DNA of 64,000 nt from Pirellulales bacterium (GTDB taxonomy: Bacteria; Planctomycetota; Planctomycetia; Pirellulales; JAEUIK01). The translations under genes were made by a program, and so were the position numbers. This document shows positions 1-64,000 of the stretch, one piece after another. Positions within the stretch are counted from its first letter, which is position 1. Every line of letters begins with the position of its first letter. The notes beneath the pieces are model-generated. The model was not told the origin of the DNA and ran no database searches. It saw only the letters and a program-made list of their open reading frames with translations. Location of the stretch: assembly GCA_050184475.1 (NCBI GenBank), contig JBFXAH010000011.1, positions 75,208-139,207 of the forward strand, written 5' to 3'.

Positions 1-1
1 C

Positions 2-775
2 ATGCGTCGCACGGCCGATCGTCCGCTGGCCGCCGGCCGCATGACGGGCTGGGAGGTCGGCCTGTTCGCGGCGCTCACTGCCGTGGCCGGCTTCGCATAC
101 ATGGCGCTGACGCTCGGCGCCCGCCCCACCTTGGTCGCGCTGTTGACCTGGTTCTTGTACACGGCGGTCTACACGCCGCTGAAGCGCTACTCGGTGCTCA
201 ACACCGTGGTCGGCGCGGTCGCCGGGGCGTTGCCGGTCTTGATCGGTTGGACGGCCGTGGGCGGGCAATTCGATTTGCTCGCCGGCACGCTGTTCTTGAT
301 CGTCTACTTGTGGCAGTTTCCGCACTTCATGGCGATCGCCTGGCTCTATCGACACGAGTACGCCGCCGCCGATCTGCGGATGTTGCCGGTGGTCGATCCC
401 ACCGGTCGGCGGACCGGCGCGCAGGCGTTCCTGGCCGCCTGGGCCTTGATTCCCGTCAGCCTGGTGCCGGCGGTGAGCCTGGGCGTCACGCACTGGTACG
501 CCGTCAGCGCCGCGCTGCTGGGGCTCGTCTACACGGCCGCCGCGCTGGGGTTCTTTTACCGGGCCGACGACCGTTCGGCCCGCCGCTTGTTGCGGGCGTC
601 GCTGGTCTACTTGCCAGCCGTGCTGATTGCCCTGGCCCTGGCTCCTTTGACCAGCCGCGGTAGCTTCAGCCCGAGCACCGAACCAACGTCGGGCACCACG
701 GCCAGCTCGCCGAGCAGTGACTCGTCGAACGTAGCACTGTTGGACAAGCCAGCAGTCGCACCCGCCAAACCATAA
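2..775 (+). CDS. ctaB: protoheme IX farnesyltransferase (heme O synthase), 5' end cut by window edge
   Basis: ORF 2..775. Polytopic UbiA-family sequence with LYTAVYTPLKRYSVLNTVVGAVAGALPVLIGW and YLWQFPHFMAIAW, typical of CyoE/CtaB. It lies next to cox subunits and SCO1. The last ~12 codons read through the palindromic repeat at 734..763. Confidence 0.9.
   Translation: MRRTADRPLAAGRMTGWEVGLFAALTAVAGFAYMALTLGARPTLVALLTWFLYTAVYTPLKRYSVLNTVVGAVAGALPVLIGWTAVGGQFDLLAGTLFLIVYLWQFPHFMAIAWLYRHEYAAADLRMLPVVDPTGRRTGAQAFLAAWALIPVSLVPAVSLGVTHWYAVSAALLGLVYTAAALGFFYRADDRSARRLLRASLVYLPAVLIALALAPLTSRGSFSPSTEPTSGTTASSPSSDSSNVALLDKPAVAPAKP
734..763 (+). repeat. REP-like 30-bp palindromic element, copy A (slightly diverged)
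   Basis: gcactgttggacaagccagcagtcgcaccc. Matches the consensus gcactgctggacaagccagcagtggcaccc at 28/30 positions. Stem CACTG(C/T)TGG / CCAGCAGT(G/C), loop ACAAG. Confidence 0.85.
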
Positions 776-808
776 CTTCGCACCGCCAGACCCACGGTTA
801 AACCAACG

Positions 809-1855
809 ATGTCGCTCGCCGCCACCGCTCACGGGCATGCCCACGCCGACGATCACGACCATGGTCACGGTCACTTGAAGCTCGAGTATCAGCCGGCATT
901 GCCGCTACTCAACGGCAAGCTGATTCTGTGGCTGTTTCTGTCGACCGAAATCATGTTCTTCGCGGCCCTGATCGGCACGTACATCGTGCTGCGGTTCGGG
1001 GCGCTGGTCTGGCCCCGGCCGCACGAAGTGCATCTGGTCGAGTGGATCGGCGCGCTCAACACCTTCGTGCTGATCTGCTCCAGCGTGACGATCGTGATCG
1101 CGCTCGAGGCGGCCAAGTCCAACCGCGGCAGCGCCGCCAAGCTGTGGCTGTTTGTCACGCTCGTGCTGGGGAGCGTCTTCCTGGGGATCAAGATGTTCGA
1201 GTATCGGGCCAAGTTCTCGCACGGCATCTATCCGGCCTTGCCGCACAGTCAGATCTACGAGAAGCCCGACATGTACTTCGCGTCGGCGGTCCGCACGCGG
1301 CTGGCCGAGATCAAGGCGCCGCTGATCGTCAAGGGAGAAAAAACCACCGAGACCGAGAAAGAACAGATGTTGATCTGCGATCTGCTGGTGCGCAACCCGG
1401 CTGATGGTCCGCTCCCGGGCACGCCGGAGAAGCTAGAACCATTGCGGGGCGCGCTCCACGAAATCAACAATCCCGACGTCACCACGGCGCAATTGCAGCA
1501 AGTCGCCAACGAGATCATGCCCCATCCCCATGAGCACCCAATCGCGGTCCCCGAGGGCACCTTGCCGCCGGAAGAGCACATGGAACCCGCCGAGCACCCC
1601 AAGGGGCTCAACGACAAGTTCCCCTGGCTGCGGCTGCCGATCGTCATCCCCGGCGGCAACATGTGGGCCAGCACCTACTTCCTGCTCACCGGCTTCCATG
1701 CCATGCACGTGCTGGTCGGGCTGATCTTCTTTGTCTTCATCCTGTTCATGAGGATCGGTGCCGCCAACGCCGGCGTGATCGAAAACATCGGGCTGTACTG
1801 GCACTTTGTCGATCTGGTGTGGATCTTCCTCTTTCCGTTGCTCTATTTGTTCTAG
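809..1855 (+). CDS. ctaE: haem-copper (cytochrome c) oxidase subunit III with a large hydrophilic insertion
   Basis: ORF 809..1855. The C-terminal [25 protein letters not shown]...[20 protein letters not shown] matches the conserved last helices of subunit III. N-terminal His-rich tract [15 protein letters not shown]. Adjacent to ctaB and subunit IV. Confidence 0.85.
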
Positions 1856-1960
1856 TTTTTCTAGGCTTCGCGCGACCGGCGCAAATAGCCGATAATCACG
1901 CAAGCGATCGCCCAACCCGCTCGCTCGCACGCAAACGAACTACTTACGAGAACTTCGACG

Positions 1961-2440
1961 ATGGACCACAGCCACACTTTGCCGCCGCACGGTGCGCCGC
2001 ACGCGCCCAGTCAACACGACGCCCACGAGGATCATGGCGGCATCGGCAAGTACCTGGCGGTGTTCGGTGCGCTCTGCGTGCTCACGGCGGCCAGCTTCTG
2101 GACCTACGCCGATTGGCCCGTGCGGTGGCCTTTTCACGGTCAGCCGGCGGTGGGTTGGGCCTTTATGATGGCGGTCTCCTGCACCAAGGCGCTGTTGGTC
2201 GTCCTCTTCTTCATGCACGTGAAGTACGAAGCGAGCTGGAAATATGTGTTGACCGTGCCGCCGGTGTTCATGTCGATCTTCCTGGTGTTGGCGCTGGTGC
2301 CCGACATCGGGCTGCGCAACCTGCGGGCGTTTGGCGGCCGCGTCCCGTCGTCCGAACGACTGGCGAACATGGCGATGCCGACCGCACCCGAGGCCGATGC
2401 CGGCCACGACAATCACGCCGACGGTCACGCCGATCATTAG
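1961..2440 (+). CDS. cytochrome c oxidase subunit IV (small prokaryotic CoxD/CyoD-like subunit)
   Basis: ORF 1961..2440. Small membrane protein with GIGKYLAVFGALCVLTAASF and ALLVVLFFMHVKYE, resembling the bacterial subunit IV family. It directly follows subunit III. C-terminal His/Asp-rich tail EADAGHDNHADGHADH. Confidence 0.7.
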   Translation: MDHSHTLPPHGAPHAPSQHDAHEDHGGIGKYLAVFGALCVLTAASFWTYADWPVRWPFHGQPAVGWAFMMAVSCTKALLVVLFFMHVKYEASWKYVLTVPPVFMSIFLVLALVPDIGLRNLRAFGGRVPSSERLANMAMPTAPEADAGHDNHADGHADH

Positions 2441-2472
2441 TGCGATCGAGCAACTGAACGATAAGCCGGGTT

Positions 2473-2502
2473 GGGTGCCGCGGCTGGCTTGCCCGGCAGT
2501 GA
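2473..2502 (-). repeat. REP-like palindromic element, copy B (inverted orientation, degenerate)
   Basis: Plus strand reads gggtgccgcggctggcttgcccggcagtga. Its reverse complement, tcactgccgggcaagccagccgcggcaccc, matches the 30-bp consensus at 25/30. It lies in the coxIV-ABC intergenic spacer. Confidence 0.6.
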
Positions 2503-2595
2503 AAAGCGGAACGCGGCATTACCTAGGTCGGCATAGCGCGCCGAGCATCACTGTAGCGCGAACCCTCTAGGGCAGTCTTCCTGCGAGCGACTGCG

Positions 2596-3591
2596 ATGAC
2601 GGACCCCGCCGCGATCGAGATTCAAGGGGTCTCGCACCATTACGGTCCGCGTTTGGCGCTCGACGATCTGTCGCTGGCGGTCCACGCAGGCGAATGCTTC
2701 GCGCTGGTCGGCCCCAACGGTAGCGGCAAGTCGACGCTGTTTCGCCTGCTGTCGACGCTCGTGCCGCCGCAGCGCGGCACGATTCGCCTGTTGGGCCACG
2801 ACGTCGCCCGCGAAACCGCCGCCGTGCGGCTGGAGATCGGCGTCGTCTTTCAGGCGGCTAGTCTCGATCGGCAACTGAGCGTGCGCGAGAACCTCAACCA
2901 TCAAGGGCATCTCTACGGCCTGCGCGGCGCGGCGCTGCGGGGGCGGGTCGACGAAGAGCTTGCCCGCTTCGGCCTGGTGGACCGCGCCGGCCAGCGCGCG
3001 GCGACCCTCTCGGGGGGCTTGCGACGCCGCGCCGAGCTGGCCAAGGCGCTGTTGCACCGGCCGCGGCTGTTGTTGCTCGACGAGCCGTCGACCGGGCTCG
3101 ATCCGGCCGTGCGCGTCGAGCTGTGGGAACGGCTCGACGAGTTGGCCCGCCGCGACGGCGTGACGGTCGTCCTGACCACGCATCTTTTGGACGAGGCGTC
3201 GCGGGCCGATCGCGTGGCGATTCTCGACGCCGGCCGCCTGGTGGCGCTCGACGCGCCAGACGACTTGCGTCGCACGATCGGCGGCGACACGGTCACGATC
3301 GAGACCGACGACGCCACGGCCCTGGCGGCCGAGCTCGTCGCGCGGCTCGACATCCACGCCCGCGTGATCGACGACCGCGTGCGGTTCGAACTGCCCGACG
3401 CCCACCAGTCGATCGCCCGCCTGGCCGAAGCGCTGCCGGGCCGCATTCTCGCGATCACTGTCGCGAAGCCGACCTTGGAAGACGTGTTCATCGCCCGCAC
3501 GGGGCATCGCTACGAGACGGCTCAGATCGACGTCGAAAACTCCGGACGGAAACGTACTCCCGGGCCACGTCGCGCCGAGGAGGCTGCCTGA
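2596..3591 (+). CDS. ABC transporter ATP-binding protein (ABC-2/DrrA-CcmA-like exporter ATPase)
   Basis: Walker A GPNGSGKST, signature LSGGLRRR, Walker B LLLLDEPSTGLD, H-loop TTHLLDE. Confidence 0.9.
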   Translation: MTDPAAIEIQGVSHHYGPRLALDDLSLAVHAGECFALVGPNGSGKSTLFRLLSTLVPPQRGTIRLLGHDVARETAAVRLEIGVVFQAASLDRQLSVRENLNHQGHLYGLRGAALRGRVDEELARFGLVDRAGQRAATLSGGLRRRAELAKALLHRPRLLLLDEPSTGLDPAVRVELWERLDELARRDGVTVVLTTHLLDEASRADRVAILDAGRLVALDAPDDLRRTIGGDTVTIETDDATALAAELVARLDIHARVIDDRVRFELPDAHQSIARLAEALPGRILAITVAKPTLEDVFIARTGHRYETAQIDVENSGRKRTPGPRRAEEAA

Positions 3592-4433
3592 TGGCGACCG
3601 TCACCAGCCCACCGCGCGCAGCGCGACAATCGCAGGCTCGGCCAGCCCCCTGGTTGGCCGCCGGCACCCTCTGCTGGCGCGAGCTGGTGCGCTTTGCCAG
3701 GCAGCCCAATCGCGTGGCGGCGGCGATTGGCCAGCCCGCCTTGTTCTGGATTCTGTTTGGCGCGGGGTTCGGCCCCACGTTTGCCATGCCGGGAGCCGCG
3801 GGGCTCACCTATCGCGAGTTCTTCTTTCCCGGCACGCTGGTGCTGGTGGTGTTGTTCACCTCGATCTTCACGTCGATTTCCTTGATCGAGGATCGTCGCG
3901 AAGGGTTCTTGCAGGGGGTGCTGGTCGCACCGGTGCCGCGCTGGGCGCTGGTAGCGGGCAAAGTCGCCGGCGGAGCCCTGTTGGCCCTGTTGCAAGCGTT
4001 GTTGCTGCTGCCTGCCGGCTGGCTGTTCGGCCTGAAGTTCGACGTGGCGTCGCTGCTGTCGTTAACCGGCATGTTGCTGCTGTTGTCGATCGCGCTGACG
4101 GCGCTGGGTTTCGCGTTTGCCTGGCGGATCGACTCGAGCCAGGGCTTTCACGCCGTGATGAGCCTGCTGTTATTTCCGCTTTGGATGCTGTCGGGGGCGT
4201 TCTTTCCCGCGCCGTCGGGACCACTGGCCTGGATACAGTGGGCCAATCCCTTGAGTTACGGCGTGGCCGGAGTGCGCCGCATTTTGGCGGTCGATCTGCC
4301 TGATGGGACGGCGCTCCCCCCCGGCTTGCCGTCTGGCGCCGTTTGCTGGCTCGTCACGGCGGCGTTTGCCGCGATAATGATGCTGGTCGCGGCGCGCTTG
4401 GCGCGGCGTGCCACCCGGGGCGATTTGCTGTAG
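3591..4433 (+). CDS. ABC-2 type transporter permease
   Basis: The ATG at 3591 overlaps the ATPase stop (ATGA). 280-aa polytopic protein (MATVTSPP...WRELVRFARQPNRVAAAIGQPALFWILFG...), typical of ABC-2 permeases. I trimmed the longer track ORF (3123..4433) to this start. Confidence 0.8.
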   Translation: MATVTSPPRAARQSQARPAPWLAAGTLCWRELVRFARQPNRVAAAIGQPALFWILFGAGFGPTFAMPGAAGLTYREFFFPGTLVLVVLFTSIFTSISLIEDRREGFLQGVLVAPVPRWALVAGKVAGGALLALLQALLLLPAGWLFGLKFDVASLLSLTGMLLLLSIALTALGFAFAWRIDSSQGFHAVMSLLLFPLWMLSGAFFPAPSGPLAWIQWANPLSYGVAGVRRILAVDLPDGTALPPGLPSGAVCWLVTAAFAAIMMLVAARLARRATRGDLL

Positions 4434-4537
4434 AGGACTGGCCGAAGATGAGCGATTGCGTGGCTGGCAACAATTGCAATACCAACTATGAACCCGCGTC
4501 GAGCGCGACTGGCAATTCGTCCCGAAGTGCCCTGTCG

Positions 4538-5173
4538 ATGGCAGCACTGCTGGACAAGCCAGCAGTGGCACCCAGATTCGGTTTTGCCAGTGTTGCCAAG
4601 CGCCACTGGCTCGGGCTGGCGTTGCTGCTCGCCCCCCTATTGCTAACCGGCTGCAACGACGCCCCCAACACGCCGATCGTGCGCGTCGAATCGGCGACGG
4701 CCGAGCCGCACGCCGTCGGCGATTTCACCTTGGTCGAGCGCAGCGGCGAACCCTTCGAGGCCAGCAGCCTGAAGGGCAAAGTCTGGGTGGCGAGTTTCTT
4801 TTTCGCCAATTGCCCCGGCATCTGCCTGAAGCTCAATCAGTCGGTCGCCGAGTTGCAGAACCAGCTCGATCCCGAAGTACACTTCGTCAGCATCACGGTC
4901 GACCCCGATCACGACACGCCCGAGGCGCTGCGCGAATACGCCCAGCGCGTGGGGGCGACCGATCGCTGGCTGTTCCTGACCGGCTCGATGCGCGACATCA
5001 AGGACATCGCCAACGACAGCTTCCAGGTGGCGGCCGGCCCCGCCTCGCACAGCGAGCGGTTGATGGTCGTCGATCGCCAGGGGCGCGTCCGTGGCAGCTA
5101 TCTCGTGAGCGACAGCGCGCAAGTCACGCTGCTCAAGCGCAAAGTGGCCGAGCTGCTCAAGGAGCCCTCGTGA
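4538..5173 (+). CDS. SCO1/SenC family copper chaperone (thioredoxin fold), probable lipoprotein
   Basis: CxxxC motif in VASFFFANCPGICLKLN, followed by VHFVSITVDPDHDTPEALREYA. Lipobox LLLTGC. The start was chosen at the in-frame ATG at 4538 and is uncertain (see findings). Confidence 0.85.
   Translation: MAALLDKPAVAPRFGFASVAKRHWLGLALLLAPLLLTGCNDAPNTPIVRVESATAEPHAVGDFTLVERSGEPFEASSLKGKVWVASFFFANCPGICLKLNQSVAELQNQLDPEVHFVSITVDPDHDTPEALREYAQRVGATDRWLFLTGSMRDIKDIANDSFQVAAGPASHSERLMVVDRQGRVRGSYLVSDSAQVTLLKRKVAELLKEPS
4544..4573 (+). repeat. REP-like 30-bp palindromic element, copy C (consensus)
   Basis: gcactgctggacaagccagcagtggcaccc. Perfect 9-bp stem CACTGCTGG/CCAGCAGTG with loop ACAAG. Identical to copy D at 57789. 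Confidence 0.9.
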
Positions 5174-5697
5174 GCGAAAGTGTCATCGGGCCGCTGGCCA
5201 TGCTCTCGGTCGCCGACCTGCCGACGGTCAACGCGCTGTTGAATGCCACGGCGGCCGTGCTGCTGGTCGTCGGCTACTGGCTGATCCGCCAGCGCCGCGA
5301 GCAAGCGCACAAGTGGGTGATGCTCTCGGCGTTCGGCGTGTCGATCGTGTTTCTGGCTTGCTATCTCGTCTACCATTGGCACGTGAAGCACGTTCCCTTT
5401 ACCGGTCCCTCAGGCGTGCGGATCGTCTACCTGGCGATTCTCTTCTCGCACGTGGTGCTGGCCGCCTGCGTGCCGGTTCTGGCGATCGTCACGATCTGGC
5501 TGGGGCTGTCCGATCGCCGCGCGGCGCACCGCCGCTGGGCGCGCTGGACGCTGCCGATCTGGCTCTACGTATCGGTCACGGGGGTAATCGTTTACGTGAT
5601 GCTCTATCACCTCTGGCCCGCCTCGAACGAGACGGCTATGCTAGAGGGGTGTTCCTGGGCGGTCGCCTGCACCTGGCAGCCGCTCGCGGTGCTCTGA
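5170..5697 (+). CDS. DUF420 (CtaM-like) membrane protein associated with oxidase assembly
   Basis: The GTG at 5170 overlaps the SCO1 stop (GTGA). The 4-TM pattern LNATAAVLLVVGYWLIRQRREQAHKWVMLSAF...YLAILFSHVVLAA... is typical of DUF420. DUF420 is commonly found beside SCO1/cox genes. Confidence 0.75.
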   Translation: MSESVIGPLAMLSVADLPTVNALLNATAAVLLVVGYWLIRQRREQAHKWVMLSAFGVSIVFLACYLVYHWHVKHVPFTGPSGVRIVYLAILFSHVVLAACVPVLAIVTIWLGLSDRRAAHRRWARWTLPIWLYVSVTGVIVYVMLYHLWPASNETAMLEGCSWAVACTWQPLAVL

Positions 5698-5709
5698 CGA
5701 GTTGATTCC

Positions 5710-6114
5710 ATGCCGATCGCAACTGTCCGCTTGCGAGCCATCGCCCGCCGATTGATGCCGCGTCGCGGTCGCCTGGTGTTGTTGGCCATGCTGGTTGTCG
5801 CGCTGTCGGTCGCCGCCACGGCCGAGGCTTGCCCCGCCTGCAAACAGGCCCTCTCCTCGACCGAGAACGCCTCGGCAGCCGACCCGATCCGCGGCTTCAT
5901 GTGGAGCATCGTGTTCATGATGTCGATGCCGTTCCTGCTGCTGAGCGGGTTCGGCACCTATCTCTGGTACATCGTGCGCCGCGCCAAGCTGGCCGCCGAG
6001 CGCGGCGAGACCATCGCGGCGCGGGGCCCCACTCGTTTCGGCACCGGCGGCGAAGCGTCCGAGCAATCGGTCGCCGTCGACGAGCACGAGAGCGAAACGG
6101 TCGAGGTCGGCTGA
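5710..6114 (+). CDS. hypothetical secreted/membrane protein with CPAC motif
   Basis: ORF 5710..6114. Signal-anchor LVLLAMLVVALSVAATAEA followed by CPACK, then one more TM segment (FMWSIVFMMSMPFLLLSGFGTYLWYIV). Same strand as, and 12 nt after, DUF420. No family recognised. Confidence 0.5.
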   Translation: MPIATVRLRAIARRLMPRRGRLVLLAMLVVALSVAATAEACPACKQALSSTENASAADPIRGFMWSIVFMMSMPFLLLSGFGTYLWYIVRRAKLAAERGETIAARGPTRFGTGGEASEQSVAVDEHESETVEVG

Positions 6115-6144
6115 AGCCCGCCCCCTCCCAGCAGGCTCTGAGCG

Positions 6145-6315
6145 ATGCGTCTTTTCGGCCGCCTGTTGCAGATCTTCGGGCTGGTCGTGTTGCCGGTCTC
6201 GATGGTGCTGCAATTGCAGAACACGATCGGCGCCGCGCCGATGCTGATGATGATGGTCTTCGGCGCCACGGCGTTCTACATGGGTCGCCTGCTCGAGGGC
6301 TACGGCCGGCCCTGA
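6145..6315 (+). CDS. hypothetical 56-aa two-TM micro-protein (below the ORF-track size cutoff)
   Basis: My own translation: MRLFGRLLQIFGLVVLPVSMVLQLQNTIGAAPMLMMMVFGATAFYMGRLLEGYGRP*. Two hydrophobic helices. Starts 30 nt after the previous gene on the same strand. Confidence 0.35.
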   Translation: MRLFGRLLQIFGLVVLPVSMVLQLQNTIGAAPMLMMMVFGATAFYMGRLLEGYGRP

Positions 6316-6458
6316 ATGGGCAGCCCGCGGAAACTCGATTCGAGCCAGCGGCGCCCAGGGCACGGCGATCGTGCCTGGTCGTGTCGCGGAATCTATCGCG
6401 CTCGTGCCCGGGGCTTGGGTACGTAAAACCGGTGCGACTGCATCGCGGCGTGCGCACG

Positions 6459-8711
6459 TCAGAATCGCTCGCCCGACCAGAGCCGCAACAACAGCGGCAG
6501 CAAGATCAGGTTGCCCAGCATGCCGCCGATCATCGACAAGCCCATCAGCACGCCGAAGTAGACGAGCGGCACGAACTGGCTGAAGATCAGGGCGCTAAAG
6601 CCGACGACCAGCGACAACGTCGAGAAGACCATCGCGCGGCCGGCGCTCTGGTGCACCAGATCGATCGCGGCGTAGACGCTGTTGCCGGCCCGCCGGGCGT
6701 CGAGGAACTCATAGATGTAGTGAATCGACGAATCGACGGCCAGGCCCATCGACACCGCGGCGATCATGGCCGCTCCCATGTTGATCCGCAGGTCGAACCA
6801 GCCCATTAGCCCCGAGACGACCATGATCGGCAGGGCGTTGGGGATCATGGCGATCACGGCCAACAGCACGCTACGGAAGGCCACGACCATCATCAGCCAG
6901 ATCGACGTCGTGGCGATCAAGAACGACACCCATTGATCGCGGATCATGCTGTCGATCAGGTTGGTGAGCAGCACGAAAAAGCCGGTGACGCGGGCCTCCT
7001 CGCCGAAGTGCTTGGCGCACACTTCGCGCACCTGCGATATGAGCAGGTTTTTCTGGGCCGACGGTTGGCGCTCGCGAGCCCGCAGCATGATTCGCAGGTA
7101 TTGCTGGCCGTCGAGCGGGTCGCGGCCGACGAGCGCCCCATAGGCGCCCGGCATCGTGCGGCGGAATTGATCGAGCAGTTCCTCGAGCGGCAGCAGGTTC
7201 TCCAGCGACAGGTTCGAACCGGCCAGCGCCGCCGTGAAGCTCTTGCGCATGGCGTCGAGCGTGTCGACCACGCTGAGCACCTTGGTCAGCCCCGGCACGG
7301 ATTCGCTTTGTTCGTTCAGCACCCGCACCGAGCTGCGGAGGTCGTCTTCCAAGGCCCCCACGCGTTGGAAAAACGCCGCGTCGACCTGGGCCGGCAGGGG
7401 GAGAAAGATATCCCACACGCCCGCTCCCCCCAGATTGCTCTCGACGAACTGGTAGCTGTGCACCACGGGACTCGACGCGCGGAAGTTCTTGGTGAAGTCG
7501 GTTTCGACCTCGAGCCAGCGATAGCCGATCAGCGAGACGCTGATGAACGCCATCGCCGTGAGCCCCACGGTGCGCGGCCGGCGTTCGAGCCAGTAGACGA
7601 TGTCGTGCAACCCGCGATCGAGGTTTTTTTCTCCCCAGGCGCGATGCGGATCGGCGTCGAACTTGCCGATCAGCGCGATGCCCGGCAGTACCAGCCCGAT
7701 GCACAGCAGCACCAGCACCGAGCCGATGGCCATCATCGCGCCGAAATCTTGCACCGGCCCGACCTTGGCCGCCAGCAGCGAGGCAAAGCCGGCGGTGTCG
7801 GTCAAACAGACCCAGATGATCGGCACGGTCAGCATGCTGCCGCAGGCCAGAAAAGCGCCGCGCGGCGTGGCCCCTTTCTCGCGCTCTTCGCGAAACTTGA
7901 CGATGACGTGCACCACGTGGGCGACACCAATCACGGTGATGATCGACCACAGCATGCTGCTGACCATGCTCAGCCGGAAATCGCCCAGCACCAACACCGC
8001 CTTGGTCAACCAGAGCGCGGCCACGACCACGGCCACCGGCGCGATCACCCACCGCAAGCTGCGAAAACAGAGGATGATCGTCACCATCAACAGGCCGGTC
8101 GAGACGCGCCCCAGCAGTTCGCCATCTTCTTCCAGCGAGCGAAAGCCTTCGCAGACCATCACCGGTTCGCCGGTGAGCACGCCGGTCGGATCGTGCTCGG
8201 CAACACGCTGCCGCAACAGGCCGACGGTCTGGGTGCGCTTGTTCGAGTCTTCTTCGGGGGCCAGCATGCAGACCACGGCCGCGGTCCGCCGATCCTTGCT
8301 CACCAGGTAGCCTTCGAAGACATCCAGCAGCGGCTGCAACTGGTCGGGCTTGTCGAGAAAATCAGCCACGAACGGAACCGCCGACAGGCTGAGCACGTTT
8401 TGCACGCCCGGCACCGCGGCCAAGGCATTGGTCAGGTCGCCCAGTCGGGCCAGCCCACCTGTCGTGAGTAACTGCGGATCGACGTAAGCGGCCAGCGCGA
8501 TCTCGTTGCCGCCAAAAGTACGTTTGAGCTGCTGATAGGGAACCAGCAGCGGATCGTCGGGGGCGAACATGTTCTCGACCGAGCGATCGAAGCCCAAGCG
8601 CCCCGCCGGCCGCACCGACATCAGCGTGGCGACGACCGCCGCGGCCAGCAGCGGCATCCGCCAGCGGATGAGCCCCGCGGTAATGCGCTCCGATATCGTC
8701 GTCAGCGGCAT
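6459..8711 (-). CDS. MMPL/RND-superfamily exporter (HpnN-like, two sterol-sensing-type TM bundles)
   Basis: ORF 6459..8957, trimmed to the ATG at 8711 (MPLTTISERITAGLIRWRMPLLAAAVV). Two repeated 6-TM modules separated by large loops (LLMVTIILCFRSLRWVIAPVAVVVAALW... and ...MMVVAFRSVLLAVIAMIPNALPIMVVSGLMGW), as in MMPL family transporters. Confidence 0.85.
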   Translation of the reverse strand: MPLTTISERITAGLIRWRMPLLAAAVVATLMSVRPAGRLGFDRSVENMFAPDDPLLVPYQQLKRTFGGNEIALAAYVDPQLLTTGGLARLGDLTNALAAVPGVQNVLSLSAVPFVADFLDKPDQLQPLLDVFEGYLVSKDRRTAAVVCMLAPEEDSNKRTQTVGLLRQRVAEHDPTGVLTGEPVMVCEGFRSLEEDGELLGRVSTGLLMVTIILCFRSLRWVIAPVAVVVAALWLTKAVLVLGDFRLSMVSSMLWSIITVIGVAHVVHVIVKFREEREKGATPRGAFLACGSMLTVPIIWVCLTDTAGFASLLAAKVGPVQDFGAMMAIGSVLVLLCIGLVLPGIALIGKFDADPHRAWGEKNLDRGLHDIVYWLERRPRTVGLTAMAFISVSLIGYRWLEVETDFTKNFRASSPVVHSYQFVESNLGGAGVWDIFLPLPAQVDAAFFQRVGALEDDLRSSVRVLNEQSESVPGLTKVLSVVDTLDAMRKSFTAALAGSNLSLENLLPLEELLDQFRRTMPGAYGALVGRDPLDGQQYLRIMLRARERQPSAQKNLLISQVREVCAKHFGEEARVTGFFVLLTNLIDSMIRDQWVSFLIATTSIWLMMVVAFRSVLLAVIAMIPNALPIMVVSGLMGWFDLRINMGAAMIAAVSMGLAVDSSIHYIYEFLDARRAGNSVYAAIDLVHQSAGRAMVFSTLSLVVGFSALIFSQFVPLVYFGVLMGLSMIGGMLGNLILLPLLLRLWSGERF

Positions 8712-8873
8712 GGGTGGCGGGTGGAAGTGGTCGAGCGGATAATCGAGACCATGGCGGCGGGCGGCCGGCATTTTACACGTACCTGCCACAGCAACCAACG
8801 CCCTGCAACATTTGGCAATCGCTTGAAGCTGGCTGCAAAATCCACTCCTGCCGCGGCCGATCGACGCCCGTCC

Positions 8874-10145
8874 ATGGCGATCGCCGCGGCGGTCGTCTTG
8901 GTTGCGGTGGCTGTCCGCGGCGTGGCGGTTTGGCGATTGGCCGATGGCCTTGCGCACGACACCGATGGTTACCGCGCGGTAGCCCGGTCGTTGGTCGAGC
9001 AGGGTGATTTGTTACGCGACGGCCAGCCGACCGCCTGGCGACCACCCCTTTATCCGTTACTGCTGGCCAAGCTGCTCTGGCTGTCCGATTGGGCAGCAGC
9101 GCCTCGTTCCGATCAGCTCTTCGTCGCGTTCGTCGGGCTGACGCAAGTCGCTTTGGGCGCGGCTACCGCGCTGTTGGTGTTGCGATTGGGCTGGCGGCTC
9201 GGGCTCGGCCGCTGGTCGCTGTTGGCCGCGGCGCTGGTGATCTGCGATCCGCTGCTGGTCTATCAGTCGGCCCAGTTGATGACCGAAACCCTGGCGACGT
9301 TCCTGGCCGTGTGTGCCTGGTCGCTCCTGGTGGCCGAAAAACGATCAGCGCTTCGTGCCATCGCTTCGGGTGTGGTTTTCGGATTGGCCACTTTGTGCCG
9401 GCCGACGTTTCTGCTGTGGGCCGTGTTGCTGTTGATTTGGTTCGCCTGGCGGGCGCTTCGCCAGCGGACGTGGCGGAACCCCGCGCTGGCGACTATCGCT
9501 TTCTTGTTGACGATCGCGCCCTGGGGAGCGCGTAACTGGATCGAGCTGGGGCGACCGATCGTCACCACCACGCATGGCGGTTACACATTGCTGTTGGCGA
9601 ACAACCCCGGCTTCTATCGCTTTGTGCGCGAAGGCGAGTGGGGAACATTTTGGGACTCGCGCGACTTTGTCGCCGAGTGGCTCGCCCACAAGCGCGCGGC
9701 GGCGATCGACAACGAAATCGACGAAGACCGCCTGGCCCGGCGATTGGCGATCGACACCATGCAGGCGGACCCGGCCGGCTTCGCCCGGGCGACCGTCGTG
9801 CGGTTGGGAAGATTCTGGAGCATCGCGCCGCACGCCGCCGCGCATGGTTCGCGTTTGGAGAGTGCCAGCATCCGCTGGTCGATCGCCCTCTGGTATGTTG
9901 CCGAGTTTGCGTTGGCCTTCGTTGGTTTGGCCGCCGTGGCAACGAGCCCCAAGCGGGCAAGCTGGCTGGTCGGGGTGCTTCTGATCGTGGCGCTTTCGGC
10001 AGTTCACAGCGTTTACTGGAGCGACCTGCGGATGCGAGCCCCCGCGATGCCGGTCGTCGCACTGCTGGCGGCCGCTGGCGCCAGCCGCTTGCGCCGCGTC
10101 GCCAGCGACGGGCCGCTAGCGGGCGCAAGTGACCCTGAAAGTTGA
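8874..10145 (+). CDS. glycosyltransferase family 39 (ArnT/PMT-like) membrane protein
   Basis: ORF 8721..10145, trimmed to the ATG at 8874. HDTDGYRAVARSLVEQGDL...WRPPLYPLLLAKLL plus a polytopic body are typical of GT39/ArnT-like enzymes. Divergent from the MMPL gene. Confidence 0.8.
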   Translation: MAIAAAVVLVAVAVRGVAVWRLADGLAHDTDGYRAVARSLVEQGDLLRDGQPTAWRPPLYPLLLAKLLWLSDWAAAPRSDQLFVAFVGLTQVALGAATALLVLRLGWRLGLGRWSLLAAALVICDPLLVYQSAQLMTETLATFLAVCAWSLLVAEKRSALRAIASGVVFGLATLCRPTFLLWAVLLLIWFAWRALRQRTWRNPALATIAFLLTIAPWGARNWIELGRPIVTTTHGGYTLLLANNPGFYRFVREGEWGTFWDSRDFVAEWLAHKRAAAIDNEIDEDRLARRLAIDTMQADPAGFARATVVRLGRFWSIAPHAAAHGSRLESASIRWSIALWYVAEFALAFVGLAAVATSPKRASWLVGVLLIVALSAVHSVYWSDLRMRAPAMPVVALLAAAGASRLRRVASDGPLAGASDPES

Positions 10146-10178
10146 ACTTGAAGCCTGCCGGGCCGGGTCGAACCTGCC

Positions 10179-10208
10179 TTGACCCTGGCGGCGCGGCGTT
10201 CCTATAAT
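10179..10208 (+). promoter_or_regulatory. sigma70-type promoter candidate TTGACC-N18-TATAAT upstream of the LptD-like gene
   Basis: TTGACC at 10179..10184 and a perfect TATAAT at 10203..10208. A perfect -10 with a 5/6 -35 is rare in this GC-rich sequence. Confidence 0.45.
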
Positions 10209-10341
10209 CCGCCCCCGCGCGGGGTTCGGTTTTCATGTCTTAAAGGTCTTATCCCCTTCGCGTTGCGACGACGCCGTCAGCGTCTCGTCACGCTCTTCTC
10301 CGCGCGACCGAAGGAACGTCAAACTGCTGAGCTTCTGGTCG

Positions 10342-13300
10342 GTGCTGCCGATGCACGCGCTGCCGCGCGCACGTTGCGCGAACGGTCGCCGTGCGCCTTC
10401 GCGCGCGACGCGCGACATCGGTTTGCTCCGCTGGGCGCTGACGTTCGTCGCGCTGGCTGTCGGTTTCGCGCTCTTCGCTCCCCGAGCGCGCGGCGACGTG
10501 CTGTTGCCCACGCCCGACGCCCGCGAACCGTTGTCGATCACCGCGCGCGCCGCTCAGCGCTGGGTGCAAGGCGCCTACGACGTGTGGGTTCTCTCGGGCG
10601 ATTGCGAGCTCCGGCAAGGCCAGACCGTGGCGAAGTCCGAGGAAGCCGTGCTCTGGATTTCGCAAGACGAGGGACCGATCGGTCAGCGCATCAGCCGCGT
10701 CATCACCTACCTCGAAGGGAACGTGGCGATCGAGTTCGTCGACGCCGAAGGTCACGCCGAGGTGAAGTCGGCCAGTTGGCTCGGCGAGTTCGTTTCGACG
10801 CGCACGTTGCGCTTCGACACGCCGCCGCCGCGCGTCGAGCCCGAGCAGAAGCCGCCGGTCTATCTCCGCGGTTACAACCGGCGCACGCCCAAGCCGTGGG
10901 CGAGCATCCGCCAGGCGCAATTCAATCAGCCGCCGGCCGCCAACCCGCCGGTGCCGGTAACGGGACCACTCCCCGGCGATCTCCCCGGGACGGACGATGT
11001 CGTGACGCCGCCCATTGGCGACGCCGTCGTGCCGGCCCCCGGCCCAGTGGGCGTCGGTCCCGAGGCGGCTGCCCCGGCCCCGGCTGGCGGTCCGCCGGCG
11101 ACGCCGCGCCGCGTGCGCGTCGCGCCGCGCAGCACCGTGCCGATGCGCATCAAGTGGTTCCCCAGCAGCACCGGCACCGAGTGGATCGGCACCATCGATA
11201 ACGGCGTGCGGGTCCTCATCGACGGACTCCCCGGCGTGGGCGTGCTCGATATCGCGGCCGATCGCGTCGTCGTCTGGACCGCCGGAGCGGCCGAACCCAA
11301 CTTGCTCGTCGAGACGCTGCAGTCCGACGACGTGCCGCTGGAACTCTACGTCGAAGGGAACATCGTCTTCCGCGAAGGGGACCGCGTCGTCTACGCCGAT
11401 CGCATGTACTACAACGTGGCCAACGAGCACGGCGTGGTCATCAAGGCCGAGATGCTAACCCCCGTGCCCGAATACGCCGGCATGCTCAAGCTCAAGTCGG
11501 AGATTCTGCGGATCACCGGGCGCGATCGCTTCGTCGCCCAGCAGAGCTACCTGACCTCGAGCCGGCTGGCTTCGCCCGGCTATCGCTTGCAGGCGGGCGA
11601 GATCTTTGTCGAAGACTTGCAGCGACCGCTGGTCGATCCGGCGAGCGGCGCCGTGCTGCTCAACCCCGAAACGGGCGAGCCGTTAGTCGATCATCAGCGG
11701 CTGGCGACGAGCCGCAACAACCTCGCCTTCCTGGGACCGGTGCCGGTCTTTTACTGGCCGACCTTGGCCACGGACTTGACCGAGCCGAGCTTCTATCTGC
11801 GGCGGCTGTTGTTCCGCAACGACCGCATCTTCGGCACGCAGATTCTCACCAGCTTCGACGCCTATCAGATGCTCGGCATCCGCAACAAGCCGGAGGGGAC
11901 CGACTGGGTGCTCAACGGCGACTACTTCAGCGAGCGCGGTCCGGCCGGCGGCACCGGGTTCTCGTACAGCCGCCAGAACCTGTTCGGACTCGAAGGGCCG
12001 GCGTCGGGCTTGCTGGACGCCTGGGGCATCTACGACACCGGACTCGACAACCTCGGTCTCGATCGCCGCGCGCTGACCTTCCCGCATCCCACGCGCGGAA
12101 GAGCCCTGTTTCGGCATCGGCAACTGTTGCCGGGCGACTGGCAGCTCACCGGTCAAGCCGGCTACATCAGCGACTTCAACTTCCTCGAACAGTACTACGA
12201 AAAGGAATGGGACGAATTCAAGGACGAGTCGACCGGCATCGAGCTCAAGCGGCTGCGCAACAACCGCTCGCTGAACTTCGAAGCCGACGTGCGGCTCAAC
12301 CCCTTCTTCACCGAGCCTAACTGGCTACCCAAGGCCGACCACTATTGGCTGGGGCAGCCGCTGCTGGGCGACTGGCTCACCTGGTACGAGCATACGAGCC
12401 TCGCTTACGGGCAGTTGCGCATCTCGGCGCCACCGCCCGACGCCACGGACCTTGCGCAGTGGCACTTGCTCCCCTGGGAAGAGCCGCGCCGCGGGGAGCG
12501 CTTGATCACCCGGCAGGAAATCGACCTGCCGCTGAACTTGGGCCCCGTGAAGGTCGTTCCCTACGGCCTGGGCGAAGCCGGCCACTGGGGTGCCGCGCTC
12601 GATGAGTCGAACTTCAACCGGCTCTACGGCCAGGCCGGCGTGCGCGCCGCGCTGCCGTTCTGGAACACCAACCCCAACGCCGAGAGCTCGTTGTTCAACG
12701 TGCACGGATTGGCGCACAAGGCGGTGCTGGAAACCGACTTCTCCTGGGCCGACAGCACCCAGGACGTGACCGACCTCCCCCTTTACGAGCGGATCGACGA
12801 CAACAACATCTTGCTGTTCCGCCGCCGCTTCATCGATACCACGTTCGGCATTCCGCCGGCCATGGTCAACGAAGCGTCGCCGTTCTTCATTCCGCCGCAG
12901 TTCGACGAACGGCTCTACGGCGTGCGCTATGGGCTGGGGAGCCACGTCACCAGCCCCAGCATGGAAATCGTCGATACCATCGCGGCCGGCCGCCTCGGCC
13001 TGCACCAGCGATTGCAAACCAAGCGCGGCTTGCCCGGGCAACGGCGGATTATCGACTGGATGTTGCTGGACACCGACGTCGTCTGGTTCCCCAATCCTGG
13101 GCGTGACAACTTCGGCGAGCCCTTCGGTCTGTTGAACTACGACTGGCGCTGGAACATCGGCGACCGCTTCAGCCTGGTCTCCGACGGCATCTACGACTTC
13201 TTCACCCAAGGGCAGCAGGTGACCTCGATCGGCGGCTTCCTGACCCGTCCGCCGCGCGGCAACCTGTACGTCGGCCTGCGGATTCTGCGCGGGCCGAACG

Positions 13301-13596
13301 TGCCGGGCGCGTTGCAGGCCTTCGACGCCGACGTGCTCACCGCCTCGTACAGCTACCTGCTAAGCCCCAAGTGGATCTCGGCCGCCGGCACCTCGGTCGA
13401 CCTGCGCGGCCGCAACATCGGCCAGAACTTCACGATCACGCGGGTCGGTGAGTCGTTCTTGATGAGCCTGGGCCTGATCGTCGACGCCAGCAAGAACAAC
13501 GTGGGGGCGACCTTCATGATCGAGCCACGGTTCTTGCCGACCAGCCGTGCCCGCGGCATGCGCGTACCCGTGGCCGGCGCCTTTGGACTCGAGTAG
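10342..13596 (+). CDS. LptD/OstA-like large outer-membrane protein
   Basis: ORF 10342..13596 (1084 aa). Has a signal peptide and an OstA-N-like beta-jellyroll region (AQRWVQGAYDVWVLSGDCELRQGQTVAKSEEAVLW...YLEGNVAIEF; LELYVEGNIVFREGDRVVYADRMYYNVANEHGVV). The long C-terminal region is rich in aromatic/Gly beta-strand patterns. Assignment is by motif resemblance only. Confidence 0.55.
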   Translation: MLPMHALPRARCANGRRAPSRATRDIGLLRWALTFVALAVGFALFAPRARGDVLLPTPDAREPLSITARAAQRWVQGAYDVWVLSGDCELRQGQTVAKSEEAVLWISQDEGPIGQRISRVITYLEGNVAIEFVDAEGHAEVKSASWLGEFVSTRTLRFDTPPPRVEPEQKPPVYLRGYNRRTPKPWASIRQAQFNQPPAANPPVPVTGPLPGDLPGTDDVVTPPIGDAVVPAPGPVGVGPEAAAPAPAGGPPATPRRVRVAPRSTVPMRIKWFPSSTGTEWIGTIDNGVRVLIDGLPGVGVLDIAADRVVVWTAGAAEPNLLVETLQSDDVPLELYVEGNIVFREGDRVVYADRMYYNVANEHGVVIKAEMLTPVPEYAGMLKLKSEILRITGRDRFVAQQSYLTSSRLASPGYRLQAGEIFVEDLQRPLVDPASGAVLLNPETGEPLVDHQRLATSRNNLAFLGPVPVFYWPTLATDLTEPSFYLRRLLFRNDRIFGTQILTSFDAYQMLGIRNKPEGTDWVLNGDYFSERGPAGGTGFSYSRQNLFGLEGPASGLLDAWGIYDTGLDNLGLDRRALTFPHPTRGRALFRHRQLLPGDWQLTGQAGYISDFNFLEQYYEKEWDEFKDESTGIELKRLRNNRSLNFEADVRLNPFFTEPNWLPKADHYWLGQPLLGDWLTWYEHTSLAYGQLRISAPPPDATDLAQWHLLPWEEPRRGERLITRQEIDLPLNLGPVKVVPYGLGEAGHWGAALDESNFNRLYGQAGVRAALPFWNTNPNAESSLFNVHGLAHKAVLETDFSWADSTQDVTDLPLYERIDDNNILLFRRRFIDTTFGIPPAMVNEASPFFIPPQFDERLYGVRYGLGSHVTSPSMEIVDTIAAGRLGLHQRLQTKRGLPGQRRIIDWMLLDTDVVWFPNPGRDNFGEPFGLLNYDWRWNIGDRFSLVSDGIYDFFTQGQQVTSIGGFLTRPPRGNLYVGLRILRGPNVPGALQAFDADVLTASYSYLLSPKWISAAGTSVDLRGRNIGQNFTITRVGESFLMSLGLIVDASKNNVGATFMIEPRFLPTSRARGMRVPVAGAFGLE

Positions 13597-13674
13597 AGTC
13601 GAGTTCGCGCGGAATTCCGTTTTCTGGTGGCCCGGGGTGGCCACTATCGGCCTGCATAATGTGAGCTCGTCGCC

Positions 13675-14076
13675 ATGACGCACTGGTCGCCGCAACCGCT
13701 GTCGGGTCCCCGTTACTGGGTGCGCAAGTTCCGCCATGCCTTCCGCGGCGTGCGGCAGGGAGTGCGCGACCAGAGCAGTTTTGCCGTGCATTTGTTCGCG
13801 GCGCTGGCGGTCGTCGTGGCCGGCCTGGTGCTGCGCGTCGAACGGCTCGAATGGTGCCTGCTGCTGTTGTGCGTCACGGCGGTGCTCGTGGCCGAGCTGT
13901 TCAATACGTCGTTGGAGCTGATTTGTCAGGCGATCACCCGCGACTTCGACGAGCGGCTGCGCGACGCGTTGGATATCGCCAGCGCGGCGGTGCTGCTAGT
14001 CGCCCTGGGGGCAGTTGCGGTCGGCGTGCTCGTGTTCGGCGTGCGGCTGGCAGCGCTGTTTGGCGCCGGTGGCTAG
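13675..14076 (+). CDS. dgkA: diacylglycerol kinase (prokaryotic DAGK family)
   Basis: 133 aa, 3 TM. RKFRHAFRGVRQGVRDQSSFAVHL...VLVAELFNTSLE...DIASAAVLL matches the DgkA pattern (E-x-x-N-T-A/S-x-E). Confidence 0.85.
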   Translation: MTHWSPQPLSGPRYWVRKFRHAFRGVRQGVRDQSSFAVHLFAALAVVVAGLVLRVERLEWCLLLLCVTAVLVAELFNTSLELICQAITRDFDERLRDALDIASAAVLLVALGAVAVGVLVFGVRLAALFGAGG

Positions 14077-14132
14077 AGCGGTTCGATCCTGCCTCTTTTC
14101 GGCGGCGACGCGGCCAGACTACACTCGCAGTC

Positions 14133-15539
14133 ATGGCATCTCCGCGCAGTCCGCTGGCCGAACTTGGGCGACTGCTCGCCTCCGTGGCCGCACCGGTGTA
14201 CGTGGTCGACGCGCGGCGGCGGATCATCTTCGCCAACGAAGCCTTGGCCGCTTGGACCGGCGCGCCGGTCGAGCAGATCGTCGGCCGCGTCTGCTATTTC
14301 TGCGCCGACTCCGATTCGCCCCCGCGCGAAGCTTTGGCCGCCGCGCTCTGTCCACCGCCGGCCGTTCTCGACGGAGCTCGCGCCAACGTGCAGTTGCACG
14401 TCGGCACGGCAGCCGGGGCGTCGGCCCGCTGGTGTCAGTTCGTGCCGCTGCGCGGTGCCGACGGGCAATTCGAGGCCGCCCTCGCGCTGGTCGATCCGTG
14501 GGAAGCCGATCCAGTGGCGAGAGGCAGTTTCAAAACCGGCATTGAAACGGTGTCGGCTGCCGATCCCGACTCGGCCGTGGCGCTGCACGATTGGTTGGCG
14601 AAGTTTCAGGCCGCGCAGCGGCGCCGCTATCGACTGGCCAGCCTGGCCGGCGACTCCCCGGCGCTGCGCCGCGTCCGTGCGCAACTCGAATTGGCCGCCG
14701 CCAGCCGCGCGCATGTCTTGCTGCTCGGCCCCGCGGGGAGCGGTCGTGGACACGCCGCCCGCGTGATCTTTCAACAGGGGCGCGGCGACGCGCTCGAGCC
14801 GACCGCCACATTGCCCTGCCGATCGCTCAGTGCCGAGTTGCTGCGGGCCACCTGGGCCTCGCTGGCCGCGTCGCTAGTGCATGCCCAGCCGGCGCGGGCG
14901 ACCCTCATGCTGTTGGATCTCGAACAACTGCCGAGCGAAGCACAGGGAGAACTCGCATCGCGAATGGCAGAAGCCCCCGCGTCGATCCGCATCTTGGCGA
15001 CTTCGTCCGTGGGGCTGGAGGCCTTGGCGGCCCGCGCCGAGTATCGGCCCGATGTCGCGGCGGCCGTCAGCACGCTGGTGATCGAGTTGCCGGCGCTCGT
15101 CGATCGGCTGGTCGATCTGCCGCTGTTGACCCAATCGCTCGTCGAACAAGCCAATGCCGACGGCGACAAGCAGTTGGCCGGCGTCGCTGGGGAAGTGCTC
15201 GATCGCTTGGCGCTCTACACCTGGCCGGGCAACGTCGGGCAACTGACCGAAGTGGTGCGCGAAGCTCATCGCGCGGCCGCTGGCCCACTCGTTCAATTGC
15301 GCGATTTGCCACGTTGGATTCGCCTGGCGACCGAAGCCCAGCCCCAGGCGGCGTCCCGCAGCGAGCCGCCCATCGTGCTCGACGATTTTCTGCGGCGAAT
15401 CGAGCGCGAGCTGATCGAGCGGGCACTGCGGCAGGCCAAGGGGAACAAATCTCGCGCCGCCAAACTGCTGGGAACCACCCGCCCCCGCTTGTACCGCCGC
15501 ATGGTCCAGGTAGGCTTACTCACAGAAAGCCCGCCGTGA
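14133..15539 (+). CDS. sigma54-EBP-like transcriptional regulator (PAS-like + degenerate AAA+ + Fis-type HTH)
   Basis: ORF trimmed to the ATG at 14133. The central domain aligns to the sigma54-interaction domain (SPALRRVRAQLELAAASRAHVLLLGPAGSGRGHAA...ALYTWPGNVGQLTEVV). C-terminal HTH GNKSRAAKLLGTTRPRLYRRM. Confidence 0.75.
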   Translation: MASPRSPLAELGRLLASVAAPVYVVDARRRIIFANEALAAWTGAPVEQIVGRVCYFCADSDSPPREALAAALCPPPAVLDGARANVQLHVGTAAGASARWCQFVPLRGADGQFEAALALVDPWEADPVARGSFKTGIETVSAADPDSAVALHDWLAKFQAAQRRRYRLASLAGDSPALRRVRAQLELAAASRAHVLLLGPAGSGRGHAARVIFQQGRGDALEPTATLPCRSLSAELLRATWASLAASLVHAQPARATLMLLDLEQLPSEAQGELASRMAEAPASIRILATSSVGLEALAARAEYRPDVAAAVSTLVIELPALVDRLVDLPLLTQSLVEQANADGDKQLAGVAGEVLDRLALYTWPGNVGQLTEVVREAHRAAAGPLVQLRDLPRWIRLATEAQPQAASRSEPPIVLDDFLRRIERELIERALRQAKGNKSRAAKLLGTTRPRLYRRMVQVGLLTESPP

Positions 15540-16036
15540 CCCCCACCCTGATCGTGTGCGAACCGACCGATCGCTGGCGGCTGGCCTGGCAGACCTGGCA
15601 GCGGCGACGGCTGCAGTTGCGGGCGAGGGGGAGCAGCGCGGTTCGAGCGGCGCCCGCCACCTTGCGTTCGGTCCGGCGACTCGACGAATTGCCCTCGGCG
15701 ATCGAGCGTTGGCGAGCTGCCGGCGTGCTGCTGGAAGTCGCGGGGGGGAATCGAGTTTCGGTTTGCGAGTGCCTGATCCGCCTGGCACGCGGCTGGCCGA
15801 GTCCGCTGCTGCTGGTGGCCGGCGACCGTGCGGCGCGAGGGGCCGAGGCCACGCTGCGCTGGGCCGGCGCCGCGGCGTGCGCTTGGTCGGTCCGCGAATT
15901 GCAACCGTTGGTCGACTGGTTCGAGGACGATTGCCAGCGGCTCGAGGCCCCGCCCAGCAATTGGGAAGAACAAATCCGCGCGACGCTGCCCTGGAGCGGC
16001 ACGTCGGGCCTGACGAAGATCGAGGAACAGCCCTGA
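15536..16036 (+). CDS. hypothetical protein (166 aa), translationally coupled on both sides
   Basis: The GTG at 15536 overlaps the regulator stop (GTGA). Its own stop overlaps the mrp ATG (ATGA at 16034..16038). No recognisable motif. Confidence 0.45.
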   Translation: MTPTLIVCEPTDRWRLAWQTWQRRRLQLRARGSSAVRAAPATLRSVRRLDELPSAIERWRAAGVLLEVAGGNRVSVCECLIRLARGWPSPLLLVAGDRAARGAEATLRWAGAAACAWSVRELQPLVDWFEDDCQRLEAPPSNWEEQIRATLPWSGTSGLTKIEEQP

Positions 16037-17112
16037 TGAGCGACGAAAACATCTCGCGAGCCGAGGTCGAACGGACGTTGGCCGACTTTCAAGACCCCGA
16101 AACCGGCCGCAGCGTCTGGAAGCTCGAGCAAGTCCGCGACTTGCAGGTGAGCGGCCGCCGCATTTCCCTCACCCTGGCGCTGACGACCCATTCGGCCCCG
16201 CTGTGGAAGGAAACCCGCGCCGAGCTGATCGAGCGCCTTGAGCGCGCGTTCCCCGGCGCCGAGGTGCGGGTCGAGCTCGCCACGCACGAGCGGCCAGCCG
16301 AGCGGCTCGGCGAAATCGGACTGGCCGCCAAGAGCGTCGTGGCCGTCGGCTCGGGCAAGGGAGGTGTCGGCAAAAGCACGATCGCGGCCAGCCTGGCCTA
16401 TGGGTTGCGCCGCGCGGGGTGCAAGGTTGGGCTGATGGACGCCGACGTCTATGGTCCGAGCGTCCCGCACTTGATCGGCGTCAATCGCCGGCCCGAGATC
16501 GTCGACCAGAAGATCCAGCCGATCGTGGTCGACGACGTCAAAGTGATGTCGATGGGTTTCCTCGTGCCGCCAGGCGAAGCGGTCGTGTGGCGCGGGCCGA
16601 TGTTGCACGGCGCCATCACCCAGTTCTTGCGCGATACCGATTGGGGGCAACTCGATTACCTGTTCATCGACTTACCGCCGGGGACCGGCGACATCGCCCT
16701 GACCTTGTCGCAATTGCTTCCGCTGACCGGCGCGGTCGTGGTCTGCACGCCGCAAGACGTGGCCTTGATCGACGCCGCCAAGGCGATCGCCATGTTCCGC
16801 AAGGTGAACATTCCTCTGTTGGGTATGGTCGAGAACATGAGCTACTTTGTCTGTCCCGACTGCAACAAGCGCTACGAGATCTTCGGCTCGGGGGGCGCGA
16901 AGCGCCAGGCGGCCGAGCTCGACGTGCCGTTCCTGGGCGAAGTGCCAATCAACATCGCCATGCGCGTCAACGGCGACGAGGGGCGCGTCGGCGCCAGCTT
17001 CGACGACCCGACGAGCGCGCCGTTTCTCGAAGGGCTTTGCCATCGGCTGGTCAAAGAGATCAGCACGCGGCATCGTCAGGCCCCACCGACGGTGCCGCTG
17101 CCGGTGCTGTAG
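16036..17112 (+). CDS. apbC: Mrp/NBP35/ApbC family Fe-S cluster carrier ATPase
   Basis: N-terminal DUF59-like segment, deviant Walker A VAVGSGKGGVGKST, and the CPDC motif in MSYFVCPDCNKRYEIFG. Confidence 0.9.
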   Translation: MSDENISRAEVERTLADFQDPETGRSVWKLEQVRDLQVSGRRISLTLALTTHSAPLWKETRAELIERLERAFPGAEVRVELATHERPAERLGEIGLAAKSVVAVGSGKGGVGKSTIAASLAYGLRRAGCKVGLMDADVYGPSVPHLIGVNRRPEIVDQKIQPIVVDDVKVMSMGFLVPPGEAVVWRGPMLHGAITQFLRDTDWGQLDYLFIDLPPGTGDIALTLSQLLPLTGAVVVCTPQDVALIDAAKAIAMFRKVNIPLLGMVENMSYFVCPDCNKRYEIFGSGGAKRQAAELDVPFLGEVPINIAMRVNGDEGRVGASFDDPTSAPFLEGLCHRLVKEISTRHRQAPPTVPLPVL

Positions 17113-17340
17113 CGATCGGCACTGGTCGATCGGCACGGCGGCGATCGCGCCCGAATCTGCCGCCAGATTGCAGGGGCACCTCCCGTAGCGCCAGATGGCT
17201 AGGGCATGCCGCGCCGCTGGGCCGTAGGGTAGTTGCAGACCGGCTACCTGATCTTGCCGGGCGGGTCAAACAGTTTGGCGGGATTTTTCTAAGTGGCTGG
17301 CGGGCAAGGGCATCCGGGGGGAGAAGCGCTCGAGACGGGG

Positions 17341-17380
17341 CGCAAAAATAGAACCGCCCGCCGAAAACCGGCGGGCGGTC
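17341..17380 (-). terminator. rho-independent terminator (minus strand)
   Basis: Perfect 11-bp stem ACCGCCCGCCG (17353..17363) / CGGCGGGCGGT (17369..17379) with loop AAAAC. On the minus strand it is followed by TTCTATTTTTG. It lies downstream of the lysine-rich micro-ORF. Confidence 0.55.
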
Positions 17381-17522
17381 CTGTCTCGTTGTAGTACACA
17401 GACTCGATGTGGCCAGCGAGTCGCAGATCGCCAACCGCGTTCGGCCACCACAACCACCACGAACGCAATGGATCGTCGCGGCGAGGTTGACGCGGTCGGC
17501 TCCTGGCGACCGCTGCGAAGGG

Positions 17523-17612
17523 TTACTTCTTCTTCTTCGCGGTCTTCTTCTTGGCGGCCTTCTTCTTGGTCGCTCCACCCTTCTTCGCAGCGGCCTTCTT
17601 CTTCTTTGCCAC
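17523..17612 (-). CDS. 29-aa lysine/alanine-rich micro-protein (H1/Hc1-tail-like), not in the ORF track
   Basis: Minus strand reads GGAGGAagaactGTG GCA AAG AAG AAG AAG GCC GCT GCG AAG AAG GGT GGA GCG ACC AAG AAG AAG GCC GCC AAG AAG AAG ACC GCG AAG AAG AAG AAG TAA, giving (M)AKKKKAAAKKGGATKKKAAKKKTAKKKK. The SD GGAGGA sits 6 nt before the GTG. The in-frame stop upstream at 17697..17699 has no earlier start after it. A terminator lies downstream. Confidence 0.5.
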   Translation of the reverse strand: MAKKKKAAAKKGGATKKKAAKKKTAKKKK

Positions 17613-18182
17613 AGTTCTTCCTCCTAAAAAGTGTCGCGGTGACTTTCGCTCGGTCGTCGCTTGAGAACACTCTCGAGGTTCGGCGACCGACGATACTCAC
17701 CCTTGACTAAAACGCTCCATTCGTTTCTGCCTGAGTGAAGGGTTCCGCGTCGCGTTGGCTGCTTCGCTGACCTTCGATCGCTCTTCGTCAACTGCTCGAC
17801 GACTCGTTTCGTTGGTCGTGGCGACGCGCGATAGCGACTCGTTCCCTCACTCTTGGATGTTAGTTGTACGAATTCCCTGAAATAGTGCAACAGAATTTCT
17901 TCGTTTGGCGCGCCACTTTTTTGAAAATTTTTTTGACGCCGTTGCGCCCTCGAAGCGCTCGCGCGGAGCAATTCAACAACCGCGCGCGACCAGATGGCAC
18001 CGCGCGCCAGCGCGCAGCGCGCCATCGCGCGACGGCGCTTCGATTTCAGTGGCACGCGCGCTGCGCCAGCACGCGTCACTCGTTCGTGAAGCGCTCTCAG
18101 AGCACGTGGCGCAGCGTCCAGATGTGGCCATGCATCGAGCGAATCGCGCAGAAAACGCCCGACCGCGCCCGCGATTTGCGCG

Positions 18183-19286
18183 TCAGGCGATCGCCGCGCA
18201 CACCGTGCTCGTGAACCGCGCCAACCAGCGGCGCCCCAACTCGAGCGGCTCGGTCGAGAGTGCTACCGCAAAGGCATCGAGCGCCGGATCGATCCACAGC
18301 ATCACGCCCGTCGATCCCCAGTGACCGTACGCTTCCGCCGAGAGCAAGTCGCCGAAGGTCGTGGCGTGGGCCGGCCAATGCAATTGCCAACCGAGCCCCC
18401 ACGGAAAGCAGCGGCGGTGCCGTTCGGGCACGTCGGGCATGCGCTCGAACCAGTTGGCGGTCATCGTCGTCAGGGTCGAACGACTGACGATTCCCGGGTG
18501 ACCGCGATGGATTCCCAGCAGGTGCCGGCAGAGCTTGGCCAGGTCCACGGCGTCGGAAAACACCCCGCCCCAGGGGACTCCCAGCCGCCGCCAGTACGGC
18601 TCGTTCCAGTACGATGCCCCCGAAAGTTGCACCCCCGTAACGCGGATTTCGGGCACGCGCTCGTACCCGCCGTCGAGCCCCAGCGAGGTGTTGTGCATCC
18701 CCAGCGGCGCGAAGACCCGCTCGGCGAGCATTTCCCCCACCCCGCGGCCGGTCACGCGGCGCACCACTTCGCCCAGCATCAAGTAGCCCAGGCTCTGGTA
18801 CTGCACGTCGAAGCCGGGCAAGAAGTCGGGCTTCAGTTCGCAGGCCCGCGCGAGAAACTCCGACAGCGGGGCCTGCGCGCCGCGCAACCGCGCGTTGTCG
18901 GGGAGCATGTCGGGCAAGCCCGACGTGTGCGTCAGGCAGTGCAGCAGCGTGATGTTTCGCTTGCCGTTGGAATTGAACTCCGGCACGTACGTCGAGACGG
19001 GATCGGCCAACTGCACGCGCCCCTCTTCGACGAGCATCATCACGGCCAGCGCCACGATCGGCTTGGTCGGGCTGGCGATCAGAAACAACGCGTCTTCGCG
19101 CAGCGGCCCACTATCGGGCGCGACCTGCTGCCGCCCGAACCAGCGCGGCTCGCTCGCGCCGCGCGAACTGCCGACGACAGCCGTCACGCCGGGCGTGCGG
19201 TCGCTGGCCGCGGCCTCGGCCAGAAACTGCCAGGCGCGTTCCAGCCCCGCGGACGTGAACCGATCGGCAACCAGCGTGGAATTCAT
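18183..19286 (-). CDS. serine hydrolase, beta-lactamase/transpeptidase-like (class C/EstB-type)
   Basis: ORF 18183..19361, trimmed to the ATG at 19286. SxxK motif in FLIASPTKPIVALAVMMLVEEG. The downstream YQSLGYLMLGEVV segment is consistent with the family. Confidence 0.8.
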   Translation of the reverse strand: MNSTLVADRFTSAGLERAWQFLAEAAASDRTPGVTAVVGSSRGASEPRWFGRQQVAPDSGPLREDALFLIASPTKPIVALAVMMLVEEGRVQLADPVSTYVPEFNSNGKRNITLLHCLTHTSGLPDMLPDNARLRGAQAPLSEFLARACELKPDFLPGFDVQYQSLGYLMLGEVVRRVTGRGVGEMLAERVFAPLGMHNTSLGLDGGYERVPEIRVTGVQLSGASYWNEPYWRRLGVPWGGVFSDAVDLAKLCRHLLGIHRGHPGIVSRSTLTTMTANWFERMPDVPERHRRCFPWGLGWQLHWPAHATTFGDLLSAEAYGHWGSTGVMLWIDPALDAFAVALSTEPLELGRRWLARFTSTVCAAIA

Positions 19287-19380
19287 ACGTACCCAAGGAG
19301 GGAAGGAGGGACGCACATAACGGGAGCACCGGCCCCGCGCGCCAGGCATCGCGTCGATCATTGCCCAGCCGGTTCGCAGG

Positions 19381-19953
19381 TCAACGGCCGTTTGGCACGT
19401 AGCGACCGTTCACATCGTAGGGCAGATTGAGCTGGCTGTCGTTGATGCCTTGGGCTTCGGCTTCGAGCTCGCGCCAGTGCCAGGGGGGCATCGGATTGCT
19501 GTGCGACCACAGGCCGCGATGCCGGCGGCGAGCCATCCGTTCGGCGCTCGCCAGGTCGCGGCTGTAAGCGCTGGCGCGCGACTCGTCGACCAACGGCAAG
19601 CGCCAGGCCAAACCTTGATCGACCAGCTCGCGCCCCAGGTCGCGACCGTCGACCAATACGCGCCCCTCGACGCGATCATCCTTGTGCGTTCGCGTCACCT
19701 CGACAATCGCCTGCCGGCCACCGGCCCAGCGCACCAGCGACATGCGGGCATTGCCGCCATAAGGCTGCGGCATTTCGGGGGCGTCGACTCCGGACAGCCG
19801 CACGATCCGCTGCCGAGTGCCGAATTCGATCACCACCACGTCGCTGTCGGGGATATCGATCACGCGGCCCGCCAGCTCTTCGGCCAGGAGAGGACAATTG
19901 CCAAGTATCGCGCAAGACGCCACGACGAGCGCCCAACCAAGAACGGATCGCAT
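19381..19953 (-). CDS. secreted thermonuclease (SNase/TNase-like) domain protein
   Basis: Signal peptide MRSVLGWALVVASCAILG. GRVIDIPDSDVVVIEFGTRQRIVRLSGVDAPEM...GRVLVDGRDLGRELVDQGLAW matches the staphylococcal-nuclease OB-fold pattern. Confidence 0.8.
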   Translation of the reverse strand: MRSVLGWALVVASCAILGNCPLLAEELAGRVIDIPDSDVVVIEFGTRQRIVRLSGVDAPEMPQPYGGNARMSLVRWAGGRQAIVEVTRTHKDDRVEGRVLVDGRDLGRELVDQGLAWRLPLVDESRASAYSRDLASAERMARRRHRGLWSHSNPMPPWHWRELEAEAQGINDSQLNLPYDVNGRYVPNGR

Positions 19954-19980
19954 CGAAAACTATCTCCCGCTCAGGACCGC

Positions 19981-20445
19981 TTATCGTAACAGCGGTCGCA
20001 AATCGACCGGTTTCTTCGCGCCAGTCACGAATTCTACGAATAACCCGATCCTGCTCAACTCCTGCTGGATTCTGGCCTGCGAGGTTGGCGCACCTGCGGA
20101 CGAGATAATCAGGCCCTTTACTCTGGTTCGCGGTGGCCTGAACTCGGCGGGCAATCTAGGGACAACGGCTTGAAAAGTGGACGTAAGCTGGCTCGCTGCC
20201 CTCTCAAAATCTCTTCCCTTGAACTCGACAAAGATCAGCAAGGCTGCCTTCGTCCCTTCTCGATAAAAGACCAGCGCGTCGCAGACTCTGCCCTGCAGTC
20301 CCAACGCCGCACGGCACTCTTCACAATCCATGCGAAAGAACAAGATGCGTTCCGTAACGCGAGGCTCGATCCTAATGCCTACCCTGTTCTCGCTAAGGGA
20401 AGTCCCGTTGTGGAAGCAGTTCCACACCAGACTATGAAAGACCAT
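19981..20445 (-). CDS. 154-aa partner of the island ATPase; putative PD-(D/E)xK-fold nuclease with an N-terminal Cys/His cluster
   Basis: ORF 19981..20475. The ATG at 20445 (or TTG at 20475) overlaps the ATPase stop by 14 (or 44) nt. The motif RVCDALVFY-x9-ALLIFVEFKG fits the D...(D/E)xK layout. CFH...CEEC lies upstream. Low GC. No family recognised by eye. Confidence 0.5.
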   Translation of the reverse strand: MVFHSLVWNCFHNGTSLSENRVGIRIEPRVTERILFFRMDCEECRAALGLQGRVCDALVFYREGTKAALLIFVEFKGRDFERAASQLTSTFQAVVPRLPAEFRPPRTRVKGLIISSAGAPTSQARIQQELSRIGLFVEFVTGAKKPVDLRPLLR

Positions 20446-21841
20446 GTTCCCCGGCCCCGTTTTCCACGCTAGCAATCTTGGAGTACAGGTTGGCGACGTA
20501 GTCCGATTCGTCAGCGAAACTCTTCACGTCGATAATCCCATCGTCAACGATGTCCTTGACTTCGCCGTCCTCTTGGAACAAGTACGCGGCGACTTTGTCT
20601 GGGGCCAAGAAGGCGTCGGCGCTGCCGAGCTTGGTCTCGCCGGCCAGCTTGGCTTGAGCCTTGCGCGACTTTGCCCCGGCAGCCATCATGTTGTTCAAAT
20701 GATCGACAAAATACGGACTGTGCGTGGTGACGACGATCTCCAGGCCGGCGTTGACGAGCATGGCGAAAAGCTCGACAAGTTGAAGTTGGGCTTCTGGATG
20801 CGCGTTCATTTCAGGCTCGTCGATGACAAGAACGTCGCCCGGTACGGCAAGATGTCGCAGAATCATGTCGAGACCGGCGAGAGAACGGACGAGCGACGCG
20901 ACGGCGTGCATCCGCAGTTTTGGGCCATCGCTCGCGAAGTACTCGAAGGTCGCGCCGCCTTTGTCGGCGCGACTTGAGCTTACGCTTCCACCCAGTACTT
21001 GGTGCTCCAACACCGAGGAAGCGGTGTTGATTGCCGATTCTGTTAGCTTTGGACGCACATACCAGAGCAATCTCAATAGATTGATGAAATCGGCAGTTGG
21101 TTCGTTGTAGATTGCAGACAAATCACGGGTCATCGACCTTTCGAGAAAAAGGGGACTAAATGCGACGAGAGCTTTCCTTTCAGCAGGTAAAGCAATTACT
21201 CGCTGCTTCGTCGAAACGAGCATTCGACTCAGCCAGGACTCCACGGTCGCACGACCTTGATCGCGGTTAGTTGCCCCAGTGCTATCCCGCCAAGACTCAC
21301 GAAACATAGGTTCGCCTTCAGCAGTGCCGAGTGCGCTTACTGTGAGCTCCCCTGTTGGCGGGAACCTAGTTATTACTAGTCGACGGATCGTTCCGTTTTG
21401 CAGAAATTCGTCGCGCGGCAACAGCAAATCTGTGAATGACTCGCTCAGATCCTCTTCCGGAACTGCCAGCGTCCTTGCGAGTGCGGCGCCCTGAAGTTTG
21501 AGCGAAACTTCCAACGGCAATTTTAATCCGCGAAGAAGATCATCTCGAGAAACTACTACCGATATCGAGTCTTCCGACTCGGTCGCCATCGACTTCAATA
21601 CCTGAGAACTGTTGGCCGAGGTTGTCCTGTTGAGATAGTCCGCAAAAACAGAGAGTCGTGCGGTCTCGCTCCTGTACCCGACGCCGACACCAATGCTCGT
21701 CGAAATGTCCCTGAGCAGCCCATACAGCGCGTAGGCCGTCCAGGTCTTATTGGTATTGTTCTTGCCAATGAAGACCGTGAACGGCTTGATTTCCAGCTCG
21801 GCCGATTTGATCCGGCCAAGATTCGAGACTTTAAGTTTCAA
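20432..21841 (-). CDS. AAA_15/AAA_21-type ABC (SMC/OLD-like) ATPase, defence-system-type
   Basis: 469 aa. N-terminus MKLKVSNLGRIKSAELEIKPFTVFIGKNNTNKT (variant Walker A). Long insert, then the signature-like ASLVRSLAGL, Walker B VLVIDEPEMNAHP and H-loop VVTTHSPYF. TTG start. GC is clearly lower than in flanking genes. Confidence 0.85.
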   Translation of the reverse strand: MKLKVSNLGRIKSAELEIKPFTVFIGKNNTNKTWTAYALYGLLRDISTSIGVGVGYRSETARLSVFADYLNRTTSANSSQVLKSMATESEDSISVVVSRDDLLRGLKLPLEVSLKLQGAALARTLAVPEEDLSESFTDLLLPRDEFLQNGTIRRLVITRFPPTGELTVSALGTAEGEPMFRESWRDSTGATNRDQGRATVESWLSRMLVSTKQRVIALPAERKALVAFSPLFLERSMTRDLSAIYNEPTADFINLLRLLWYVRPKLTESAINTASSVLEHQVLGGSVSSSRADKGGATFEYFASDGPKLRMHAVASLVRSLAGLDMILRHLAVPGDVLVIDEPEMNAHPEAQLQLVELFAMLVNAGLEIVVTTHSPYFVDHLNNMMAAGAKSRKAQAKLAGETKLGSADAFLAPDKVAAYLFQEDGEVKDIVDDGIIDVKSFADESDYVANLYSKIASVENGAGEHGLS

Positions 21842-21990
21842 CGACCGCTCCCGGAAGCATGGGGCGTCTCGGCAAGCTGATTTGCTGGCTCTCTAAATAC
21901 TAATTCGGCATGCTGGTCGCGAACCGTGTGCCCCCCTGAGGGGCGATCCGTCGCAACCACTAGAAGTAGTTCCAAAACCGTCCAAAGCAG

Positions 21991-22041
21991 GGGGACAGTC
22001 CCATTTTGCTCGGAGTACCTTGTAAAATCGGGACAGTCCCC
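21991..22041. promoter_or_regulatory. pair of identical 11-12-bp palindromes GGGACAGTCCC in the island's upstream region (operator candidate)
   Basis: GGGGACAGTCCC at 21991..22002 and GGGACAGTCCCC at 22030..22041, spaced 39 bp start to start. They lie 150-200 bp upstream of the ATPase start on the minus strand. Confidence 0.4.
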
Positions 22042-22239
22042 GACGGATTTGAAACCGGTTCTAGAAATTACCCTGCCCAAAAAACGACTGCCGAAGTGGA
22101 CTATTCGATCGGCACGACCGTCAGACTCGCCGCCACTTCTCGATTGTAGCGCGCCAGGGGAAGCCAGTTAAACCGGCCAGCCCCAGCGTGTCCGAGCCGA
22201 CCAGCGCCAGACTGCTGGGAGTGCGAAACACTCCTTCGC

Positions 22240-23370
22240 CTAGGCGCTAGTCTCCGTAGAACACTCGGTCCCGCAGCTTCGCAGCTCGGTGGCCGGCTCG
22301 GGGTTGTGAGCCACGGTAAAGCCCAGGTCTTCGAGCATGCGGTAATCTTCGGCGGCCGGCTGCCCTTTGGTGGTCAAGTAGTCCCCCACGAACAGCGAGT
22401 TGGCGGCGTACATCCCCAGCGGCTGCAAGCTGCGCAAGTGCAACTCGCGTCCGCCGGCAATGCGAATTTCGCTCGCCGGGTTGGCCAGCCGGGCCAGGCA
22501 AAGCACCTTCAGGCAATAGCGCGGGTTCAACCGGCTGATGCCTGCCAGCGGCGTGCCCGAGATGGCGTTCAAGAAGTTGATCGGGATCGAATGCACGCCC
22601 AGCTCGCGCAAGGCAAAGACCATGTCGACGACGTCGCCGTCGCGCTCCCCCATGCCGACGATGCCGCCGGAGCACATCTCCATGCCGGCGTCGCGGACCG
22701 CCGCCAGCGTGTCGACGCGGTCCTGCCAGGTGTGCGTGGTGCAAATGTCGCCGTAATACGACTCGCTGGTGTTCAGGTTATGGTTCACGCGGTCGACGCC
22801 GGCCGCCGCCAGCCGCTGCGCTTGATCGGGACGCAGCAGCCCCAGGCAGGCACAGACCTTGAGGTTGTAGGCCGCCTTGATCTTCGGAACGATCGACTCG
22901 ATCGCCGCGACTTCGCGGTCGTTCGGGCCGCGGGCCGAGATGACGATGCAATACGTCTTGGCCTGCCGCTCGGCGGCGATGCGCGCCCCGTCCAGCAACT
23001 TCTGCTCGTCGAGCAGGTTGTAGCGCGGAATCTCGGCTTCGGAAACCTTCGACTGCGAGCAGTACGAACAGTCCTCGGGGCAGAGCCCGCTCTTGGCGTT
23101 CATCAGAAAGTAGAGCTGCACCTCGTTGCCGAAGTGCTGCCGGCGGACTCGATAGGTGGCCGCCAACAGGTCCATCAGCTCGTCGTCGGGCGAGCCGAGC
23201 ACGGCCAGCCCCTCGTCGGCCGTCAGCCGATGCCCGGCGAGCACGCGATCGGCCAGGTCGTGCCAGCGACCGCCTGGCGAGTTGCCAGCTCGCGCGGAGT
23301 CGGCGGTTGGTTCGTTGCTCTCCAAGGCTGCGGCGGCCAGGCGGTCGATCATGCCAACACGATTTTCCAA
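22240..23370 (-). CDS. bioB: biotin synthase (radical SAM)
   Basis: CPEDCSYCSQS (CxxxCxxC) radical-SAM motif. YFLMNAKSG...VISARGP...CACLG...NHNLNTS...MCSGGIVGMGE is typical of BioB. The start may instead be the internal ATG at 23352. Confidence 0.9.
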   Translation of the reverse strand: MENRVGMIDRLAAAALESNEPTADSARAGNSPGGRWHDLADRVLAGHRLTADEGLAVLGSPDDELMDLLAATYRVRRQHFGNEVQLYFLMNAKSGLCPEDCSYCSQSKVSEAEIPRYNLLDEQKLLDGARIAAERQAKTYCIVISARGPNDREVAAIESIVPKIKAAYNLKVCACLGLLRPDQAQRLAAAGVDRVNHNLNTSESYYGDICTTHTWQDRVDTLAAVRDAGMEMCSGGIVGMGERDGDVVDMVFALRELGVHSIPINFLNAISGTPLAGISRLNPRYCLKVLCLARLANPASEIRIAGGRELHLRSLQPLGMYAANSLFVGDYLTTKGQPAAEDYRMLEDLGFTVAHNPEPATELRSCGTECSTETSA

Positions 23371-23578
23371 ATGCGGGTGAAAGTCTGGTCGTCCGGGCGA
23401 CTTCGGTCGCGGGAGCCAGCTTCTGGATTACAACAGAACGCCTAGCGAGCGACAAGGCGATCGAACCGCGAGAAAGCCGCTCCAGAACCTCAACTTGGCA
23501 CTCTCTCCGGTCGAAGTCACAATAATATAGAGGAGCAACGGGGCCCGAACTGGGCCGATTCTTGTATCTGGAATCCCG

Positions 23579-24142
23579 ATGACAGGCGTACACCTGGTTC
23601 GCGTGGGGGCGATGGCCGACGTCGGTGCGTTCGGCTCCGGTGATGCCACGCGCTATCCCCGCGGCAGCCGGGTGATCGTGCGGACCCGCCGCGGGCTTGA
23701 AATCGGCCAGGTGCTGACTTCGCCCGACGACGCCCCCGATGCCGGCCCGACCGACGGCACAATCGTCCGCGGCATGACGGTCGAAGACGAACTGCTCGAA
23801 GCCCGCCTGCACCGCAATCGTCGGGCCGCCAGCGAAGCGTGCGCCGCCGAGCTCGCGCGACGCAGTCTGCCGACGGCGCTCTTGGATGTCGAACACCTCT
23901 TCGACGGCCAGACGCTGGTTTTCTATTTTCTGGGGGAGCTGCCCGCGGAGCTCGACGCCCTCACGGCCGAGTTGGCCGAAGCCTACGACGCCAAGGCCCA
24001 GTTCCGCAGCTTTGCTGAAACCGTGACGGCCGGTTGCGGACCAGGCTGCGGCACCGACGAAGCAACCGGCGGCGGCTGCGACTCGTGCGCCACGGGCTGT
24101 GCGATCTCCGGCGCGTGCGGCACGCGTGGTTCGTCGCGATGA
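23579..24142 (+). CDS. PSP1/RicT-like C-terminal domain protein with Cys-rich tail
   Basis: LLDVEHLFDGQTLVFYFLGELPAELDALTAELAEAYDAKAQF resembles the PSP1 C-terminal domain core. The tail is CGPGCGTDEATGGGCDSCATGCAISGACG. The stop overlaps the ruvX ATG (ATGA). Confidence 0.6.
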   Translation: MTGVHLVRVGAMADVGAFGSGDATRYPRGSRVIVRTRRGLEIGQVLTSPDDAPDAGPTDGTIVRGMTVEDELLEARLHRNRRAASEACAAELARRSLPTALLDVEHLFDGQTLVFYFLGELPAELDALTAELAEAYDAKAQFRSFAETVTAGCGPGCGTDEATGGGCDSCATGCAISGACGTRGSSR

Positions 24143-24648
24143 ACGCCCAGCGGCCGATCGATCAGGCCGAGCCAGGGCGCGTGGCAGCCATCGACTTCGG
24201 CACGGTGCGAATCGGCATCGCCATCTCCGATCGCCGGCGGACCCTGGCTTCGCCGCTGGAGACTTACACGCGCGCCGGTCGCCAGGCCGATGCCGCGCGG
24301 TTCGTGCGACTCGTCAAGGACGAAGGCGTACGCCTGTTCGTCGTCGGACTGCCGGTGCACCTCGACGGAAACGAGAGCGCCAAGTCGCGCGAAGCGACCG
24401 CCTTCGGCCGCTGGCTGCAAGAGACGACCGGTGTGCCAGTCGAGTACTTCGACGAACGTTTTACCACGGCGCTGGCCACCGAACAGCTCGCGCCGGCCGG
24501 CTTCACCAAGAAGCGGCAAAAGAAACGGCTCGACGCCGTCGCGGCCCAGGTGCTGCTGACCGCCTGGCTCGAGGCCAGCCCACACGAGCGCGGCCGCACG
24601 GCCGGGCCCCACACGGGGCCGCAACTCGATCCGCTCGACGATCGCTGA
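24139..24648 (+). CDS. ruvX: Holliday junction resolvase-like protein RuvX/YqgF
   Basis: VAAIDFGTVRIGIAISD...LFVVGLPVHLDGNESAKSREATAFGRWL...PVEYFDERFTT is the YqgF family pattern. ORF trimmed to the ATG at 24139. Confidence 0.85.
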   Translation: MNAQRPIDQAEPGRVAAIDFGTVRIGIAISDRRRTLASPLETYTRAGRQADAARFVRLVKDEGVRLFVVGLPVHLDGNESAKSREATAFGRWLQETTGVPVEYFDERFTTALATEQLAPAGFTKKRQKKRLDAVAAQVLLTAWLEASPHERGRTAGPHTGPQLDPLDDR

Positions 24649-24732
24649 CGCTCGCTTAGTGATACAACTAGGTTCGATTCAAACACAAAGTTCATCAAGA
24701 ACACCAAGCTCGCCCCGACTGAGGCGATCGCA

Positions 24733-25608
24733 ATGCCCGAGAACAAACTGATCGTCGGTTGCGGATACTTGGGGGCGCGGGTCGCGCGGCGCTGGCTGGC
24801 AACCGGCGAGCGGGTGTGGACCGTCACGCGCTCGACCGAGCGTGCCGCTAGGTTGCGCGACGAAGGCCTCGAGCCCGTCGTCGCCGATGTCACCGCGCCG
24901 GCGACGCTCGCCGCGCTGGCGAAGCTGCCGCCGCTCGACACCGTGCTCTACGCAGTCGGCTTCGATCGCCGCGCGACACGCACGCGCCGCCAGGTTTACG
25001 TCGAGGGATTGCGGAACGTGCTGACCGCGCTGGCCAGCGACGTGCGGCGATTCCTCTATATCAGCACCACGGGCGTCTACGGCCAGCATCACGGCCAGTG
25101 GGTGAACGAAGAAACACCCTGCGCGCCAACGCGCGAAGGGGGGCAAGTCGCGCTGGAGGCCGAGCACTTGCTCCTCGCCAGCGCGCTGGGCAACCGTTCG
25201 ATTCGTTTGCGGCTGGCAGGCTTGTACGGACCGGGGCGCGTGCCACGCCAGCAGGACTTGGCAGCCGGCCAGCCGATCGCCGCGCCGCGCGATGGTTACC
25301 TGAATTTGATTCACGTCGACGACGCCGTCGATACGGTGCTGGCCGCCGAGCGCTTGAACGTGCCGCCGCCACGGTTGTACGTGGTCGCCGACGGGCAGCC
25401 ACCGCTGCGCCGCGATTACCTGGCCGAGGTGGCGCGTCTCGTAGGCGGACCGGCGCCGACGTTCGTCGAGCCGGCGGCCGATTCGCCCACGGCCGAGCGC
25501 GCCGACGGCGACAAGCGCGTCGATAGCGCGCAACTGCTCGCCGAATTGAATCTGCGTCTCAACTATCCGTCGTATCGCGAAGGGCTGGCGGCAATTCTCG
25601 CGACCTAA
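24733..25608 (+). CDS. NAD(P)-dependent epimerase/dehydratase-type SDR oxidoreductase
   Basis: N-terminal Rossmann motif LIVGCGYLGARVARRWL. FLYISTTGVYG and a later YG/PGR segment are typical of extended SDRs. Confidence 0.75.
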   Translation: MPENKLIVGCGYLGARVARRWLATGERVWTVTRSTERAARLRDEGLEPVVADVTAPATLAALAKLPPLDTVLYAVGFDRRATRTRRQVYVEGLRNVLTALASDVRRFLYISTTGVYGQHHGQWVNEETPCAPTREGGQVALEAEHLLLASALGNRSIRLRLAGLYGPGRVPRQQDLAAGQPIAAPRDGYLNLIHVDDAVDTVLAAERLNVPPPRLYVVADGQPPLRRDYLAEVARLVGGPAPTFVEPAADSPTAERADGDKRVDSAQLLAELNLRLNYPSYREGLAAILAT

Positions 25609-25821
25609 GCGAATGGCAAATACGGGGCTCGCGGGCTCGGCCAGTGCGGCTTAAGCTCATCTGCGGCGCAGCGCGGTGCTCGCGCCGCCGGGGCCCGCGA
25701 GCTAGCCGGTTGTCGCCGCGCGGCGGGCATTCTAGAATCCGGCCAGAGGTCGCGAGCGATCGTCCACGCCGCCGCCGGGCATCGTTTCGCGCGGTTATCT
25801 CGACGGAAGGCCACCATCCAC

Positions 25822-26604
25822 ATGCTCAAACGGAAGCCCGTTTTTCCCAATGTGATCGAGATGAACTACCAGGCGGGCGAGCGCCTGGGCTGCAACGTTT
25901 ATCTGGTCTTCGATCGCAATGAATGGCTCCTGATCGACATCGGCTTCGAAGACACGGTCGAAGAAATCGTCGAGCTGATCCGGCAGATGGATTTTCCGCT
26001 GTCGGCCTGCAAGGGGCTGATTGCCACGCATGCCGATGTCGATCACGTGCAGGGTTTGGCCAAGGCGCGGCAACTGCTCAAGGCCCCCACCTACGGGCAT
26101 CGCCTGGCGGCCGAGCCGCTGGCCACCAGCGACCCGGTGAAGACCTACGCCCAGATCGCCGCGCAAGGCATCTACCTCGACATGCCGAGCGTCAAGCTCG
26201 ACCACCTGATCGACGAGGGGGACCGCCTCACGGTCGGCGGGATCGAGCTCGAAGTCTGGCACACGCCCGGCCACACCGATAGCCAGTTGGCGTTTCGCCT
26301 GGGGGATCTGCTCCTAAGCGGCGACAACATCTACCGCGACGGTTGCGTGGGGGTGATCGACGCCCACCACGGCAGCGACATCGCCGCCTTCGTCAAATCG
26401 CTCGAACGGATTCGGGCCAGCGACGTCCAGTGGCTGCTGCCGAGCCACGGCCCGATCTTCCGCAAAGACAACGCGCTTTTGGATCGCACGATCGAGCGGG
26501 TGCGCGGCTATCTGCACATGGCCGACTTCGGCACCTGCGCGACCGACTGGCCGCTGATGCGCGACTGGGATCGCGAACTGGCCGAAGGTCGCATGCCCAA
26601 GTAG
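25822..26604 (+). CDS. MBL-fold metallo-hydrolase
   Basis: The [13 protein letters not shown] motif (HxHxDH-type), then [10 protein letters not shown] and LLSGDNIY..., are typical of the metallo-beta-lactamase fold. Confidence 0.85.
26496..26604 (+). repeat. 109-bp direct repeat, copy 1 (authentic 3' end of the MBL gene)
   Basis: 26496..26588 is 93/93 identical to 28326..28418. The last 16 bp differ at 3 positions (26589, 26592, 26598). All three are third-codon positions and synonymous. Confidence 0.95.
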
Positions 26605-26678
26605 CTGCCGATGCCAGGGCTGGCTTTTTCAGTCGCCGTTGTTGGCCGCACTCAATCACCCACGGCTGGCCCGCGCTC

Positions 26679-28142
26679 TTAGGGCCGGGCGACCTGGTAG
26701 CGCCACAGATCGCTCGGCGGCTGCGCAAATCCCTCGGCGGCGAACCAGTCGGTCGGATAGACGCGCACCGGCAAATCGTCCGGATCGGGCGCCGCCAGCG
26801 TCATCAAGAAGGCCACGAGCTCCGCCCGCCGACCGGCCGGCAACTGCGCGAATCGATTGGCCGACGCGTACGCCTCGCCACCATGCCAGGCGATCGCCTC
26901 GGCGATCGTGGCCGCGCGGCCGTCGTGCAGGTAGGGGCCCGAGTCGCGCACGCCCCACAGCGGCGGCGTCTTCCACTCCTGCTGCAGTACTCGAAGTTCG
27001 CCAGGCGAGATCGGGAAATCGGGCGTCAACTCCCCGCCATAATAGGTCGGAATCGACGTAGATGTCGGGCGCAGCTCCTGCGGCGCCGGCGACGGGTCGG
27101 ACAACCTCACGCCCATGTCGTGCAATAACAGGTCGCTGTAGATCCCTTCGATCGACGCCAGTTTCGGGCGATGGCAGACCGCGCAGCCCAACTTGCCAAA
27201 CAATTCCTCACCGTGCCGGACGCGGATGGCCTCTTGTTTGTCGGCCGGCTCCAACCGCCGGGGCGCCGGCAAGCTGGCGATAAAACCGGTCAGATCATGA
27301 CAATCTTCGCTGCTCAAATCAAAGCCGCGCTGACGAACGAATTCTTGAACTTGTTCCGGAACATCGCCATTAAAAACGGGCTCCGGCTCGAGTCCTAGTT
27401 CCGCGGAGCATGCACCCCGGACAAAATCGTTCAACGTGTTCGACTGCCCGCGCCAGCCAAATTTTCCCAGCACGCGACCGGTCACCTGGCGATGCTCGCG
27501 ATGCTGCTCTTCGGCGATTTGCGCGAGATAACTGGTCGTGACCTGGTCGATCAATCCCAAGCCAAAGAGCGGAGTCGTGTTGCGACTCGTCCAGGTCAAC
27601 GAGAGATCCTTAGACACCATCCGCTTGTGCGGCACCAAATGCTGGCTGCCAACGACGTCGTCAAGCGCCAGCGCGCCAGGCAACCAGGTACCATCCGGAG
27701 CCAGGTCGATGCCCAGCAATTGTTCTCGCTGCGATCCATAATCCTGCGCAGCCGTGTTGTAGCGATGCAGCACGATCGTCCAGCCGCGGCGGAATCCTGC
27801 GTGCAGCTTGATCAATCGCTGCCGCACTGGCCGGCGCTTCTGCGGATGCGTGGGCGCTTGAGCCGTGACCAGGTCGACATTCTTTGCCAACGGGCCGGCG
27901 CCGCCGACCCCACCCTGATCGTGGCAGGCCACGCACGAGCGATCGTTGAACAACGGCCCCAACCCATCAACCATGCCCAGCGGACGTTGCCCCGGTTGCC
28001 ACGAGCGCTCGAAGAGCTCTTGCCCGCGCAAGACAGCTTCCGCCTGGGAATCATCCTGCGACCAGCCGAGCTGCGGCAAGCCGAAGAGCACCAAGGCGGT
28101 ACAGATCCCGCCAGAACACAACGCACGCCGTAAGAGCAGCAT
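26679..28142 (-). CDS. di-haem oxidoreductase, DUF1111/DHOR (putative peroxidase) family
   Basis: ORF 26679..28205, trimmed to the ATG at 28142 (signal peptide MLLLRRALCSGGICTALVLFG). Two CxxCH haem sites (SCVACHDQGGVGG and GCAVCHRP). C-terminal PPLWGVRDSGPYLHDGRAATIAEAIAWHGGEA is typical of DUF1111. Confidence 0.8.
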   Translation of the reverse strand: MLLLRRALCSGGICTALVLFGLPQLGWSQDDSQAEAVLRGQELFERSWQPGQRPLGMVDGLGPLFNDRSCVACHDQGGVGGAGPLAKNVDLVTAQAPTHPQKRRPVRQRLIKLHAGFRRGWTIVLHRYNTAAQDYGSQREQLLGIDLAPDGTWLPGALALDDVVGSQHLVPHKRMVSKDLSLTWTSRNTTPLFGLGLIDQVTTSYLAQIAEEQHREHRQVTGRVLGKFGWRGQSNTLNDFVRGACSAELGLEPEPVFNGDVPEQVQEFVRQRGFDLSSEDCHDLTGFIASLPAPRRLEPADKQEAIRVRHGEELFGKLGCAVCHRPKLASIEGIYSDLLLHDMGVRLSDPSPAPQELRPTSTSIPTYYGGELTPDFPISPGELRVLQQEWKTPPLWGVRDSGPYLHDGRAATIAEAIAWHGGEAYASANRFAQLPAGRRAELVAFLMTLAAPDPDDLPVRVYPTDWFAAEGFAQPPSDLWRYQVARP

Positions 28143-28325
28143 GGCGACCTCCCGGTTGCACTCCCCGATTCCCAAGCAACCCGAGCCGTAGTTCCTAACC
28201 GGCAATCTACCGCTGCCCGGTCAACCGCGAAAGGTTTTTTTAGAATGTCGAATTCGTAACGCTCGCGCGGCCGAGCTCGAGATCGGGGGGCGGGCAGCTC
28301 GGTGCCGCGCCTCACCCTGAGATGC

Positions 28326-28434
28326 GCGGGTGCGCGGCTATCTGCACATGGCCGACTTCGGCACCTGCGCGACCGACTGGCCGCTGATGCGCGACTGGGA
28401 TCGCGAACTGGCCGAAGGGCGGATGCCTAAGTAG
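28326..28434 (+). repeat. 109-bp direct repeat, copy 2 (orphan MBL 3'-end fragment abutting nhaA)
   Basis: See copy 1. It keeps the reading frame ...EGRMPK* with only synonymous changes, and overlaps the nhaA stop codon (28427..28429) by 8 nt. Confidence 0.95.
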
Positions 28435-29749
28435 AAGCTTCGCGGCGCAGCGCGAAGGCGAAAATTATTCCGCTTCCCAGCAGCGCGCTCAGTGCAGAGC
28501 CTGCCAGAATGCCGTTCTTGCCGGCGACCAACATTTCGCCCGACCAGGCCAGCCCGGCGATGAAAATCGACATGGTGAAACCGACTCCCGCCAGGCAGCC
28601 CGCACCGCTGAGCAGGCCCCACGTGACCTGCGGTGGCAAGCGACCCGCGCGCAGCGCGACCGCCAGCATACTGAAGCCGACGATGCCCAGCGGTTTGCCC
28701 GCGACGAGCGCCACGGCCACGGCCAGCGCCAGGGGATCGAGCGCTTGATTCAACTCCAGTGCGACTCCGGCGTTTGCCAAGGCAAAAATCGGCATGATGG
28801 CAATCGCCACCCAGGGCTGCACGGCCGACTCCAGCCGATGCATCGGGGCGACCGTCTCGCGCGCCGCGGCGGTCATGGTGTCGACGTCCCGCTGGTGATG
28901 CTCGTGTATCTCCGCGGAGTCGGCCCCTTCGTCGCCGCGCAGTCGACCGGCGATGCCTTCGATTATCCCCAGCAAATCGCGAGCGGGCAGTAACGGCTCA
29001 GCGGGCGTAAACGCACCCAGCAGCACACCGGCCACGGTCGGATGCACGCCCGATCGCAAGAACGCCAGCCAGATCCCCGCGCCGAGCACGATATAGGGAA
29101 AGTAACTTCGCACACCCAACCGATTGAAGGCCAGGACCAGGGCAAAGCCGATCGCGGCCAGCATCAAGTATTCCGGCGCCAGGTTCGACGTGTAGACCAC
29201 GGCAATAACGAGCACCGCGCCGATGTCGTCGACAATGGCCAGCGTCAGCAAAAACACTTTCACCGACCGCGGCACGCGGCGACCCAGCAGCGCCAAGATC
29301 CCCACGACGAAGGCAATATCCGTGGCCATCGGCACTCCCCAGCCACCGACCCCCGGCTCGCCCCATTGCCAAATCAAAAACACCGTCGCCGGCACCACCA
29401 TGCCGCCCAGCGCCGCGGCGGCGGGCAGCACCGCCCGGCGCCAACCGCGCAGTTCGCCAAACAGAATCTCGCGCTTGATCTCCAGCCCGACGCTGAAGAA
29501 AAACACGGTCATTAAGCCATCGTTGATCCAATGCAACAGCGATAGTCGCAGCGAGAAAGTCCCCACCTCAATTCCCACGGGGAGCTCCCAGAAAGCCTCG
29601 ACTTCGTGCCGCCAGGAGGAATTGGCCAGGAACAAGGCAACCAACGTGCAGAGGATCAGCGCGAACCCGCTTGCCGACTCCAATTGGCGCCGGCTGAGAT
29701 CGGGGAACGTAAGTCGTCTGCGGCTATCACGTTTCATGCGATCTTGCAT
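28427..29749 (-). CDS. nhaA: Na+/H+ antiporter NhaA
   Basis: WINDGLMTVFFFSVGLEIKREILFGEL plus a 12-TM body are typical of NhaA. The start is at the ATG at 29749 or 29737; the track ORF extends to 29848. Confidence 0.9.
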   Translation of the reverse strand: MQDRMKRDSRRRLTFPDLSRRQLESASGFALILCTLVALFLANSSWRHEVEAFWELPVGIEVGTFSLRLSLLHWINDGLMTVFFFSVGLEIKREILFGELRGWRRAVLPAAAALGGMVVPATVFLIWQWGEPGVGGWGVPMATDIAFVVGILALLGRRVPRSVKVFLLTLAIVDDIGAVLVIAVVYTSNLAPEYLMLAAIGFALVLAFNRLGVRSYFPYIVLGAGIWLAFLRSGVHPTVAGVLLGAFTPAEPLLPARDLLGIIEGIAGRLRGDEGADSAEIHEHHQRDVDTMTAAARETVAPMHRLESAVQPWVAIAIMPIFALANAGVALELNQALDPLALAVAVALVAGKPLGIVGFSMLAVALRAGRLPPQVTWGLLSGAGCLAGVGFTMSIFIAGLAWSGEMLVAGKNGILAGSALSALLGSGIIFAFALRREAST

Positions 29750-30353
29750 CGGGCAGAGGGACGAACGCTGATGAGCTCCTATCAAAGAGCCACGGGGTGC
29801 TAATTCCGGACCAAACCGGCATGTTTTCGGGCTTGGTTTGGCCTGCACTGGCGCTAGCAGCCTGTGGAAGACACCGCAGGCGGCGCCATCGCAGGAAAGC
29901 GGGCCGCGAGCCGCGTCCGCTTACTGTAGCGCCGCGTGGGCTGTTGTCGAGCGTCGCCGGCGCAGAACTCGCCCCGCAGGGCGGAAGTCAATAGCCAGGC
30001 GGAACCCTTGGCGTAGTCGCGCCTCGCAATGTTGGCACACTAGCCCGACGCGCAGCGAGGGTCTGGGGACTAACCGGTGATGGGTTAGTCGGTCGGCGAC
30101 AACCGATTCGATTCTCTGCCGATGATCCGGCGGCGACACTCGGAGTGAAGCACTTCGTGGAGTCGCCCTTTGCAACGGCGCGTCGGCGAGGGCAAGTTAT
30201 CCCCCCTCCCCTTGTGGACTTCGACAGGCTCAGTCGAACGAAGAGGGTGGCCGGCCGACGATAGGTTGGCCTGGCTGCCCGGGCGGAGCGAAGCCAAACC
30301 GGTGAGGCCATCGGCCCGCGAGTCGTTCGACGTAGCAACGCTCGCGCGGCAGA

Positions 30354-30710
30354 ATGATTGGCATGGACGAGAAGCCCAAACACCGCTGGTTTCAGTTTCG
30401 GCTGAGCACGTGGTTCGTGCTGGTGGCGATTCTCGCCTGGGTGATGGCGCTTTGGCCGTACTTTGATGAGTTCGAAGTGCTTGTGGAGTTGACCAAGGCC
30501 ACGGTTCGTCCCAGCACAGGCTGGATCGATCCGCCATACGACATTCCGTACGGGGGACTCGGCCAATTCCTTTGGTTTTGGAAGCTAAAACTGTCGGTTG
30601 AGCAACTTGAGTGGCCGGCCGTCGCCTTAGCCGCCTTCCTCGCCTGGAAAGCCGCCTGGGCGCTCGGCCCGCGAGTTGTTCGACGCCGCAGGGCCCGCAC
30701 GGCAGAATGA
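30354..30710 (+). CDS. hypothetical membrane-anchored protein (leader-family gene 1)
   Basis: MIGMDEKPKHRWFQFRLSTWFVLVAILAWVMALW. Shares the upstream leader and N-terminal anchor motif with the next three genes. Lower GC. Confidence 0.5.
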   Translation: MIGMDEKPKHRWFQFRLSTWFVLVAILAWVMALWPYFDEFEVLVELTKATVRPSTGWIDPPYDIPYGGLGQFLWFWKLKLSVEQLEWPAVALAAFLAWKAAWALGPRVVRRRRARTAE

Positions 30711-31666
30711 ATGGCATGAATGTGCAAACGCAAAAGCGCCGACTTCGGTACACGTTGCGGGCGCTGCTCGCCGCGCTGACGGCCGTTTGTCTTCTGCTCG
30801 GTTGGTGGTCGAACAACGTCTACCGCCAACAGCGCGCCGCGGCGACCCTCCGGTCGTTGGGGATTCACGTGGGCTACGAATCGGCTCCAACCGTGTTGAC
30901 GTTTCCGGTTCCGGCCTGGTTTGGCAATCGGATCGGCACTGATTTTTTCCAAAAGGTCGTCGGTGTCGAGCAGGTCAGGAGCAATCGGGCCGCGAAAGCC
31001 AGGGAAGTGGTTCCGGCGCTTCGAGAGTTTCCCGCCCTGACGTCGCTACGTTTGATGCTCCCAGACCTGACTGATTCCGACATCCAGACGATCGGAGCTC
31101 TGCAAGAACTCAGGTCCTTATCACTCGTCGTTGATCAAGCACACCAGGGGCAGAACAACGCCCGCCTGCGATTGGCCGACCTACGCGGCCTCGCGAAACT
31201 CAGATCACTCACGATATCTGGGTGGTCCATCGGCCGAGAAGATGTCGTTGTTATCAGTCGCTTGCCAAAGCTGTCGGAGCTGTCGTTGATCGACACGGAT
31301 GCCACCGACGATACCTTGGCAGCACTTGGCGACCTGCCGCAGCTCACATCGCTATCCATTGGAGGCCGCAACAGGATCACGGATCAGGGGCTGGCACACG
31401 TCGCCAGCTTGACCTCTCTCTATCGATTGGTTGTCGACTGTCCCCAAGCAACGCCGGTCGGTATCGAACCGTTGTTGAATTTGCACAATCTCGAGTCCCT
31501 TGAGATCGACGTCCGTTCCAGCTCGAGCGTCGAATGGAACCGAGCGCTGCTGGCACGCTTTGAAGAAGCGCTGCCCAATTGCGAGCGGCGCTGGAGCATG
31601 CCTTGGTGGTTCTGGCGAGACAACGACTCGATGCCGGAAATCGCTCCGTTTGACTCCATCGACTAA
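30707..31666 (+). CDS. membrane-anchored leucine-rich-repeat (RNI-like LRR) protein (leader-family gene 2)
   Basis: The ATG at 30707 overlaps the gene 1 stop (ATGA). MNGMNVQTQKRRLRYTLRALLAALTAVCLLLGWW. Repeated LxxLxxLxL units follow (LTSLRLMLPDLTDSDIQTIGALQELRSLSL, LAKLRSLTISG, LPKLSELSLIDTDATDDTLAALGDLPQLTSLSIGG, LTSLYRLVV). Confidence 0.7.
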   Translation: MNGMNVQTQKRRLRYTLRALLAALTAVCLLLGWWSNNVYRQQRAAATLRSLGIHVGYESAPTVLTFPVPAWFGNRIGTDFFQKVVGVEQVRSNRAAKAREVVPALREFPALTSLRLMLPDLTDSDIQTIGALQELRSLSLVVDQAHQGQNNARLRLADLRGLAKLRSLTISGWSIGREDVVVISRLPKLSELSLIDTDATDDTLAALGDLPQLTSLSIGGRNRITDQGLAHVASLTSLYRLVVDCPQATPVGIEPLLNLHNLESLEIDVRSSSSVEWNRALLARFEEALPNCERRWSMPWWFWRDNDSMPEIAPFDSID

Positions 31667-31737
31667 CGCCGGACGCTCGATCCACCGAATACGCCGGTTG
31701 CAGAGCTCGGCGCCACTGCCGCGGCAGAAAGACGCGC

Positions 31738-32157
31738 ATGGCCGATCCACCCAAACGCCCCTGGTTGCAGTTTCGCTTACGCGACGCGTTCATCGCCGTG
31801 ACGGTTGCAAGCGTCGTCGGCGCAACGGTGCAGGCACTGGGAGTGCGCTATTCGATTCACATCAGCATGGGAATCGGCGCATTGGCGACGATCTGGCTGA
31901 GCCCGCGCTCGTTTCTTGCTTTGAGCAGTCTAAGTGCGGTCGGAACCGCTGTTGCTGGGTTGCTGGCATGCTTCGCAGTATTCTTGTCGGCCCCAGGCAA
32001 CTGGCCTATGGGATGGCTGCCATTCGCCAGCGTTGGAATTGTAGGTGTCGTCGCCGGAGCGCTCCTTGGCGCTATCGCCTGGGGTCTGTTCTCCGCTAAG
32101 GCTGCGCTCGAAACCGCGGCCAAACCCGCCGCGCAACGTGGGCGGTTGGCCGACTAG
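31738..32157 (+). CDS. hypothetical polytopic membrane protein (leader-family gene 3)
   Basis: MADPPKRPWLQFRLRDAFIAVTVASVVGATV. Has 3-4 hydrophobic segments and shares the leader/anchor motif. Confidence 0.5.
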   Translation: MADPPKRPWLQFRLRDAFIAVTVASVVGATVQALGVRYSIHISMGIGALATIWLSPRSFLALSSLSAVGTAVAGLLACFAVFLSAPGNWPMGWLPFASVGIVGVVAGALLGAIAWGLFSAKAALETAAKPAAQRGRLAD

Positions 32158-32187
32158 GGATGCGCCGTGTTGCAGCGGCGCGGCGGA

Positions 32188-33455
32188 ATGACAAGCATGC
32201 ACGGGAAGCTGCCGAGGCTGCGACCGGTATTTTCGCTACGCACCTTGGTGCTGGCAATCGCGCTGGCAGCGTGCGTGTTCGGTTTGCCGCAAGGGAAGCC
32301 ACCCTGGGAGTTGGGCTTCACGATAAAGGGAGATTTCAGCGACGCGTCATTCTCGCCCGACAGGCGGATGTTGGCGGCGACCTATCGCTGGGAACCACAG
32401 CTCATGGTTTGCGACGCCCGCTCGGGCAAGGAGCTGTACTTGCTGGGCGATCGGTTGCTTTCCCGCCATGGCGGAGCGGCAAGTCAACGCACCTGCTTTC
32501 TCGATTCGAACTCGCTGGTGTTTCTTTGCGGCGAGAAGGGGGAGCTGCAACTCTGGGATTTGACGGCCAAACGCTTACTCGATCAGGCCGATTTGGGCGT
32601 AATCGAGGGTTTCTGCGCGAAGACGGGGCGGGCGGTCACGCATCCCGCAGGTGATCAGTCCAATGACGTTTGGGATCTCACGACGACGAAGTCACTTTTA
32701 AGGCGCCAGAAGGTTGACGTTGGCGATCATGCATACTGGGCGACTTTCAGTGACGACGGTTCGTCACTGCTAGTGCAAACGCGAAACCAGTTCGCTTGGG
32801 TTCCGCTGGAAAGCGACGCGCCCATCGAGTACTTCGATATACGGCGAAAGCCGGACTATCGCGGCCATGTGTCGATCGCGCCGAAGCACGACAGGTTTGT
32901 CGCCTGTGATTCGAGTGGAGCCTATCTATATGAACGTGGCAGGCTGCAAACGGTGCGGAAATTGACGACCTCCGCTTGCCAACAGAGTGCGTTCAGTCCC
33001 GACTCACGCCAATTGGCCATCGCTCAAAGCGGAAACGGTGCGAGTCGTGCAGGGGGCATTCAGATTGTCGGTTTGGACTCAGGTCGATCGCTATTTGTCG
33101 ATCGCGGCGCAATTGTGTTAGCGTCCAGTTCAATAGTTCGGGGTCCCGAATACTAGGGTACGGAAATGATCGCTGGTTTGTGCTCGACGCTGCTACTGGA
33201 AAAACGCTTCATGAATCGTCTCTCCTGGGGAAGGCGGGCTACCCAGTCCTGAGTCCTGTCAAAATGACGAACGACGGCAAAACAGTAGCGTTCATCGGCG
33301 ACTCTGAGCTCAACGTCTGGCATCGCAACTATCCTGAGCACTGGCAACCTTGGTTTCGCGGGCTCTATTTTGCGCTGACTGGCCTGGCGGCACTGGCGTT
33401 CGTGGTCAGCCTGGTGATCGACCATCGTCGTGGACGGGCGCATCGCGGCCTGTGA
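32188..33455 (+). pseudogene. membrane-anchored WD40-like beta-propeller protein, apparently frameshifted near 33105..33122 (leader-family gene 4)
   Basis: Frame 1 (to the stop at 33156) contains WD-like blades (ASFSPDRRMLAA, LQLWDLTAKRLL, ATFSDDGSSLLV, SAFSPDSRQLAIA). The -1 frame (ORF 32976..33455) continues with VSVQFNSSGSRILGYGNDRWFVLDAATGKTLH...NDGKTVAFIGDSELNVWH and a C-terminal TM segment. Confidence 0.55.
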
Positions 33456-33708
33456 ACGGTGCATGCAGCAATCCGCCAAACGCCCGGGTGACCGCGCTTG
33501 TCGTGGGCAGGAATTCACTATCCTCAAATTTCTCAGATTACGCAGATGAGTTGCTCGCGGACTCGTCTGCTTTGGCAATCTGCGTTAATCGGCGAAATCT
33601 GCGGACCACAAAGCTGCATTTCTTTGCGACTTGGCGACTTGGCGCGAGATCCACGTTCCTTCGCGCGGCGAGATCGCCTCTGTCCCTGCTGCCCATACCC
33701 CAACACAC

Positions 33709-34045
33709 CCGAGCGGTGGCAATCCGGCCCCGAGTTGTGCCGTCTATTCGAGTTCAGGTCCAATAACAAGACACCAGGACGCAAATGGTTGACCCGGACG
33801 CAAACCGGACGGTCACCCGGACGCAAATCGAGCTGCGAGTTTCATGCCCCGCGTTGTGCCGTGTAACTTGAGTTCGGGTCCAATACCAAGACACCCGGAC
33901 GCAAATGGCTGACCCGGACGCAAACCGGACGGTCACCCGGACGCAAAACCAGCGGCGTGTTACACGCCCCAAGTTGTGCCGCCGATTCGAGTTCGGGTCC
34001 AATACCAAGACACCCGGACGCACCCGGACGCAAAATTACGGACCA
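33709..34045 (+). repeat. tandem repeat, ~120-bp unit x ~2.7, containing a nested 13-mer ACCCGGACGCAAA array
   Basis: Units start with GTTGTGCCG at 33734, 33853 and 33973 (periods 119 and 120). There are 8 copies of CC(C/A)GGACGCA, plus 2 CCGGACGG and 1 ACGGACC. It lies in an ~800-bp gene-free gap. Confidence 0.9.
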
Positions 34046-34261
34046 TCTTATATCGTGGGGGGGTGGTGGCCCGGGGGAGCGGTTCGTGCCGCGGCTCGAT
34101 GCCACCCCTTGCGGTGTCGGCGAGCGAGAAGAGCCGCAGATCGGCGGAGCCGGGTGAGCGACCGCCGGTGCCAGCCAGAGCGCTGCGCATGCCCGCGGGC
34201 CGCGAGACCTCTATACTGCGATAGGCAACGTGGTCGAGTGTTCTCGGAACAAGGGGCCCTC

Positions 34262-36514
34262 ATGCTTCGCGCGCTGATCGCCCTGGGTGGGCCGGTCTTT
34301 GGTAAAGAGCTCGTCGAGCTGGCTCGCCGTCGCCGCTACTATGCCACGCGGCTGCTGTATGGGCTGGCCCTGCTGCTGGCGATCTTCATCGCCTGGGAGG
34401 CGAGTAGCTTCACGGTAACGTTCGGCAGCCGCGCGCCGACGATCGCCGATGTGGCCCGGCTCGCCTCGGCGCTCTTCTGGGCCGTGGCGATCGTGCAATA
34501 CGGCGCGGTCTATTTGTTCGTGCCGATCATGCTTTCGGGCACGATCTGCAGCGAACGCGAGGAGCACACGCTCGAACTCCTCTTCACCACGCACTTGCGC
34601 GACCGCGAGATCGTGTTGGGCAAAGTCGGCAGCCGGCTGGCCGTGGTATTTCTGTTGTTCTTGAGCGGCCTGCCCGTGCTGGCGATCATCCGGTTGTTCG
34701 GCGGCATCGATGGCACGACGCTGGTGCGCGTCGAGGCGGCCACGCTGTTGGCGATGTTCGTCGCCGGCTCGCTGGCCACGTACTTTTCGACCGTCAGCCC
34801 CTCGCCGATGGTGGCGCTGGTGCGCACCTATTGGTGGCTGGCACTGTGGCTGCTGATCGGGCCCGTTGTGCTGCAGTTGGTCCTCGCGCTCCTGAGTCTG
34901 GGCTCGCATTCGTCGACGCTCTGGATGCGGATGAACATGGTGTTGCTGTGGGTCAACCCGCTGGGGCTGTTCGGGGTGTCGTTCGAGCCACGGCTCATGC
35001 AGAGTTTCGGTGTCGGCGGCTGGTGGCTGTTTACCGGCTACTGGAGCATGTACCTGATTCCGTCGCTCGTCGCCTTGTTCTTCTCGTGGCGGGCGGTGCG
35101 GCGGCTGCGGTATCCGCCACGACCTTTGTTCAGCCTGCGGCGGCTGGTGCAGAACCCGGCCTACGATCGCGATCCGCTCGAGGCGCTTGCCCGTCGTGGA
35201 CCACCGCCGCTACCTGCGGCGGCCACGGCCCCGCGCGTTGCGTTGGCCGGCGAAGAATTGCCGGTGCTGTCCGAGATCATGGCCGTCGACGCCGCGCCGC
35301 CCGACGTTGCCCAGCCGGCCGCTGGCGGCACGCTGCCCGCCTCGAGCGAAGCATCGCCGTTCGCCGGCCCGTCGCAGCCGGCCGTCGCCCCGCAACCATC
35401 CTCGGCGGTGGCACAAGCCACCAAGAGTCGCTTCTTCGCGGTGCGCAATCCGCTGTGGCGCCGCGCGCGGCTGGCGCGCGTTTACGATCGCGATCGCTAT
35501 CTGTTCCGCATTCAGATCGCCGGCGCCGTGCTGTTGGCGGGCATCTTCTTATTGACCTTTTTGCTGGCCGTGGCCAATAACTTTCAGGGGGACATCGACT
35601 ACGAGATGGTGCTCGGTTTTCTCGTGCCGACCTGGATCACCGTCTGGTTCTTGACGGCCATCGTCGCCGGCACGAGCGTGGTCGGCGATCGCCGACGCGG
35701 ATTTCTCGACCAGGTGCTCGTCACTCCGCTCGAGGCCCGCGATTTCGTGCTCGGCACCTGGCTGGCAGTGTTCGAGCATCTGAAACTGGCGTACGCCGTG
35801 CCCGCCGTGATCGTGCTGGTCTTTATTTTGGCGTTTGGCATGCCGATTGTGCCGGCCGTGTTGTCGTGGCTGCTCGGCGTCGCCTTCGGCGCGGTGCTGG
35901 TCGCGCTGGGCACGACTTGTTCGCTGGTCGCCAAGCAAACCGGCCAGGCGATTGTGCCGGTGTTGGCGCTGCCGCTGGTGCTGGCCATCGGCTGGCCGAT
36001 GCTGGTCGTCGGCGACATGCCCTGGAACAGGCATAACGAAGAGAACTGGTACTTCACTTGCTGTGCTGCCGTGCTGTGCATTGCGGCCGCTGCCTGGGTG
36101 TTCACGCGGCAGCGCATGACGTCGCTGCGCGTCGGCGTGTTGTCGATCTGCGTCTATCAGCTCCTGATTCTGGCGCTCTCGCCCTTGGTGCTCAACGTGC
36201 ATGACGAGATTGCGCACGGCTATCTGGACTGGCCCGACGAACTAGCGTTGGCGAGCAACTGCGTGGGCGTAATGGTCTACGTTGTGGCGGAATTCCCCGA
36301 GCATCGCTATCGAGGTTCGTATGTTGAAGTGCGCCATTATGCCGGCAACCTGGCGCTGATCTGGAGCACTCCGTTTCTGGTGGCCGCCCTCGGCTATTTG
36401 GTCTGGAGCTACTTCTGGCTGACGCGCAACTTCGACCGCCTGACCGAACGCACCCTCTTCAAGCGCAGTGGCGGCACCGTCACCTCGACCAGCGAGCAGG
36501 TGCCGGTCGCCTGA
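34262..36514 (+). CDS. polytopic membrane protein with two ABC-2-permease-like modules joined by a Pro/Ala-rich linker
   Basis: ORF 33905..36514, trimmed to the ATG at 34262 (MLRALIALGGPVFGKELVELARRRRYYATRLLYGLALLL). The second module restarts with FAVRNPLWRRARLARVYDRDRYLFRIQIAGAVLLAGIF. Each module has about 6 TM helices. There is no adjacent ATPase. Confidence 0.6.
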   Translation: MLRALIALGGPVFGKELVELARRRRYYATRLLYGLALLLAIFIAWEASSFTVTFGSRAPTIADVARLASALFWAVAIVQYGAVYLFVPIMLSGTICSEREEHTLELLFTTHLRDREIVLGKVGSRLAVVFLLFLSGLPVLAIIRLFGGIDGTTLVRVEAATLLAMFVAGSLATYFSTVSPSPMVALVRTYWWLALWLLIGPVVLQLVLALLSLGSHSSTLWMRMNMVLLWVNPLGLFGVSFEPRLMQSFGVGGWWLFTGYWSMYLIPSLVALFFSWRAVRRLRYPPRPLFSLRRLVQNPAYDRDPLEALARRGPPPLPAAATAPRVALAGEELPVLSEIMAVDAAPPDVAQPAAGGTLPASSEASPFAGPSQPAVAPQPSSAVAQATKSRFFAVRNPLWRRARLARVYDRDRYLFRIQIAGAVLLAGIFLLTFLLAVANNFQGDIDYEMVLGFLVPTWITVWFLTAIVAGTSVVGDRRRGFLDQVLVTPLEARDFVLGTWLAVFEHLKLAYAVPAVIVLVFILAFGMPIVPAVLSWLLGVAFGAVLVALGTTCSLVAKQTGQAIVPVLALPLVLAIGWPMLVVGDMPWNRHNEENWYFTCCAAVLCIAAAAWVFTRQRMTSLRVGVLSICVYQLLILALSPLVLNVHDEIAHGYLDWPDELALASNCVGVMVYVVAEFPEHRYRGSYVEVRHYAGNLALIWSTPFLVAALGYLVWSYFWLTRNFDRLTERTLFKRSGGTVTSTSEQVPVA

Positions 36515-36560
36515 CGAGCAACCAAGCCGGCGACGCACGGCTGAGAATAAAACCGAGCTC

Positions 36561-38507
36561 TCACCCCAAGCCATACCGCTCTTGCAGCACGCAGGCGCTG
36601 GCGACGGTAGTGAGAATAAAGCTCACGCCGCTCCGTTTGCGCTCTTCGAGACTGGGCAGTTTGTCGAGCAACTCGATAATCGCGCGCTGGTCGAAGAACG
36701 GCAGCGATCGCAGCGCCGGGCCGCGCAGCGTGTCCTGCAACAATTGCATGAACCGACCCGACAAGTCGAGCGCCGCCGGCGGCGCCAGAAACGGGTGCTT
36801 TTGGCGGCGATAGACGGTATCGGTGATGTACGGCTTGACCGCTTCGCGCAGCACGTACTTCTCGGTCAGGCCGCGAATCTTCAGCGACACCGGCAGTTGG
36901 GCCACGCGCTCGACCACCTGATGATCGAGGAACGGCACCCGCCCCTCGATCGAGTGAGCCATTTCCATCCGGTCGCCGAGGAAGTTCAGCAAGTAATTGC
37001 ACAACGTCGAGCGGGTCCAGAGATAGAGCGCCTGGTTGACCGGGTCGCGGCCGGCCAGTTGCCCTTCGACGTCAAACTTGTTCAGAAACACGCGGAACGC
37101 GTCGCGCTGCGGAAATTCGGCGGCGAATTGCGGATGAAACAGCCGGCGATAACGAACCGCGTTGGCGCTGCGCGTCTCCATCCACGACGGCACGAATCCC
37201 AGCGTGTGCTGCACCGTGTCCATCGACATCGGCGAGCCGGTCGGCAGCAACAGCCCTCGCGAAACTTCGTTCTCGGCGGTGAGCTGCGCCAGCAGGCGAT
37301 CGACTTCGGCCGGATCTTGACCGGCCGAGTTGTACAGCAGCATGTCGCGGCGAAAGTGGGCGTAGCCGCCGAGGATCTCGTCCGAACCTTCGCCGGTGAG
37401 CACGACCTTGTAACCCTGGTCGCGCACCATTTGGCTGAGCATGAATTTGGCCACGCCGTGCGGATTGGCCGTCGTCACTTCGGCGTGCCAGACGGCGTCG
37501 GAAAAATGATCGGCCAACTGCGTCTGCGTCACGCGCAGCGGGCAGAAATCGGCGCCGGCTCGGGCCGCCATTTCGCGGGCGACTTCTTCCTCGTTGTAGG
37601 CCGCCGTGTCGAAGCAGAGCGTAAACGCCCGGATCGGCTCGGGGTGATGCCGCGCGGCCAGCCCCAACAGCGCGCAAGAATCGATCCCACCCGACAAATA
37701 GCAGCCGACCGGCACGTCGGCCCGCAAACGCAGCCGGACGGCATCGTCCAACTCGGCCCGCAGGGCTTCGACATGTTCGCGCTCGGCGGCGATCGCGCGC
37801 TGGGGATCGTCGGGCAGTCGCGTGGCTTCGGCCGGCGGGTAGTCGAAATCCCAATAGCGGATTACGCGCACTTGGGTTGGCGTGATCAGCAGGTAGCAAC
37901 CAGGCGGAACCTGGTATACCCCTTGGAAGAGTGAGCGATCCTGATCGAAGTTGACGTGCATCGACTGGTAGAAAGACTCGTGGTCCCACCGTGCCGGCAC
38001 TCCGGCCGCGAACAGCGCCTTGGCTTCCGACGCCAGATAGATGCGCCCGGCGTGCCGGGACCAATACAAGGGCTTGATGCCAAAGCGATCGCGGGCCGCG
38101 ATCAACGTCTCGTTGGCTTCGTCCCAGAGCGCGAAGGCGAACTCGCCACGCAGCCGGTGCAAGGCGCGGGTGCCGCACTCCTGATACAAGTGCAGCGCGA
38201 TCTCGCTGTCGCTCTTGGTGCGCAACTGGTGCCCGCGCTCGACGAGCTCGCGCTGGATCGCCTCGTAGCCGTAGAACTCGCCATTGACGACGATGTGCAG
38301 GTCGTCGTTTTCACTGGCGATCGGCTGATCGCCGGTTTCCAGATCGATGATCGACAGCCGCACATGCCCCAGGGCCACGCGACCGTCGGGCGAGATCCAA
38401 TGACGTCGACCATCGGGCCCGCGGTGTTGGAGCACGGCCAAACCGCGCTGGAGCGCCGGCGTCGAAACCGGCTCCTGCGGTGAAAAAATAGCCAGAATGC
38501 CGCACAC
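36561..38507 (-). CDS. asnB: asparagine synthase (glutamine-hydrolysing)
   Basis: The GTG at 38507 is followed by the catalytic Cys2 (V/M-CGILAIF). The Ntn-amidotransferase domain is followed by the PP-loop CYLSGGIDS. I rejected the upstream extension of the track ORF. Confidence 0.9.
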   Translation of the reverse strand: MCGILAIFSPQEPVSTPALQRGLAVLQHRGPDGRRHWISPDGRVALGHVRLSIIDLETGDQPIASENDDLHIVVNGEFYGYEAIQRELVERGHQLRTKSDSEIALHLYQECGTRALHRLRGEFAFALWDEANETLIAARDRFGIKPLYWSRHAGRIYLASEAKALFAAGVPARWDHESFYQSMHVNFDQDRSLFQGVYQVPPGCYLLITPTQVRVIRYWDFDYPPAEATRLPDDPQRAIAAEREHVEALRAELDDAVRLRLRADVPVGCYLSGGIDSCALLGLAARHHPEPIRAFTLCFDTAAYNEEEVAREMAARAGADFCPLRVTQTQLADHFSDAVWHAEVTTANPHGVAKFMLSQMVRDQGYKVVLTGEGSDEILGGYAHFRRDMLLYNSAGQDPAEVDRLLAQLTAENEVSRGLLLPTGSPMSMDTVQHTLGFVPSWMETRSANAVRYRRLFHPQFAAEFPQRDAFRVFLNKFDVEGQLAGRDPVNQALYLWTRSTLCNYLLNFLGDRMEMAHSIEGRVPFLDHQVVERVAQLPVSLKIRGLTEKYVLREAVKPYITDTVYRRQKHPFLAPPAALDLSGRFMQLLQDTLRGPALRSLPFFDQRAIIELLDKLPSLEERKRSGVSFILTTVASACVLQERYGLG

Positions 38508-38789
38508 GACCGCTTCCCTCTCGCCTATCGGCCCGCAGTGCTGTAACGAACTGCCGAGTTGAGCCCAGCCCCCGGCGTGCGTCAAGCTCGCCCGGTGACA
38601 ATCCCGTGGAGCGTCGATTAGACTGGGAGTGACGCGTGCCGTCGACGTGCGACCGCATACTCGGCCGTCCGCCACGCCTCCGAGCGGCGAGTGATTCGCT
38701 GACTTCCGCGACGTTTTGCTCGATATTTCCAAGGGGTGGCCCGGCGGTCGGCGCCGCCGCGAAGTTCCGCTAACAGAGCGCGTGTGCCG

Positions 38790-39851
38790 ATGGCCCTATG
38801 GATTCTGCGACTGGTGTTTGTCGCCGTGGCGGCCGGAATGGGCGTCTGGATCGTCAAAGGGAGCAATGCGCCAATCAAGCTGCCGGTCGACGACCACCCC
38901 GTGGCGGTCCTGTTGGCCGTGATCGGCATCGCCGTGGGGGTCATCGCCATCGACATGTCGGTCCGCCGCAAGCGGCTCGACACCATCTCGGCTGTCTACT
39001 TTGGCTTGATTGTCGGATTGCTGCTGTCGTATGCCGTGTACCTGGCCACCACGCCGCTGCCGATCGACGCCACGGTGCGCGAGGCGCTGCAACTGGTGAC
39101 CGGCATGGTGCTCTGCTACTTGTGCATCAGCATGCTGTTGCAGACGCGCGACGACTTTCGCTTCATCATTCCCTATGTCGAGTTCGCCCGTGAAGTCAAA
39201 GGGCTCAAGCCCTTCGTCGTGGACACCAGTGCCATCATCGACGGCCGCATTGCCGATATCATCGAAACGAGGTTGTTCGACAGCCAATTGATCGTGCCGC
39301 GGTTTGTGCTCGCCGAACTGCAGGGAATCGCCGACAGCTCCGACCGCTTGCGCCGCAGCCGCGGCCGCCGCGGGCTCGACGTCCTCAACCGACTGCGAAC
39401 CATGACGGGCGTCGATCTGTCGATCTACGAGCGCGAGCCACAGGAGATCGTCGATCAGCCGGTCGACCTCAAACTGATCCTGTTGGCCAAGCACCTCAAC
39501 GCCAAGGTAATCACGGGCGATTACAACCTGAACAAGGTGGCGCAACTGCACGACGTGGGGGTGATCAACCTCAACGATCTGGCCAACGCGCTGAAGCCGA
39601 TCTTTCTCCCCGGCGAAGCGCTCGAAGTCCGCGTCGTCAAACCTGGTGAAGAGCCCGGCCAGGGGGTGGGCTATCTCGACGACGGCACGATGGTCGTCAT
39701 CGAAGCCGGCCGCGATCAGGTCGGCCGCACCGTGCGGCTTACCGTCACCAGCGTGTTGCAAACGAGCGCCGGCCGCATGATCTTTGGCCGCTACGACGCG
39801 CCCGCCACGCGCGAGCCCCAGCCGGCTGCCGCGGGAGGGGCGCGCAAGTAG
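38790..39851 (+). CDS. PIN/TRAM domain membrane-associated protein (YacL-like)
   Basis: N-terminal TM helices. PIN core LKPFVVDTSAIIDGRIADI...VPRFVLAELQ...ITGDYNLNKVA. C-terminal TRAM-like GEALEVRVVKPGEEPGQGVGYLDDGTMVVIE. Confidence 0.8.
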   Translation: MALWILRLVFVAVAAGMGVWIVKGSNAPIKLPVDDHPVAVLLAVIGIAVGVIAIDMSVRRKRLDTISAVYFGLIVGLLLSYAVYLATTPLPIDATVREALQLVTGMVLCYLCISMLLQTRDDFRFIIPYVEFAREVKGLKPFVVDTSAIIDGRIADIIETRLFDSQLIVPRFVLAELQGIADSSDRLRRSRGRRGLDVLNRLRTMTGVDLSIYEREPQEIVDQPVDLKLILLAKHLNAKVITGDYNLNKVAQLHDVGVINLNDLANALKPIFLPGEALEVRVVKPGEEPGQGVGYLDDGTMVVIEAGRDQVGRTVRLTVTSVLQTSAGRMIFGRYDAPATREPQPAAAGGARK

Positions 39852-39942
39852 CCGCGCCACGCGCGGGGCAACTTCGGCGGATGATAGCGCCAGCCGCGAG
39901 GACTCGCGCAACTTGCAGGCCCTGCACGGAGGATCGCCGACG

Positions 39943-40299
39943 ATGAAGAACCTCGCTCCGCTCGGCAAGATGACGGCCTTTTACATTCCGTCGCACAAGC
40001 TCGACGGGCCCGGTTTCGACAGCGTCGAGACGGCCCGCCGCACGATCCACGAATTCTTGATCGCCCATTACAAGGCCTACACGCACACCCCCTCGCCGGT
40101 CAAAGGCTACTGGCTCAGCGGCCGCGGCGTGCTTCTGCACGACGTGATGGAGCGGTTCGAAGTGTCGTTCGATCGCGAGGTCGACTACGAACGGCTGATC
40201 GTGTTTCTGACCGAGTTGGCTCACCGGCTCGACGAAGAATCGATCTACCTTACGCGCGGCGATGAGAGCTTTCTGGTGAACCGCCGCGAACCAACCTGA
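39943..40299 (+). CDS. hypothetical protein (118 aa)
   Basis: The ATG at 39943 is preceded by GGAGGA (39928..39933). Its composition is non-repetitive and unlike spurious high-GC frames. No family recognised. Confidence 0.5.
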   Translation: MKNLAPLGKMTAFYIPSHKLDGPGFDSVETARRTIHEFLIAHYKAYTHTPSPVKGYWLSGRGVLLHDVMERFEVSFDREVDYERLIVFLTELAHRLDEESIYLTRGDESFLVNRREPT

Positions 40300-40306
40300 C
40301 GCATCG

Positions 40307-41206
40307 TCACGCGTAAAGCGGGTTGGGCAACTCCGGCAGGCAGGCCACGTCGACCGACAAATCCATGGTGTGCTGCCCGCCGCCGTGAATCACCCCTTTG
40401 ATCGGGTTGACGTCGTCGTAGTCGCGCCCCCAGGCCAGCAGAATGTGCTCGTCGGAGACCACCTTGTTGTTCGTCGGGTCGACGTCGATCCAACCGTTGA
40501 CGGGATCGTAGACCGACAGCCAGGCGTGCGTCGCGTCGGCCCCCACCAACGCCTCCTTGCCGGGCGGGGGGACCGTCCGCAAGTAACCGCTGACGTAGCG
40601 GGCCGCCAGACCGAGCGACCGCAGGCAGGCGATCTCCAGGTGGGCGAAATCCTGGCACACGCCGCGCCGCTTGGCGAACACTTCATCGAGCGGCGTCGAG
40701 ACGGTCGTCGCCTGCGGATCGTAGGAGAAGTCTTCATGGATCCGCGTGGTTAAATCGAGCACCCCGTCGTACAAGCTGGCCCCGGCGGCGAACGACTGCT
40801 CGGCATAGGCGGCCAGCTTGGCGCTGGGCTGCACGTACCGCGACGCAAAGGCGAACTGATAGGCCGCGAGCGATTCGCGGCTGCGGTCCGCGCGCAGGCG
40901 ATCGCGAACCGCTTCCCACGTGACCGACGTGGTGAGGGCAGTCGGCAAGCGCGGCGCCACCTCGACGTAGTGCGTGGCGATCATCGACAGGTCGCGATGC
41001 GGCTCCTGCACCGTGCAAAAGGTCGCCCGGTTGCCGAAATAGTCGCCGTACGTGAAGCGCAGCGCCGGCTCGGGACGAATCTCGAGCTGCGTCCGCCAGC
41101 AGTACTGATCGGGCAAGTCGCGCGGCGTCAGATGCGACAGGTTCTGGCAGAGCGTCACCGGCTCGCTGTAGTGATAGATTGTCTTGTGCAGCACTCGGTA
41201 GTACAT
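40307..41206 (-). CDS. transglutaminase-like protein (Bact_transglu_N + transglutaminase core)
   Basis: MYYRVLHKTIYHYSEPV (N-terminal domain). Catalytic Cys in RGVCQDFAHLEIACLRSLGLAARYVSGY, and His/Asp in THAWLSVY...WIDVDPTN. Confidence 0.85.
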   Translation of the reverse strand: MYYRVLHKTIYHYSEPVTLCQNLSHLTPRDLPDQYCWRTQLEIRPEPALRFTYGDYFGNRATFCTVQEPHRDLSMIATHYVEVAPRLPTALTTSVTWEAVRDRLRADRSRESLAAYQFAFASRYVQPSAKLAAYAEQSFAAGASLYDGVLDLTTRIHEDFSYDPQATTVSTPLDEVFAKRRGVCQDFAHLEIACLRSLGLAARYVSGYLRTVPPPGKEALVGADATHAWLSVYDPVNGWIDVDPTNNKVVSDEHILLAWGRDYDDVNPIKGVIHGGGQHTMDLSVDVACLPELPNPLYA

Positions 41207-41212
41207 GACGAG

Positions 41213-43861
41213 TTATCCCTGGGCCGGCGGCCGCTCGCCGGCCGGCTCCGACGGTCGCGAGACCCCGGCCGCGGCCATGTTGCGCGACACTTCCAGATGC
41301 CCGAAATAAGTTTGCGTGATGGCGTTGGAAAGCGCGTTGAGGCAATCGGTGACTTGCGCAACGAGCGCTCCCAACTGAACCCGTTGCCCCTCGGCGTTGG
41401 CCTGGGCCAGCGCCGTCACGTCGGCCAGCCGCAAGGCGGTGAGCGACGCCAGCACCACGCGCTGCTCGGCGCTCCAGCCTGGCTTGGTCAGGTCGCGCGG
41501 CAGGTGATCGACGTCCTCGGCCAGCGCCGCCAATTGGAACGCCACCGAGCGCGGGTTCGTTTCGTCGGCCAACAGCAGATCGATCACCGGCGCCACCTGC
41601 AGCTTTCCCTGGTAGCGGCGGCGATAGGTCATCACGCTATCGGCCACGTCCAGCAAGGCCTCGAGCAATTGACCCTCCTGCTCGGCGACATCGGTCAGAG
41701 CGCTCCCCAACATGCTGACCACCTGCAGGCAACGCTCGAGCTTGCGGCCAATGTCCAGAAACCGCCAGCCGTAGCCGCGGGTGACGCTCTCCATCGCCAG
41801 GCCGCCGAAGGCCGCCAGCGTGAGCACCGTGCGATCCAACAAGGCCAGCTCATCGCCCAGCGCGCGGGTATCGTCGTCGACGCGGCGGCGATTGGCGCGA
41901 ACGCGATCAGCGCCGGCCTGCAACTCGTTGGCTCCCATGCGCGTTTTGTCGAGCTCGACCAACACCCGCGACATATCGACCGAAATGCGGTCGCGCACCA
42001 CGCCCGCCAGCCGTGCCAGCGCGGCCAGCACCGAGACCAGGCTGCCGGGGCGCCGCACGTCGTGGATTACCGACAACAGCTCGGTCTCGGGGTTGACGAC
42101 GCGGGGCTCCGCCGCCTCGGCAACCGCGCCCGGCAGCAATTCGCTTTGCGACGTCACGATCCGCAACAGCGCCGGCAGCTCGGGCACGTCGGCTGGCTGC
42201 TGCGCTTCGGTCAACCGCAAGATCACGCAGCGCAAGAGGCGCGTCAGTCCTTCGGCGCGCTCGGCATAACGCCCCAGCCAGTAGAGATTATCGGCCATGC
42301 GGCTGGGCAGGTCGTGCCCACCCCGCGTCAGCTCGACCGGCGCATCGTCGGGCCGCAGCAAGCTGAACTGGCTGACCGGGCCGGGCGACAACACCCACGT
42401 GTCTTTGCTGCCGCCGCCGCGCTGCATCGACACCACCATCGTCTCGGCCGACGCGCTCACTCGGGTAAGACCGCCGGGCATGACCGTGAACGAATCCTGA
42501 TTGGCCGCCACGTACGCCCGCAGCACGAGATGGCGCGGTTCGAAATGCTCGGGCCCCAGCACCGGCGCGGTCGCCAGCACGATGCGCTGCTGGCCGACGA
42601 ATTGATATGGGTAGGCGCGAATCCGCTCGACCAGGCGTTGACGCTGTTCGGTCGAGAGCTCGCCGCCAAAGACCGGCTCGAGATTCGTCCCCGGCAACGC
42701 CGGCTTGATCACCAGCTCGGCCAGATGTTCGAGCACGAATTTGCGTTCGCTGGTCCCGCCACACCACCAGGTGGGGGCCGACGGCAACTCGAGCTCTTCG
42801 CCCAACAAGTACCGGCACAAGCCCGGCAGGAAGGCCAACAGCGCTGGCGTCTCGAGCAGGCCGCTCCCCAAAGCGTTGGCGACCGCCACGTGCCCTGCGC
42901 GGACCGCCTGCATCAGGCCCGGCACCCCCAGGAAAGAATCGGGCCGCAACTCCAACGGGTCGCAGAAGTCGTCGTCGAGCCGGCGAAAGATCACGTCGAC
43001 CGGCTGCAGGCCGCCGAGCACCTTGAGAAACACCCGGCTGTCGCGCACCGTCAAGTCGTTGCCTTCGACGAGCGTGAAGCCCAGGTACCGCGCCAAGTAG
43101 GCATGCTCGAAATACGTTTCGTTGTATGGCCCCGGCGTGAGCAACACCACGCGCGGGTTTTCGCGCTTCGTCGGCCCGAGGCCGTAAAGCGTCTCGCGCA
43201 AGGTGCGAAAGAATTGGGCCAACCGCTGCACCTGGCAATCGCGAAACACTTCGGGGAGCATCCGCGACAGCACGATGCGATTCTCCAGCGCGTAGCCGGC
43301 CCCCGATGGGCATTGCGTGCGATCGCCGAGCACCCACAAATGGCCATCGGCCGCGCGGCCGATATTCGAGGCAAACAGATGTAGATTACGCCCGCCCGGG
43401 AGCTGCACGCCGTGACACGCCCGCAGAAATGCCGCGTTGCCAAACACCAGTTCGGGCGGGATCAACCCTTCGGTGAGCGTGTATTGCGGGCCGTACAGAT
43501 CGGCCAGGATCGCTTCGAGCAGGCGGCCGCGCTGGATCAGGCCGGACTCGATCTTGCGCGCGTCGTCGGCCGCGATCAGTTGCGGAATCGGATCGAGCCG
43601 CCAAGGCCGATGCATGCCGCGGGCGTCGTCGTAAACGTTGTAGGTGACGCCGTTCTCGCGGATCAGCCGCTGGGCTTCGCTCCAACGATGCCCGAATTGC
43701 GCCCGCCCCAGCTCGCGCAGCGAGCGGAACAACCCTTGCCAATGGGCCCGCGGTTCTCCGTTGGCGTCGAGCGCCTCGTCGAAAGCGCCGCCGGTTGGCG
43801 AATAGTCGAGCCACGTCTGCTCGGCAGACGCAGGTGCCAACCCGGGCGAAGTCAATTCCAT
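41213..43861 (-). CDS. circularly permuted ATP-grasp (type 2) fused to alpha-E domain protein
   Basis: 882 aa. The N-terminal half has the pattern of the CP_ATPgrasp families (GVTYNVYDD...WRLDPIPQLI...VLLTPGPYNETYFEHAYLARYLGFTLVEGNDL...VDVIFRRLDD). The C-terminal half is alpha-E-like (NLYWLGRYAERAEGLTRLLR...). The linkage to two transglutaminase genes is the classic arrangement. Confidence 0.8.
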   Translation of the reverse strand: MELTSPGLAPASAEQTWLDYSPTGGAFDEALDANGEPRAHWQGLFRSLRELGRAQFGHRWSEAQRLIRENGVTYNVYDDARGMHRPWRLDPIPQLIAADDARKIESGLIQRGRLLEAILADLYGPQYTLTEGLIPPELVFGNAAFLRACHGVQLPGGRNLHLFASNIGRAADGHLWVLGDRTQCPSGAGYALENRIVLSRMLPEVFRDCQVQRLAQFFRTLRETLYGLGPTKRENPRVVLLTPGPYNETYFEHAYLARYLGFTLVEGNDLTVRDSRVFLKVLGGLQPVDVIFRRLDDDFCDPLELRPDSFLGVPGLMQAVRAGHVAVANALGSGLLETPALLAFLPGLCRYLLGEELELPSAPTWWCGGTSERKFVLEHLAELVIKPALPGTNLEPVFGGELSTEQRQRLVERIRAYPYQFVGQQRIVLATAPVLGPEHFEPRHLVLRAYVAANQDSFTVMPGGLTRVSASAETMVVSMQRGGGSKDTWVLSPGPVSQFSLLRPDDAPVELTRGGHDLPSRMADNLYWLGRYAERAEGLTRLLRCVILRLTEAQQPADVPELPALLRIVTSQSELLPGAVAEAAEPRVVNPETELLSVIHDVRRPGSLVSVLAALARLAGVVRDRISVDMSRVLVELDKTRMGANELQAGADRVRANRRRVDDDTRALGDELALLDRTVLTLAAFGGLAMESVTRGYGWRFLDIGRKLERCLQVVSMLGSALTDVAEQEGQLLEALLDVADSVMTYRRRYQGKLQVAPVIDLLLADETNPRSVAFQLAALAEDVDHLPRDLTKPGWSAEQRVVLASLTALRLADVTALAQANAEGQRVQLGALVAQVTDCLNALSNAITQTYFGHLEVSRNMAAAGVSRPSEPAGERPPAQG

Positions 43862-43903
43862 GGTCCGCGGTCGCCGCCTGAGAGAGATATAGCGCTGGTG
43901 GTT

Positions 43904-46900
43904 TTAGCGCTGCGCGGAGAACTCCGCTTCTGGTTGTACTATACCAAAATGCTCGACTCGCGCGAGCGAGGGGTCGCTGCCGGTATGCGGCTTCGGATGT
44001 TCCGCAGCGCGCGGGGCGACGACCGGTTGCCGCAAATCGAGCGTCAGCGCGAACTCGCCGCGGCGCGGCTCGGCGACGACCGACTGCCGCCCCGGCGTGT
44101 GACCGAAGCGAATGAAGCGATTGTAGCGGCGGCTCTCTGCCTCACGCGAGTTGACCGGCAGCACTTCGTACGCCATCCCGCCCGGATGCGCCACGTGATA
44201 CTGGCAGCCGCCGATCGATCGGTTGTTCCAGGTGTCGTAGATATCGAAGACCAGCGGAGCATCGATGCCGATCGTCGGATGCAAACACGACGGCGGACAC
44301 CACGCGCGATACCGCACGCCGGCCACGAATTCGCCCACCGTGCCGGTCGGGTGCAGCGGCACCGGGCGACCGTTGCACGTCACCACGTGGCGGGTATCGA
44401 CCAGGCCGCGGACCTTCACCTGCAGGCGCTCGACCGACGAATCGACGTACCGCGCCGTGCCGGCGCCGGTGGCCTCTTCACCCAACACGTGCCACGGTTC
44501 GATCGCCTGCCGCAGTTCGAGCTCCACCCCTTGCTGAGCGATGCTCCCCAACCAGGGAAAGCGGAACTCCACGTGCGGGGCAAACCAACTGCGCTCCAGC
44601 GGGTAGCCGGCCGCGCGCATCTCGTAGAGCAGGTCGTCGAGATCTTGCTCGACAAAGTGGGGCAGCATGAAGCGGTCGTGCAAGTCGGTCCCCCAACGCA
44701 CCAGCCGCTTGTCGTAACCGGCCTTCCAGAAGCGGGCCACAAGAGCGCGAATGAGCAATTGCTGCACCAGGCTCATCCGTGCGTGCGGAGGCATCTCGAA
44801 AGCACGCAGCTCGACCAGCCCACGCCGGCCGTCGGCCGAGTCGGGCGAAAACAGCTTGTCGATGCAGAACTCGGCCCGGTGCGTATTGCCGGTCACGTCG
44901 ACCAGCAAATTGCGCAGCACCCGGTCGACGATCCAGGGCGGGCAGTTGCCCCGCTGCGGCAATTCGGTAAAGGCCAGCTCCATTTCGTAGAGGGCGTCGT
45001 TGCGGGCCTCGTCGACGCGCGGCGCCTGGCTCGTCGGCCCCACGAACAGCGACGAGAACAAGTACGACAGCGACGGATGATTGTGCCAGCAGCCCACCAG
45101 GCTGCGGAGCAGGTCGGGGCGCCGCAGAACCGGGCTCAGCGAGGGACTCGGTCCGCCCAGCACAATGTGATTGCCGCCGCCGGTGCCGGTGTGACGGCCG
45201 TCGAGCATGAACTTCTCGGTGCTCAGCCGCGACAGCCGGGCTTCTTCGTAAAGCGCCGTCGTGTTGTGGACTAGCTCGCGCCAGTTGTGCGCCGGGTGAA
45301 CGTTCACCTCAATCACGCCGGGGTCGGGCGTGATCTGCAAGTGATTGAGACGATGATCGCTGGGGGGCTTGTAGCCTTCGATGAGCACCGGCATTTCGAG
45401 CTCGGCGGCGGTCGCCTCGATGGCCGCCACCAGATCGAGATAATCTTCCAGGCGGTCGACCGGCGGCATGAAGACGTGCAACCGCCCTTCCCGAGGTTCG
45501 ATGCACATTGCCGTGCGCACGATGCTCGCCGGTAACCGCGGCGGCGGCGCGCCATTGGCGCCGTTGAGCGACGCCGCGTGGCGCGCCCCCGGCGTAATCC
45601 CCGCGATCTGTGGATGGCGATCGTAACCTGGCCGCGGCGGCAGCGGTCCGCGCGGCGCGAAGGGGTCGGGCTCCAATAGCGGTTGCCGGTCCGTAGGCGC
45701 TTCCCAGGGGAGTGAGTCGAGCGGCAGCCGGAAACCCATCGGCGAATCGCCGGGAATCAGAAACACGTGCTCGCGGCGCAGCAGCCATTGGCCGCTTTCC
45801 CACCGCGGCATGCCGGCGTAGTACTGACGCCGCAGCGGCAGCACATAGCCCACGACGTGATCGAGCCCTTGCTCGAAAACGCGGGCCAACCGCTTGCGCT
45901 CCTCGGGCTCGTCGAGCTTGCTTTGCAGCGGATCGACGTTCGAGGGCAAGCGCCGCTCGCGCCACAGGTAGTACCAGACATCTTCGTAACCGGGCAGACA
46001 GTAGTCGGGGTCGACCCCCAACCGCTCGGCCAGCGAAATGGCGAATTGCTGCGCGCAGGGGCTGTCGTGGCCGTAGTCGGCGTCGAGATCGCCGACCAGC
46101 GCCGGATCTTCCCAAAGCGGCACGCCGTCGCGTCGCCAATAGCATCCGTAAACCCAACGCGGCAACGACTCGCCGGGATACCATTTGCCTTGGCCGTAGT
46201 GCAACAAGGCGCCCGGCGCGAAGCGATCGCGCAACCGCTTCGAGAGCACGCCGGCCAGTCGCGTCTTGCCCGGGCCCATGGCGTCGAAATTCCATTCGGG
46301 CGAATCGCGGTCGTCGATCGACACGAAAGTCGGCTCGCCCCCCATCGTCAAATGGACGTCGCTTTGCCGCAACTCTTCGTCGATGCGAATGCCCAAGGCG
46401 TCGATTTCCCGCCATTGAGCTTCGGTGTACGGAAGGGTGACGCGGGGCGTTTCGAGCACGCGCGCCAGCGACATCTGAAAGTCGAACGTCTCGCCGACCT
46501 TTTCGTCCTGCCCGTTGAGGCCGCTACGAATCCAGTGGTAGCTTCCCGTGATCGGCGCCGCGGTGATCGGGTGGGCGGCGCAGGCCAGGGGGATATGCCC
46601 TTCGCCGGCCACCAGGCCCGAGGTCGCGTCGAAGCCCACCCAACCGGCGCCCGGCAGATAGACTTCGGTCCAGGCGTGCAAGTCGGTGAAGTCCTGCTCG
46701 GGGCCCGACGGGCCATCGAGCGATTTCTCGTCGGCCGTCAATTGAATCAAGTAGCCCGACACGAAGCGAGCCGCGAAGCCCAACTGCCGGAGCAATTGCA
46801 CGAAGACCCAGGCCGTGTCGCGGCACGAGCCGCTGGCCCGCTCGAGCGTTTCTTCGCACGTTTGCACGCCGGGCTCGAGCCGAATGCCATACTCGATCGA

Positions 46901-47362
46901 CTGCTGCAAGTGGCGGTTGAGGTCGACCAAGAAGTCGATCGTGCGGAGATCGTGCCGCCGCAAGCTGGCGGCCAGTTCCGCAAGCCGCGGCCCGGCCGGT
47001 TCGCACTCGCGGTACGGCGTCAGTTCGCCAGCCAGCGCCGGCTCGTAGACGAACGGGTAGGTCTCCGCCTCGGGCGCGATGAAGAAGTCGAACGGGTTGA
47101 TCGAGACCATCTCGGCCACGAGGTCGACCGTGATCTTCAATTCGCGGGCCGGCTCCGGAAACACGATCCGCGCCTGGTAGTTGTTGTACGGATCTTGCTG
47201 CCAGTTGAGAAAGTGCGGCTCAGGCTCGACGCGCAACGAATAGCTCACGATCGGCGTGCGGCAATGCGGCGCAGGTCGCAGCCGGATCACGTGCGGATCG
47301 AAAATCACGGTGCGGTCGTACCGGTAGCTCGTCGTGTGATTGAGGGCAACCCGGATCGGCAT
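43904..47362 (-). CDS. large transglutaminase-family protein with DUF2126 C-terminal region
   Basis: 1152 aa. MPIRVALNHTTSYRYDRTV (Bact_transglu_N). GSCRDTAWVFVQLLRQLGFAARFVSGY...DLHAWTEVYLPGAGWVGFDATS (transglutaminase core). The long conserved C-terminal part is typical of DUF2126 proteins. Confidence 0.8.
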   Translation of the reverse strand: MPIRVALNHTTSYRYDRTVIFDPHVIRLRPAPHCRTPIVSYSLRVEPEPHFLNWQQDPYNNYQARIVFPEPARELKITVDLVAEMVSINPFDFFIAPEAETYPFVYEPALAGELTPYRECEPAGPRLAELAASLRRHDLRTIDFLVDLNRHLQQSIEYGIRLEPGVQTCEETLERASGSCRDTAWVFVQLLRQLGFAARFVSGYLIQLTADEKSLDGPSGPEQDFTDLHAWTEVYLPGAGWVGFDATSGLVAGEGHIPLACAAHPITAAPITGSYHWIRSGLNGQDEKVGETFDFQMSLARVLETPRVTLPYTEAQWREIDALGIRIDEELRQSDVHLTMGGEPTFVSIDDRDSPEWNFDAMGPGKTRLAGVLSKRLRDRFAPGALLHYGQGKWYPGESLPRWVYGCYWRRDGVPLWEDPALVGDLDADYGHDSPCAQQFAISLAERLGVDPDYCLPGYEDVWYYLWRERRLPSNVDPLQSKLDEPEERKRLARVFEQGLDHVVGYVLPLRRQYYAGMPRWESGQWLLRREHVFLIPGDSPMGFRLPLDSLPWEAPTDRQPLLEPDPFAPRGPLPPRPGYDRHPQIAGITPGARHAASLNGANGAPPPRLPASIVRTAMCIEPREGRLHVFMPPVDRLEDYLDLVAAIEATAAELEMPVLIEGYKPPSDHRLNHLQITPDPGVIEVNVHPAHNWRELVHNTTALYEEARLSRLSTEKFMLDGRHTGTGGGNHIVLGGPSPSLSPVLRRPDLLRSLVGCWHNHPSLSYLFSSLFVGPTSQAPRVDEARNDALYEMELAFTELPQRGNCPPWIVDRVLRNLLVDVTGNTHRAEFCIDKLFSPDSADGRRGLVELRAFEMPPHARMSLVQQLLIRALVARFWKAGYDKRLVRWGTDLHDRFMLPHFVEQDLDDLLYEMRAAGYPLERSWFAPHVEFRFPWLGSIAQQGVELELRQAIEPWHVLGEEATGAGTARYVDSSVERLQVKVRGLVDTRHVVTCNGRPVPLHPTGTVGEFVAGVRYRAWCPPSCLHPTIGIDAPLVFDIYDTWNNRSIGGCQYHVAHPGGMAYEVLPVNSREAESRRYNRFIRFGHTPGRQSVVAEPRRGEFALTLDLRQPVVAPRAAEHPKPHTGSDPSLARVEHFGIVQPEAEFSAQR

Positions 47363-47520
47363 CGGTTAGTCTCTTGGCTGCGAATTCCGCCACGGCGAAA
47401 TTCAGACGCGACTCAAACCACGGCGACGGTGGGCCGGCGAGTCGTGTCACCCGTCTGATGGCAAAACGTAACTCTAGGTCGCGACAGGCCGGCCCGGCCC
47501 GGCTGCCGCCACCGGCACTC

Positions 47521-50391
47521 TTAGCCGGTGTTCTTCAGTCCGGCCGCGATGCCGTTGATGCTCTCGAGCACCGCGGCCAGCAGCCCGGGATCGGTTTCGG
47601 CCTCGGGATCGGCCGCGGCGGTCCGCAGCCGGCCCAACAACACCAACTGAATGAAGCTCAACGCGTCGACGTACGGATTGCGCAACTGAATCGAACGCTT
47701 CAGCACCGGCATTTTGTCCAGCAGCTCGGCCTCGCCGGTGATCAGCATGATCGCCTCGACCGTGCGACGGTATTCGGCGGCGATCCGATCGTAGACGCGG
47801 CCCGCCAACTCCTGATCGGGGACAAGATCGGCGTACAACCTGGCGATCGTCAGGTCGGCTTTCGCCAGGATCATCTGAGCATTGTCGATCAGCGTTCGCC
47901 AGAAGGGCCAGCGCTCGTACATCGCGACCAGCGTCTCCCGCTCCTCGGGCTGCTCATCGAGAAAGTCGAATACGGCGCTGCCGAACCCGTACCAGCCGGG
48001 CAACGTGTGCCGGCTTTGCATCCAACTGAACACCCAGGGAATCGCCCGCAGTTGCTCGATACTGGTATACGGCTGGCCGGCCCCCTGGCCGCGACGCGGC
48101 GGGCGCGACGCGATCTTGAGCTGCCCGATCTCGGCGATCGGCGTGGCCTCGGCAAAGTAAGTGAGAAACTCCGGCGTCTCGTACACCAGTTCGCGATATT
48201 GCTGCCCGGCGCGCTCGGCGAGCCGCTCGATCAAGCGCTCCCATTCAGGAGGGGGCGGATCGGCGTCGATCCCGAAGCTGCTCCGCAACACGGCGTTGAT
48301 GATCTGATCGAGATGCCGTTCGGCGACCCCCGGCGACCCATAGCGGTCGGCGATCATCTCCCCCTGCTCGGTGAACCGCAGACGGCCGGCGACCGTCCCC
48401 GCCGGCTGGCCGAGAATCGCGCGGTTGGCCGGACCGCCGCCGCGGCCGATCGCGCCGCCGCGGCCATGAAACAACTGAATCGTGATCCCCATCCGGCGGC
48501 CGGTATCGACCAGCGCCCGCTGCGCCTGATAGAGCGCCCACGCCGATTGCAGGAAGCCGGCGTCTTTGTTGCTGTCCGAGTAGCCGAGCATCACTTCCTG
48601 CAAGTTGCCGCGCAGCTTCAGATGCTCGCGATAGATCGGCAAGTGGAACAACCGCTGCACGATCGTCGACCCGTGCCGGAGCGGGTCGAGCGCCTCGAAC
48701 AACGGGATCACGTTCAGCCGGCTGACTCCCTCGCTCGGCCGGAACAACCGCGCCTCGCGAGCCAACAACAGCACTGTCAGCACGTCGGCCGGCTCGGTCG
48801 CTCCGCTGATGATGTAGTTTTTGATCGCCTCGGGGCATTGCTGCTCAAGCACCGCCGCCACGGTGCGGAACGTCTGCACCACCTCGCGAGTCTCCGCCGA
48901 GAAGGGGAGATGCACCGGCACCAGCGGCCGCGTCGCCGCCAACTCGTCGACCAGCAACTCGAAGCGCTCGTTGGCCGGAAGCTTCTGATAGTCCTGGCAA
49001 ACCCCCGCCCAGGCGAAGATCTCCTCGAGCGCGCGGCGCAACCGGCCGCTGTGCTCGCGAATGTCGAGCGTGAACATGTGCAGGCCGAAGGTGTCGACCA
49101 GCCGGCGCAAATCGTGCAGCAACCCTCCGGCCGAAGCTTCGGCGCCATCCTTGCGCAGTTCGGCATCCATGGCGTCGAGATCGGCCAGCAAGTCGGCGCG
49201 GCGCAGATAAACGGCCGCCGGCGCGCGGCGCTCGTCGGCCGTCCATTGCGGCTCTTGTTCGCGAACGTAACTCAACGTCCGCCGTAACCGCCCAGCGATC
49301 GCCTGGCACATCGAGCGGAAAGGTTCGTGATCGTCTCCCGAGGGTAATTCGGGGAGCAAGTCTTGATTGCGGTCCAGCGCGGCACGGAACTCGTCAGAGA
49401 TTGGCAGCACCAAGCTCGAATGACTCAATCGCCGCCCCAGCTCGTCGATCTTGGCGAGATACTGCTTGAGGATCGTCTCTTGCTGCAGCTTGATCGTGGC
49501 GGCCGTCACCTGGTGCGTGACGTTCGGGTTGCCGTCGCGATCGCCGCCGGTCCACGAGCCGAACCGCAGGAAGCTGGCCACCGGCACCGTCTGGCCGTCG
49601 GCCATGCGGCGCAGATAGGTCTCCAACTCGCGATAGATGTGCGGCGCCACGTCCCACAGGCAGGCGACCATGCTGAGCCCTTGCCGCACTTCGTCGAGCA
49701 CCGTCGGCCGCTTCGAGCGCACCAGCTCCGAGAGCCAGAGCCCTTCGACCTCCTCGTGAATCGCCACCACGGCCGCTTCCTGCTCGCGGGGGAGCAGTTC
49801 GCGGTATTCGAGCCGATCGAGCTGCCGCGCGATGACGTCGAGCTTTTCCAACAGCGTGCGCCGGCGCGCCTCGCTCGGGTGCGCCGTGAACACCGGCGCC
49901 ACCAGCGCGTGCTCTAACAGTTCCGCGATCTGCTGGGCCGACACGCCGCTTTGCCCCAATTGTTCGAGCGCGGCTTCGAGACTTTCGGGCAAGGCCCGTT
50001 GCTGCTGGGCGCGCCATCGCAAGGTGCGCAAGCGGGCCCGCTGCTCGGCCAGATTCGTTAGATCGAAGTAGATGCTGAAGGCCCGCGTCAGCGTGCGCAG
50101 CGCCGGCAGCTCGAGCTGCCCCAGGCGATCGCGCAAGCGGCGGGCGTCGTCGAGCGATGGCTGCTGGCGAATGTCTTTCGTGGCGGCGCGCACCTCTTCG
50201 ACGAGCGCCAGCGCCGGCGCGCCGGCCAGACGCCCGATGGTTTCGCCCAGCAGGTCGCCCAACAGGTGGATATCGGCGCTTAGGGCGCGCTGAATGGCTT
50301 CCGTCTCGGCCGCGCCCTCGGCGGGCGGCGCAGCGTGTGGATCGGTGGACATGACGGCTTTATCGTGCAGTTCAAGCGCGGACAACGTCAA
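47521..50391 (-). CDS. ppc: phosphoenolpyruvate carboxylase
   Basis: VFTAHPSEARRRT, GYSDSNKDAG, FHGRGGAIGRGGGP and the C-terminal LKNTG are all hallmark PEPC motifs. Confidence 0.95.
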   Translation of the reverse strand: MTLSALELHDKAVMSTDPHAAPPAEGAAETEAIQRALSADIHLLGDLLGETIGRLAGAPALALVEEVRAATKDIRQQPSLDDARRLRDRLGQLELPALRTLTRAFSIYFDLTNLAEQRARLRTLRWRAQQQRALPESLEAALEQLGQSGVSAQQIAELLEHALVAPVFTAHPSEARRRTLLEKLDVIARQLDRLEYRELLPREQEAAVVAIHEEVEGLWLSELVRSKRPTVLDEVRQGLSMVACLWDVAPHIYRELETYLRRMADGQTVPVASFLRFGSWTGGDRDGNPNVTHQVTAATIKLQQETILKQYLAKIDELGRRLSHSSLVLPISDEFRAALDRNQDLLPELPSGDDHEPFRSMCQAIAGRLRRTLSYVREQEPQWTADERRAPAAVYLRRADLLADLDAMDAELRKDGAEASAGGLLHDLRRLVDTFGLHMFTLDIREHSGRLRRALEEIFAWAGVCQDYQKLPANERFELLVDELAATRPLVPVHLPFSAETREVVQTFRTVAAVLEQQCPEAIKNYIISGATEPADVLTVLLLAREARLFRPSEGVSRLNVIPLFEALDPLRHGSTIVQRLFHLPIYREHLKLRGNLQEVMLGYSDSNKDAGFLQSAWALYQAQRALVDTGRRMGITIQLFHGRGGAIGRGGGPANRAILGQPAGTVAGRLRFTEQGEMIADRYGSPGVAERHLDQIINAVLRSSFGIDADPPPPEWERLIERLAERAGQQYRELVYETPEFLTYFAEATPIAEIGQLKIASRPPRRGQGAGQPYTSIEQLRAIPWVFSWMQSRHTLPGWYGFGSAVFDFLDEQPEERETLVAMYERWPFWRTLIDNAQMILAKADLTIARLYADLVPDQELAGRVYDRIAAEYRRTVEAIMLITGEAELLDKMPVLKRSIQLRNPYVDALSFIQLVLLGRLRTAAADPEAETDPGLLAAVLESINGIAAGLKNTG

Positions 50392-50400
50392 CCCCTCGGC

Positions 50401-51780
50401 TCATTCCAGAAAGCAGATGCGCTTGTTGATGTCGACGTTGATCGAGCGATACGACTGGGTGAGATTGCCCGAGTGGAACAACTGCGTCCGCACATAGTCC
50501 ACATCGTCCATCCCGATGGCGTTGTTGAAGATCGGCGCCAGATAACTGACGCCAACCTGCGACAATTGCAGGGCTTCTCGGTCGTAGAACGACGGGTGCA
50601 CCTGCCGTGCGTGGATCAATCCATACCGGTCGCGAAAATCGTTGGCATTGACCCCGTCGATGTAGAAGCCGCGCTCGCGATTCCACTGCAAAACCGCCAC
50701 GCCGTTGGCGTGCCCCTCGGTCAGCAGATCGACCGCGTGACCCCCCAATTGCAACCCGTAGAACCGGTCGAAGTAGATCGGCCGACCCCCCCGCTGGGTG
50801 TGCCCCACCTTGCGGGTGAAGATCGCCGCCCGCGCCGATTCGTTGCGCCGCTTGGTCGTGAAGTAGCTGTCTCCCAACCGTTCGATCAGCAGTTGCCGCA
50901 CGGCTTCGGCCGCGCCCGAAAGAACCTTGTTGCCCGCCGGATCGGTCGAGGCCACCTCCGAGCCCAGCTCGCGTCCGCTCTCGTCGACGATCCCTTCGCC
51001 GCAGACGATCACCACGTTCTTTTGCAGGTCGTACACGTCGAGCACCCGTTCGACCAGCCGTTCGACGTTCAGCGGCGCCTCGGGCAACAGGACGATGTCG
51101 GGCTGTCCGTAAGCGGCGCCCATCGACAGGTAGCCGGAGTGCCGACCCATCACTTCGATGATCGCAATCCGGCGATGACTTTCGGCCGTGGTCCGAATGC
51201 GCTCCACGCCGCTGGCCGACACGTATACCGCCGTGGCAAAGCCCGGCGTCACGTAATTGACCATGTGCTCCAGGTCGAACCGCCCGCGGGCCGGTCCGCG
51301 CACATAGCGGTAGCCGGGAGCGGCGTCGCACGTTTCGCGAACCCACTCGTCGGGCTCTTGCCGATAGTTGAGCCCCAAGTCGTTGTCGATCGTCTTGGGA
51401 GCCAGCACCGTGGGCAGATACTCGGAAAGGGCCTGCATGCCGTTGAGCGTGCCGTCGCCGCCGATACAGATCAGCCCTTCGACCTTCAAGCGCCGCAGCC
51501 GATCGACAACTTCGGCCAGCATCGCCTTGTCGTTCGGGTCGACGTAGTCGCGCGAGGCCCCGATCAGCGTGCCGCCGCGCATGGCGTCGAGCTCCGGGAT
51601 CGGGCTGAACAGCGGGTTGAGCTTGACGTGCGGAACCCGCGGGTTGAACAAGCTGCTGAAGCCCTTGATGAACCCCAACACCTCGATGCGCCGCTGGCTG
51701 GCGCGCAAGGCCGCCCCCTGCAGCGTGGCGTTGAGGGCCGGGGTGTCTCCCCCCGCGGTGAGGATGCCGATGCGGTTCAT
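50401..51780 (-). CDS. pfk: 6-phosphofructokinase (long form; phosphoryl donor ATP or PPi not resolved)
   Basis: ORF trimmed to the ATG at 51780 (MNRIGILTAGGDTPALNA). CIGGDGTLNG, PKTIDNDL and GRHSGYL motifs. Confidence 0.9.
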   Translation of the reverse strand: MNRIGILTAGGDTPALNATLQGAALRASQRRIEVLGFIKGFSSLFNPRVPHVKLNPLFSPIPELDAMRGGTLIGASRDYVDPNDKAMLAEVVDRLRRLKVEGLICIGGDGTLNGMQALSEYLPTVLAPKTIDNDLGLNYRQEPDEWVRETCDAAPGYRYVRGPARGRFDLEHMVNYVTPGFATAVYVSASGVERIRTTAESHRRIAIIEVMGRHSGYLSMGAAYGQPDIVLLPEAPLNVERLVERVLDVYDLQKNVVIVCGEGIVDESGRELGSEVASTDPAGNKVLSGAAEAVRQLLIERLGDSYFTTKRRNESARAAIFTRKVGHTQRGGRPIYFDRFYGLQLGGHAVDLLTEGHANGVAVLQWNRERGFYIDGVNANDFRDRYGLIHARQVHPSFYDREALQLSQVGVSYLAPIFNNAIGMDDVDYVRTQLFHSGNLTQSYRSINVDINKRICFLE

Positions 51781-51976
51781 GGGGTGTTGGCCGGTTTGCA
51801 GTAAGTCGTGGTCGACCCGATGCCGCCGGGGGGGAACGGCCTGCCTCGCACCGAAGTGGTTGCAATTCGCCCCCCCGAACTGGCTTTCGCGCAGCCGCAC
51901 CTCACGGGCAATCGGTATGCCGGCAATTGCCGATCGAAAACGCCGCCTGACGAAGCCTGCGGAATTCCCGGGCCTG

Positions 51977-52006
51977 TTCACCAACTCCTTGACCACAACC
52001 TATAAT
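51977..52006 (+). promoter_or_regulatory. weak sigma70-type promoter candidate TTCACC-N18-TATAAT
   Basis: Perfect TATAAT at 52001..52006 with TTCACC at 51977..51982. It lies in the pfk/metallopeptidase divergent spacer, ~185 nt upstream of the ATG at 52193. Confidence 0.3.
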
Positions 52007-52192
52007 TTCGCAAGCGTTTGCGCGCCGGCGCCACGAGCGGCACTGTGCGGCGAAACTTGTGACCGCGATGGCCGCGGGCGGACGACTGGCACGAGGAGTG
52101 CCTATACGCGCGGCACGGCGTGGCCGCGTCGTTCGCAGTATTCGAGTTACATCCCCACACATCCTCCAGCAACCAACCCTCGAGTCCGATCG

Positions 52193-53383
52193 ATGAAGAC
52201 GTATCGTTGCACCTGCGGTCAGACGCTCTTCTACGAGAACAGCCTTTGCCTGTCGTGTGGGTCGGAATTGGGCTTCTGCCCGACCTGCCGGAATATCGTC
52301 GCGCTGCAGCCGACGGGCGATGGTCAGTTCCGTTGCGGCAACGACAAGTGCGGCGCTACGTTGGCGAAATGCGCCAACTACGTGGAGCACAACGTTTGCA
52401 ATCGCTGCGTCGCGGTCCCCAGCAGCGAGCCACTTTGCGACTGCTGCCGGTTCAACGACACGATTCCCGACCTGACCGTGCCGGGGAACAAGGAAAAGTG
52501 GTATCGGCTCGAAATGGCCAAGCGGCGGCTGTTTTACGGACTGGCCGAGTTGGGTTTGCCCTATGGAACCGAGGCCGACGGCATCGAGCCGCCGTTGCGG
52601 TTCGACTTTAAGGCCGACGTCATTCCGCAGTACCTCTTCTGGCGCCCCGTCGGCAAGGGAGAACGCGTCTACACGGGGCATGCCGCCGGACGCATCACGA
52701 TCAACGTCCGCGAAGTCGACGACGTCGAGCGCGAAAAGCTGCGCGTCGATTTAGGCGAAGCGCAGCGCACCCTGATCGGCCACTTCCGGCACGAGATCGG
52801 CCATTTCTACTGGGACGTGCTGGTCAAAGGTCGCCGCGAGGCGGAGTGCATCGCCGTCTTCGGAGACCACAACAACCCGACCTACTCCGAGGCGCTGGAG
52901 ACGTACTACAAGAATGGCCCCGCCCCCAACTGGGCACAGAACTACATTAGCGGCTACGCCACGATGCACCCCTGGGAAGATTTCGCCGAGACCTGGGCCG
53001 CGTACCTCGACATGGCCAACGTGCTCGAAACGGCCGAACACGCCGGCTTCGGCGGCGCGACCCGCATTGTTTACGGCGACATCGATCCGATGATCGAGCG
53101 CTATCAGGAGCTCGGCATCGCGCTCAACGAGTTCAACCGCGGGATGGGGCTCCTGGACGTCGTCCCCGAGGTGTTCGTCCCCGCGGTGGTCGACAAGCTG
53201 CGGTTCATTCACAAGCTGGTGCGGCTGGGCCGGGGCGAGAACCGAGCGATCTACCCCGACGGCCCGCCGCCCGCGCTGGTCGAGCCGTCGGAGAGTAGTT
53301 CGCCCATGAGCCAGTCGCAATCGACAACCATGGCCACGCAGACCTCGGCGTCACCCGAGGCCGCGACGGCTGCGGCTACTTGA
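52193..53383 (+). CDS. zinc-ribbon + putative zinc metallopeptidase (HExxH) protein
   Basis: ORF trimmed to the ATG at 52193. The N-terminus has multiple CxxC pairs ([29 protein letters not shown]...). HExxH in [14 protein letters not shown]. Resembles the zinc_ribbon/Peptidase_Mx-type family. Confidence 0.7.
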
Positions 53384-55628
53384 TGAACAGCATTTCCTGG
53401 TAGGTCGGCAACGGCCAGATGTCGTCGGCGACCATGCCTTCGAGCTCGTCGGCGTACTTGCGCACCTCGGCCATGGCCGGCACGACTTCGTCGCAGAAAT
53501 GCCGGGCCTCGGCTTCCAGACTATCGGCGTCGTGGTGCACCAGCGTTTTGTCGAGCACGGCGACGCTGTCTTGCAGGTTCTTCACCAACTCGGTCAGTTT
53601 GTCGAGCGTGTCGGTGTCGAACTCGTAGCCCACCAGCTTGAGGTTCGCGCAGGTCGAGGCCAGCTCGTTCTGGTAGCGAATCGCCGCCGGGAAGATCAGC
53701 GTCCGCGCCATTTCCAAGGTCTGCAGCCCCTCGACGCGCACCGTCTTGCAGTACTGCTCGAGGTAAATGTCCAACCGGCTTTGCAGCTCGCGGGTTGAGA
53801 GCACCTCGTATTTGGAGAACAGCGCGTTGACTTCGGGCTGGGCCAGCATCGGCAAGGCGTCGGTCGTCGTCTTCAGGTTCAAAAGTCCACGATCGGCGGC
53901 CTCTTTGTGCCAGGCGGCCGAGTAGCCGTCGCCATTGAAGATGATCGGCTCGCACTCGTTGATGATCTCGGTCAGCAACTTCTGCACGGCCGCGTGCAAG
54001 TTGTCGGGCTTGCCGGCGACTGCCTTCTCGAGCTGCGTCGCACAATAATCTAGCGATTCGCAGATGATCGTGTTCATGGCCACGAGCGGACCGGCGATCG
54101 ACTGGTTCGACCCCACGGCCCGGAACTCGAACCGGTTGCCGGTGAAGGCGAACGGGCTGGTGCGGTTGCGGTCGCCGGCATCCTTGGGCAGCGGCGGCAG
54201 CACGTCGACGCCGACCGTCATCATTCCCTTGCTGAGCGACGAGTTGGCGCCACCCTTCTTGATCTGCTGGAAGACGTCGGTCAATTGATCGCCGAGGAAG
54301 ATCGAGATGATCGCCGGTGGCGCCTCGTTGGCCCCCAGACGATGGTCGTTGCCGGCCGTCGCCACGACCGCTCGCAACAGCCCCTGGAATTTGTAAACCG
54401 CCCGAATCACCGCCGCGCAGAAGACCAGGAACTGGGCATTCGTGTGAGGCGTGTCGCCCGGGTCGAGCAGGTTCCCCTGCGACTTGCTCCCCAGCGACCA
54501 GTTGACGTGCTTGCCCGAACCGTTCACGCCGGCGAACGGCTTTTCGTGGGTGAGGCAAGCCATGCCGTACTTTTCGGCGACGCGCTTGAGCGTGATCATC
54601 ACCAACTGCTGGTGGTCGGTCGCCAGGTTGGCCGACTCGAACACCGGGGCAATCTCGTACTGGCCCGGCGCCACCTCATTGTGCCGCGTCTTCACCGGAA
54701 TGCCGAGCTTGTAAAGGTCGCGCTCGACTTCGAGCATGAAGGCCAACACCCTCTCGGGAATCGCGCCGAAGTAGTGATCCTCGAACTCCTGCCCCTTCGG
54801 CGGCTTGGCGCCAAACAGCGTGCGGCCGCACGTGAACAGGTCGGGGCGCGAGAAGTAGAAGTGCCGATCGACGAGGAAGTACTCCTGCTCGGGGCCGGCG
54901 GTCGAGGCGACGAACGCGTCGTCGTCGTGCCCAAACAACTTGAGAATCCGGTGCGCCTGCTTGTTCAAGGCTTGCATCGAACGCAGCACGGGCGTCTTCT
55001 TGTCGAGCGCTTCGCCCGTCCACGACACGAACGCCGTGGGAATGCAGAGCGTGGTACCGTTGGGGTTTTCGAGAATGTAGGCCGGGCTGGTCACGTCCCA
55101 GATGGTGTAACCGCGGGCTTCGAAGGTCGCGCGGATGCCACCGGTCGGAAAGCTCGAGCCGTCGGGTTCGCCCTGGATGAGTTGCTTGCCGCTGAATTCG
55201 GCGATCGCCCCTCCGTCGCCGTCGGGCGAGAGAAAGCTGTCGTGCTTTTCGGCCGTCAGGCCGGTCAGCGGATAAAAGACGTGTGCGTAGTGCGTGGCCC
55301 CCTTTTCGATGGCCCAATCCTTCATCGCCGAGGCGACGATATCGGCATTCGACGGATCGAGCTTGGCCCCCAATTCGATCGTCTTCATCACCGACTTGTA
55401 GACCGGCTTGGGCAATCGGGCCTTCATCACGGCCGGGCCAAAGACGTTTGCGCTAAACAGTTCGGGAGCCGGCGTTTCATGGAAGTTCAGCGGCGGCGAA
55501 ATCGGCCGCCAGTTGGTCACCGCCGAAATGGCCGCCATGCGGGCCGACATGCTGGTGGGCGTTCCCCGACTTCCACCCGATGCCGCCCCGTTCGTCGATG
55601 TACTACCAGTCGAAAAGCTCGTGCTCAC
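53376..55628 (-). CDS. glnN: glutamine synthetase type III
   Basis: About 730-750 aa. [55 protein letters not shown] and [20 protein letters not shown] are typical of GSIII. The start could be the GTG at 55628 or the ATG at 55550. Confidence 0.9.
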
Positions 55629-56218
55629 GGTGTTTCCCTCGCTTCAACAAAAGACCTGTAAAAGGCTCGAACTCGACCCCCAGGACAGGGGCCCAAGGCA
55701 GGCGTGACTCTGTCGGCCGTTGCCCACACGAATGCGCAAAAGATGGTGCCCCCCCTGAGAGCAACCGCCGTGCCGCTTAACACAGCAAGCTGCGAGATAT
55801 TGCGGCAAGCTGCCAGGCGCTGCCCAAAACGGCCACGATTCGGCAGAAAATCCTTGTCGGGCAAATCGCCATAATCGCCAGAACGTTCGGCCGCCTGTCG
55901 CAAGTTTGTGCGATGGCTGCTGAACAGCGGGGCAGCAGGCCGCCGACGAGCGAGGCCATTGCCGTCCCCCGTACGGCCCGGTCGCACGCTGGAGGGTTCT
56001 TGTGCCGATGCCGCGCGGAATGCGGTTCGGCACTCGCGTTCGGCCGATTGCCGCCCGCGCCTCTGCGGCCTACTCCGGAGACGTACACCGGCCGCTTACC
56101 CTCAGCCAAATTGCGCTCGACGGGGGGTAGGGGTGCGAGATTTGCACCGCGGGAGGCTCCGCGCCGCGGCAAACTTCGCCGCGGCCCCCCCGCTGCGCTT
56201 GCCGGCTTCCGACCGTCT

Positions 56219-57265
56219 ATGAACAGCTCCTGGCGCCGAATCATCATCGGTGGCATCTTCTTCGGGCTGACCTGCCTGACGGCCATCGGCGGCTACATGG
56301 CCGCCGGCTGGCACATGCTCGACGCGATTTACATGGTGGTGATCACCGTCTTCGGCGTCGGCTACGGCGAAACCAAGCCGCTCGACAGCCCCGCCCTGAA
56401 GATCTTCACCATGAGTGTGATCGTGGCCGGCTGTTCGTCGGCCATTTATGTCGTCGGCGGCTTCGTCCAAATGATCGCCGAAGGGGAAATCAACCGAGTT
56501 CTGGGGACCCGCCGTATGTCCAAAGGCATCGAACAACTCAAGGGGCACGCTTTGGTTTGCGGGTACGGCCGCGTGGGGCAAATGCTGGCTCACGATCTGC
56601 ACGCCGCCGAGTTCCCGTTTGTCGTCATCGACGCCAACGAAGAGCGGGTGCAGCGCGCCCAAGCGGCAGGGTACCTGTCGGTGCTGGGCAGCGCTTCGGA
56701 GGAGGCGATCCTCGAAGCAGCCGGCATCGCGCGCGCCCGCGTGTTGGCCGCGGTGCTCCCCGATGATTCGGCCAACGTGTTCGTCACGCTCACGGCGCGC
56801 GAACTGAATCACTCGATCGAGATCATCGCCCGCGCCGAGTTGCCCTCGACCGAGAAGAAGCTGCGCCGCTCGGGCGCCACGCGCGTCGTAATGCCGGCTT
56901 TAATCGGCGCGACCAAGATGGCCAACATGATCGTCCGTCCCTCGGCCGAAGAGCTGCTGCTCGATGCCACGGGCAAGTCGCTGTTGCACGAAGAGCTCCG
57001 CGCGATCGGGCTGACCATGACCGAGGTCGACTTGCCCGCCAGCTCGCCGCTGGCTGGCGAGTCGGTCGCCAACATCGAACTCGGCGGGGGCTTCGTCATC
57101 GTCGGCATCAAGAAGCCCGACGGTTCGTTTTTGCAGCATCCCAGCCCCGAAACGCCGCTGGCGGCCGGCGACGTCGTGTTGATTCTCGGACACGAAGAAG
57201 CGGTGCCGCAACTGGCGCGGCGGGCCAGACCGCAATCGATGAAGTACCGCGGCGCCACGGTCTGA
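56219..57265 (+). CDS. potassium channel with RCK (TrkA-N/TrkA-C) domains
   Basis: ORF trimmed to the ATG at 56219. 2-TM pore with selectivity-filter-like ITVFGVGYGE. Rossmann-type HALVCGYGRVGQ. C-terminal TrkA-C-like segment. Confidence 0.8.
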   Translation: MNSSWRRIIIGGIFFGLTCLTAIGGYMAAGWHMLDAIYMVVITVFGVGYGETKPLDSPALKIFTMSVIVAGCSSAIYVVGGFVQMIAEGEINRVLGTRRMSKGIEQLKGHALVCGYGRVGQMLAHDLHAAEFPFVVIDANEERVQRAQAAGYLSVLGSASEEAILEAAGIARARVLAAVLPDDSANVFVTLTARELNHSIEIIARAELPSTEKKLRRSGATRVVMPALIGATKMANMIVRPSAEELLLDATGKSLLHEELRAIGLTMTEVDLPASSPLAGESVANIELGGGFVIVGIKKPDGSFLQHPSPETPLAAGDVVLILGHEEAVPQLARRARPQSMKYRGATV

Positions 57266-57395
57266 GCCAAGCGCGCGAGCACTAGCACGACGACGTCCCT
57301 TCATGACCGGCCTCGCGAGGGGAGCCTCTGGCGAATCGGCCCAGCACCGCGTAAGCTGCCGGCTTACCTGTCGCCATCGTGAAGGAGAGCGCGTG

Positions 57396-57659
57396 ATGAA
57401 CAAGGACGAAATCCTCAAGAAGCTGGCCGCCGGCGAGTTGGCCGTCGACGAAGCCTCGAAGCTGCTGGCCGAGGTCGAGCAGCCCAAGCGCGGTCAGCTC
57501 TACTGCAAAGTGAGCGAGAAGGGGGCCGTCAGCGTCTACGGCCTGCAGCGGATGCCTGTGACGCTGTACGTCGAGCAATGGGAACGGCTGCTGGACTTTG
57601 GCGATCAGGTCCGCGCGTTCCTCAAGGAGAACGACGCCAAGCTGAAGCGGAAGGAGTAG
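57396..57659 (+). CDS. hypothetical 87-aa protein with SHOCT-like/LiaX-N-like N-terminal helix
   Basis: The ATG at 57396 is preceded by GAAGGAGAG. DEILKKLAAGELAVDEASKLL resembles the ILKMLEEGKISxEEAxxLL motif. Confidence 0.5.
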   Translation: MNKDEILKKLAAGELAVDEASKLLAEVEQPKRGQLYCKVSEKGAVSVYGLQRMPVTLYVEQWERLLDFGDQVRAFLKENDAKLKRKE

Positions 57660-57788
57660 GGGCGATACTCACGGTGTACAAACTGCGTGCCATGACCACG
57701 CTCGACGCGCTTTGTCGCGAGTATGACCCGAGTCCGTCCGATATCGCCACGCAGAGCATGTCGGAAGCCATGCGCCGTATCGAACACG

Positions 57789-57818
57789 GCACTGCTGGAC
57801 AAGCCAGCAGTGGCACCC
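57789..57818 (+). repeat. REP-like 30-bp palindromic element, copy D (identical to copy C)
   Basis: gcactgctggacaagccagcagtggcaccc. It lies in the convergent spacer between the 87-aa ORF and the FAD oxidoreductase. Confidence 0.9.
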
Positions 57819-57863
57819 AAATCAGACCTGAGGACGTCGCACGCATGCTCGATCACCGCAGCG

Positions 57864-59123
57864 TCACGCTTTCAAGCCCGCCAGCCAGCCGGTGCTGAAG
57901 GCCGCCTGAAAGTTGTAGCCGCCGATCGGACCGTCGAGATCGAGCACTTCGCCCGCCAAGTACAGGCCTGGCACCAGGCGACTTTCCATGGTGCGCGAAT
58001 CAACCTCGTCGAGCGGAATGCCGCCGGCGGTAACTTCGGCCTTGCCGAAACCGCGTGTGCCGCTCAGTGGGATCGTCGCCTGCTTGATCGCCCGCACCAG
58101 CGCCGCCCGCCCGGCTTTGCTCAATTCGGCTGCCTTCTGCTCCGGGTCGAGTGCGGCCAACTGCACGAGCGCCTCGGCCAGGCGACGCGGAATCTCGCCC
58201 GGCACCAGGGCCAGCACGTGCCGCTTGCCCGCGGCCGCCGCGGCTTGCTTGAGCAACTCGTCGAGCGCCGCTTCCTTGACGCCCGGCAAGAAATCGCACG
58301 CCAGGCTCAACGACTGCGGTCGCGCGTGCCCACTTACGAACCGGCTGATGTCGAGCGCCACCGGTCCCGACAAGCCGAAGTGCGCGAACAGCAGCGAACC
58401 GCGCCGCTCGTCGAGCACTCGAGGCTTGTCTCCGGGCTCGACGAGCCGCAGCGTGACGTCGGGCACCGTCACGCCGCGCAGCGATGGCACCCACGCGGCC
58501 GCGGTGGTCAGCGGCACCAGCGCCGGCCGCGGCGGCACCAACGAGTGCCCGAGCGAAGTCGCCCAGCGATAACCGTCGCCCGTGGTTCCGCTGCCGGGAT
58601 ACGACTGCCCGCCGGTCGTCAGCACGACGTGTTCCGCCCGCAACGTGCGCCGCGACGTGACAAGTCGAAAGCCTGGCTCCTCGTCGCGCGTCAGCTCGAC
58701 GAGCGGCTCTTCTCGCGACAGCTCGCAAGTGGTGCGCGACAGCCGAGCCAAGAAAGCAGCCAACACGTCGGTCGCGCGATCGCTGACCGGAAAAATCTTG
58801 CCGGTCTCCTCGACTTTCGTCGGCACTCCTTCGGCTTCGACCAGCGCGACCAGGTCGGCCGGGCCGAGCGCTGCCAAGGCCGAATGCAGGAACGGACCGG
58901 GCGGACCATAAGCGGCGACGATCCCGCGCGCATCGGTGGCCTGGGTGAGATTGCAGCGCGTTCCGCCCGACATCAGGATTTTGACGCCGGCCTTGCGGTT
59001 TTTTTCCAAGAGGAGCGTGCGCCGGCCGCGCGCGGCGGCGCGTTCGGCGGCAACGAGGCCGGCCGCGCCGGCCCCCACGACGACCACGTCCCAGGATGGC
59101 AGCGCTTCGTCAGTGTTGGACAA
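57864..59123 (-). CDS. HI0933/BaiN-like NAD(P)/FAD-dependent oxidoreductase
   Basis: WDVVVVGAGAAGLVAAERAAARGRRTLLLEKNRKAGVKILMSGGTRCN at the N-terminus and GLYLAGEVLDLDGPIGGYNFQAAFSTGWLAG at the C-terminus. There is no in-frame ATG. The TTG at 59123 is proposed as the start, so the start is uncertain. Confidence 0.8.
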   Translation of the reverse strand: MSNTDEALPSWDVVVVGAGAAGLVAAERAAARGRRTLLLEKNRKAGVKILMSGGTRCNLTQATDARGIVAAYGPPGPFLHSALAALGPADLVALVEAEGVPTKVEETGKIFPVSDRATDVLAAFLARLSRTTCELSREEPLVELTRDEEPGFRLVTSRRTLRAEHVVLTTGGQSYPGSGTTGDGYRWATSLGHSLVPPRPALVPLTTAAAWVPSLRGVTVPDVTLRLVEPGDKPRVLDERRGSLLFAHFGLSGPVALDISRFVSGHARPQSLSLACDFLPGVKEAALDELLKQAAAAAGKRHVLALVPGEIPRRLAEALVQLAALDPEQKAAELSKAGRAALVRAIKQATIPLSGTRGFGKAEVTAGGIPLDEVDSRTMESRLVPGLYLAGEVLDLDGPIGGYNFQAAFSTGWLAGLKA

Positions 59124-59242
59124 CGGCAGCTCGGCTGGCAGAGGGGGACAGGAGTCGATACCGATCCGCGCTTCAACTGTGCTCGCGCGACGGTCCTCGG
59201 AATCGACTCCAGTCCCCGTCCCGAGCTTGTCCCGCCTGCCGG

Positions 59243-60541
59243 CTACCCGGCCTCGGCGGCGTGCCAGCCATCGTAGAGCACCGAGTCCTTTTGCACGACG
59301 ACCACGCCGTCGACGACCATCACCGCGCTGTCTTCGGTCGAATCCAGCAGCCGGCGGTCGTTCAGCACCCGCACATTGCGGCCGATGCGGCAATTCTTGT
59401 CGATGATCGCCCCCTCGATGACCGATCCTTCGCCGATACCGATACCCGGCCGCCCGGCGCGGCGATCGGCCTCGATATCCTCGGGCGTCTGGAATTCGTC
59501 GGCCCCCATCAGGATCGAATCGCGAATCGTCACGCCGCGGCCGATCCGGCAACGCAGACCGATGATGCTGTTTTCGATCACCGTGCCGCTGTCGATCTGG
59601 CAGCCGTCGGAGATCAAGCTCCGCTTGATCGTGGCCCCTTCGATCTTGGCCGGCGGCAGAAACCTCGCCCGCGTGTAGACCTGCTGATCGGGCAGGTCGA
59701 GCCGAAATGGCGGATCGGGGGCCGCCAGCGCCAGGTTGGCCTTGTAGAACGAGCCGATCGTGCCGATGTCTTCCCAGTAGCCGTCGAACAAATAGGCCTG
59801 CACGTGCCGCGCGCGGATCGAAGCCGGAAAGACTTCCTTGCCGAAGTCGTGGTAGTCGGTTTTCGTCAGCACGTCGACCAGCGCGCTGCGATTGAACAGG
59901 TAAATGCCCATGCTCGCCAGGCAGTCGCGGCCCCGGCTCTCGATGCCGTGCTCGTCGAGCCAGGCCGGCTCGGTCCGCACGTGGGCCACTTCGGCCGGCG
60001 TCTTGGGCTTTTCGAGAAAACCAATCACCCGCCCCGAGGCGTCGATCCGCATGATCCCCAGCGAGGCCGCTTCCGAGGCGCTGACCGGTAGCGTGGCGAT
60101 CGACACGTCGGCCCCCGAGGCCTGGTGCATCGACAGCATGTGCCGAAAATCCATGTGGTAGAGCTGGTCGCCCGAGAGGATCAGCACATACTCGATCCCC
60201 GGCTGCGTCAGGTAGCGGATGTTCTGCCGCACCGCGTCGGCGGTTCCCTGATACCAGTTGTTCGATTCGAGCGTTTGCTGAGCCGCCAACAGTTCGACGA
60301 AGCCGGCATTGAACGCGTCGAAGTTGTAGGCTCGCCGAATGTGCCGGTGCAGGCTCACCGAATTGAACTGCGTCAGCACGTAGATGTGGTTCAATCCGCA
60401 ATGAATGCAGTTCGACAGCGGAATGTCGATCAGGCGATACTTGCCGGCGACCGGCACGGCCGGCTTCGAGCGGAACTTGGTCAGTGGCAACAGCCGGGTG
60501 CCGCGGCCACCGCCGAGCACCAGCGCCAGACAATTCTTCAT
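59243..60541 (-). CDS. glgC: glucose-1-phosphate adenylyltransferase
   Basis: ALVLGGGRGTRLLPLTKFRSKPAVPVAGKYRLIDIPLSNC plus a C-terminal left-handed beta-helix region. Confidence 0.95.
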   Translation of the reverse strand: MKNCLALVLGGGRGTRLLPLTKFRSKPAVPVAGKYRLIDIPLSNCIHCGLNHIYVLTQFNSVSLHRHIRRAYNFDAFNAGFVELLAAQQTLESNNWYQGTADAVRQNIRYLTQPGIEYVLILSGDQLYHMDFRHMLSMHQASGADVSIATLPVSASEAASLGIMRIDASGRVIGFLEKPKTPAEVAHVRTEPAWLDEHGIESRGRDCLASMGIYLFNRSALVDVLTKTDYHDFGKEVFPASIRARHVQAYLFDGYWEDIGTIGSFYKANLALAAPDPPFRLDLPDQQVYTRARFLPPAKIEGATIKRSLISDGCQIDSGTVIENSIIGLRCRIGRGVTIRDSILMGADEFQTPEDIEADRRAGRPGIGIGEGSVIEGAIIDKNCRIGRNVRVLNDRRLLDSTEDSAVMVVDGVVVVQKDSVLYDGWHAAEAG

Positions 60542-60708
60542 GGATAACCCTCGGCCCCAAGCCGCGAACCGGCTGACGTGAGCAAAGCTCCGTTATCGGC
60601 TATCGACCTGGGCCACGCAAGGCGGGGAAAAGCCGCAGCGTTGGCCCGCAAACTTGGTCGGGGCGCCTATCCCGCCTACGGCCGCAACCTGCTACGATTC
60701 CCCCTAAT

Positions 60709-62295
60709 ATGCCCGAGGAAATCGTCCACGTCGGAAGCGCCAGCAGCCTGGCGGCGATCGATCTCGCCATCATCGTCGTCTACATGATCGGCATGCAGTT
60801 AGTCGGCATGTTCTATGCCCGCTACGTTCATTCGGCGGGCGACTTCTTCCTGGCCGGTCGGGCCCTGCCGTTCTGGGCGGTCGGCGTGTCGATCGTGGCC
60901 AGCGACATCGGCGCCATCGACCTGATCACCGGCTCGGGCGCCGCCTATCAGCATGGCGTGGCGCAGGCCAACTTCGACTGGCTCGGCTCGGTGCCGGCCG
61001 TGTTGCTGGCGGCGTTCATCTTTCTGCCCTACTACTGGCGGGCCGGGGTTTACACGATCCCCGAGTTTCTCGGTCGCCGCTACAACGCCGGCGTGCAATG
61101 GCTGCAGGCCTTAATCTGGCTGGCGTTCATGGGGGTCAACGTCGCGCTAATGCTCTGGACGTCGGCGGTGATTCTGCAAACCGTGCTCGGCTGGAGTCCA
61201 GAATTCGCGATCGCCGTGACCGCGATTCTCGTCGGCCTCTACACGGTGACCGGCGGCCTGGCCGCCGTGGTAATGACCGATGTGCTGCAAGTCGTGGTGA
61301 TGTTCGTCGGCGCCGGCGCGCTGACGGTGCTCAGCGTGTGGGATGCCGGCGGCTGGTCGCACATGAGCCAGACGATTCTGAACCAGCCCGATACGACACA
61401 GAACTTCTTCACCTTGCTGGTGCCGCACGGCGAGGCGACGCCCTACCCCTGGACCGGCATCGTGTTCGGGCTGGGGATCGTGATGTCGACCGCGTACTTC
61501 GTCGGCAATCAGGCCATTTTGCAACGCGCGCTGGGAGCACGCAGCGAGTGGGACGCCAAGGCCGGCATGATCGTCGCCGGCTTCCTGAAGTTGCTGATCC
61601 CGATGTTGATGTTCGTGCCGGGGATCGCCGCGCGGGCTCTCTACCCCGATCTGGACAAGCCCGACAGCGCCGTGCCGACCTTGGTGCGCGACTTGATGCC
61701 GGCCGGCTTACGGGGATTGATGTTTGCCGCGTTCTTCGCCGCTCTGATGTCGAGCGTCGATTCGTATCTCAACTCGTGGACCACGGTCTTCATCTCGGAT
61801 CTGTACAGCAAACTGCATCGCGCGCTGGCCGGGCGGCCGCTGTCGGACCATCGCGCGCTGGTGCTCAGCCGCTGGCTGACGGCCAGCCTGCTCGTGGTGG
61901 CCGCCTTCGTGGCGCCGGTGATCGAACGGTTCGAAACAATCTACGTCGCCCTGCAAACCATGCTGTCGTTCTTTCAAGGTCCGACGTTGGCCATCTTGCT
62001 GCTGGGCATTCTCTGGCGGCGCGCGACCGGTTGGGGGGGGCTCATCGGTCTCCTCTGCGGCGTCACCATGACGATGGGGCTCTCCTGGCTGGGGGGGGAC
62101 GTCTTCCCGACCGAGGATCCGTTTTTATTCGTTTCCTTTTGGTCGTTCTGGTTTACGTTGGCCGTGACCGTCGTGGCCAGCCTGCTGACGCGACCCGAGC
62201 CGCCCGAAAAGCTCCGCGGGCTGGTCTACGGCGACGTGCTGCGCGACCCGACCGCCCAGGCGCTGCTGGCCGAAAGGATGCCCAACCATGGCTGA
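60709..62295 (+). CDS. sodium:solute symporter (SSS) family transporter
   Basis: 528 aa, about 13-14 TM. DFFLAGRALPFWAVGVSIVASDIGA and GLRGLMFAAFFAALMSSVDSYLNS are typical of the SSS family. Confidence 0.9.
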   Translation: MPEEIVHVGSASSLAAIDLAIIVVYMIGMQLVGMFYARYVHSAGDFFLAGRALPFWAVGVSIVASDIGAIDLITGSGAAYQHGVAQANFDWLGSVPAVLLAAFIFLPYYWRAGVYTIPEFLGRRYNAGVQWLQALIWLAFMGVNVALMLWTSAVILQTVLGWSPEFAIAVTAILVGLYTVTGGLAAVVMTDVLQVVVMFVGAGALTVLSVWDAGGWSHMSQTILNQPDTTQNFFTLLVPHGEATPYPWTGIVFGLGIVMSTAYFVGNQAILQRALGARSEWDAKAGMIVAGFLKLLIPMLMFVPGIAARALYPDLDKPDSAVPTLVRDLMPAGLRGLMFAAFFAALMSSVDSYLNSWTTVFISDLYSKLHRALAGRPLSDHRALVLSRWLTASLLVVAAFVAPVIERFETIYVALQTMLSFFQGPTLAILLLGILWRRATGWGGLIGLLCGVTMTMGLSWLGGDVFPTEDPFLFVSFWSFWFTLAVTVVASLLTRPEPPEKLRGLVYGDVLRDPTAQALLAERMPNHG

Positions 62296-62614
62296 ACCAC
62301 TTGAACCCTCGGGCGACATTCAACTCCAGGGAGTTGGCTGGGCCGACCGCATCGAAGAGCTCCGGCTCTCGATCGCCGCGCCGCTGCGCGCCTTGAATCA
62401 ACCGCTCGACGACTGGCTCGACAGCCTGCCGATGTGGGTCGCCCAACTGTGCGCGATCGGGCTGTTCGTCGTGGCCGGGCTGTGGGTGTTGACGTTGTCG
62501 CGCGACTTCGTGTTTCTCGGCGCGACCAGCCGTTCGCGATGGCGCGATTTACGCATCTGGTCGATCGCGTTGTTGTTGCCCTACATCGCGGTTTATTGGT
62601 GGTTGGGTAGGTAG
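62288..62614 (+). CDS. hypothetical small membrane protein coupled to the SSS transporter
   Basis: The ATG at 62288 overlaps the symporter's end by 8 nt. Two hydrophobic helices. Small accessory subunits downstream of SSS genes are known in other families, but I recognise no homology here. Confidence 0.5.
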   Translation: MAEPLEPSGDIQLQGVGWADRIEELRLSIAAPLRALNQPLDDWLDSLPMWVAQLCAIGLFVVAGLWVLTLSRDFVFLGATSRSRWRDLRIWSIALLLPYIAVYWWLGR

Positions 62615-62620
62615 CTGCTG

Positions 62621-62893
62621 ATGAGCCAAACTGACTATCGCCAGCGCGATGCGGCATCGTACCTGATGCTCGGCGCTTTCTTCGCCGTGATGGGGACGCT
62701 GGTCTTGATCGGCACTTTCTGGACGCTCGAGCGGATGCACGCAATGGTCGTCAACCTCGTGGCGGGTTTGATTCTGTTGGCAGCCGGAGTGGCGATGCTC
62801 GCGTTGGGAGTTCGCGTCCGCCGAGGCGTGGCGCACGTCGACGCTGCCAGCCCGCCCGGCAGTGACCGAGCCGCCAACGACAGGCAACCATGA
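62621..62893 (+). CDS. hypothetical 2-TM membrane protein
   Basis: ORF 62621..62893, with YLMLGAFFAVMGTLVLIGTFW and VVNLVAGLILLAAGVAMLALG. Its stop overlaps the next ATG (ATGA). Confidence 0.45.
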   Translation: MSQTDYRQRDAASYLMLGAFFAVMGTLVLIGTFWTLERMHAMVVNLVAGLILLAAGVAMLALGVRVRRGVAHVDAASPPGSDRAANDRQP

Positions 62894-63456
62894 CCGCGCT
62901 GGCGCCGGTCGTTTCGCGCGACGAGGCCATCGGCAAATTCTCGCGGCGCGCCTGGTGGCAACGGCTGGCCCGCCCACCGCGCGAGTCGCATCTCGAAATC
63001 GTGTATCTGCCCCGCTATCGGATCGCACTAAAGCGCGCCGCCGCGACGTCGACCGAGCAGCAGTCGCATACCGCGGCGTTCGTCGGCGCGTTCGAGGCCG
63101 AAGTCGACATTCTCGATCTAGCGGGGGTCGGCTGTGCCGAGCACGAGCCGGCCGAGTGTTTTTCGCCGGCAATTTCGGCCGAGCAGGCGTTGGCCGCCGC
63201 GCGGCTTCGGCTGCAACGCGCTGCCCTGGCGAGCGTCCGCCCGCAGCAGCGCTTGGTGATGCTCGAACCGCCGGAAATCGAGCTGGTGCACTACCCTTAT
63301 TGGGCCTACTACTTCCGCCGTCGCGCCGGTATGCTGGACGCCGCGTTGCTCGACGCGATCACCGCAGCGCGAGCCGGGCCGCAACTCAAGCGAGCCCTGC
63401 TGGCGGCGCTGGCGTCGAGCTCGCCAGGCCGTGCGAGCCAGAACTCGCGCGGCTGA
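62890..63456 (+). CDS. hypothetical protein (188 aa)
   Basis: ORF 62890..63456, translationally coupled to the previous gene. No motif recognised. Confidence 0.45.
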   Translation: MTALAPVVSRDEAIGKFSRRAWWQRLARPPRESHLEIVYLPRYRIALKRAAATSTEQQSHTAAFVGAFEAEVDILDLAGVGCAEHEPAECFSPAISAEQALAAARLRLQRAALASVRPQQRLVMLEPPEIELVHYPYWAYYFRRRAGMLDAALLDAITAARAGPQLKRALLAALASSSPGRASQNSRG

Positions 63457-63573
63457 AATTGCTACCTGCGGCCGTGTTTACTGGAGTCCGCGGTTACTTG
63501 AGCCCGCGGCTGTGCACGCCGGAATCCGCAGCCGGCCATCTTTCTCCCCTCCCCGCTTCAACCGTTTGTCATC

Positions 63574-64000
63574 ATGCCCGAGATCACTTATCGCGACGGC
63601 CGATTTTGGCGCGGCGGCCGACCTTTCTTTTTGATTGCCGCCGACTATCCGTACTTTCGCGATCGCCGCGACAACTGGCAGGACCGCCTCGAAAAACAGC
63701 AGGCCGCCGGCGTCAACACGATCACGTTCTACATCCCCTGGCGACACCATCTGCGCTTCGACGACGCGGGCCGCAGGTTCTACGACTTCGACGGCAGCAC
63801 CAAGGACAGCCGCGACGTCATCGGTTACATGGAGCGGATCGAAAAGCTCGGGCTGTACATGATCGTCAAGCCGGGGCCGTTCATTCATTCGGAGCTGAAC
63901 ATCGGCGGCTTGCCTGACCTGGTTTCGCCCAGCTTCAACCCTGGCATGCCGGCGGCGCGGCGCCATCACGGCGGGCCAGCCTATTGGAGCTACGACGCCA
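63574..64000 (+). CDS. glycoside hydrolase, GH35-like beta-galactosidase N-terminal fragment (runs off the window)
   Basis: My own translation from the ATG at 63574: MPEITYRDGRFWRGGRPFFLIAADYPYFRDRRDNWQDRLEKQQAAGVNTITFYIPWRHHL...GLYMIVKPGPFIHSELNIGGLPDL. This resembles the GH35 TIM-barrel start (AGxNTV..Y..WN.HE, RPGPYICAE..GGLP). Confidence 0.5.
   Translation, partial: MPEITYRDGRFWRGGRPFFLIAADYPYFRDRRDNWQDRLEKQQAAGVNTITFYIPWRHHLRFDDAGRRFYDFDGSTKDSRDVIGYMERIEKLGLYMIVKPGPFIHSELNIGGLPDLVSPSFNPGMPAARRHHGGPAYWSYDA

Follow-up and report, generated by a model that had tools for sequence, protein, structure and literature searches.

Does the short low-GC segment between bioB and an SNase gene in an uncultured Pirellulales genome encode a defence system that had never been described, or does it carry a known one in an unfamiliar form? 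The first-pass annotation of this 64-kb stretch of DNA (hereafter the window) favoured the former, since it read the two genes of the segment, an ATPase and a putative nuclease, as a new effector combination. The analysis reported here points to the latter: the segment is very probably a horizontally acquired two-gene ATPase-nuclease anti-phage cassette of the WonAB type. The features of the segment are collected in Table 1.

Table 1. Features of the inserted segment, in window coordinates
Feature	Position	Strand	Basis or remark
Segment without DNA homology to L084	19889..22261		blastn breakpoints, junction alignments
Restriction-endonuclease-fold PD-(D/E)xK nuclease candidate, 154 aa (WonB / 'novel REase'-like)	19981..20445	-	ORF, homologues, AF2
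Gene overlap, 14 nt (ATPase stop TAG 20434-20432, partner ATG 20445)	20432..20445	-	sequence
OLD/SMC-type ABC ATPase, 469 aa (WonA / PD-T4-4_A-like)	20432..21841	-	ORF, profiles, motifs
Non-coding leader, 398 bp, bioB stop to ATPase start	21842..22239	-	within inserted segment
Composite palindrome GGGACTGTCCC-GATTTT...CAAAAT-GGGACTGTCCC	21991..22041	-	one long hairpin

A foreign segment among housekeeping genes

Positions 19954-22239 form the deepest GC trough within the window. Calculated over 300-nt windows, GC is 0.51-0.58 from 19950 to 22200 versus 0.65-0.70 in the flanking DNA, and the cassette as a whole reaches 0.55 (0.547 for its two coding genes) against 0.66-0.67 in the 3-kb flanks. 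The direction and the borders of the drop given by the first-pass annotation were thus correct, but its hand-counted contrast of 40-50% with 77% in bioB was overstated. In the closest sequenced relative (L084), bioB and the SNase gene lie ~200 bp apart with an empty site between them, which identifies a true insertion in the window. The segment that lacks homology to L084 corresponds to ~227 bp in that genome, a net gain of ~2.1 kb, and the insertion is wholly contained in the bioB-SNase intergenic spacer (19954-22239). Genes common to L084 are found on both sides of it, and their order is kept (ruvX-psp1-bioB-[ ]-SNase-beta-lactamase-like). The segment was therefore horizontally acquired, as its composition had led the first-pass annotation to propose. 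A similar bias is found in related cassettes, whose GC is lower than that of both flanks in 17/17 loci (mean difference of -0.11) in hosts ranging from 40 to 70% GC.

A tRNA scan of the window returned none, and the search for border repeats or a target-site duplication gave short imperfect matches at chance level, in line with the earlier statement that neither a tRNA nor a direct repeat marks the borders. A 16-nt repeat pair (19824/22103) was considered as a border repeat and rejected, its copies being 81% identical and one of them lying in conserved host sequence. The neighbours of the cassette are housekeeping genes, and no recognisable defence island is present here. Related cassettes often sit alone among housekeeping genes.

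An OLD/SMC-type ATPase resembling those of defence systems

The larger gene starts with TTG, preceded by a GGGAG ribosome-binding site, and its product matches the Pfam families AAA_15 (4.5e-19) and AAA_21 (2.6e-10), both above cut-off. Among PADLOC models, the best matches are all ATPases of defence systems, with PD-T4-4_A at the top (PDLC04033, 2.4e-48 and 163.5 bits; PDLC04032, 2.2e-32) and PDC-M47A as the next family (1.9e-40); PD-T4-4_A also ranks first for 42/42 members of the ATPase clade. Matches to named NCBIfam families fall far below their cut-offs. OLD and PtuA are the best hits in a PDB sequence search, and PtuA is likewise the best solved structural match, the top Foldseek matches of the AF2 model (pLDDT 87.8) being PtuA and the heads of SMC and Rad50. 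This model consists of an ATPase head and a short C-terminal extension (~80 aa), with no fused nuclease domain. All the expected motifs are in place: Walker A (G26/K32/T33), PAER (P219-A-E-R222), signature (S316/R319/G323), Walker B (D341/E342, together with E344) and H-loop (H374). In a set of 42 homologues, each of these residues is either invariant or shared by 90% or more of the sequences. Both the family and the motif positions agree with what had been read from the translation.

A small nuclease candidate with a diverged sequence

Alignment to homologues sets the start of the partner at ATG 20445 and not at TTG 20475. A word-indexed search retrieved the protein alone; this was an artefact of sensitivity, since an exhaustive HMMER search recovered 263 cluster-level relatives. 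In one related locus (L001), the partner ORF was missed by the gene caller. Three acidic residues (D40, D56 and E74) are the same in all of 103 homologues and K76 is kept in at least 90% of them, with E32 and Q86 as further conserved residues; D56, E74 and K76 are the predicted catalytic residues. In the AF2 model (pLDDT 95.6, pTM 0.91), D56 begins one beta-strand and E74-x-K76 ends the next, which is followed by a helix with Q86. Foldseek matches are weak (E of at least 0.018, and nothing at E≤0.001 against PDB and BFVD), and those at the top nearly all adopt the restriction-endonuclease fold (MUS81, FokI, BsmI, BspD6I, Avs4, Card1, UL24). A restriction-endonuclease-like fold is therefore best described as supported by modelling, not proven. 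The earlier reading of the protein as a D...ExK nuclease candidate is supported by the conservation across the family, together with the model and its weak structural neighbours.

Pfam and NCBIfam have no match to the partner, Pfam gives nothing significant on the 103 family members, and the profile of the partner family found nothing meaningful among PDB sequences. HNH, TOPRIM and DUF4435 domains, already reported as missing, were found neither by Pfam and NCBIfam nor by PADLOC, including its PtuB, AriB and TOPRIM models. None of the PADLOC B models matches the window partner at E≤0.01; PDC-M29B is marginal (0.024), and PD-T4-4_B gives nothing at E≤1. Members of the wider family bridge to PADLOC models, namely PDC-M29B (42 of the 103), PD-T4-4_B (10, weakly, with a best value of 2.4e-5), PDC-M47B (10) and PD_DExK (4). 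Ten distant partner ORFs were also tried as a bridge to PD-T4-4_B and set aside, as PADLOC gave only weak PDC-M29B matches for them.

A conserved two-gene operon

With the partner start fixed at ATG 20445, which is preceded by GGGGA, the two genes overlap by 14 nt. This is the lower end of the 14-44 nt that had been proposed; the longer overlap, counted from TTG 20475, does not hold. Judging from this arrangement, translational coupling of the two genes is probable, as the first-pass annotation had it. In 28 related loci, the A-to-B junction measures -11 to +44 nt. An independent gene caller made the same calls on two other assemblies. The two genes are neighbours elsewhere too: an adjacent partner on the same strand is present in 26/30 close-clade loci with room for it, where it lies directly downstream, and in 27/41 more distant loci, and the same pair is present on 4/4 long contigs. 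Full-length homologues of the window clade occur in Planctomycetota, Myxococcota and Cyanobacteria, and the A-then-B module is kept across many phyla with a sporadic distribution. In the window, both genes are intact and the catalytic residues of the ATPase and of the predicted nuclease are all conserved.

Probable membership of a named family

The two proteins were compared by BLASTP with sequences from the supplementary tables of Adams et al. 2025 (PMC12137116), which list the pairs that the MacSyFinder models of those authors detected. The ATPase aligns with the 'OLD-ABC ATPase' of Corallococcus coralloides (35% over 433 columns, E 7e-56) and with the Maioricimonas entry of the 'WonA' list (31% over 430 columns, E 6e-46), the ATPase sequences of the supplement ending at ~399 aa and the C-terminal tail thus being outside the comparison. 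The partner matches the C. coralloides 'Novel REase' (33% over 132 aa, E 1e-18), the Maioricimonas 'WonB' entry (E 4e-15) and, over its full length, the REase of Nostoc PCC 7524 (E 2e-14); the pair from Maioricimonas, another Planctomycete, covers nearly the full length of both window proteins. Similarity to WonB of Vibrio cholerae is confined to 37% over 38 aa in BLASTP. Using a profile of 103 partner sequences (A2), hhalign joins the two at 96.3% (E 1.6e-9) and pairs D56/E74/K76 of the partner with D53/E69/K71 of WonB, an alignment of the catalytic core only (~65 residues). From these sequence matches we infer that the window pair belongs to the OLD-ABC ATPase + novel REase / WonAB family. 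The claim of an undescribed system with a new effector combination is accordingly abandoned, as the pair falls in a named family in profile searches and in pairwise ones. It had arisen because PD-T4-4 and WonAB were left out of the known partners to which the nuclease was compared. The association of an ABC ATPase with a small nuclease of the restriction-endonuclease fold is an architecture published since 2020-2022 (PMC12137116, PMC9519451). The 'OLD-ABC ATPase + novel REase' operon goes back to Krishnan, Burroughs, Iyer & Aravind 2020 (cited through PMC12137116) and is reported from 0.96% of RefSeq genomes (PMC12137116, Supplementary Table 5).

With this operon type the window pair shares an identical architecture and identical conserved motifs, with no architectural difference, so that it appears as an instance of it in an uncultured Pirellulales genome. 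The resemblance to WonAB extends to the order of the genes (A then B), to collinear ATPase motifs (WonA K34/R182/E300/H333 versus K32/R222/E342/H374 in the window) and to a nuclease of ~140-165 aa with the pattern CD...E-L/F-K-G...Q. However, the window clade has a distinct N-terminus (MxFxxLVWNC...) with conserved E32 and D40 when compared to WonB, and its ATPase is ~40 residues longer than WonA between Walker A and PAER (Insert 1). WonAB resides in the V. cholerae WASA-1 prophage (PMC12137116), whereas the window cassette is located outside of a prophage in a high-GC Planctomycete host.

PD-T4-4 is close as well: it is a two-gene 'ATPase, nuclease' operon of ~1.9-2.0 kb, its B component is a PD-(D/E)xK protein that profile methods detect weakly, and the A profiles of PD-T4-4 and then PDC-M47 are those that best match the window ATPase. 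The difference lies in the B subunit, which the PD-T4-4_B and PDC-M47B models leave unmatched. Under the PADLOC definition of PD-T4-4, the A component is recognised here and the B component is not. PADLOC would probably call no system at this locus, because the family that A matches best is not the one that B matches best. Septu (PtuAB), Gabija (GajAB), PARIS (AriAB), OLD and retron-associated PtuA rely on an ATPase of the same ABC superfamily, which acts on a nuclease effector as its sensor or regulator, but the similarity with Septu, Gabija, PARIS and OLD is limited to the C-terminal ABC motifs (E ~1e-9). The effectors differ too, the small stand-alone PD-(D/E)xK candidate of the window contrasting with HNH in PtuB, TOPRIM in GajA and OLD, and DUF4435 in AriB.

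Alternative readings

A strict PD-T4-4 system, of the family validated in E. coli ECOR58 and not a WonAB / novel-REase relative, would account for the top-ranking A profile of the ATPase and its whole clade. It would also fit the operon length (1,973 bp for PD-T4-4 and 1,861 bp in the window) and the published HHpred results for PD-T4-4B, which show the same weak matches to UL24, HSDR_N and PDDEXK over a short motif region (PMC9519451). Yet the profile models find no trace of PD-T4-4_B in the window partner, the family as a whole reaches PDC-M29B far more often than PD-T4-4_B, and the full-length matches of the partner fall in the 'Novel REase' and 'WonB' lists; we consider this reading unlikely. 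An undescribed system with a new partner for an OLD-like ATPase is a highly improbable one. The missing Pfam, NCBIfam and significant PADLOC matches, the solitary result of the word-indexed search and the lack of a significant structural match in PDB or BFVD would all agree with it, but the 263 HMMER relatives, the clade members already tabulated as 'Novel REase' and 'WonB' (E 1e-14 to 1e-18), the alignment of the partner profile to the catalytic core of WonB and the published architecture speak against novelty.

The cassette could also be a selfish addiction module of the toxin-antitoxin kind, in which the ATPase neutralises a nuclease toxin and post-segregational killing ensures maintenance. 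Overlapping genes in a low-GC mobile cassette that often stands alone among housekeeping genes, the mention of 'AbiEii toxin, type IV TA system' in the Pfam name of AAA_21 and the toxicity of overproduced WonB (PMC12137116) are in keeping with this idea. Nevertheless, WonB toxicity needs an active WonA, which excludes simple sequestration in WonAB (PMC12137116), and relatives give measurable phage defence; the two roles are compatible, but addiction as the explanation is very unlikely. The resemblance of the ATPase model to SMC and Rad50 heads might finally evoke a housekeeping pair for DNA repair or chromosome maintenance, i.e. an ABC ATPase like RecF, RecN or SbcCD with a nuclease. We give this practically no credit: the pair is missing from L084 at a conserved locus, its GC departs from that of the surrounding DNA both here and in 17/17 other loci, its distribution across phyla is sporadic, NCBIfam matches are far below cut-offs and the best profiles are all defence-system ATPases.

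Function and proposed mechanism

Homology to published defence systems makes a defence-type function likely, in agreement with the first-pass annotation. WonAB acts by abortive infection and needs its ATPase motifs and WonB K71 (PMC12137116). WonB is toxic only with WonA, being harmless in a wonAB deletion strain, and its toxicity requires the ATPase activity of WonA (PMC12137116). Translation is shut off during this response and genomic DNA stays intact (PMC12137116), a combination that suggests rRNA or tRNA as target. PD-T4-4, for its part, is a validated 'ATPase, nuclease' defence system (Vassallo et al. 2022, PMC9519451). By analogy with the WonAB experiments and with ABC-ATPase biology, the WonAB-type cassette of the window would most likely operate as follows. 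The ATPase would dimerise head to head around two ATP, and the small PD-(D/E)xK nuclease would dock on its C-terminal extensions, which would hold the nuclease in an inactive or unstable state. The variable inserts of the ATPase would sense a cue from the phage, leading to ATP-dependent activation, and the activated nuclease would cut nucleic acid and abort the infection. DNA is a possible alternative substrate, as assumed for 'nuclease-NTPase' systems of the PD-T4-4 type.

To our knowledge, few experiments have addressed phage defence in Planctomycetota. The window offers a clear natural case in which a member of the Pirellulales has gained a WonAB-type cassette, the corresponding site being empty in the nearest relative. 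It also exposes a detection gap, as PADLOC recognises the A subunit and misses the B nuclease of this clade; profile-based defence finders that require both genes probably under-count the WonAB / novel-REase family, and an HMM built on the 103-sequence partner alignment (A2) would fill this gap. Besides, the window clade is usable for testing the generality of the WonAB translation-arrest mechanism. The cassette opens no new class of system, and its practical value is modest. A bolder view is that the clade defined by the MxFxxLVWNC N-terminus, E32 and D40 forms a functionally distinct branch of the WonAB superfamily, missed by the PADLOC B models and spreading as a bare ~2-kb cassette, without integrase or target-site duplication, into housekeeping intergenic spacers. 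We hold this view to be unlikely. If it were true, it would imply an integrase-independent route, such as homology-facilitated replacement or nuclease-assisted insertion, and could account for the ~11-point GC deficit in 17/17 hosts.

The leader and its palindrome

The leader of the operon has no homology to the L084 spacer and carries a sigma-70-like site (TTAACT-17-TACAAT, 22171-22143). Rfam had no match in the island or in the whole window, and an 80-aa ORF at 21838-22080, for which no family match was found, is probably spurious. A hairpin with a T-run at ~22075-22120 was rejected as a confident terminator, folding no better than shuffled sequences (z +0.40). The 'paired palindromes' noticed upstream of the genes are real: two exact copies of GGGACAGTCCC, at 21992 and 22030, together make a single hairpin, and they are the only two in 64 kb (0.13 expected). 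The RNA fold of this hairpin has an energy of -26.4 kcal/mol (z -3.55), equalled by 0/200 shuffled sequences. A role as operon-specific operator was rejected because the L001 locus has a similar composite inside a coding gene with host GC, ~0.9 kb from the ATPase. The composite palindrome is probably a lineage-specific REP/MITE-like element.

A probable member of a described family

The low-GC cassette between bioB and an SNase-like gene, which encodes an ATPase (A subunit) and a small partner (B subunit), is in our judgement very probably a WonAB/OLD-ABC+REase-family defence cassette. WonAB of Vibrio cholerae combines an OLD-type ABC ATPase with a 16.1-kDa 'variant PD-(D/E)xK' nuclease (Adams et al. 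2025; PMC12137116). In the same paper it is linked to PD-T4-4 and to the 'OLD-ABC ATPase + novel REase' operon, credited there to an in silico search by Krishnan et al. 2020 and reported in 0.96% of genomes. Comparison with the sequences of its supplementary tables provided what we regard as the decisive sequence-level evidence for family membership.

Matches of the window pair to proteins from the supplementary tables of Adams et al. 2025 (A2, profile from the 103-sequence partner-family alignment)
Published protein	Compared with	Match
V. cholerae WonB (D53/E69/K71)	A2 profile	hhalign 96.3%, E 1.6e-9; aligned to D56/E74/K76
V. cholerae WonB	Partner	BLASTP 37% over 38 aa, E 5e-6
Corallococcus coralloides 'Novel REase'	Partner	33% over 132 aa, E 1e-18
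Corallococcus coralloides 'OLD-ABC ATPase'	ATPase	35% over 433 columns, E 7e-56
Nostoc PCC 7524 'Novel REase'	Partner	full length, E 2e-14
Maioricimonas rarisocia (Planctomycete) 'WonB' hit	Partner	33% over 144 aa, E 4e-15
Maioricimonas rarisocia 'WonA' hit	ATPase	31% over 430 columns, E 6e-46

Besides, WonA K34/R182/E300/H333 are collinear in spacing with K32/R222/E342/H374 of the window ATPase, which differs by ~40 extra residues in its first insert. Together, these matches and motifs indicate that the pair belongs to a known family, one already catalogued (Planctomycetes included) and in part characterised by experiment. The first-pass annotation had proposed an undescribed system with a new effector combination. 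Neither idea can be maintained, since both proteins match published members and the pairing of such an ATPase with a small nuclease is already published and catalogued; horizontal transfer, ATPase class, nuclease motif and a probable defence role are what remains of that reading.

A horizontally acquired insertion

A 300-nt sliding profile gives 0.51-0.58 GC over ~19950-22200 versus 0.65-0.70 on both sides, and the island is the deepest trough of the whole 64-kb window at 1-kb resolution (two coding genes, 0.547; 3-kb flanks, 0.66-0.67). The GC drop noted initially is real, but the hand counts behind it (40-50% inside, 77% outside) overstated the contrast. As first read, the island holds two minus-strand genes. 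Alignment with homologues sets the partner start at the ATG rather than at the TTG at 20475; since the ATPase stop TAG occupies 20434-20432, the two genes overlap by 14 nt, with GGGGA just 5' of the partner ATG. An identical island adjoins the same SNase and beta-lactamase-like genes in two other assemblies, and an independent gene caller agrees. The genes are coupled and both intact.

Features of the window
Feature	Position	Strand	Description
29-codon lysine-rich ORF	17523-17612	-	VAKKKKAAAKKGGATKKKAAKKKTAKKKK*
SNase-like gene	19381-19953	-	Pfam SNase 6.9e-14; N-terminal hydrophobic stretch, signal-peptide-like
Partner	19981..20445	-	ORF, 154 aa; ATG start at 20445
ATPase	20432..21841	-	ORF, 469 aa; TTG start, GGGAG 5' of start
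Composite palindrome	21991-22041 (also L001 3015-3082)		GGGACTGTCCC-NTTTT...AAAAN-GGGACTGTCCC; strong hairpin
Sigma-70-like site	22171-22143		in 398-bp leader
LRR protein	30611-31666		
Protein with borderline PD40-repeat match	32167-33156		

Searching the window BioB against one genome per species (GTDB) identified an uncultured Planctomycetaceae MAG (L084, 87% BioB identity) as the closest relative. It shares the order ruvX-psp1-bioB-SNase-beta-lactamase-like with the window, and ATPase and partner are absent from its bioB-SNase locus. DNA homology ends at 22262 on the bioB side and restarts at 19888 within the SNase signal peptide, leaving 2,373 bp of window versus 227 bp in L084 between the breakpoints. 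This empty site within the same gene order bears out the horizontal acquisition suspected initially: the cassette is an acquired insertion, and a clean empty-site comparison in Pirellulales is a useful by-product. The SNase-like gene, although a nuclease gene, was rejected as a system member because this conserved host gene adjoins bioB in L084 without the cassette. A tRNA scan found no tRNA, no Rfam element was found in the island or the whole window, and the island borders show no convincing flanking repeat. An ATPase fragment with 99% identity carries an annotation that assigns it to a Pirellulales MAG.

Low GC is a trait of the cassette family and not of the window locus: cassette GC lies below both flanks in 17/17 loci with enough flank (L001, L013-L031, L164-L167; mean -0.11), in hosts of ~40% to 70% GC. 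The cassette often stands alone between housekeeping genes, and the 6-10 kb of flank retrieved for the comparison loci contained no called integrase. It splits a histidine-biosynthesis cluster in L166 (hisD / cassette / hisC-hisB), adjoins pyrB/pyrC in L167 and lies within phage- or MGE-like regions in L164 and L003. L164 also has (at 6362-8825) another AAA_21/AAA_15 ATPase, 594 aa long and distinct from the first, which lies 1.2 kb upstream of the cassette and is followed by a 198-aa gene; with its many small Pfam-less ORFs and an HTH_3 gene, this region resembles a defence islet carried by a mobile element.

The two subunits

The ATPase passes Pfam AAA_15 (4.5e-19) and AAA_21 (2.6e-10). Across 42 full-length homologues (31-41% identity), Walker A G26, K32 and T33, the PAER motif 219-222, signature S316, R319 and G323, Walker B D341 and E342, and H-loop H374 are invariant or nearly so. 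Its AlphaFold2 model (pLDDT 87.8, pTM 0.90) best matches PtuA of Septu/retron systems, then SMC and Rad50 heads (E ~1e-9), and the nearest solved proteins by sequence are an OLD-family nuclease and PtuA, over the C-terminal ABC motifs only. Since these lines agree, the initial placement among OLD/SMC-like ABC ATPases is correct.

For the partner, Pfam and NCBIfam give no match and PADLOC none of significance. Its apparent orphan status, a word-indexed search having returned itself alone, reflected limited sensitivity: when 1.84 billion cluster representatives were scanned exhaustively with HMMER, 263 relatives appeared at E<=1e-3 (42 at E<=1e-10), nearly all 150-170 aa long and matched end to end. 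The catalytic residues are conserved; in an alignment of 103 of these relatives, D40, D56 and E74 are invariant and E32, F37, L75, K76, A83 and Q86 at least 90% conserved. In a very confident AlphaFold2 model (pLDDT 95.6, pTM 0.91), D56 starts one beta-strand and E74-x-K76 ends the next, before a long helix, a predicted layout corresponding to the classic PD-(D/E)xK arrangement. Foldseek returned no significant PDB or viral structure match (best E 0.018), and its weak top matches are nearly all restriction-endonuclease-fold nucleases; weak matches include MUS81, the FokI cleavage domain, BsmI, N.BspD6I/R.BspD6I, the Avs4 nuclease domain, XisH, Card1 and herpesvirus UL24. Layout and matches suggest that the D...ExK pattern spotted at the outset, conserved in relatives and sited in the model as in PD-(D/E)xK, marks a divergent restriction-endonuclease fold.

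A conserved module and its PADLOC relatives

ATPase and partner form a conserved module. A clear partner homologue lies downstream of all three closest ATPase homologues, uncalled by the gene caller in one. Six-frame ORFs of 80 metagenomic loci with ATPase relatives were compared with profiles of both proteins; where at least 450 bp lay downstream, a same-strand partner was adjacent in 26/30 close-clade loci (ATPase profile score of at least 200), 11 of 15 intermediate and 16 of 26 distant ones. A-to-B junctions range from -11 to +44 nt (28 loci), and in 4/4 long contigs the ATPase precedes a 157-180-aa gene without Pfam match. Loci lacking the standard partner have another gene downstream. 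Four ATPases of intermediate similarity (L037, L040, L042, L043) lack it; the overlapping 302-aa downstream gene of L042 (2306-3214) keeps a PDY...IEMKG motif, which suggests a longer variant nuclease and agrees with a published remark that certain operons carry 'a distinct nuclease'.

The top PADLOC family of the ATPase is PD-T4-4_A (2.4e-48, 163 bits), then PDC-M47A (1.9e-40), with AriA, Old, GajA and PtuA models scoring far lower, a pattern repeated in 42/42 clade members. PD-T4-4, an E. coli system validated by experiment, has ORFs that span 1,973 bp and is entered by its discoverers as 'ATPase, nuclease'; in their HHpred table the A subunit matches AAA_15, and B has weak matches to UL24, Endonuc_Holl, PDDEXK_9 and HSDR_N and nothing else (PMC9519451). 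In later papers it is grouped with systems that pair a PD-(D/E)xK nuclease with a P-loop/ABC NTPase. In contrast to the ATPase, the window partner matches neither PD-T4-4_B nor any other B model at E<=0.01 (PADLOC-DB v2.0.0). When the 103 family members were searched singly, 42 matched PDC-M29B (best 5.8e-8), 10 PD-T4-4_B (best 2.4e-5), 10 PDC-M47B and 4 a generic PD-DExK model, so that the partner shares one B-nuclease superfamily with them but sits in a clade thinly covered by existing models. Because the best families disagree (PD-T4-4/PDC-M47 for A, PDC-M29 for B), tools requiring both genes probably miss loci of this clade; a further useful by-product is that PADLOC B-subunit models overlook its nuclease.

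Possible mechanism and alternatives

By homology with WonAB, the ATPase would dimerise around ATP and the nuclease would bind its dimerised C-terminal extensions. Mutation of the ATPase motifs or of the nuclease lysine should abolish defence, and the nuclease should be toxic only with an active ATPase present. Activation would halt translation and leave the chromosome undegraded, which suggests rRNA or tRNA as target, and defence would proceed via lysis-independent abortive infection. DNA is also a conceivable target, related 'nuclease-NTPase' systems being generally treated as DNA-cleaving.

A defence role is probable, and we give little weight to four other readings. A strict PD-T4-4 system would fit the A subunit, but PD-T4-4_B is unmatched; a truly new system has to be set against the published relatives of both proteins. 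A pure addiction module would be at odds with the predicted ATPase-dependent toxicity, and a housekeeping repair pair would fit the SMC and Rad50 resemblance but not the empty site in L084.

Other features

In the leader, the palindrome GGGACAGTCCC occurs twice (0.13 copies expected in 64 kb, 2 observed), and the two copies pair as a single hairpin (-26.4 kcal/mol, z -3.55). Comparison locus L001 has a near-identical composite within a called AMP-binding gene of host-like GC, ~0.9 kb from the ATPase, which disfavours a role as system regulator; the composite may be a lineage-specific REP/MITE-like element of Pirellulales. Lone half-sites are present in L007, L148 and, just upstream of bioB, L111.

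GC also dips, less strongly, at 30000-34000 (0.58-0.62); this stretch encodes the LRR protein and the one with the borderline PD40 match, and no match to defence-related Pfam families was found there. Finally, the 29-codon ORF, with an AGGAGG ribosome-binding site 5' and a GC-rich hairpin plus T-run 3', lies in a GC dip at 17.3-18.1 kb that was rejected as an island because the region is conserved in L084 (73% DNA identity). The product of this ORF may be a small, basic peptide resembling a histone-H1 tail.

Follow-up and report, generated by a model that had tools for sequence, protein, structure and literature searches.

Gene Organization of the Locus

The locus occupies a small part of the window, which is the whole 64,000-nucleotide stretch of Pirellulales DNA that was analysed, and consists of two overlapping genes that encode an OLD-type ABC ATPase and, downstream of it, a short partner protein (Table 1). 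The first-pass annotation had placed a small partner gene here, and the open reading frame is indeed present, with all of the residues quoted for it (C10, H12, C41, C44, D56, E74 and K76) found in its translation. The codons of the three proposed catalytic residues lie at 20280-20278 (D56), 20226-20224 (E74) and 20220-20218 (K76). A program-made list of open reading frames also offers a TTG start at 20475, giving 164 aa; this start was rejected in favour of the ATG, because homologues, with N-termini of the form MxFNRLVWNC..., line up with the latter.

Table 1. Features of the ATPase-partner locus and its surroundings, in window coordinates.
Feature	Position	Strand	Description
Predicted SNase-like gene with signal peptide	19381-19953	minus	Pfam SNase 6.9e-14; begins 27 nt past the partner stop
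Low-GC island	19800..22200		GC 0.51-0.60 vs 0.65-0.70 in the flanks (composition profile)
Partner ORF, predicted WonB-like PD-(D/E)xK nuclease	19981..20445	minus	154 aa from the ATG at 20445
Gene overlap, 14 nt, ATGGTCTTTCATAG	20432..20445	minus	ATPase stop codon vs partner start codon, read from the sequence
WonA-like OLD-type ABC ATPase	20432..21841	minus	469 aa, TTG start; Pfam AAA_15 4.5e-19, AAA_21 2.6e-10
Intergenic region upstream of the operon	21842..22239	minus	Candidate sigma-70-like site and GGAG

The overlap between the two genes implies that they would be co-transcribed and translationally coupled. The related locus L006 has an overlap of identical length, while in L003-L005 the genes are separated by gaps of 2-20 nt. 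The TTG start of the ATPase gene is backed by the N-termini of its homologues and is preceded, at ~9-12 nt, by GGAG. Further upstream, a weak candidate sigma-70-like site (TTAACT-17-TACAAT, 22171-22143) was found by consensus scan only. An 80-aa open reading frame (21838-22080, minus strand), whose TGA overlaps the ATPase start as TTGA, has no support as a gene.

The low-GC island comprises exactly these two genes and their upstream region, set between bioB and a SNase-like gene of native composition. The pair appears to have been acquired horizontally, as the drop in GC covers exactly these two genes. Scans for Rfam families and tRNAs around the locus were empty, and therefore no tRNA-linked integration site is apparent. 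The neighbouring genes (bioB, a beta-lactamase-family gene and the SNase-like gene) are of a housekeeping kind, and no further defence genes adjoin the pair. The SNase-like gene is not counted as a third component of the system: its GC content is native, its co-occurrence with the module is confined to contigs from the same organism, and no linkage to the module was found in any of 80 related loci. A second dip in GC at 17400-18000 (0.54-0.58) holds only low-complexity open reading frames, with no Rfam or tRNA match.

The OLD-Type ATPase

The ATPase carries a Walker A motif (G26-KNNTN-K32-T33), an 'LPAER222K' motif, a Walker B motif (V-I-D341-E342-PE) and an H-loop (T-T-H374-SP), followed by a conserved C-terminal extension that spans residues ~390-469. 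Among 37 ATPase homologues, K32, R222, D341-E342, H374 and residues of the C-terminal extension are invariant. Of the PADLOC models, PD-T4-4_A gives the best match (2.4e-48; 163.5 bits, in two stretches), followed by PDC-M47A (1.9e-40) and PDC-M29A (2.3e-11), with AriA, Old, GajA and PtuA matching at 1e-19 to 1e-7.

This places the protein in the same OLD-type ABC ATPase clade as OLD, Gabija (GajA), PARIS (AriAB) and Septu/retron Eco7 (PtuAB), systems in which, as is proposed here, an ATPase sensor controls a nuclease effector. The effectors of those systems are TOPRIM or HNH nucleases, either fused to the ATPase or encoded separately, whereas Pfam and PADLOC searches found neither a TOPRIM nor an HNH domain in the ATPase or its partner.

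Conservation of the Partner Family

The partner has no match in Pfam, NCBIfam or PHROG, and a word-indexed homologue search returned nothing but the identical protein, encoded on two short metagenomic contigs that carry the same set of four genes. When 1.84 billion cluster representatives were searched exhaustively with HMMER, 263 passed E≤1e-3, and 42 of these also passed E≤1e-10. The 263 also lack a Pfam domain, and nearly all are ~150-170 aa in length and match from end to end. The open reading frame thus belongs to a conserved family of proteins of similar size.

Conservation was counted in an alignment of 131 of the 263 homologues, numbered from the ATG at 20445. D40, D56 and E74 are present in all 131 sequences and K76 and Q86 in 130, while E32 is kept in 125, C55 in 109 (83%) and C10 in 94 (72%). 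The catalytic residues are again invariant in an independent set, made up of the 61 best partners encoded next to an ATPase homologue in named genomes. It had been cautioned earlier that so short a pattern as D56/E74/K76 might arise by chance; with D56 and E74 invariant and K76 present in all but one of the sequences, the D...ExK pattern is not a product of chance. E32, D40 and Q86 are three further conserved residues that the first-pass annotation did not mention. The aspartate D56 stands in a conserved 'CD' dipeptide (C55-D56) as opposed to the canonical 'PD'.

The same alignment does not bear out a second motif, a zinc knuckle formed by C10, H12, C41 and C44 near the N-terminus. That all four residues co-occur in the window sequence is what speaks for a knuckle required for function, but three of the four ligands are unconserved: H12 is found in 10 of the 131 homologues, C41 in 21 and C44 in none, with phenylalanine the commonest residue at position 44, and these positions vary among the 61 independent genomic partners as well. 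Close relatives carry TDSPDG or TDSQGG at that site, and the structural model described below puts C10 on helix 2-10 and both C41 and C44 on helix 42-48 and shows no loops that resemble a knuckle. A functional knuckle is thus extremely improbable, and the Cys/His cluster is, as judged from the alignment, a peculiarity of the window sequence and a few close relatives.

Predicted Fold of the Partner

An AlphaFold2 model built with the alignment of 131 homologues reached a pLDDT of 96.0 and a pTM of 0.91; a single-sequence model (pLDDT 52.7) was discarded. The elements of the retained model are, in order, helix 2-10, strands 16-19, 22-25 and 32-38, helix 42-48, strands 57-63 and 69-76, helix 80-97, strand 108-115, helix 123-132 and strand 136-140. 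D40 comes after the strand that begins with E32, D56 lies just before strand 57-63, the E74-x-K76 pair sits at the end of strand 69-76, and Q86 is on the long helix that comes next. In the model, this is the canonical order of elements of the restriction-endonuclease core, and the strand-D/strand-ExK/helix succession that had been read by eye is present with high confidence. The C-terminal third is modelled as the strand-helix-strand unit that was expected there (108-115, 123-132 and 136-140).

Structural comparison leads in the same direction with less force. A Foldseek search of the PDB returned nothing below E 1e-3, and the weak matches at the top of the list are nearly all PD-(D/E)xK proteins: Mus81 (5e-3), BsmI, N.BspD6I, FokI, XisH, Card1 and the nuclease domain of Avs4. 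Against viral models (BFVD), the matches were UL24/UL76, the RPB5 N-domain, VRR-NUC and endonuclease I. Some family members also have marginal Pfam matches to UL24, DUF2726, VRR_NUC and HSDR_N, all PD-(D/E)xK families, and a profile search of PDB sequences returned nothing meaningful. A restriction-endonuclease fold is suggested by the element order and by the identity of the nearest neighbours, every structural match being weak. Taken together with the conserved triad, these results agree with the first-pass proposal that the small protein is a PD-(D/E)xK-type partner of the adjoining AAA_15/AAA_21 ATPase.

Relationship to WonAB and the Novel REase Operons

A system of this type has been characterized in the WASA-1 prophage of Vibrio cholerae (Adams et al., Nat Microbiol 2025; PMC12137116). 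The system consists of WonA, an OLD-type ABC ATPase, and WonB, a PD-(D/E)xK-fold variant of 140 aa. Both are needed for defence, which is abolished by the substitutions K34A, R182A, E300A or H333A in WonA or K71A in WonB. WonB is toxic only alongside active WonA, its activity stops translation and leaves genomic DNA intact, and it is degraded by Lon (PMC12137116). That paper relates WonAB to PD-T4-4 and to operons termed 'OLD-ABC ATPase + novel REase', for which it cites Krishnan, Burroughs, Iyer and Aravind (NAR 2020). Compared through the tables of the 2025 paper, these operons are the umbrella family of the pair described here, without a difference in kind.

The module in the window shares the WonAB architecture, with the ATPase gene first and a small PD-(D/E)xK-variant nuclease second. 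Alignment of the family profile with V. cholerae WonB by hhalign (Prob 96%, E 4.8e-9) pairs C55-D56 with WonB C52-D53, E74-K76 with E69-K71 and Q86 with Q81, and the motif D40 ... C-D ... E-L/F-K-G-x-D ... A-x-x-Q is common to both proteins. The ATPases are likewise similar: Walker B, the H-loop and the C-terminal extension align locally, and the spacings between the critical Arg, Glu and His residues are 118 and 33 in WonA vs 120 and 32 in the window ATPase (R222-E342-H374). R222 lies in a region outside the alignment and is equated with WonA R182 by its P-A-x-R motif and spacing.

There are also differences. Outside the core motif, identity between the partner and WonB is very low (BLASTP covers 38 residues only), and the partner has an additional N-terminal helix and beta-hairpin ('LVWNC..GTS'). 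The window ATPase, at 469 aa, is longer than WonA, and the stretch that separates its Walker A from its R motif holds a larger insert. WonAB resides in a prophage, whereas the window pair is chromosomal and known from sequence alone.

Close relatives of the pair are listed among the hits to the published MacSyFinder models of these modules. For the WonAB model, hit 64 is Maioricimonas rarisocia (PMC12137116, Table 4), and the window partner is 33% identical to its 'WonB' by BLASTP (E 4e-15), while the ATPase is 31% identical to its 'WonA' (E 6e-46). The 'OLD-ABC ATPase + Novel REase' model has Sorangium cellulosum So ceGT47 (locus L016) as its hit 120 (PMC12137116, Table 5); here the partner matches the 'Novel REase' over its full length with 31% identity (E 5e-19), and the ATPases are 37% identical. 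The pair in the window is thus a divergent further member of a module type that has already been described, and both its membership in this family and the identity of the partner as a nuclease are held with high confidence. The earlier suggestion that the effector is much smaller than those of known AAA_15/21-linked systems is not supported: in V. cholerae, WonB has a length of only 140 aa, and novel-REase operons were described before (PMC12137116).

Relationship to PD-T4-4

PD-T4-4 (Vassallo et al., 2022) and the PADLOC candidates PDC-M47 and PDC-M29 have the same architecture as the window pair, and PD-T4-4_B proteins share the CD...(D/E)xK...Q core with the partner family. The window partner has no match to PDC-M47B or to PD-T4-4_B (the latter at E≤1); its sole PADLOC match is a marginal one to PDC-M29B (E 0.021), a model that V. 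cholerae WonB matches at 1.2e-9. Among the 131 aligned family members, 54 match PDC-M29B, 12 match PDC-M47B and 10 match PD-T4-4_B, the last only weakly. Bona fide PD-T4-4_B proteins are longer, at ~200-210 aa, and score E 0.03 to 4e-4 against the partner-family profile; the partner at L009, for example, matches the PD-T4-4_B model at 3.6e-93, yet the family profile only at E 0.03. Assignment of the window pair to PD-T4-4 sensu stricto was rejected, as the partner does not match the PD-T4-4_B model.

Because the ATPase scores best against PD-T4-4_A, above the WonA-like PDC-M29A, the clade of the window pair is regarded as a divergent branch that may have a trigger and a target other than those of WonAB. 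A stronger version holds that the clade, marked by the joining of an ATPase like PD-T4-4_A to a WonB-like nuclease with an extra N-terminal helix-hairpin and the well-conserved C10 and C55, differs in function and has a trigger or substrate of its own; this is considered unlikely. If it were true, a well-behaved member of the clade could reveal the substrate of the nuclease.

The nature of the PD-T4-4 effector is itself described in two ways. One preprint assigns it to the HNH nucleases (bioRxiv 10.64898/2026.07.10.737580), and three other sources assign it to the PD-(D/E)xK enzymes (PMC10952713; PMC12137116; bioRxiv 10.1101/2025.07.10.664194). The CD...(D/E)xK...Q core in the PD-T4-4_B sequences that were examined favours PD-(D/E)xK over HNH.

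Gene Pairing, Distribution and Mobility

When the ATPase alignment was searched against single genomes representing each species, ~263 relatives were found among 185,579 species representatives. In the best 80 of these 263 loci, the partner-family HMM detects a partner immediately downstream and on the same strand in 72. In two of the remaining eight (L041 and L067), the contig or locus ends right after the ATPase gene; in one (L069), a partner subtype of ~300 aa stands in place of the short one; and five (L035, L046, L057, L058 and L088) are ATPase-only or decayed. The partner is frameshifted in 4 of the 72 (L017, L040, L045 and L078), including that of S. cellulosum So0157-2. The occurrence of frameshifted partners and of ATPases without a recognizable partner suggests decay or exchange of the effector. 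Four metagenomic ATPase homologues (~40% identity) each have a partner homologue of 155-161 aa directly downstream, one of which had not been called as a gene.

Related loci are found in Planctomycetota, Myxococcota, Cyanobacteria, Chloroflexota, Desulfobacterota and Thiotrichales, and among the archaea in Methanothrix, Archaeoglobus and Altiarchaeales, so that the WonAB-type family reaches into Planctomycetota and archaea. The absence of a Pfam, NCBIfam or PHROG model, together with the failure of the PADLOC B models to detect the partner, constitutes an annotation gap that leads standard pipelines to call the protein hypothetical.

The housekeeping flanks and the lack of adjoining defence genes could be taken to mean that the pair is a housekeeping factor of DNA repair or recombination, or else an inactive remnant. 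Such a role is very unlikely in view of the patchy occurrence across phyla, at the low frequency given above, and of the low-GC island in which the genes lie. Relatives, moreover, are found near terminase, IS1 and toxin-antitoxin genes, next to a second ATPase pair, on small plasmids and in a P2-like phage hotspot, and in the window both reading frames are intact with every catalytic residue present.

The surroundings of several relatives can be described individually. The contexts of L004 (362-2825), L005 (815-2443) and L006 (604-3396) are of a mobile or defence kind and include a second ATPase, a terminase large subunit and IS1; the second ATPase (AAA_21/AAA_15, 594 aa) lies just upstream, with a 198-aa gene, and the IS1 transposase is accompanied by a DUF433/DUF5615 pair. 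Bona fide PD-T4-4, a more distant relative, makes up about half of ~4-kb ColE1-type plasmids, as in L009 (Klebsiella pneumoniae pKPN6, 4259 bp) and L007 (Escherichia coli pSCU-105-5). In the P2-like Vibrio phage 1.202.O (L010), a related ATPase and a 209-aa gene lie between the repressor and integrase genes.

Proposed Mechanism and Alternatives

The best explanation of the locus, and a likely one, is a WonAB-type pair in which an ATPase licenses a nuclease for abortive defence against phages. In such a system, the OLD-type ABC ATPase, which is probably dimeric, would serve as both sensor and switch, and the partner would be a compact, divergent PD-(D/E)xK enzyme with E32, D40, D56, E74 and K76 as predicted metal-binding and catalytic residues and Q86 on the helix that follows. 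By analogy with WonAB and related systems, the ATPase dimer may hold the nuclease on its C-terminal extensions, since the extension is conserved and aligns with that of WonA. The nuclease would be harmless until infection, when ATP binding or hydrolysis by the ATPase would license it to cut host nucleic acid, with tRNA or rRNA a likelier substrate than chromosomal DNA. Cleavage would then stop translation and abort the infection. We infer from the literature on characterized relatives that the two proteins form a complex, that licensing depends on ATP, that RNA is the target and that the infection ends abortively. The conserved set E32/D40/D56/E74/K76/Q86, invariant or nearly so, and the strict pairing of the two genes offer clear targets for mutagenesis.

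The presence of a two-gene operon with overlapping reading frames, and the toxicity of over-produced WonB, might suggest a toxin-antitoxin module in which the ATPase neutralizes a constitutively toxic nuclease, and Pfam does describe AAA_21 as 'putative AbiEii toxin, type IV TA'. Over-produced WonB, however, is non-toxic without WonA or with an ATPase-dead WonA, which rules out simple sequestration, and an AbiEi-type partner is absent. A toxin-antitoxin function is accordingly regarded as highly improbable.

Within the licensed-nuclease reading, the chances that the target is RNA, either tRNA or rRNA, are judged to be about even. An RNA target is favoured because WonB spares DNA and blocks translation, because E. 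coli PD-T4-4 was inactive in vitro on all 11 DNA substrates, and because OLD, PARIS and retron Eco7 cleave tRNA. These same observations weigh against an ATPase-controlled DNA endonuclease that degrades phage or host DNA, which is deemed unlikely even though PD-(D/E)xK enzymes are mostly DNases, the structural neighbours Mus81, FokI and BsmI are DNA nucleases, and DNA is degraded in vitro by several defence systems of the nuclease-NTPase kind that contain PD-(D/E)xK domains.

A Longer Partner Subtype

Directly downstream of the ATPase, nine related loci (L047, L050, L053, L056, L062, L069, L074, L077 and L090) encode the partner subtype of ~300 aa. These proteins match the family HMM weakly, or in the case of L069 not at all, and they feature a classic 'RPDY...TIIEMKG...EHGxxQI' PD-ExK motif along with a C-terminal extension of ~150 aa.

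What the first reader, a model, noticed from the sequence alone, without database searches (positions are those of the whole stretch)
30311..32215. Four consecutive genes share a conserved 5' leader, start context and N-terminal basic-FQFRL-TM anchor, but carry unrelated C-terminal domains
DNA around the four starts:
- ctcgcgCGGCAGAATGAttgGCATGgac (gene 1, 30341..).
- cgcaCGGCAGAATGAatgGCATGaat (gene 2, 30695..).
- gccgCGGCAGAAAGAcgcGCATGgcc (gene 3, 31718..).
- gcgCGGCGGAATGAcaaGCATGcac (gene 4, 32178..).
- Genes 1 and 2 also share about 30 bp further upstream (tcggcccgcgagtCgttcgacg versus tcggcccgcgagtTgttcgacg). For gene 2, that stretch lies inside the 3' end of gene 1.

Encoded N-termini:
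- Gene 1: KPKHRWFQFRLSTWFVLVAILAW.
- Gene 2: QKRRLRYTLRALLAALTAVCLLL.
- Gene 3: PKRPWLQFRLRDAFIAVTVASVV.
- Gene 4: LPRLRPVFSLRTLVLAIALAACV.

Downstream parts are unrelated: a small protein, an LRR domain, a polytopic membrane protein and a WD40-like propeller. The whole block (29.85-33.5 kb) has a lower GC (about 50-55% in the lines counted).

This looks like a cassette array, with a fixed leader plus anchor module fused to variable interaction domains. Its function is unknown. The motif may be a lineage-specific sorting or anchoring signal.
Basis: partly seen in the sequence, partly recalled or inferred. Interest (0 to 1): 0.6.

Follow-up and report, generated by a model that had tools for sequence, protein, structure and literature searches.

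The report
Shared junction of membrane-cassette gene array
Four neighbouring genes in a Pirellulales (Planctomycetota) genome start with the same 19 bases because they sit in a decaying head-to-tail array of a lineage-specific, undescribed family of small membrane proteins (two conserved membrane helices around a hypervariable exposed loop); the shared bases are the joint between cassettes and carry a promoter-like box placed to start the message at the ATG.

Summary
The DNA observation is real. CGGCAGAATGAnnnGCATG occurs four times (0.03 expected), only before these four genes.

It is not a 5' leader. It is the cassette junction of a Pirellulales-specific family with no Pfam, NCBIfam, PDB, PADLOC or PHROG match (460 cluster representatives). 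Family members are about 115 aa: a basic N-terminus with helix RRWFQFRLSTWFVLVAILAW, a hypervariable loop of 16-187 aa, then helix WPALALAAFLAWKAAW and an Arg-rich tail.

At tandem junctions the preceding cassette ends inside a fixed hexamer (xCA-GAA-Tnn, giving P/S/T/A-Glu-stop) 6-7 nt before the next ATG. Stand-alone paralogues carry TAGAAT there. The terminal Glu codon is GAA in 29 of 31 genes, against about 1:1 internally. The constraint is therefore on the nucleic acid, and I read the hexamer as a -10 box for leaderless transcripts.

Only gene 1 is a full member. Gene 3 keeps the N-module. Genes 2 (LRR) and 4 (frameshifted beta-propeller) belong to other anchored families that recur in a 20-kb metagenomic array. 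Cassette relics lie upstream of gene 1.

The biological role is inferred only: a periplasm-facing, polyimmunity-like binding repertoire. GC is 60.6%, not 50-55%.

The parts
29824..29862 (+). Relic fragment of a family C-module (translates to ..LVWPALALAA)
   Evidence: Family HMM positions 78-90 in a six-frame scan. It lies in the roughly 500-nt 'non-coding' gap upstream of gene 1.
29928..29972 (+). Relic fragment of a family C-module (SAAWAVVERRRRRTR)
   Evidence: Family HMM positions 95-109, 6.9 bits, in a different frame from the previous fragment.
30230..30357 (+). Decayed 3' end of a former cassette (..GEAIGPRVVRRSNARAAE-stop, with an internal stop) ending in junction 1
   Evidence: Direct repeats D5 and D6 match the 3' end of gene 1. 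The translation parallels the gene 1 C-terminus LGPRVVRRRRARTAE-stop.
30347..30365 (+). Junction 1: CGG-CAGAAT-GATTGGC-ATG. The hexamer is at 30350-30355. Its T starts the relic's TGA.
30363..30710 (+). Gene 1: canonical family member, 115 aa. It has the N-module (TM1), a 48-aa loop, the C-module (TM2) and an RRRR tail.
   Evidence: 134.8 bits to the family HMM over positions 1-111. Identical to NCBI AB7O68_13480. AF2 gives helices 7-30, 34-47 and 66-110 at pLDDT 63.5.
30700..30718 (+). Junction 2: the last codons of gene 1 (GCA GAA TGA = A-E-stop) overlap hexamer CAGAAT (30703-30708), 7 nt before the gene 2 ATG at 30716. An in-frame ATG at 30707 overlaps the stop (ATGA).
30716..31666 (+). Gene 2: N-anchored leucine-rich-repeat protein. 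Not a family member.
   Evidence: Pfam LRR_14 6.7e-12, above its cut-off. About 0 bits to the family HMM. Homologous over its full length, anchor included, to L001:14739-15674 (25% identity, 2e-17).
31722..31740 (+). Junction 3 (relic): hexamer CAGAAA at 31725-31730, with no stop retained, 7 nt before the ATG. Gene 2 ends 70 nt upstream.
31738..32157 (+). Gene 3: family N-module (MADPPKRPWLQFRL..) followed by an unrelated hydrophobic body with three to four TM segments.
   Evidence: Family HMM positions 1-24, 14.6 bits. The head matches the same-genome paralogue P0008, MADPPKRRWFQFRL. Hydropathy. No Pfam or NCBIfam match.
32181..32199 (+). Junction 4 (relic): hexamer CGGAAT at 32184-32189. The TGA it starts is out of frame with gene 3, which stops at 32155-32157.
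32197..33156 (+). Gene 4, first part: N-anchor plus beta-propeller-like domain, ending at a premature stop.
   Evidence: PD40 at 21.0 bits (cut-off 20.9). 26% identity, 5e-17, to L001:17138-18418 including the anchor. The L001 protein hits beta-propeller models.
33100..33455 (+). Gene 4, continuation in another frame: further propeller blades, a C-terminal TM helix and an RRGRAHRGL tail.
   Evidence: ORF 32976-33455. Strong TM segment at residues 63-87 of 33165-33455. The L001 homologue has the same C-terminal TM plus RRR end.

Best explanation
The block is a small, partly decayed tandem array of a Pirellulales-specific cassette family.

The canonical cassette (gene 1) encodes an inner-membrane helical hairpin. 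A basic N-terminus and helix 1 (RRWFQFRLSTWFVLVAILAW) and helix 2 (WPALALAAFLAWKAAW) with an Arg-rich tail stay on the cytoplasmic side. They hold a hypervariable loop of 16-187 aa in the periplasm.

Cassettes are joined head to tail by a conserved junction. The upstream reading frame ends inside a fixed hexamer (CAGAAT, whose T begins the stop codon) 6-7 nt before the next ATG. The four-fold 'leader' is this junction. It is intact after gene 1 and survives as a relic before genes 1, 3 and 4.

I infer that the hexamer is a -10 promoter box that starts a leaderless mRNA at the A of the ATG. In tandem copies the tight stop-to-start spacing would also allow re-initiation.

The conserved helix-coding ends and the junction give paralogues homology for unequal crossing-over and gene conversion. 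That would produce duplication, decay, mosaic genes and capture of other anchored genes (LRR gene 2, propeller gene 4).

The biological role is inferred, not shown. My best guess is a repertoire of membrane-anchored, periplasm-facing binding modules that protects against envelope-acting toxins or phage, in the manner of polyimmunity loci.
For: Shown:
- The motif is four-fold and specific.
- The stop of gene 1 lies inside the gene 2 motif, and a decayed copy of the gene 1 3' end precedes gene 1.
- Family architecture across 128 proteins: mean pairwise identity is 0.64 for the N-module, 0.20 for the loop and 0.54 for the C-module. K+R against D+E is 565:115 in the N flank, 511:106 in the C tail and 670:708 in the loop.
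- There are 460 cluster representatives.
- Tandem same-strand arrays exist: 19 family segments in L001, 11 in L046, 6 in L007. Many are N-only or C-only fragments.
- Of 90 distinct family starts, 40 have a hexamer matching TAGAAT at 5 of 6 positions or better, 6-8 nt before the ATG. These include TAGAAT x17, mostly stand-alone, and CAGAAT x18, mostly at array junctions.
- TAnnnT at that position occurs in 11 of 39 family starts against 3 of 50 control genes. nAnnnT occurs in 26 of 39 against 8 of 50 (p = 2e-6).
- A diverged lineage keeps different TA-type boxes at the same place.
- The base before CAGAAT varies, giving P, S, T or A, while the terminal Glu codon is GAA in 29 of 31 genes. Internal Glu codons are 184 GAA to 169 GAG (p = 2e-6). 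24 of the 31 are followed by an ATG 3-8 nt after the stop.
- Three orthologues of gene 1 sit in three different contexts. Their first seven codons and upstream DNA are swapped. The loop is under purifying selection (dN/dS 0.29-0.49).
- Genes 2 and 4 have full-length homologues in the L001 array.
Against: - There are no RNA data, so the promoter and leaderless reading is an inference.
- No -35 element was found.
- The four window hexamers lack the T at -12. Two also lose A-11 (gene 4) or T-7 (gene 3), so they would be weak promoters at best.
- Helix 2 is only moderately hydrophobic: a mean Kyte-Doolittle value of about 1.2 by my own hand calculation, with a conserved Lys. The 1.6-threshold hydropathy scan did not detect it.
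- The AF2 model has low confidence (pLDDT 63.5).
- No toxin, secretion, recombinase or reverse-transcriptase gene lies in the 64-kb window.
- Recognised immunity domains (SUKH) appear only in L001. An RHS gene lies near only one locus, L028.
- The dS contrast between the loop and the modules rests on 5-10 substitutions per segment.
Confidence: 0.6

Rival explanations
1. The junction is only a translational-coupling signal or a duplication scar. The array is one operon, ribosomes terminate at the stop inside the hexamer and re-initiate 4-5 nt later, and the hexamer has no promoter function.
For: - 24 of 31 family genes ending in Glu-stop are followed by an ATG 3-8 nt after the stop.
- Gene 1 and gene 2 overlap in ATGA fashion.
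- The window hexamers are poor -10 matches, and no -35 was found.
- Relics upstream of genes 1, 3 and 4 show that scars persist.
Against: - Stand-alone family genes with no upstream cassette carry a perfect TAGAAT, or another TAnnnT, at the same 6-8 nt distance.
- Coupling does not require a fixed hexamer or an invariant GAA codon.
- A scar would not stay fixed while neighbouring bases vary.
Confidence: 0.25
2. The two conserved ends are sorting signals rather than permanent anchors. The N-module would be an export signal (RRxF, Tat-like, or Sec) removed at the A-x-A-like AMA site. The C-module (motif, then helix, then Arg cluster) would be a tail anchor or a signal for a dedicated sorting enzyme. 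The variable segment would then be displayed or released.
For: - The family consensus KRRWFQF contains RRxF.
- Helix 1 is often followed by A/G-M-A, then x-R-P.
- The C-module has the three-part layout of PEP-CTERM or LPXTG-type signals: motif, helix, basic cluster (layout as described in PMC1569441).
- There are many paralogues per genome with variable 'cargo'.
Against: - No Tat-signal, PEP-CTERM or other sorting-signal model in Pfam or NCBIfam matches at E <= 1.
- The first Arg is replaced in gene 1 (HR) and gene 3 (RP) and in other members.
- The hydrophobic stretch is about 19 residues long with a mean Kyte-Doolittle value of about 2.3 (my hand calculation). That is typical of a membrane helix, not a signal-peptide core.
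- Signal peptides are normally poorly conserved, whereas helix 1 is the best-conserved part (0.64).
- Six or more residues follow the Arg cluster.
- The LRR genes carry the N-anchor without any C-module.
Confidence: 0.12
3. The similarity is trivial: generic signal peptides and start contexts of this organism, with nothing specific to these genes.
For: The N-termini of genes 2 and 4 match the family only in a generic way, basic residues followed by a hydrophobic stretch.
Against: - The 19-nt motif occurs four times against 0.03 expected, and nowhere else in 64 kb.
- No other ORF in the window has the N-terminal pattern or the hexamer-ATG arrangement.
- The family modules are conserved across many metagenomes.
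- The anchors of genes 2 and 4 are conserved in their L001 homologues.
Confidence: 0.02
4. The loops are diversified by a dedicated mechanism, either a diversity-generating retroelement or integron-type site-specific cassette capture.
For: The layout of conserved ends flanking hypervariable centres resembles cassette systems.
Against: - No reverse transcriptase, integrase or transposase lies in the 64-kb window.
- No inverted repeats or attC-like structures occur at the junctions.
- There are no Rfam hits.
- Orthologous loops are 75-78% identical between distant samples and under purifying selection. They are not hypermutating.
Confidence: 0.02

Closest known systems
Polyimmunity loci of polymorphic toxin systems (Zhang, Aravind et al. 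2012, PMC3482391)
   Same: Same-strand tandem arrays of many small genes that are functionally equivalent rather than subunits of one machine. They are often far from any toxin gene, and are homogeneous (paralogues) or heterogeneous. LRR, HEAT and SUKH proteins are listed there as components. The L001 array mixes family members with LRR, HEAT, beta-propeller and SUKH genes.
   Different: No toxin gene or recognised Imm domain lies in the window. The family matches no Imm, Pfam or PADLOC model. Members are membrane hairpins with conserved helices and a variable loop. The conserved junction with an embedded promoter-like box is not a described feature of such loci.
Two-helix membrane immunity proteins, e.g. 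Imm-CdiI of E. coli EC93 ('two transmembrane helices' in PMC3482391). Colicin and bacteriocin pore-former immunity proteins are cited from my own knowledge.
   Same: Small inner-membrane proteins with few helices that act in the membrane and are encoded next to variable partners.
   Different: There is no sequence relation and no adjacent toxin. Here the helices are the conserved part and the loop is hypervariable.
Orphan cdiA-CT/cdiI and rhs-CT arrays (from my own knowledge, not checked in a paper here)
   Same: A conserved stretch repeated in front of each variable cassette provides homology for recombination and cassette exchange. Fragments and relics are common.
   Different: Those cassettes are toxin tips plus immunity genes, recombining with a large upstream gene. 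Here each cassette is a complete small gene with its own start.
Plasmodium two-TM variant families RIFIN, STEVOR and PfMC-2TM (analogy only, from my own knowledge)
   Same: Multigene families with two membrane helices flanking a hypervariable exposed loop, conserved ends and a short basic cytoplasmic tail.
   Different: Eukaryotic, unrelated in sequence, and serving antigenic variation in a host. There is no evidence here for switching of expression.
Leaderless bacterial genes with a -10 box (TAnnnT) just upstream of the start codon. Papers surfaced by title and abstract but not opened: Zheng et al. 2011, PMC3160421; Cortes et al. 2013, PMC3898074; Deinococcus deserti, PMC4007540.
   Same: A TA-type hexamer lies 6-8 nt before an ATG, there is no Shine-Dalgarno sequence, and the start codon is ATG.
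   Different: Not documented for Planctomycetota in the library searched. Here the box is embedded in the last codons and stop of the preceding gene. The array-type box is CAGAAT, not TAnnnT.
C-terminal protein-sorting signals (PEP-CTERM/exosortase, Haft et al. 2006, PMC1569441; LPXTG)
   Same: The C-module has the layout short motif, hydrophobic helix, Arg cluster. It recurs in many paralogues per genome on variable proteins.
   Different: No model matches. Residues follow the Arg cluster. The N-terminus is even more conserved than the C-terminus. No candidate sorting enzyme was identified.

Membership tests
Pirellulales two-helix hypervariable-loop family (unnamed; profile built here from alignment A3) | N-module: basic head plus RRWFQFRLSTWFVLVAILAW | tested here: met
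   Met by gene 1 (part of a 134.8-bit full-length match) and by gene 3 (positions 1-24, 14.6 bits). Genes 2 and 4 score about 0 bits, so the feature is not met by them.
Pirellulales two-helix hypervariable-loop family (unnamed; profile built here from alignment A3) | C-module: WPALALAAFLAWKAAW plus an Arg-rich tail | tested here: met
   Met by gene 1 only. Relics occur at 29824-29862, 29928-29972 and 30230-30357. Absent from genes 2 and 3. Gene 4 has an unrelated C-terminal TM plus RRGR tail.
Polyimmunity locus | Tandem same-strand array of paralogous or functionally equivalent small genes | tested here: met
   Four same-strand genes plus relics in the window. There are 19, 11 and 6 family segments in L001, L046 and L007.
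Polyimmunity locus | Contains recognised immunity-protein domains (SUKH, SuFu, Imm families) | tested here: not met
   None in the window genes. A SUKH gene is present only in the L001 array.
Polyimmunity locus | Link to a polymorphic toxin, either adjacent or elsewhere in the genome | tested here: inconclusive
   No toxin or secretion gene lies in 64 kb. One family gene lies about 1 kb upstream of an RHS protein in L028. The rest of the genome was not available.
Leaderless gene with -10 box | TAnnnT hexamer ending 6-8 nt before the start codon | tested here: inconclusive
   The window hexamers are CAGAAT, CAGAAT, CAGAAA and CGGAAT, 7 nt before the ATG, and none is TAnnnT. At family level, TAnnnT at that spacing was found at 11 of 39 family starts against 3 of 50 control genes. 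In the larger set of 90 distinct starts, my tally of the hexamer table gives about 27 TAnnnT boxes, 17 of them a perfect TAGAAT.
Leaderless gene with -10 box | ATG start codon, no Shine-Dalgarno sequence, transcript 5' end at the A of the ATG | not testable with these tools
   All four window genes, and the family starts examined, begin with ATG and have no GGAGG-like sequence upstream. Mapping the transcription start needs RNA data.
Type IV prepilin-like N-terminal signal | Gly at -1 and Glu at +5 of the cleavage/methylation motif (G-F-T-L-x-E) | tested here: not met
   Neither residue is present in any of the four N-termini or in the family consensus. No N_methyl model hit.
Twin-arginine (Tat) signal peptide | Invariant RR in S/T-R-R-x-F-L-K, a weakly hydrophobic core, and a match to Tat-signal models | tested here: not met
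   The family consensus has RRWF. Gene 1 has HR, gene 3 has RP and gene 4 has none. The core is about 19 residues with a mean Kyte-Doolittle value of about 2.3 (my hand calculation). No Pfam or NCBIfam Tat model hit at E <= 1.
PEP-CTERM/LPXTG-type C-terminal sorting signal | Motif, TM helix and basic cluster at the extreme C-terminus, with a cognate sorting enzyme | tested here: inconclusive
   The layout resembles it, but no NCBIfam sorting-signal model matches. Co-occurrence with an enzyme was not tested because the whole genome was not available.
Integron cassette array / diversity-generating retroelement | Linked integrase with attC sites, or reverse transcriptase with a template repeat | tested here: not met
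   No such genes lie in the window. There are no inverted repeats at the junctions.
Leucine-rich repeat proteins (gene 2) | Pfam LRR model above its gathering score | tested here: met
   LRR_14 at 45.3 bits against a cut-off of 40.

The most novel reading that the evidence does not exclude
The family is a previously undescribed bacterial system of variable exposed proteins. A conserved two-helix membrane scaffold displays a hypervariable periplasmic loop. It is encoded in recombining head-to-tail cassette arrays in which each cassette's promoter (-10 box, leaderless start) is built into the stop codon of the cassette before it. It would serve as a polymorphic recognition or immunity repertoire in Planctomycetota and would recruit other anchored binding domains (LRR, beta-propeller, HEAT) into the same arrays.
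Probability: 0.25. Interest if true: 0.7.

Novelty: new variant of a known kind. Interest (0 to 1): 0.5.

Why it matters
- It defines an unannotated, lineage-restricted multigene family: 460 clusters at 50% identity, with no Pfam or NCBIfam model. The architecture is clear enough to test directly for topology, transcript starts and strain-to-strain turnover.
- If the hexamer is a working -10 box, this is a compact design in which one gene's stop codon and the next gene's promoter share six bases. It would also be evidence for leaderless expression in Planctomycetota, where translation-initiation signals are poorly understood.
- If the arrays are protective repertoires, they would extend the polyimmunity concept to membrane-anchored, periplasm-facing proteins in a phylum with an unusual cell envelope.
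- On the practical side, gene callers mis-place starts here. NCBI calls gene 2 thirteen codons short, and they miss the relics.

Tried and rejected
- **Looser motif hits:** the hits at 12887 and 54676 are chance, lying inside unrelated coding sequence.
- **Known models:** Pfam, NCBIfam, PADLOC, PHROGs, a PDB sequence search and Rfam gave nothing for genes 1, 3 and 4, nor for the junctions. No tRNA lies nearby.
- **N-module profile search:** a 46-aa N-module profile against the 5.8-billion-protein set returned only short fragments of 36-81 aa. It did not reveal domain architectures.
- **Gene 2 homologue search:** this gave only the protein itself plus generic LRR hits. The informative homologues came from direct comparison with L001.
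- **NhaA synteny:** a metagenome scan with the flanking NhaA gene, meant to compare the NhaA to ABC-2 interval between strains, found nothing.
- **Phage origin:** a viral-contig scan found no family member.
- **Structure:** the AF2 model of gene 1 had too low confidence (pLDDT 63.5) for a fold search.
- **Canonical promoters:** a search for full sigma-70 promoters (-35 plus -10) found none on the + strand of the array. Inspection of upstream regions showed no shared -35.
- **Literature:** text searches for the motif, and for planctomycete N-terminal motifs, found no description.

Full report

Reading 29700-33800 and listing ORFs shows four same-strand genes:
- Gene 1: ATG at 30363, ends 30710.
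- Gene 2: ATG at 30716, ends 31666.
- Gene 3: 31738-32157.
- Gene 4: ATG at 32197. It is interrupted by a stop at 33154-33156 and continues in another frame to 33455.

The pattern CGGCAGAATGAnnnGCATG matches at 30347, 30700, 31722 and 32181 with 0, 0, 1 and 1 mismatches. The expected number is 0.03 and no shuffle reached four. Looser matches elsewhere lie inside unrelated sequence. A regular-expression scan of all six frames finds the N-terminal pattern only in these genes.

The extra 5' similarity between genes 1 and 2 is also real: 91 nt at 74%, plus a further 31 nt.

Two details in the finding are wrong. GC of 29850-33500 is 60.6% against 64.8% for the window, not 50-55%. The 'FQFRL' module is present in only two of the four proteins (section 3 below).

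**2. What the 'leader' is**

The TGA that ends gene 1 (GCA GAA TGA, giving A-E-stop) lies inside the motif in front of gene 2. Translating the DNA upstream of gene 1 in the frame of the TGA in its own motif gives ..GEAIGPRVVRRSNARAAE-stop, with an internal stop. This parallels the C-terminus of gene 1..ALGPRVVRRRRARTAE-stop. Gene 1 is therefore preceded by the decayed 3' end of another copy. A six-frame profile scan finds two more C-terminal fragments further upstream, at 29824-29862 and 29928-29972. The shared 'leader' is the junction between cassettes of a tandem array.

**3. The family**

Gene 1 is identical to a hypothetical protein of a Pirellulales MAG (AB7O68_13480). It has 76 relatives in the 5.8-billion-protein set, all unannotated. 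Four of them sit at adjacent locus tags on another contig of the same MAG (AB7O68_16615, 16625, 16630, 16635). An exhaustive profile search of 1.84 billion representatives finds 460 clusters at E <= 1e-3 and 293 at E <= 1e-10. Some are fused double or triple copies. No Pfam, NCBIfam, PADLOC, PHROG or PDB sequence matches.

Alignments show three parts:
- an almost invariant N-terminus, M..P.RRWFQFRLSTWFVLVAILAWAM;
- an unalignable middle;
- a conserved C-terminus, WPALALAAFLAWKAAWAV..RRRR.SAAPE.

Over 128 proteins the mean pairwise identity is 0.64, 0.20 and 0.54 for these three parts. The middle is 16-187 aa long with a median of 48. Both ends are strongly basic (K+R to D+E of 565:115 and 511:106). 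The middle is neutral (670:708).

By the positive-inside rule (established knowledge) this indicates a hairpin with both ends in the cytoplasm and the variable loop in the periplasm. This is an inference. Helix 2 is only moderately hydrophobic and the AF2 model is weak: pLDDT 63.5, with helices at 7-30, 34-47 and 66-110.

A family HMM scores the window genes as follows:
- Gene 1: 134.8 bits.
- Gene 3: 14.6 bits, over the first 24 residues only. Its head MADPPKRPW matches paralogue P0008.
- Genes 2 and 4: about 0 bits.

**4. Arrays elsewhere**

A JGI contig (L001) carries 19 family segments in 20 kb on one strand. They are interleaved with HEAT, WD40/beta-propeller, LRR, DUF1080 and SUKH genes. 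Across 61 loci (700 kb) there are 153 family segments, always co-oriented within a locus. Many are N-only or C-only fragments.

In GTDB representatives the family is confined to a few Pirellulales and Planctomycetaceae MAGs, with up to 10 loci per genome. No viral contig has it.

Gene 4 is homologous over its full length, anchor included, to L001:17138-18418 (26% identity, 5e-17). Gene 2 is homologous in the same way to L001:14739-15674 (25%, 2e-17). The L001 propeller also ends in a TM helix plus RRR. Anchored LRR and propeller genes are therefore recurrent passengers of these arrays. They are not the family module fused to new domains.

Flanking genes differ from locus to locus: NhaA and ABC-2 here, Lnt, YebC and an RHS protein elsewhere.

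**5. The junction is constrained at the nucleic-acid level**

In L001 the junctions read ..gcg-CCA-GAA-TAG-agct-ATG-GAC... Across family starts, a hexamer lies 6-8 nt before the ATG:
- Of 90 distinct starts, 40 match TAGAAT at 5 of 6 positions or better. The spacing is 6 nt in 32, 7 nt in 7 and 8 nt in 1.
- Seventeen are a perfect TAGAAT. These are mostly stand-alone genes with MR.. heads and no upstream cassette.
- Eighteen are CAGAAT. These have MD.. heads and include 8 of the 14 tandem junctions.
- Other variants keep the TAnnnT form: TATGAT, TAAAAT, TAAACT, TACGAT, TAGGAT and TATACT.
- A diverged array (L046) has TAGAAC, TATCGT, TACGAT and TAGTTG at the same place.

Against 50 annotated non-family genes in the same loci, TAnnnT at this position occurs in 3 of 50 controls and 11 of 39 family starts. 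nAnnnT occurs in 8 of 50 controls and 26 of 39 family starts (p = 2e-6). One control, a PadR gene, has a perfect TATAAT-N6-ATG, so this arrangement exists in the lineage.

At array junctions the base before CAGAAT varies, giving Pro, Ser, Thr or Ala, while the hexamer stays fixed. The terminal Glu codon is GAA in 29 of 31 genes. Internal Glu codons are 184 GAA to 169 GAG (p = 2e-6). Twenty-four of the 31 are followed by an ATG 3-8 nt after the stop.

A fixed hexamer at a fixed distance from an ATG, with A at position 2 and T at position 6, is the signature of a -10 box driving a leaderless mRNA. That is established knowledge; the relevant papers (PMC3160421, PMC3898074, PMC4007540) surfaced but I did not open them. 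I adopt this as the most likely reading.

Several cautions apply. No -35 element was found. No RNA data exist. The window's hexamers (CAGAAT x2, CAGAAA, CGGAAT) are weak versions. Termination followed by re-initiation is a reasonable alternative or additional mechanism.

**6. Evidence for recombination**

Three orthologues of gene 1 (75-78% protein identity) lie in three unrelated contexts: an array here, a stand-alone gene in L029, and a different array position in L001. Their DNA homology starts after codon 7 and ends exactly at ..CCAGAATAA. The head and upstream region are swapped. The window copy has the MD-type head with CAGAAT. The others have MR-type heads, and L029 has TAAACT-N6-ATG.

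Their loops are under purifying selection, with dN/dS of 0.29-0.49. The loops show lower dS (0.17-0.29) than the flanking modules (0.33-0.79). This fits exchange within the conserved modules, but it rests on few substitutions.

L001:8730 carries a family N-module fused in front of a second anchor. No reverse transcriptase, integrase or transposase is present in the window.

**7. Function**

Nothing here shows the function directly. The shown facts are these:
- membrane anchoring, with a predicted periplasmic loop or domain;
- extreme paralogue diversity combined with within-type conservation;
- birth-and-death turnover;
- co-location with protein-binding repeat domains, and in L001 with a SUKH immunity-type gene.

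These features fit best the concept of polyimmunity loci. That concept explicitly lists LRR, HEAT and SUKH components and arrays remote from toxins (PMC3482391). I give this role about 0.3.

A sorting-signal reading of the two modules (Tat-like RRxF, A-x-A, motif-helix-Arg cluster) is not excluded. It is disfavoured by the length and hydrophobicity of helix 1, by its exceptional conservation, and by the lack of any model match.

**8. Verdict**

The feature is a new, undescribed variant of a known kind: tandem variable-cassette or polyimmunity-like arrays. Its unusual point is a conserved junction in which a stop codon and a promoter-like box overlap.

Noticed in passing
window 33727-34022 (extending to about 34035): A 120-nt tandem repeat of 2.5 copies at 87% identity. 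It contains eight copies of a 15-nt sub-repeat, CACCCGGACGCAAA(T/C/A). It lies between the end of the array and the ABC-2 permease gene. No Rfam match.
   Followed up: partly
window 19981-21841 (- strand): A low-GC island (53-57%) holds a 469-aa ATPase that matches the PADLOC model PD-T4-4_A (2.4e-48; also OLD-, AriA- and GajA-like). A 164-aa partner ORF has no match. This is probably an anti-phage defence pair.
   Followed up: partly
window 33100-33160: Gene 4 is broken by a frameshift with a stop at 33154-33156. This is either a pseudogene or an assembly error. Its L001 homologue is intact at 426 aa.
   Followed up: partly
L030 (GCA_050251235.1, JBFWND010000025.1) = window 24363-31209: A second assembly of the same organism is 100% identical over 6847 nt, but its contig ends inside gene 2. 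The array is therefore a break point for the assembler.
   Followed up: partly
L028:7530-7552: A PadR-family gene is preceded by a perfect TATAAT followed by 6 nt and then ATG. This suggests that leaderless-type promoters exist outside the family in this lineage.
   Followed up: no
L001:8730-9959: A 409-aa LRR protein carries the family N-module (MDEQPNKRWFRFRLSTWFVLVA) directly in front of a second anchor (RYRLRTLFTFLFVISAA). This looks like a recombination product.
   Followed up: no
one search hits P0110-P0114, P0143 and others: Family proteins of 220-311 aa contain two or three complete family units in one reading frame. These are read-through fusions of adjacent cassettes.
   Followed up: no
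L028:10001-20288: A family gene lies about 1 kb upstream of an RHS/YD-repeat protein of more than 3281 aa. This is the only locus seen near a polymorphic-toxin-type gene.
   Followed up: no
window 30707-30718, 30354-30365, 32188-32199: Three of the four genes have two in-frame ATGs two codons apart (M-x-G/S-M). The first overlaps the hexamer. The same MAGM and MTGM pattern occurs in the distant array L046. NCBI's start for gene 2 is instead 13 codons downstream, at a TTG.
   Followed up: partly
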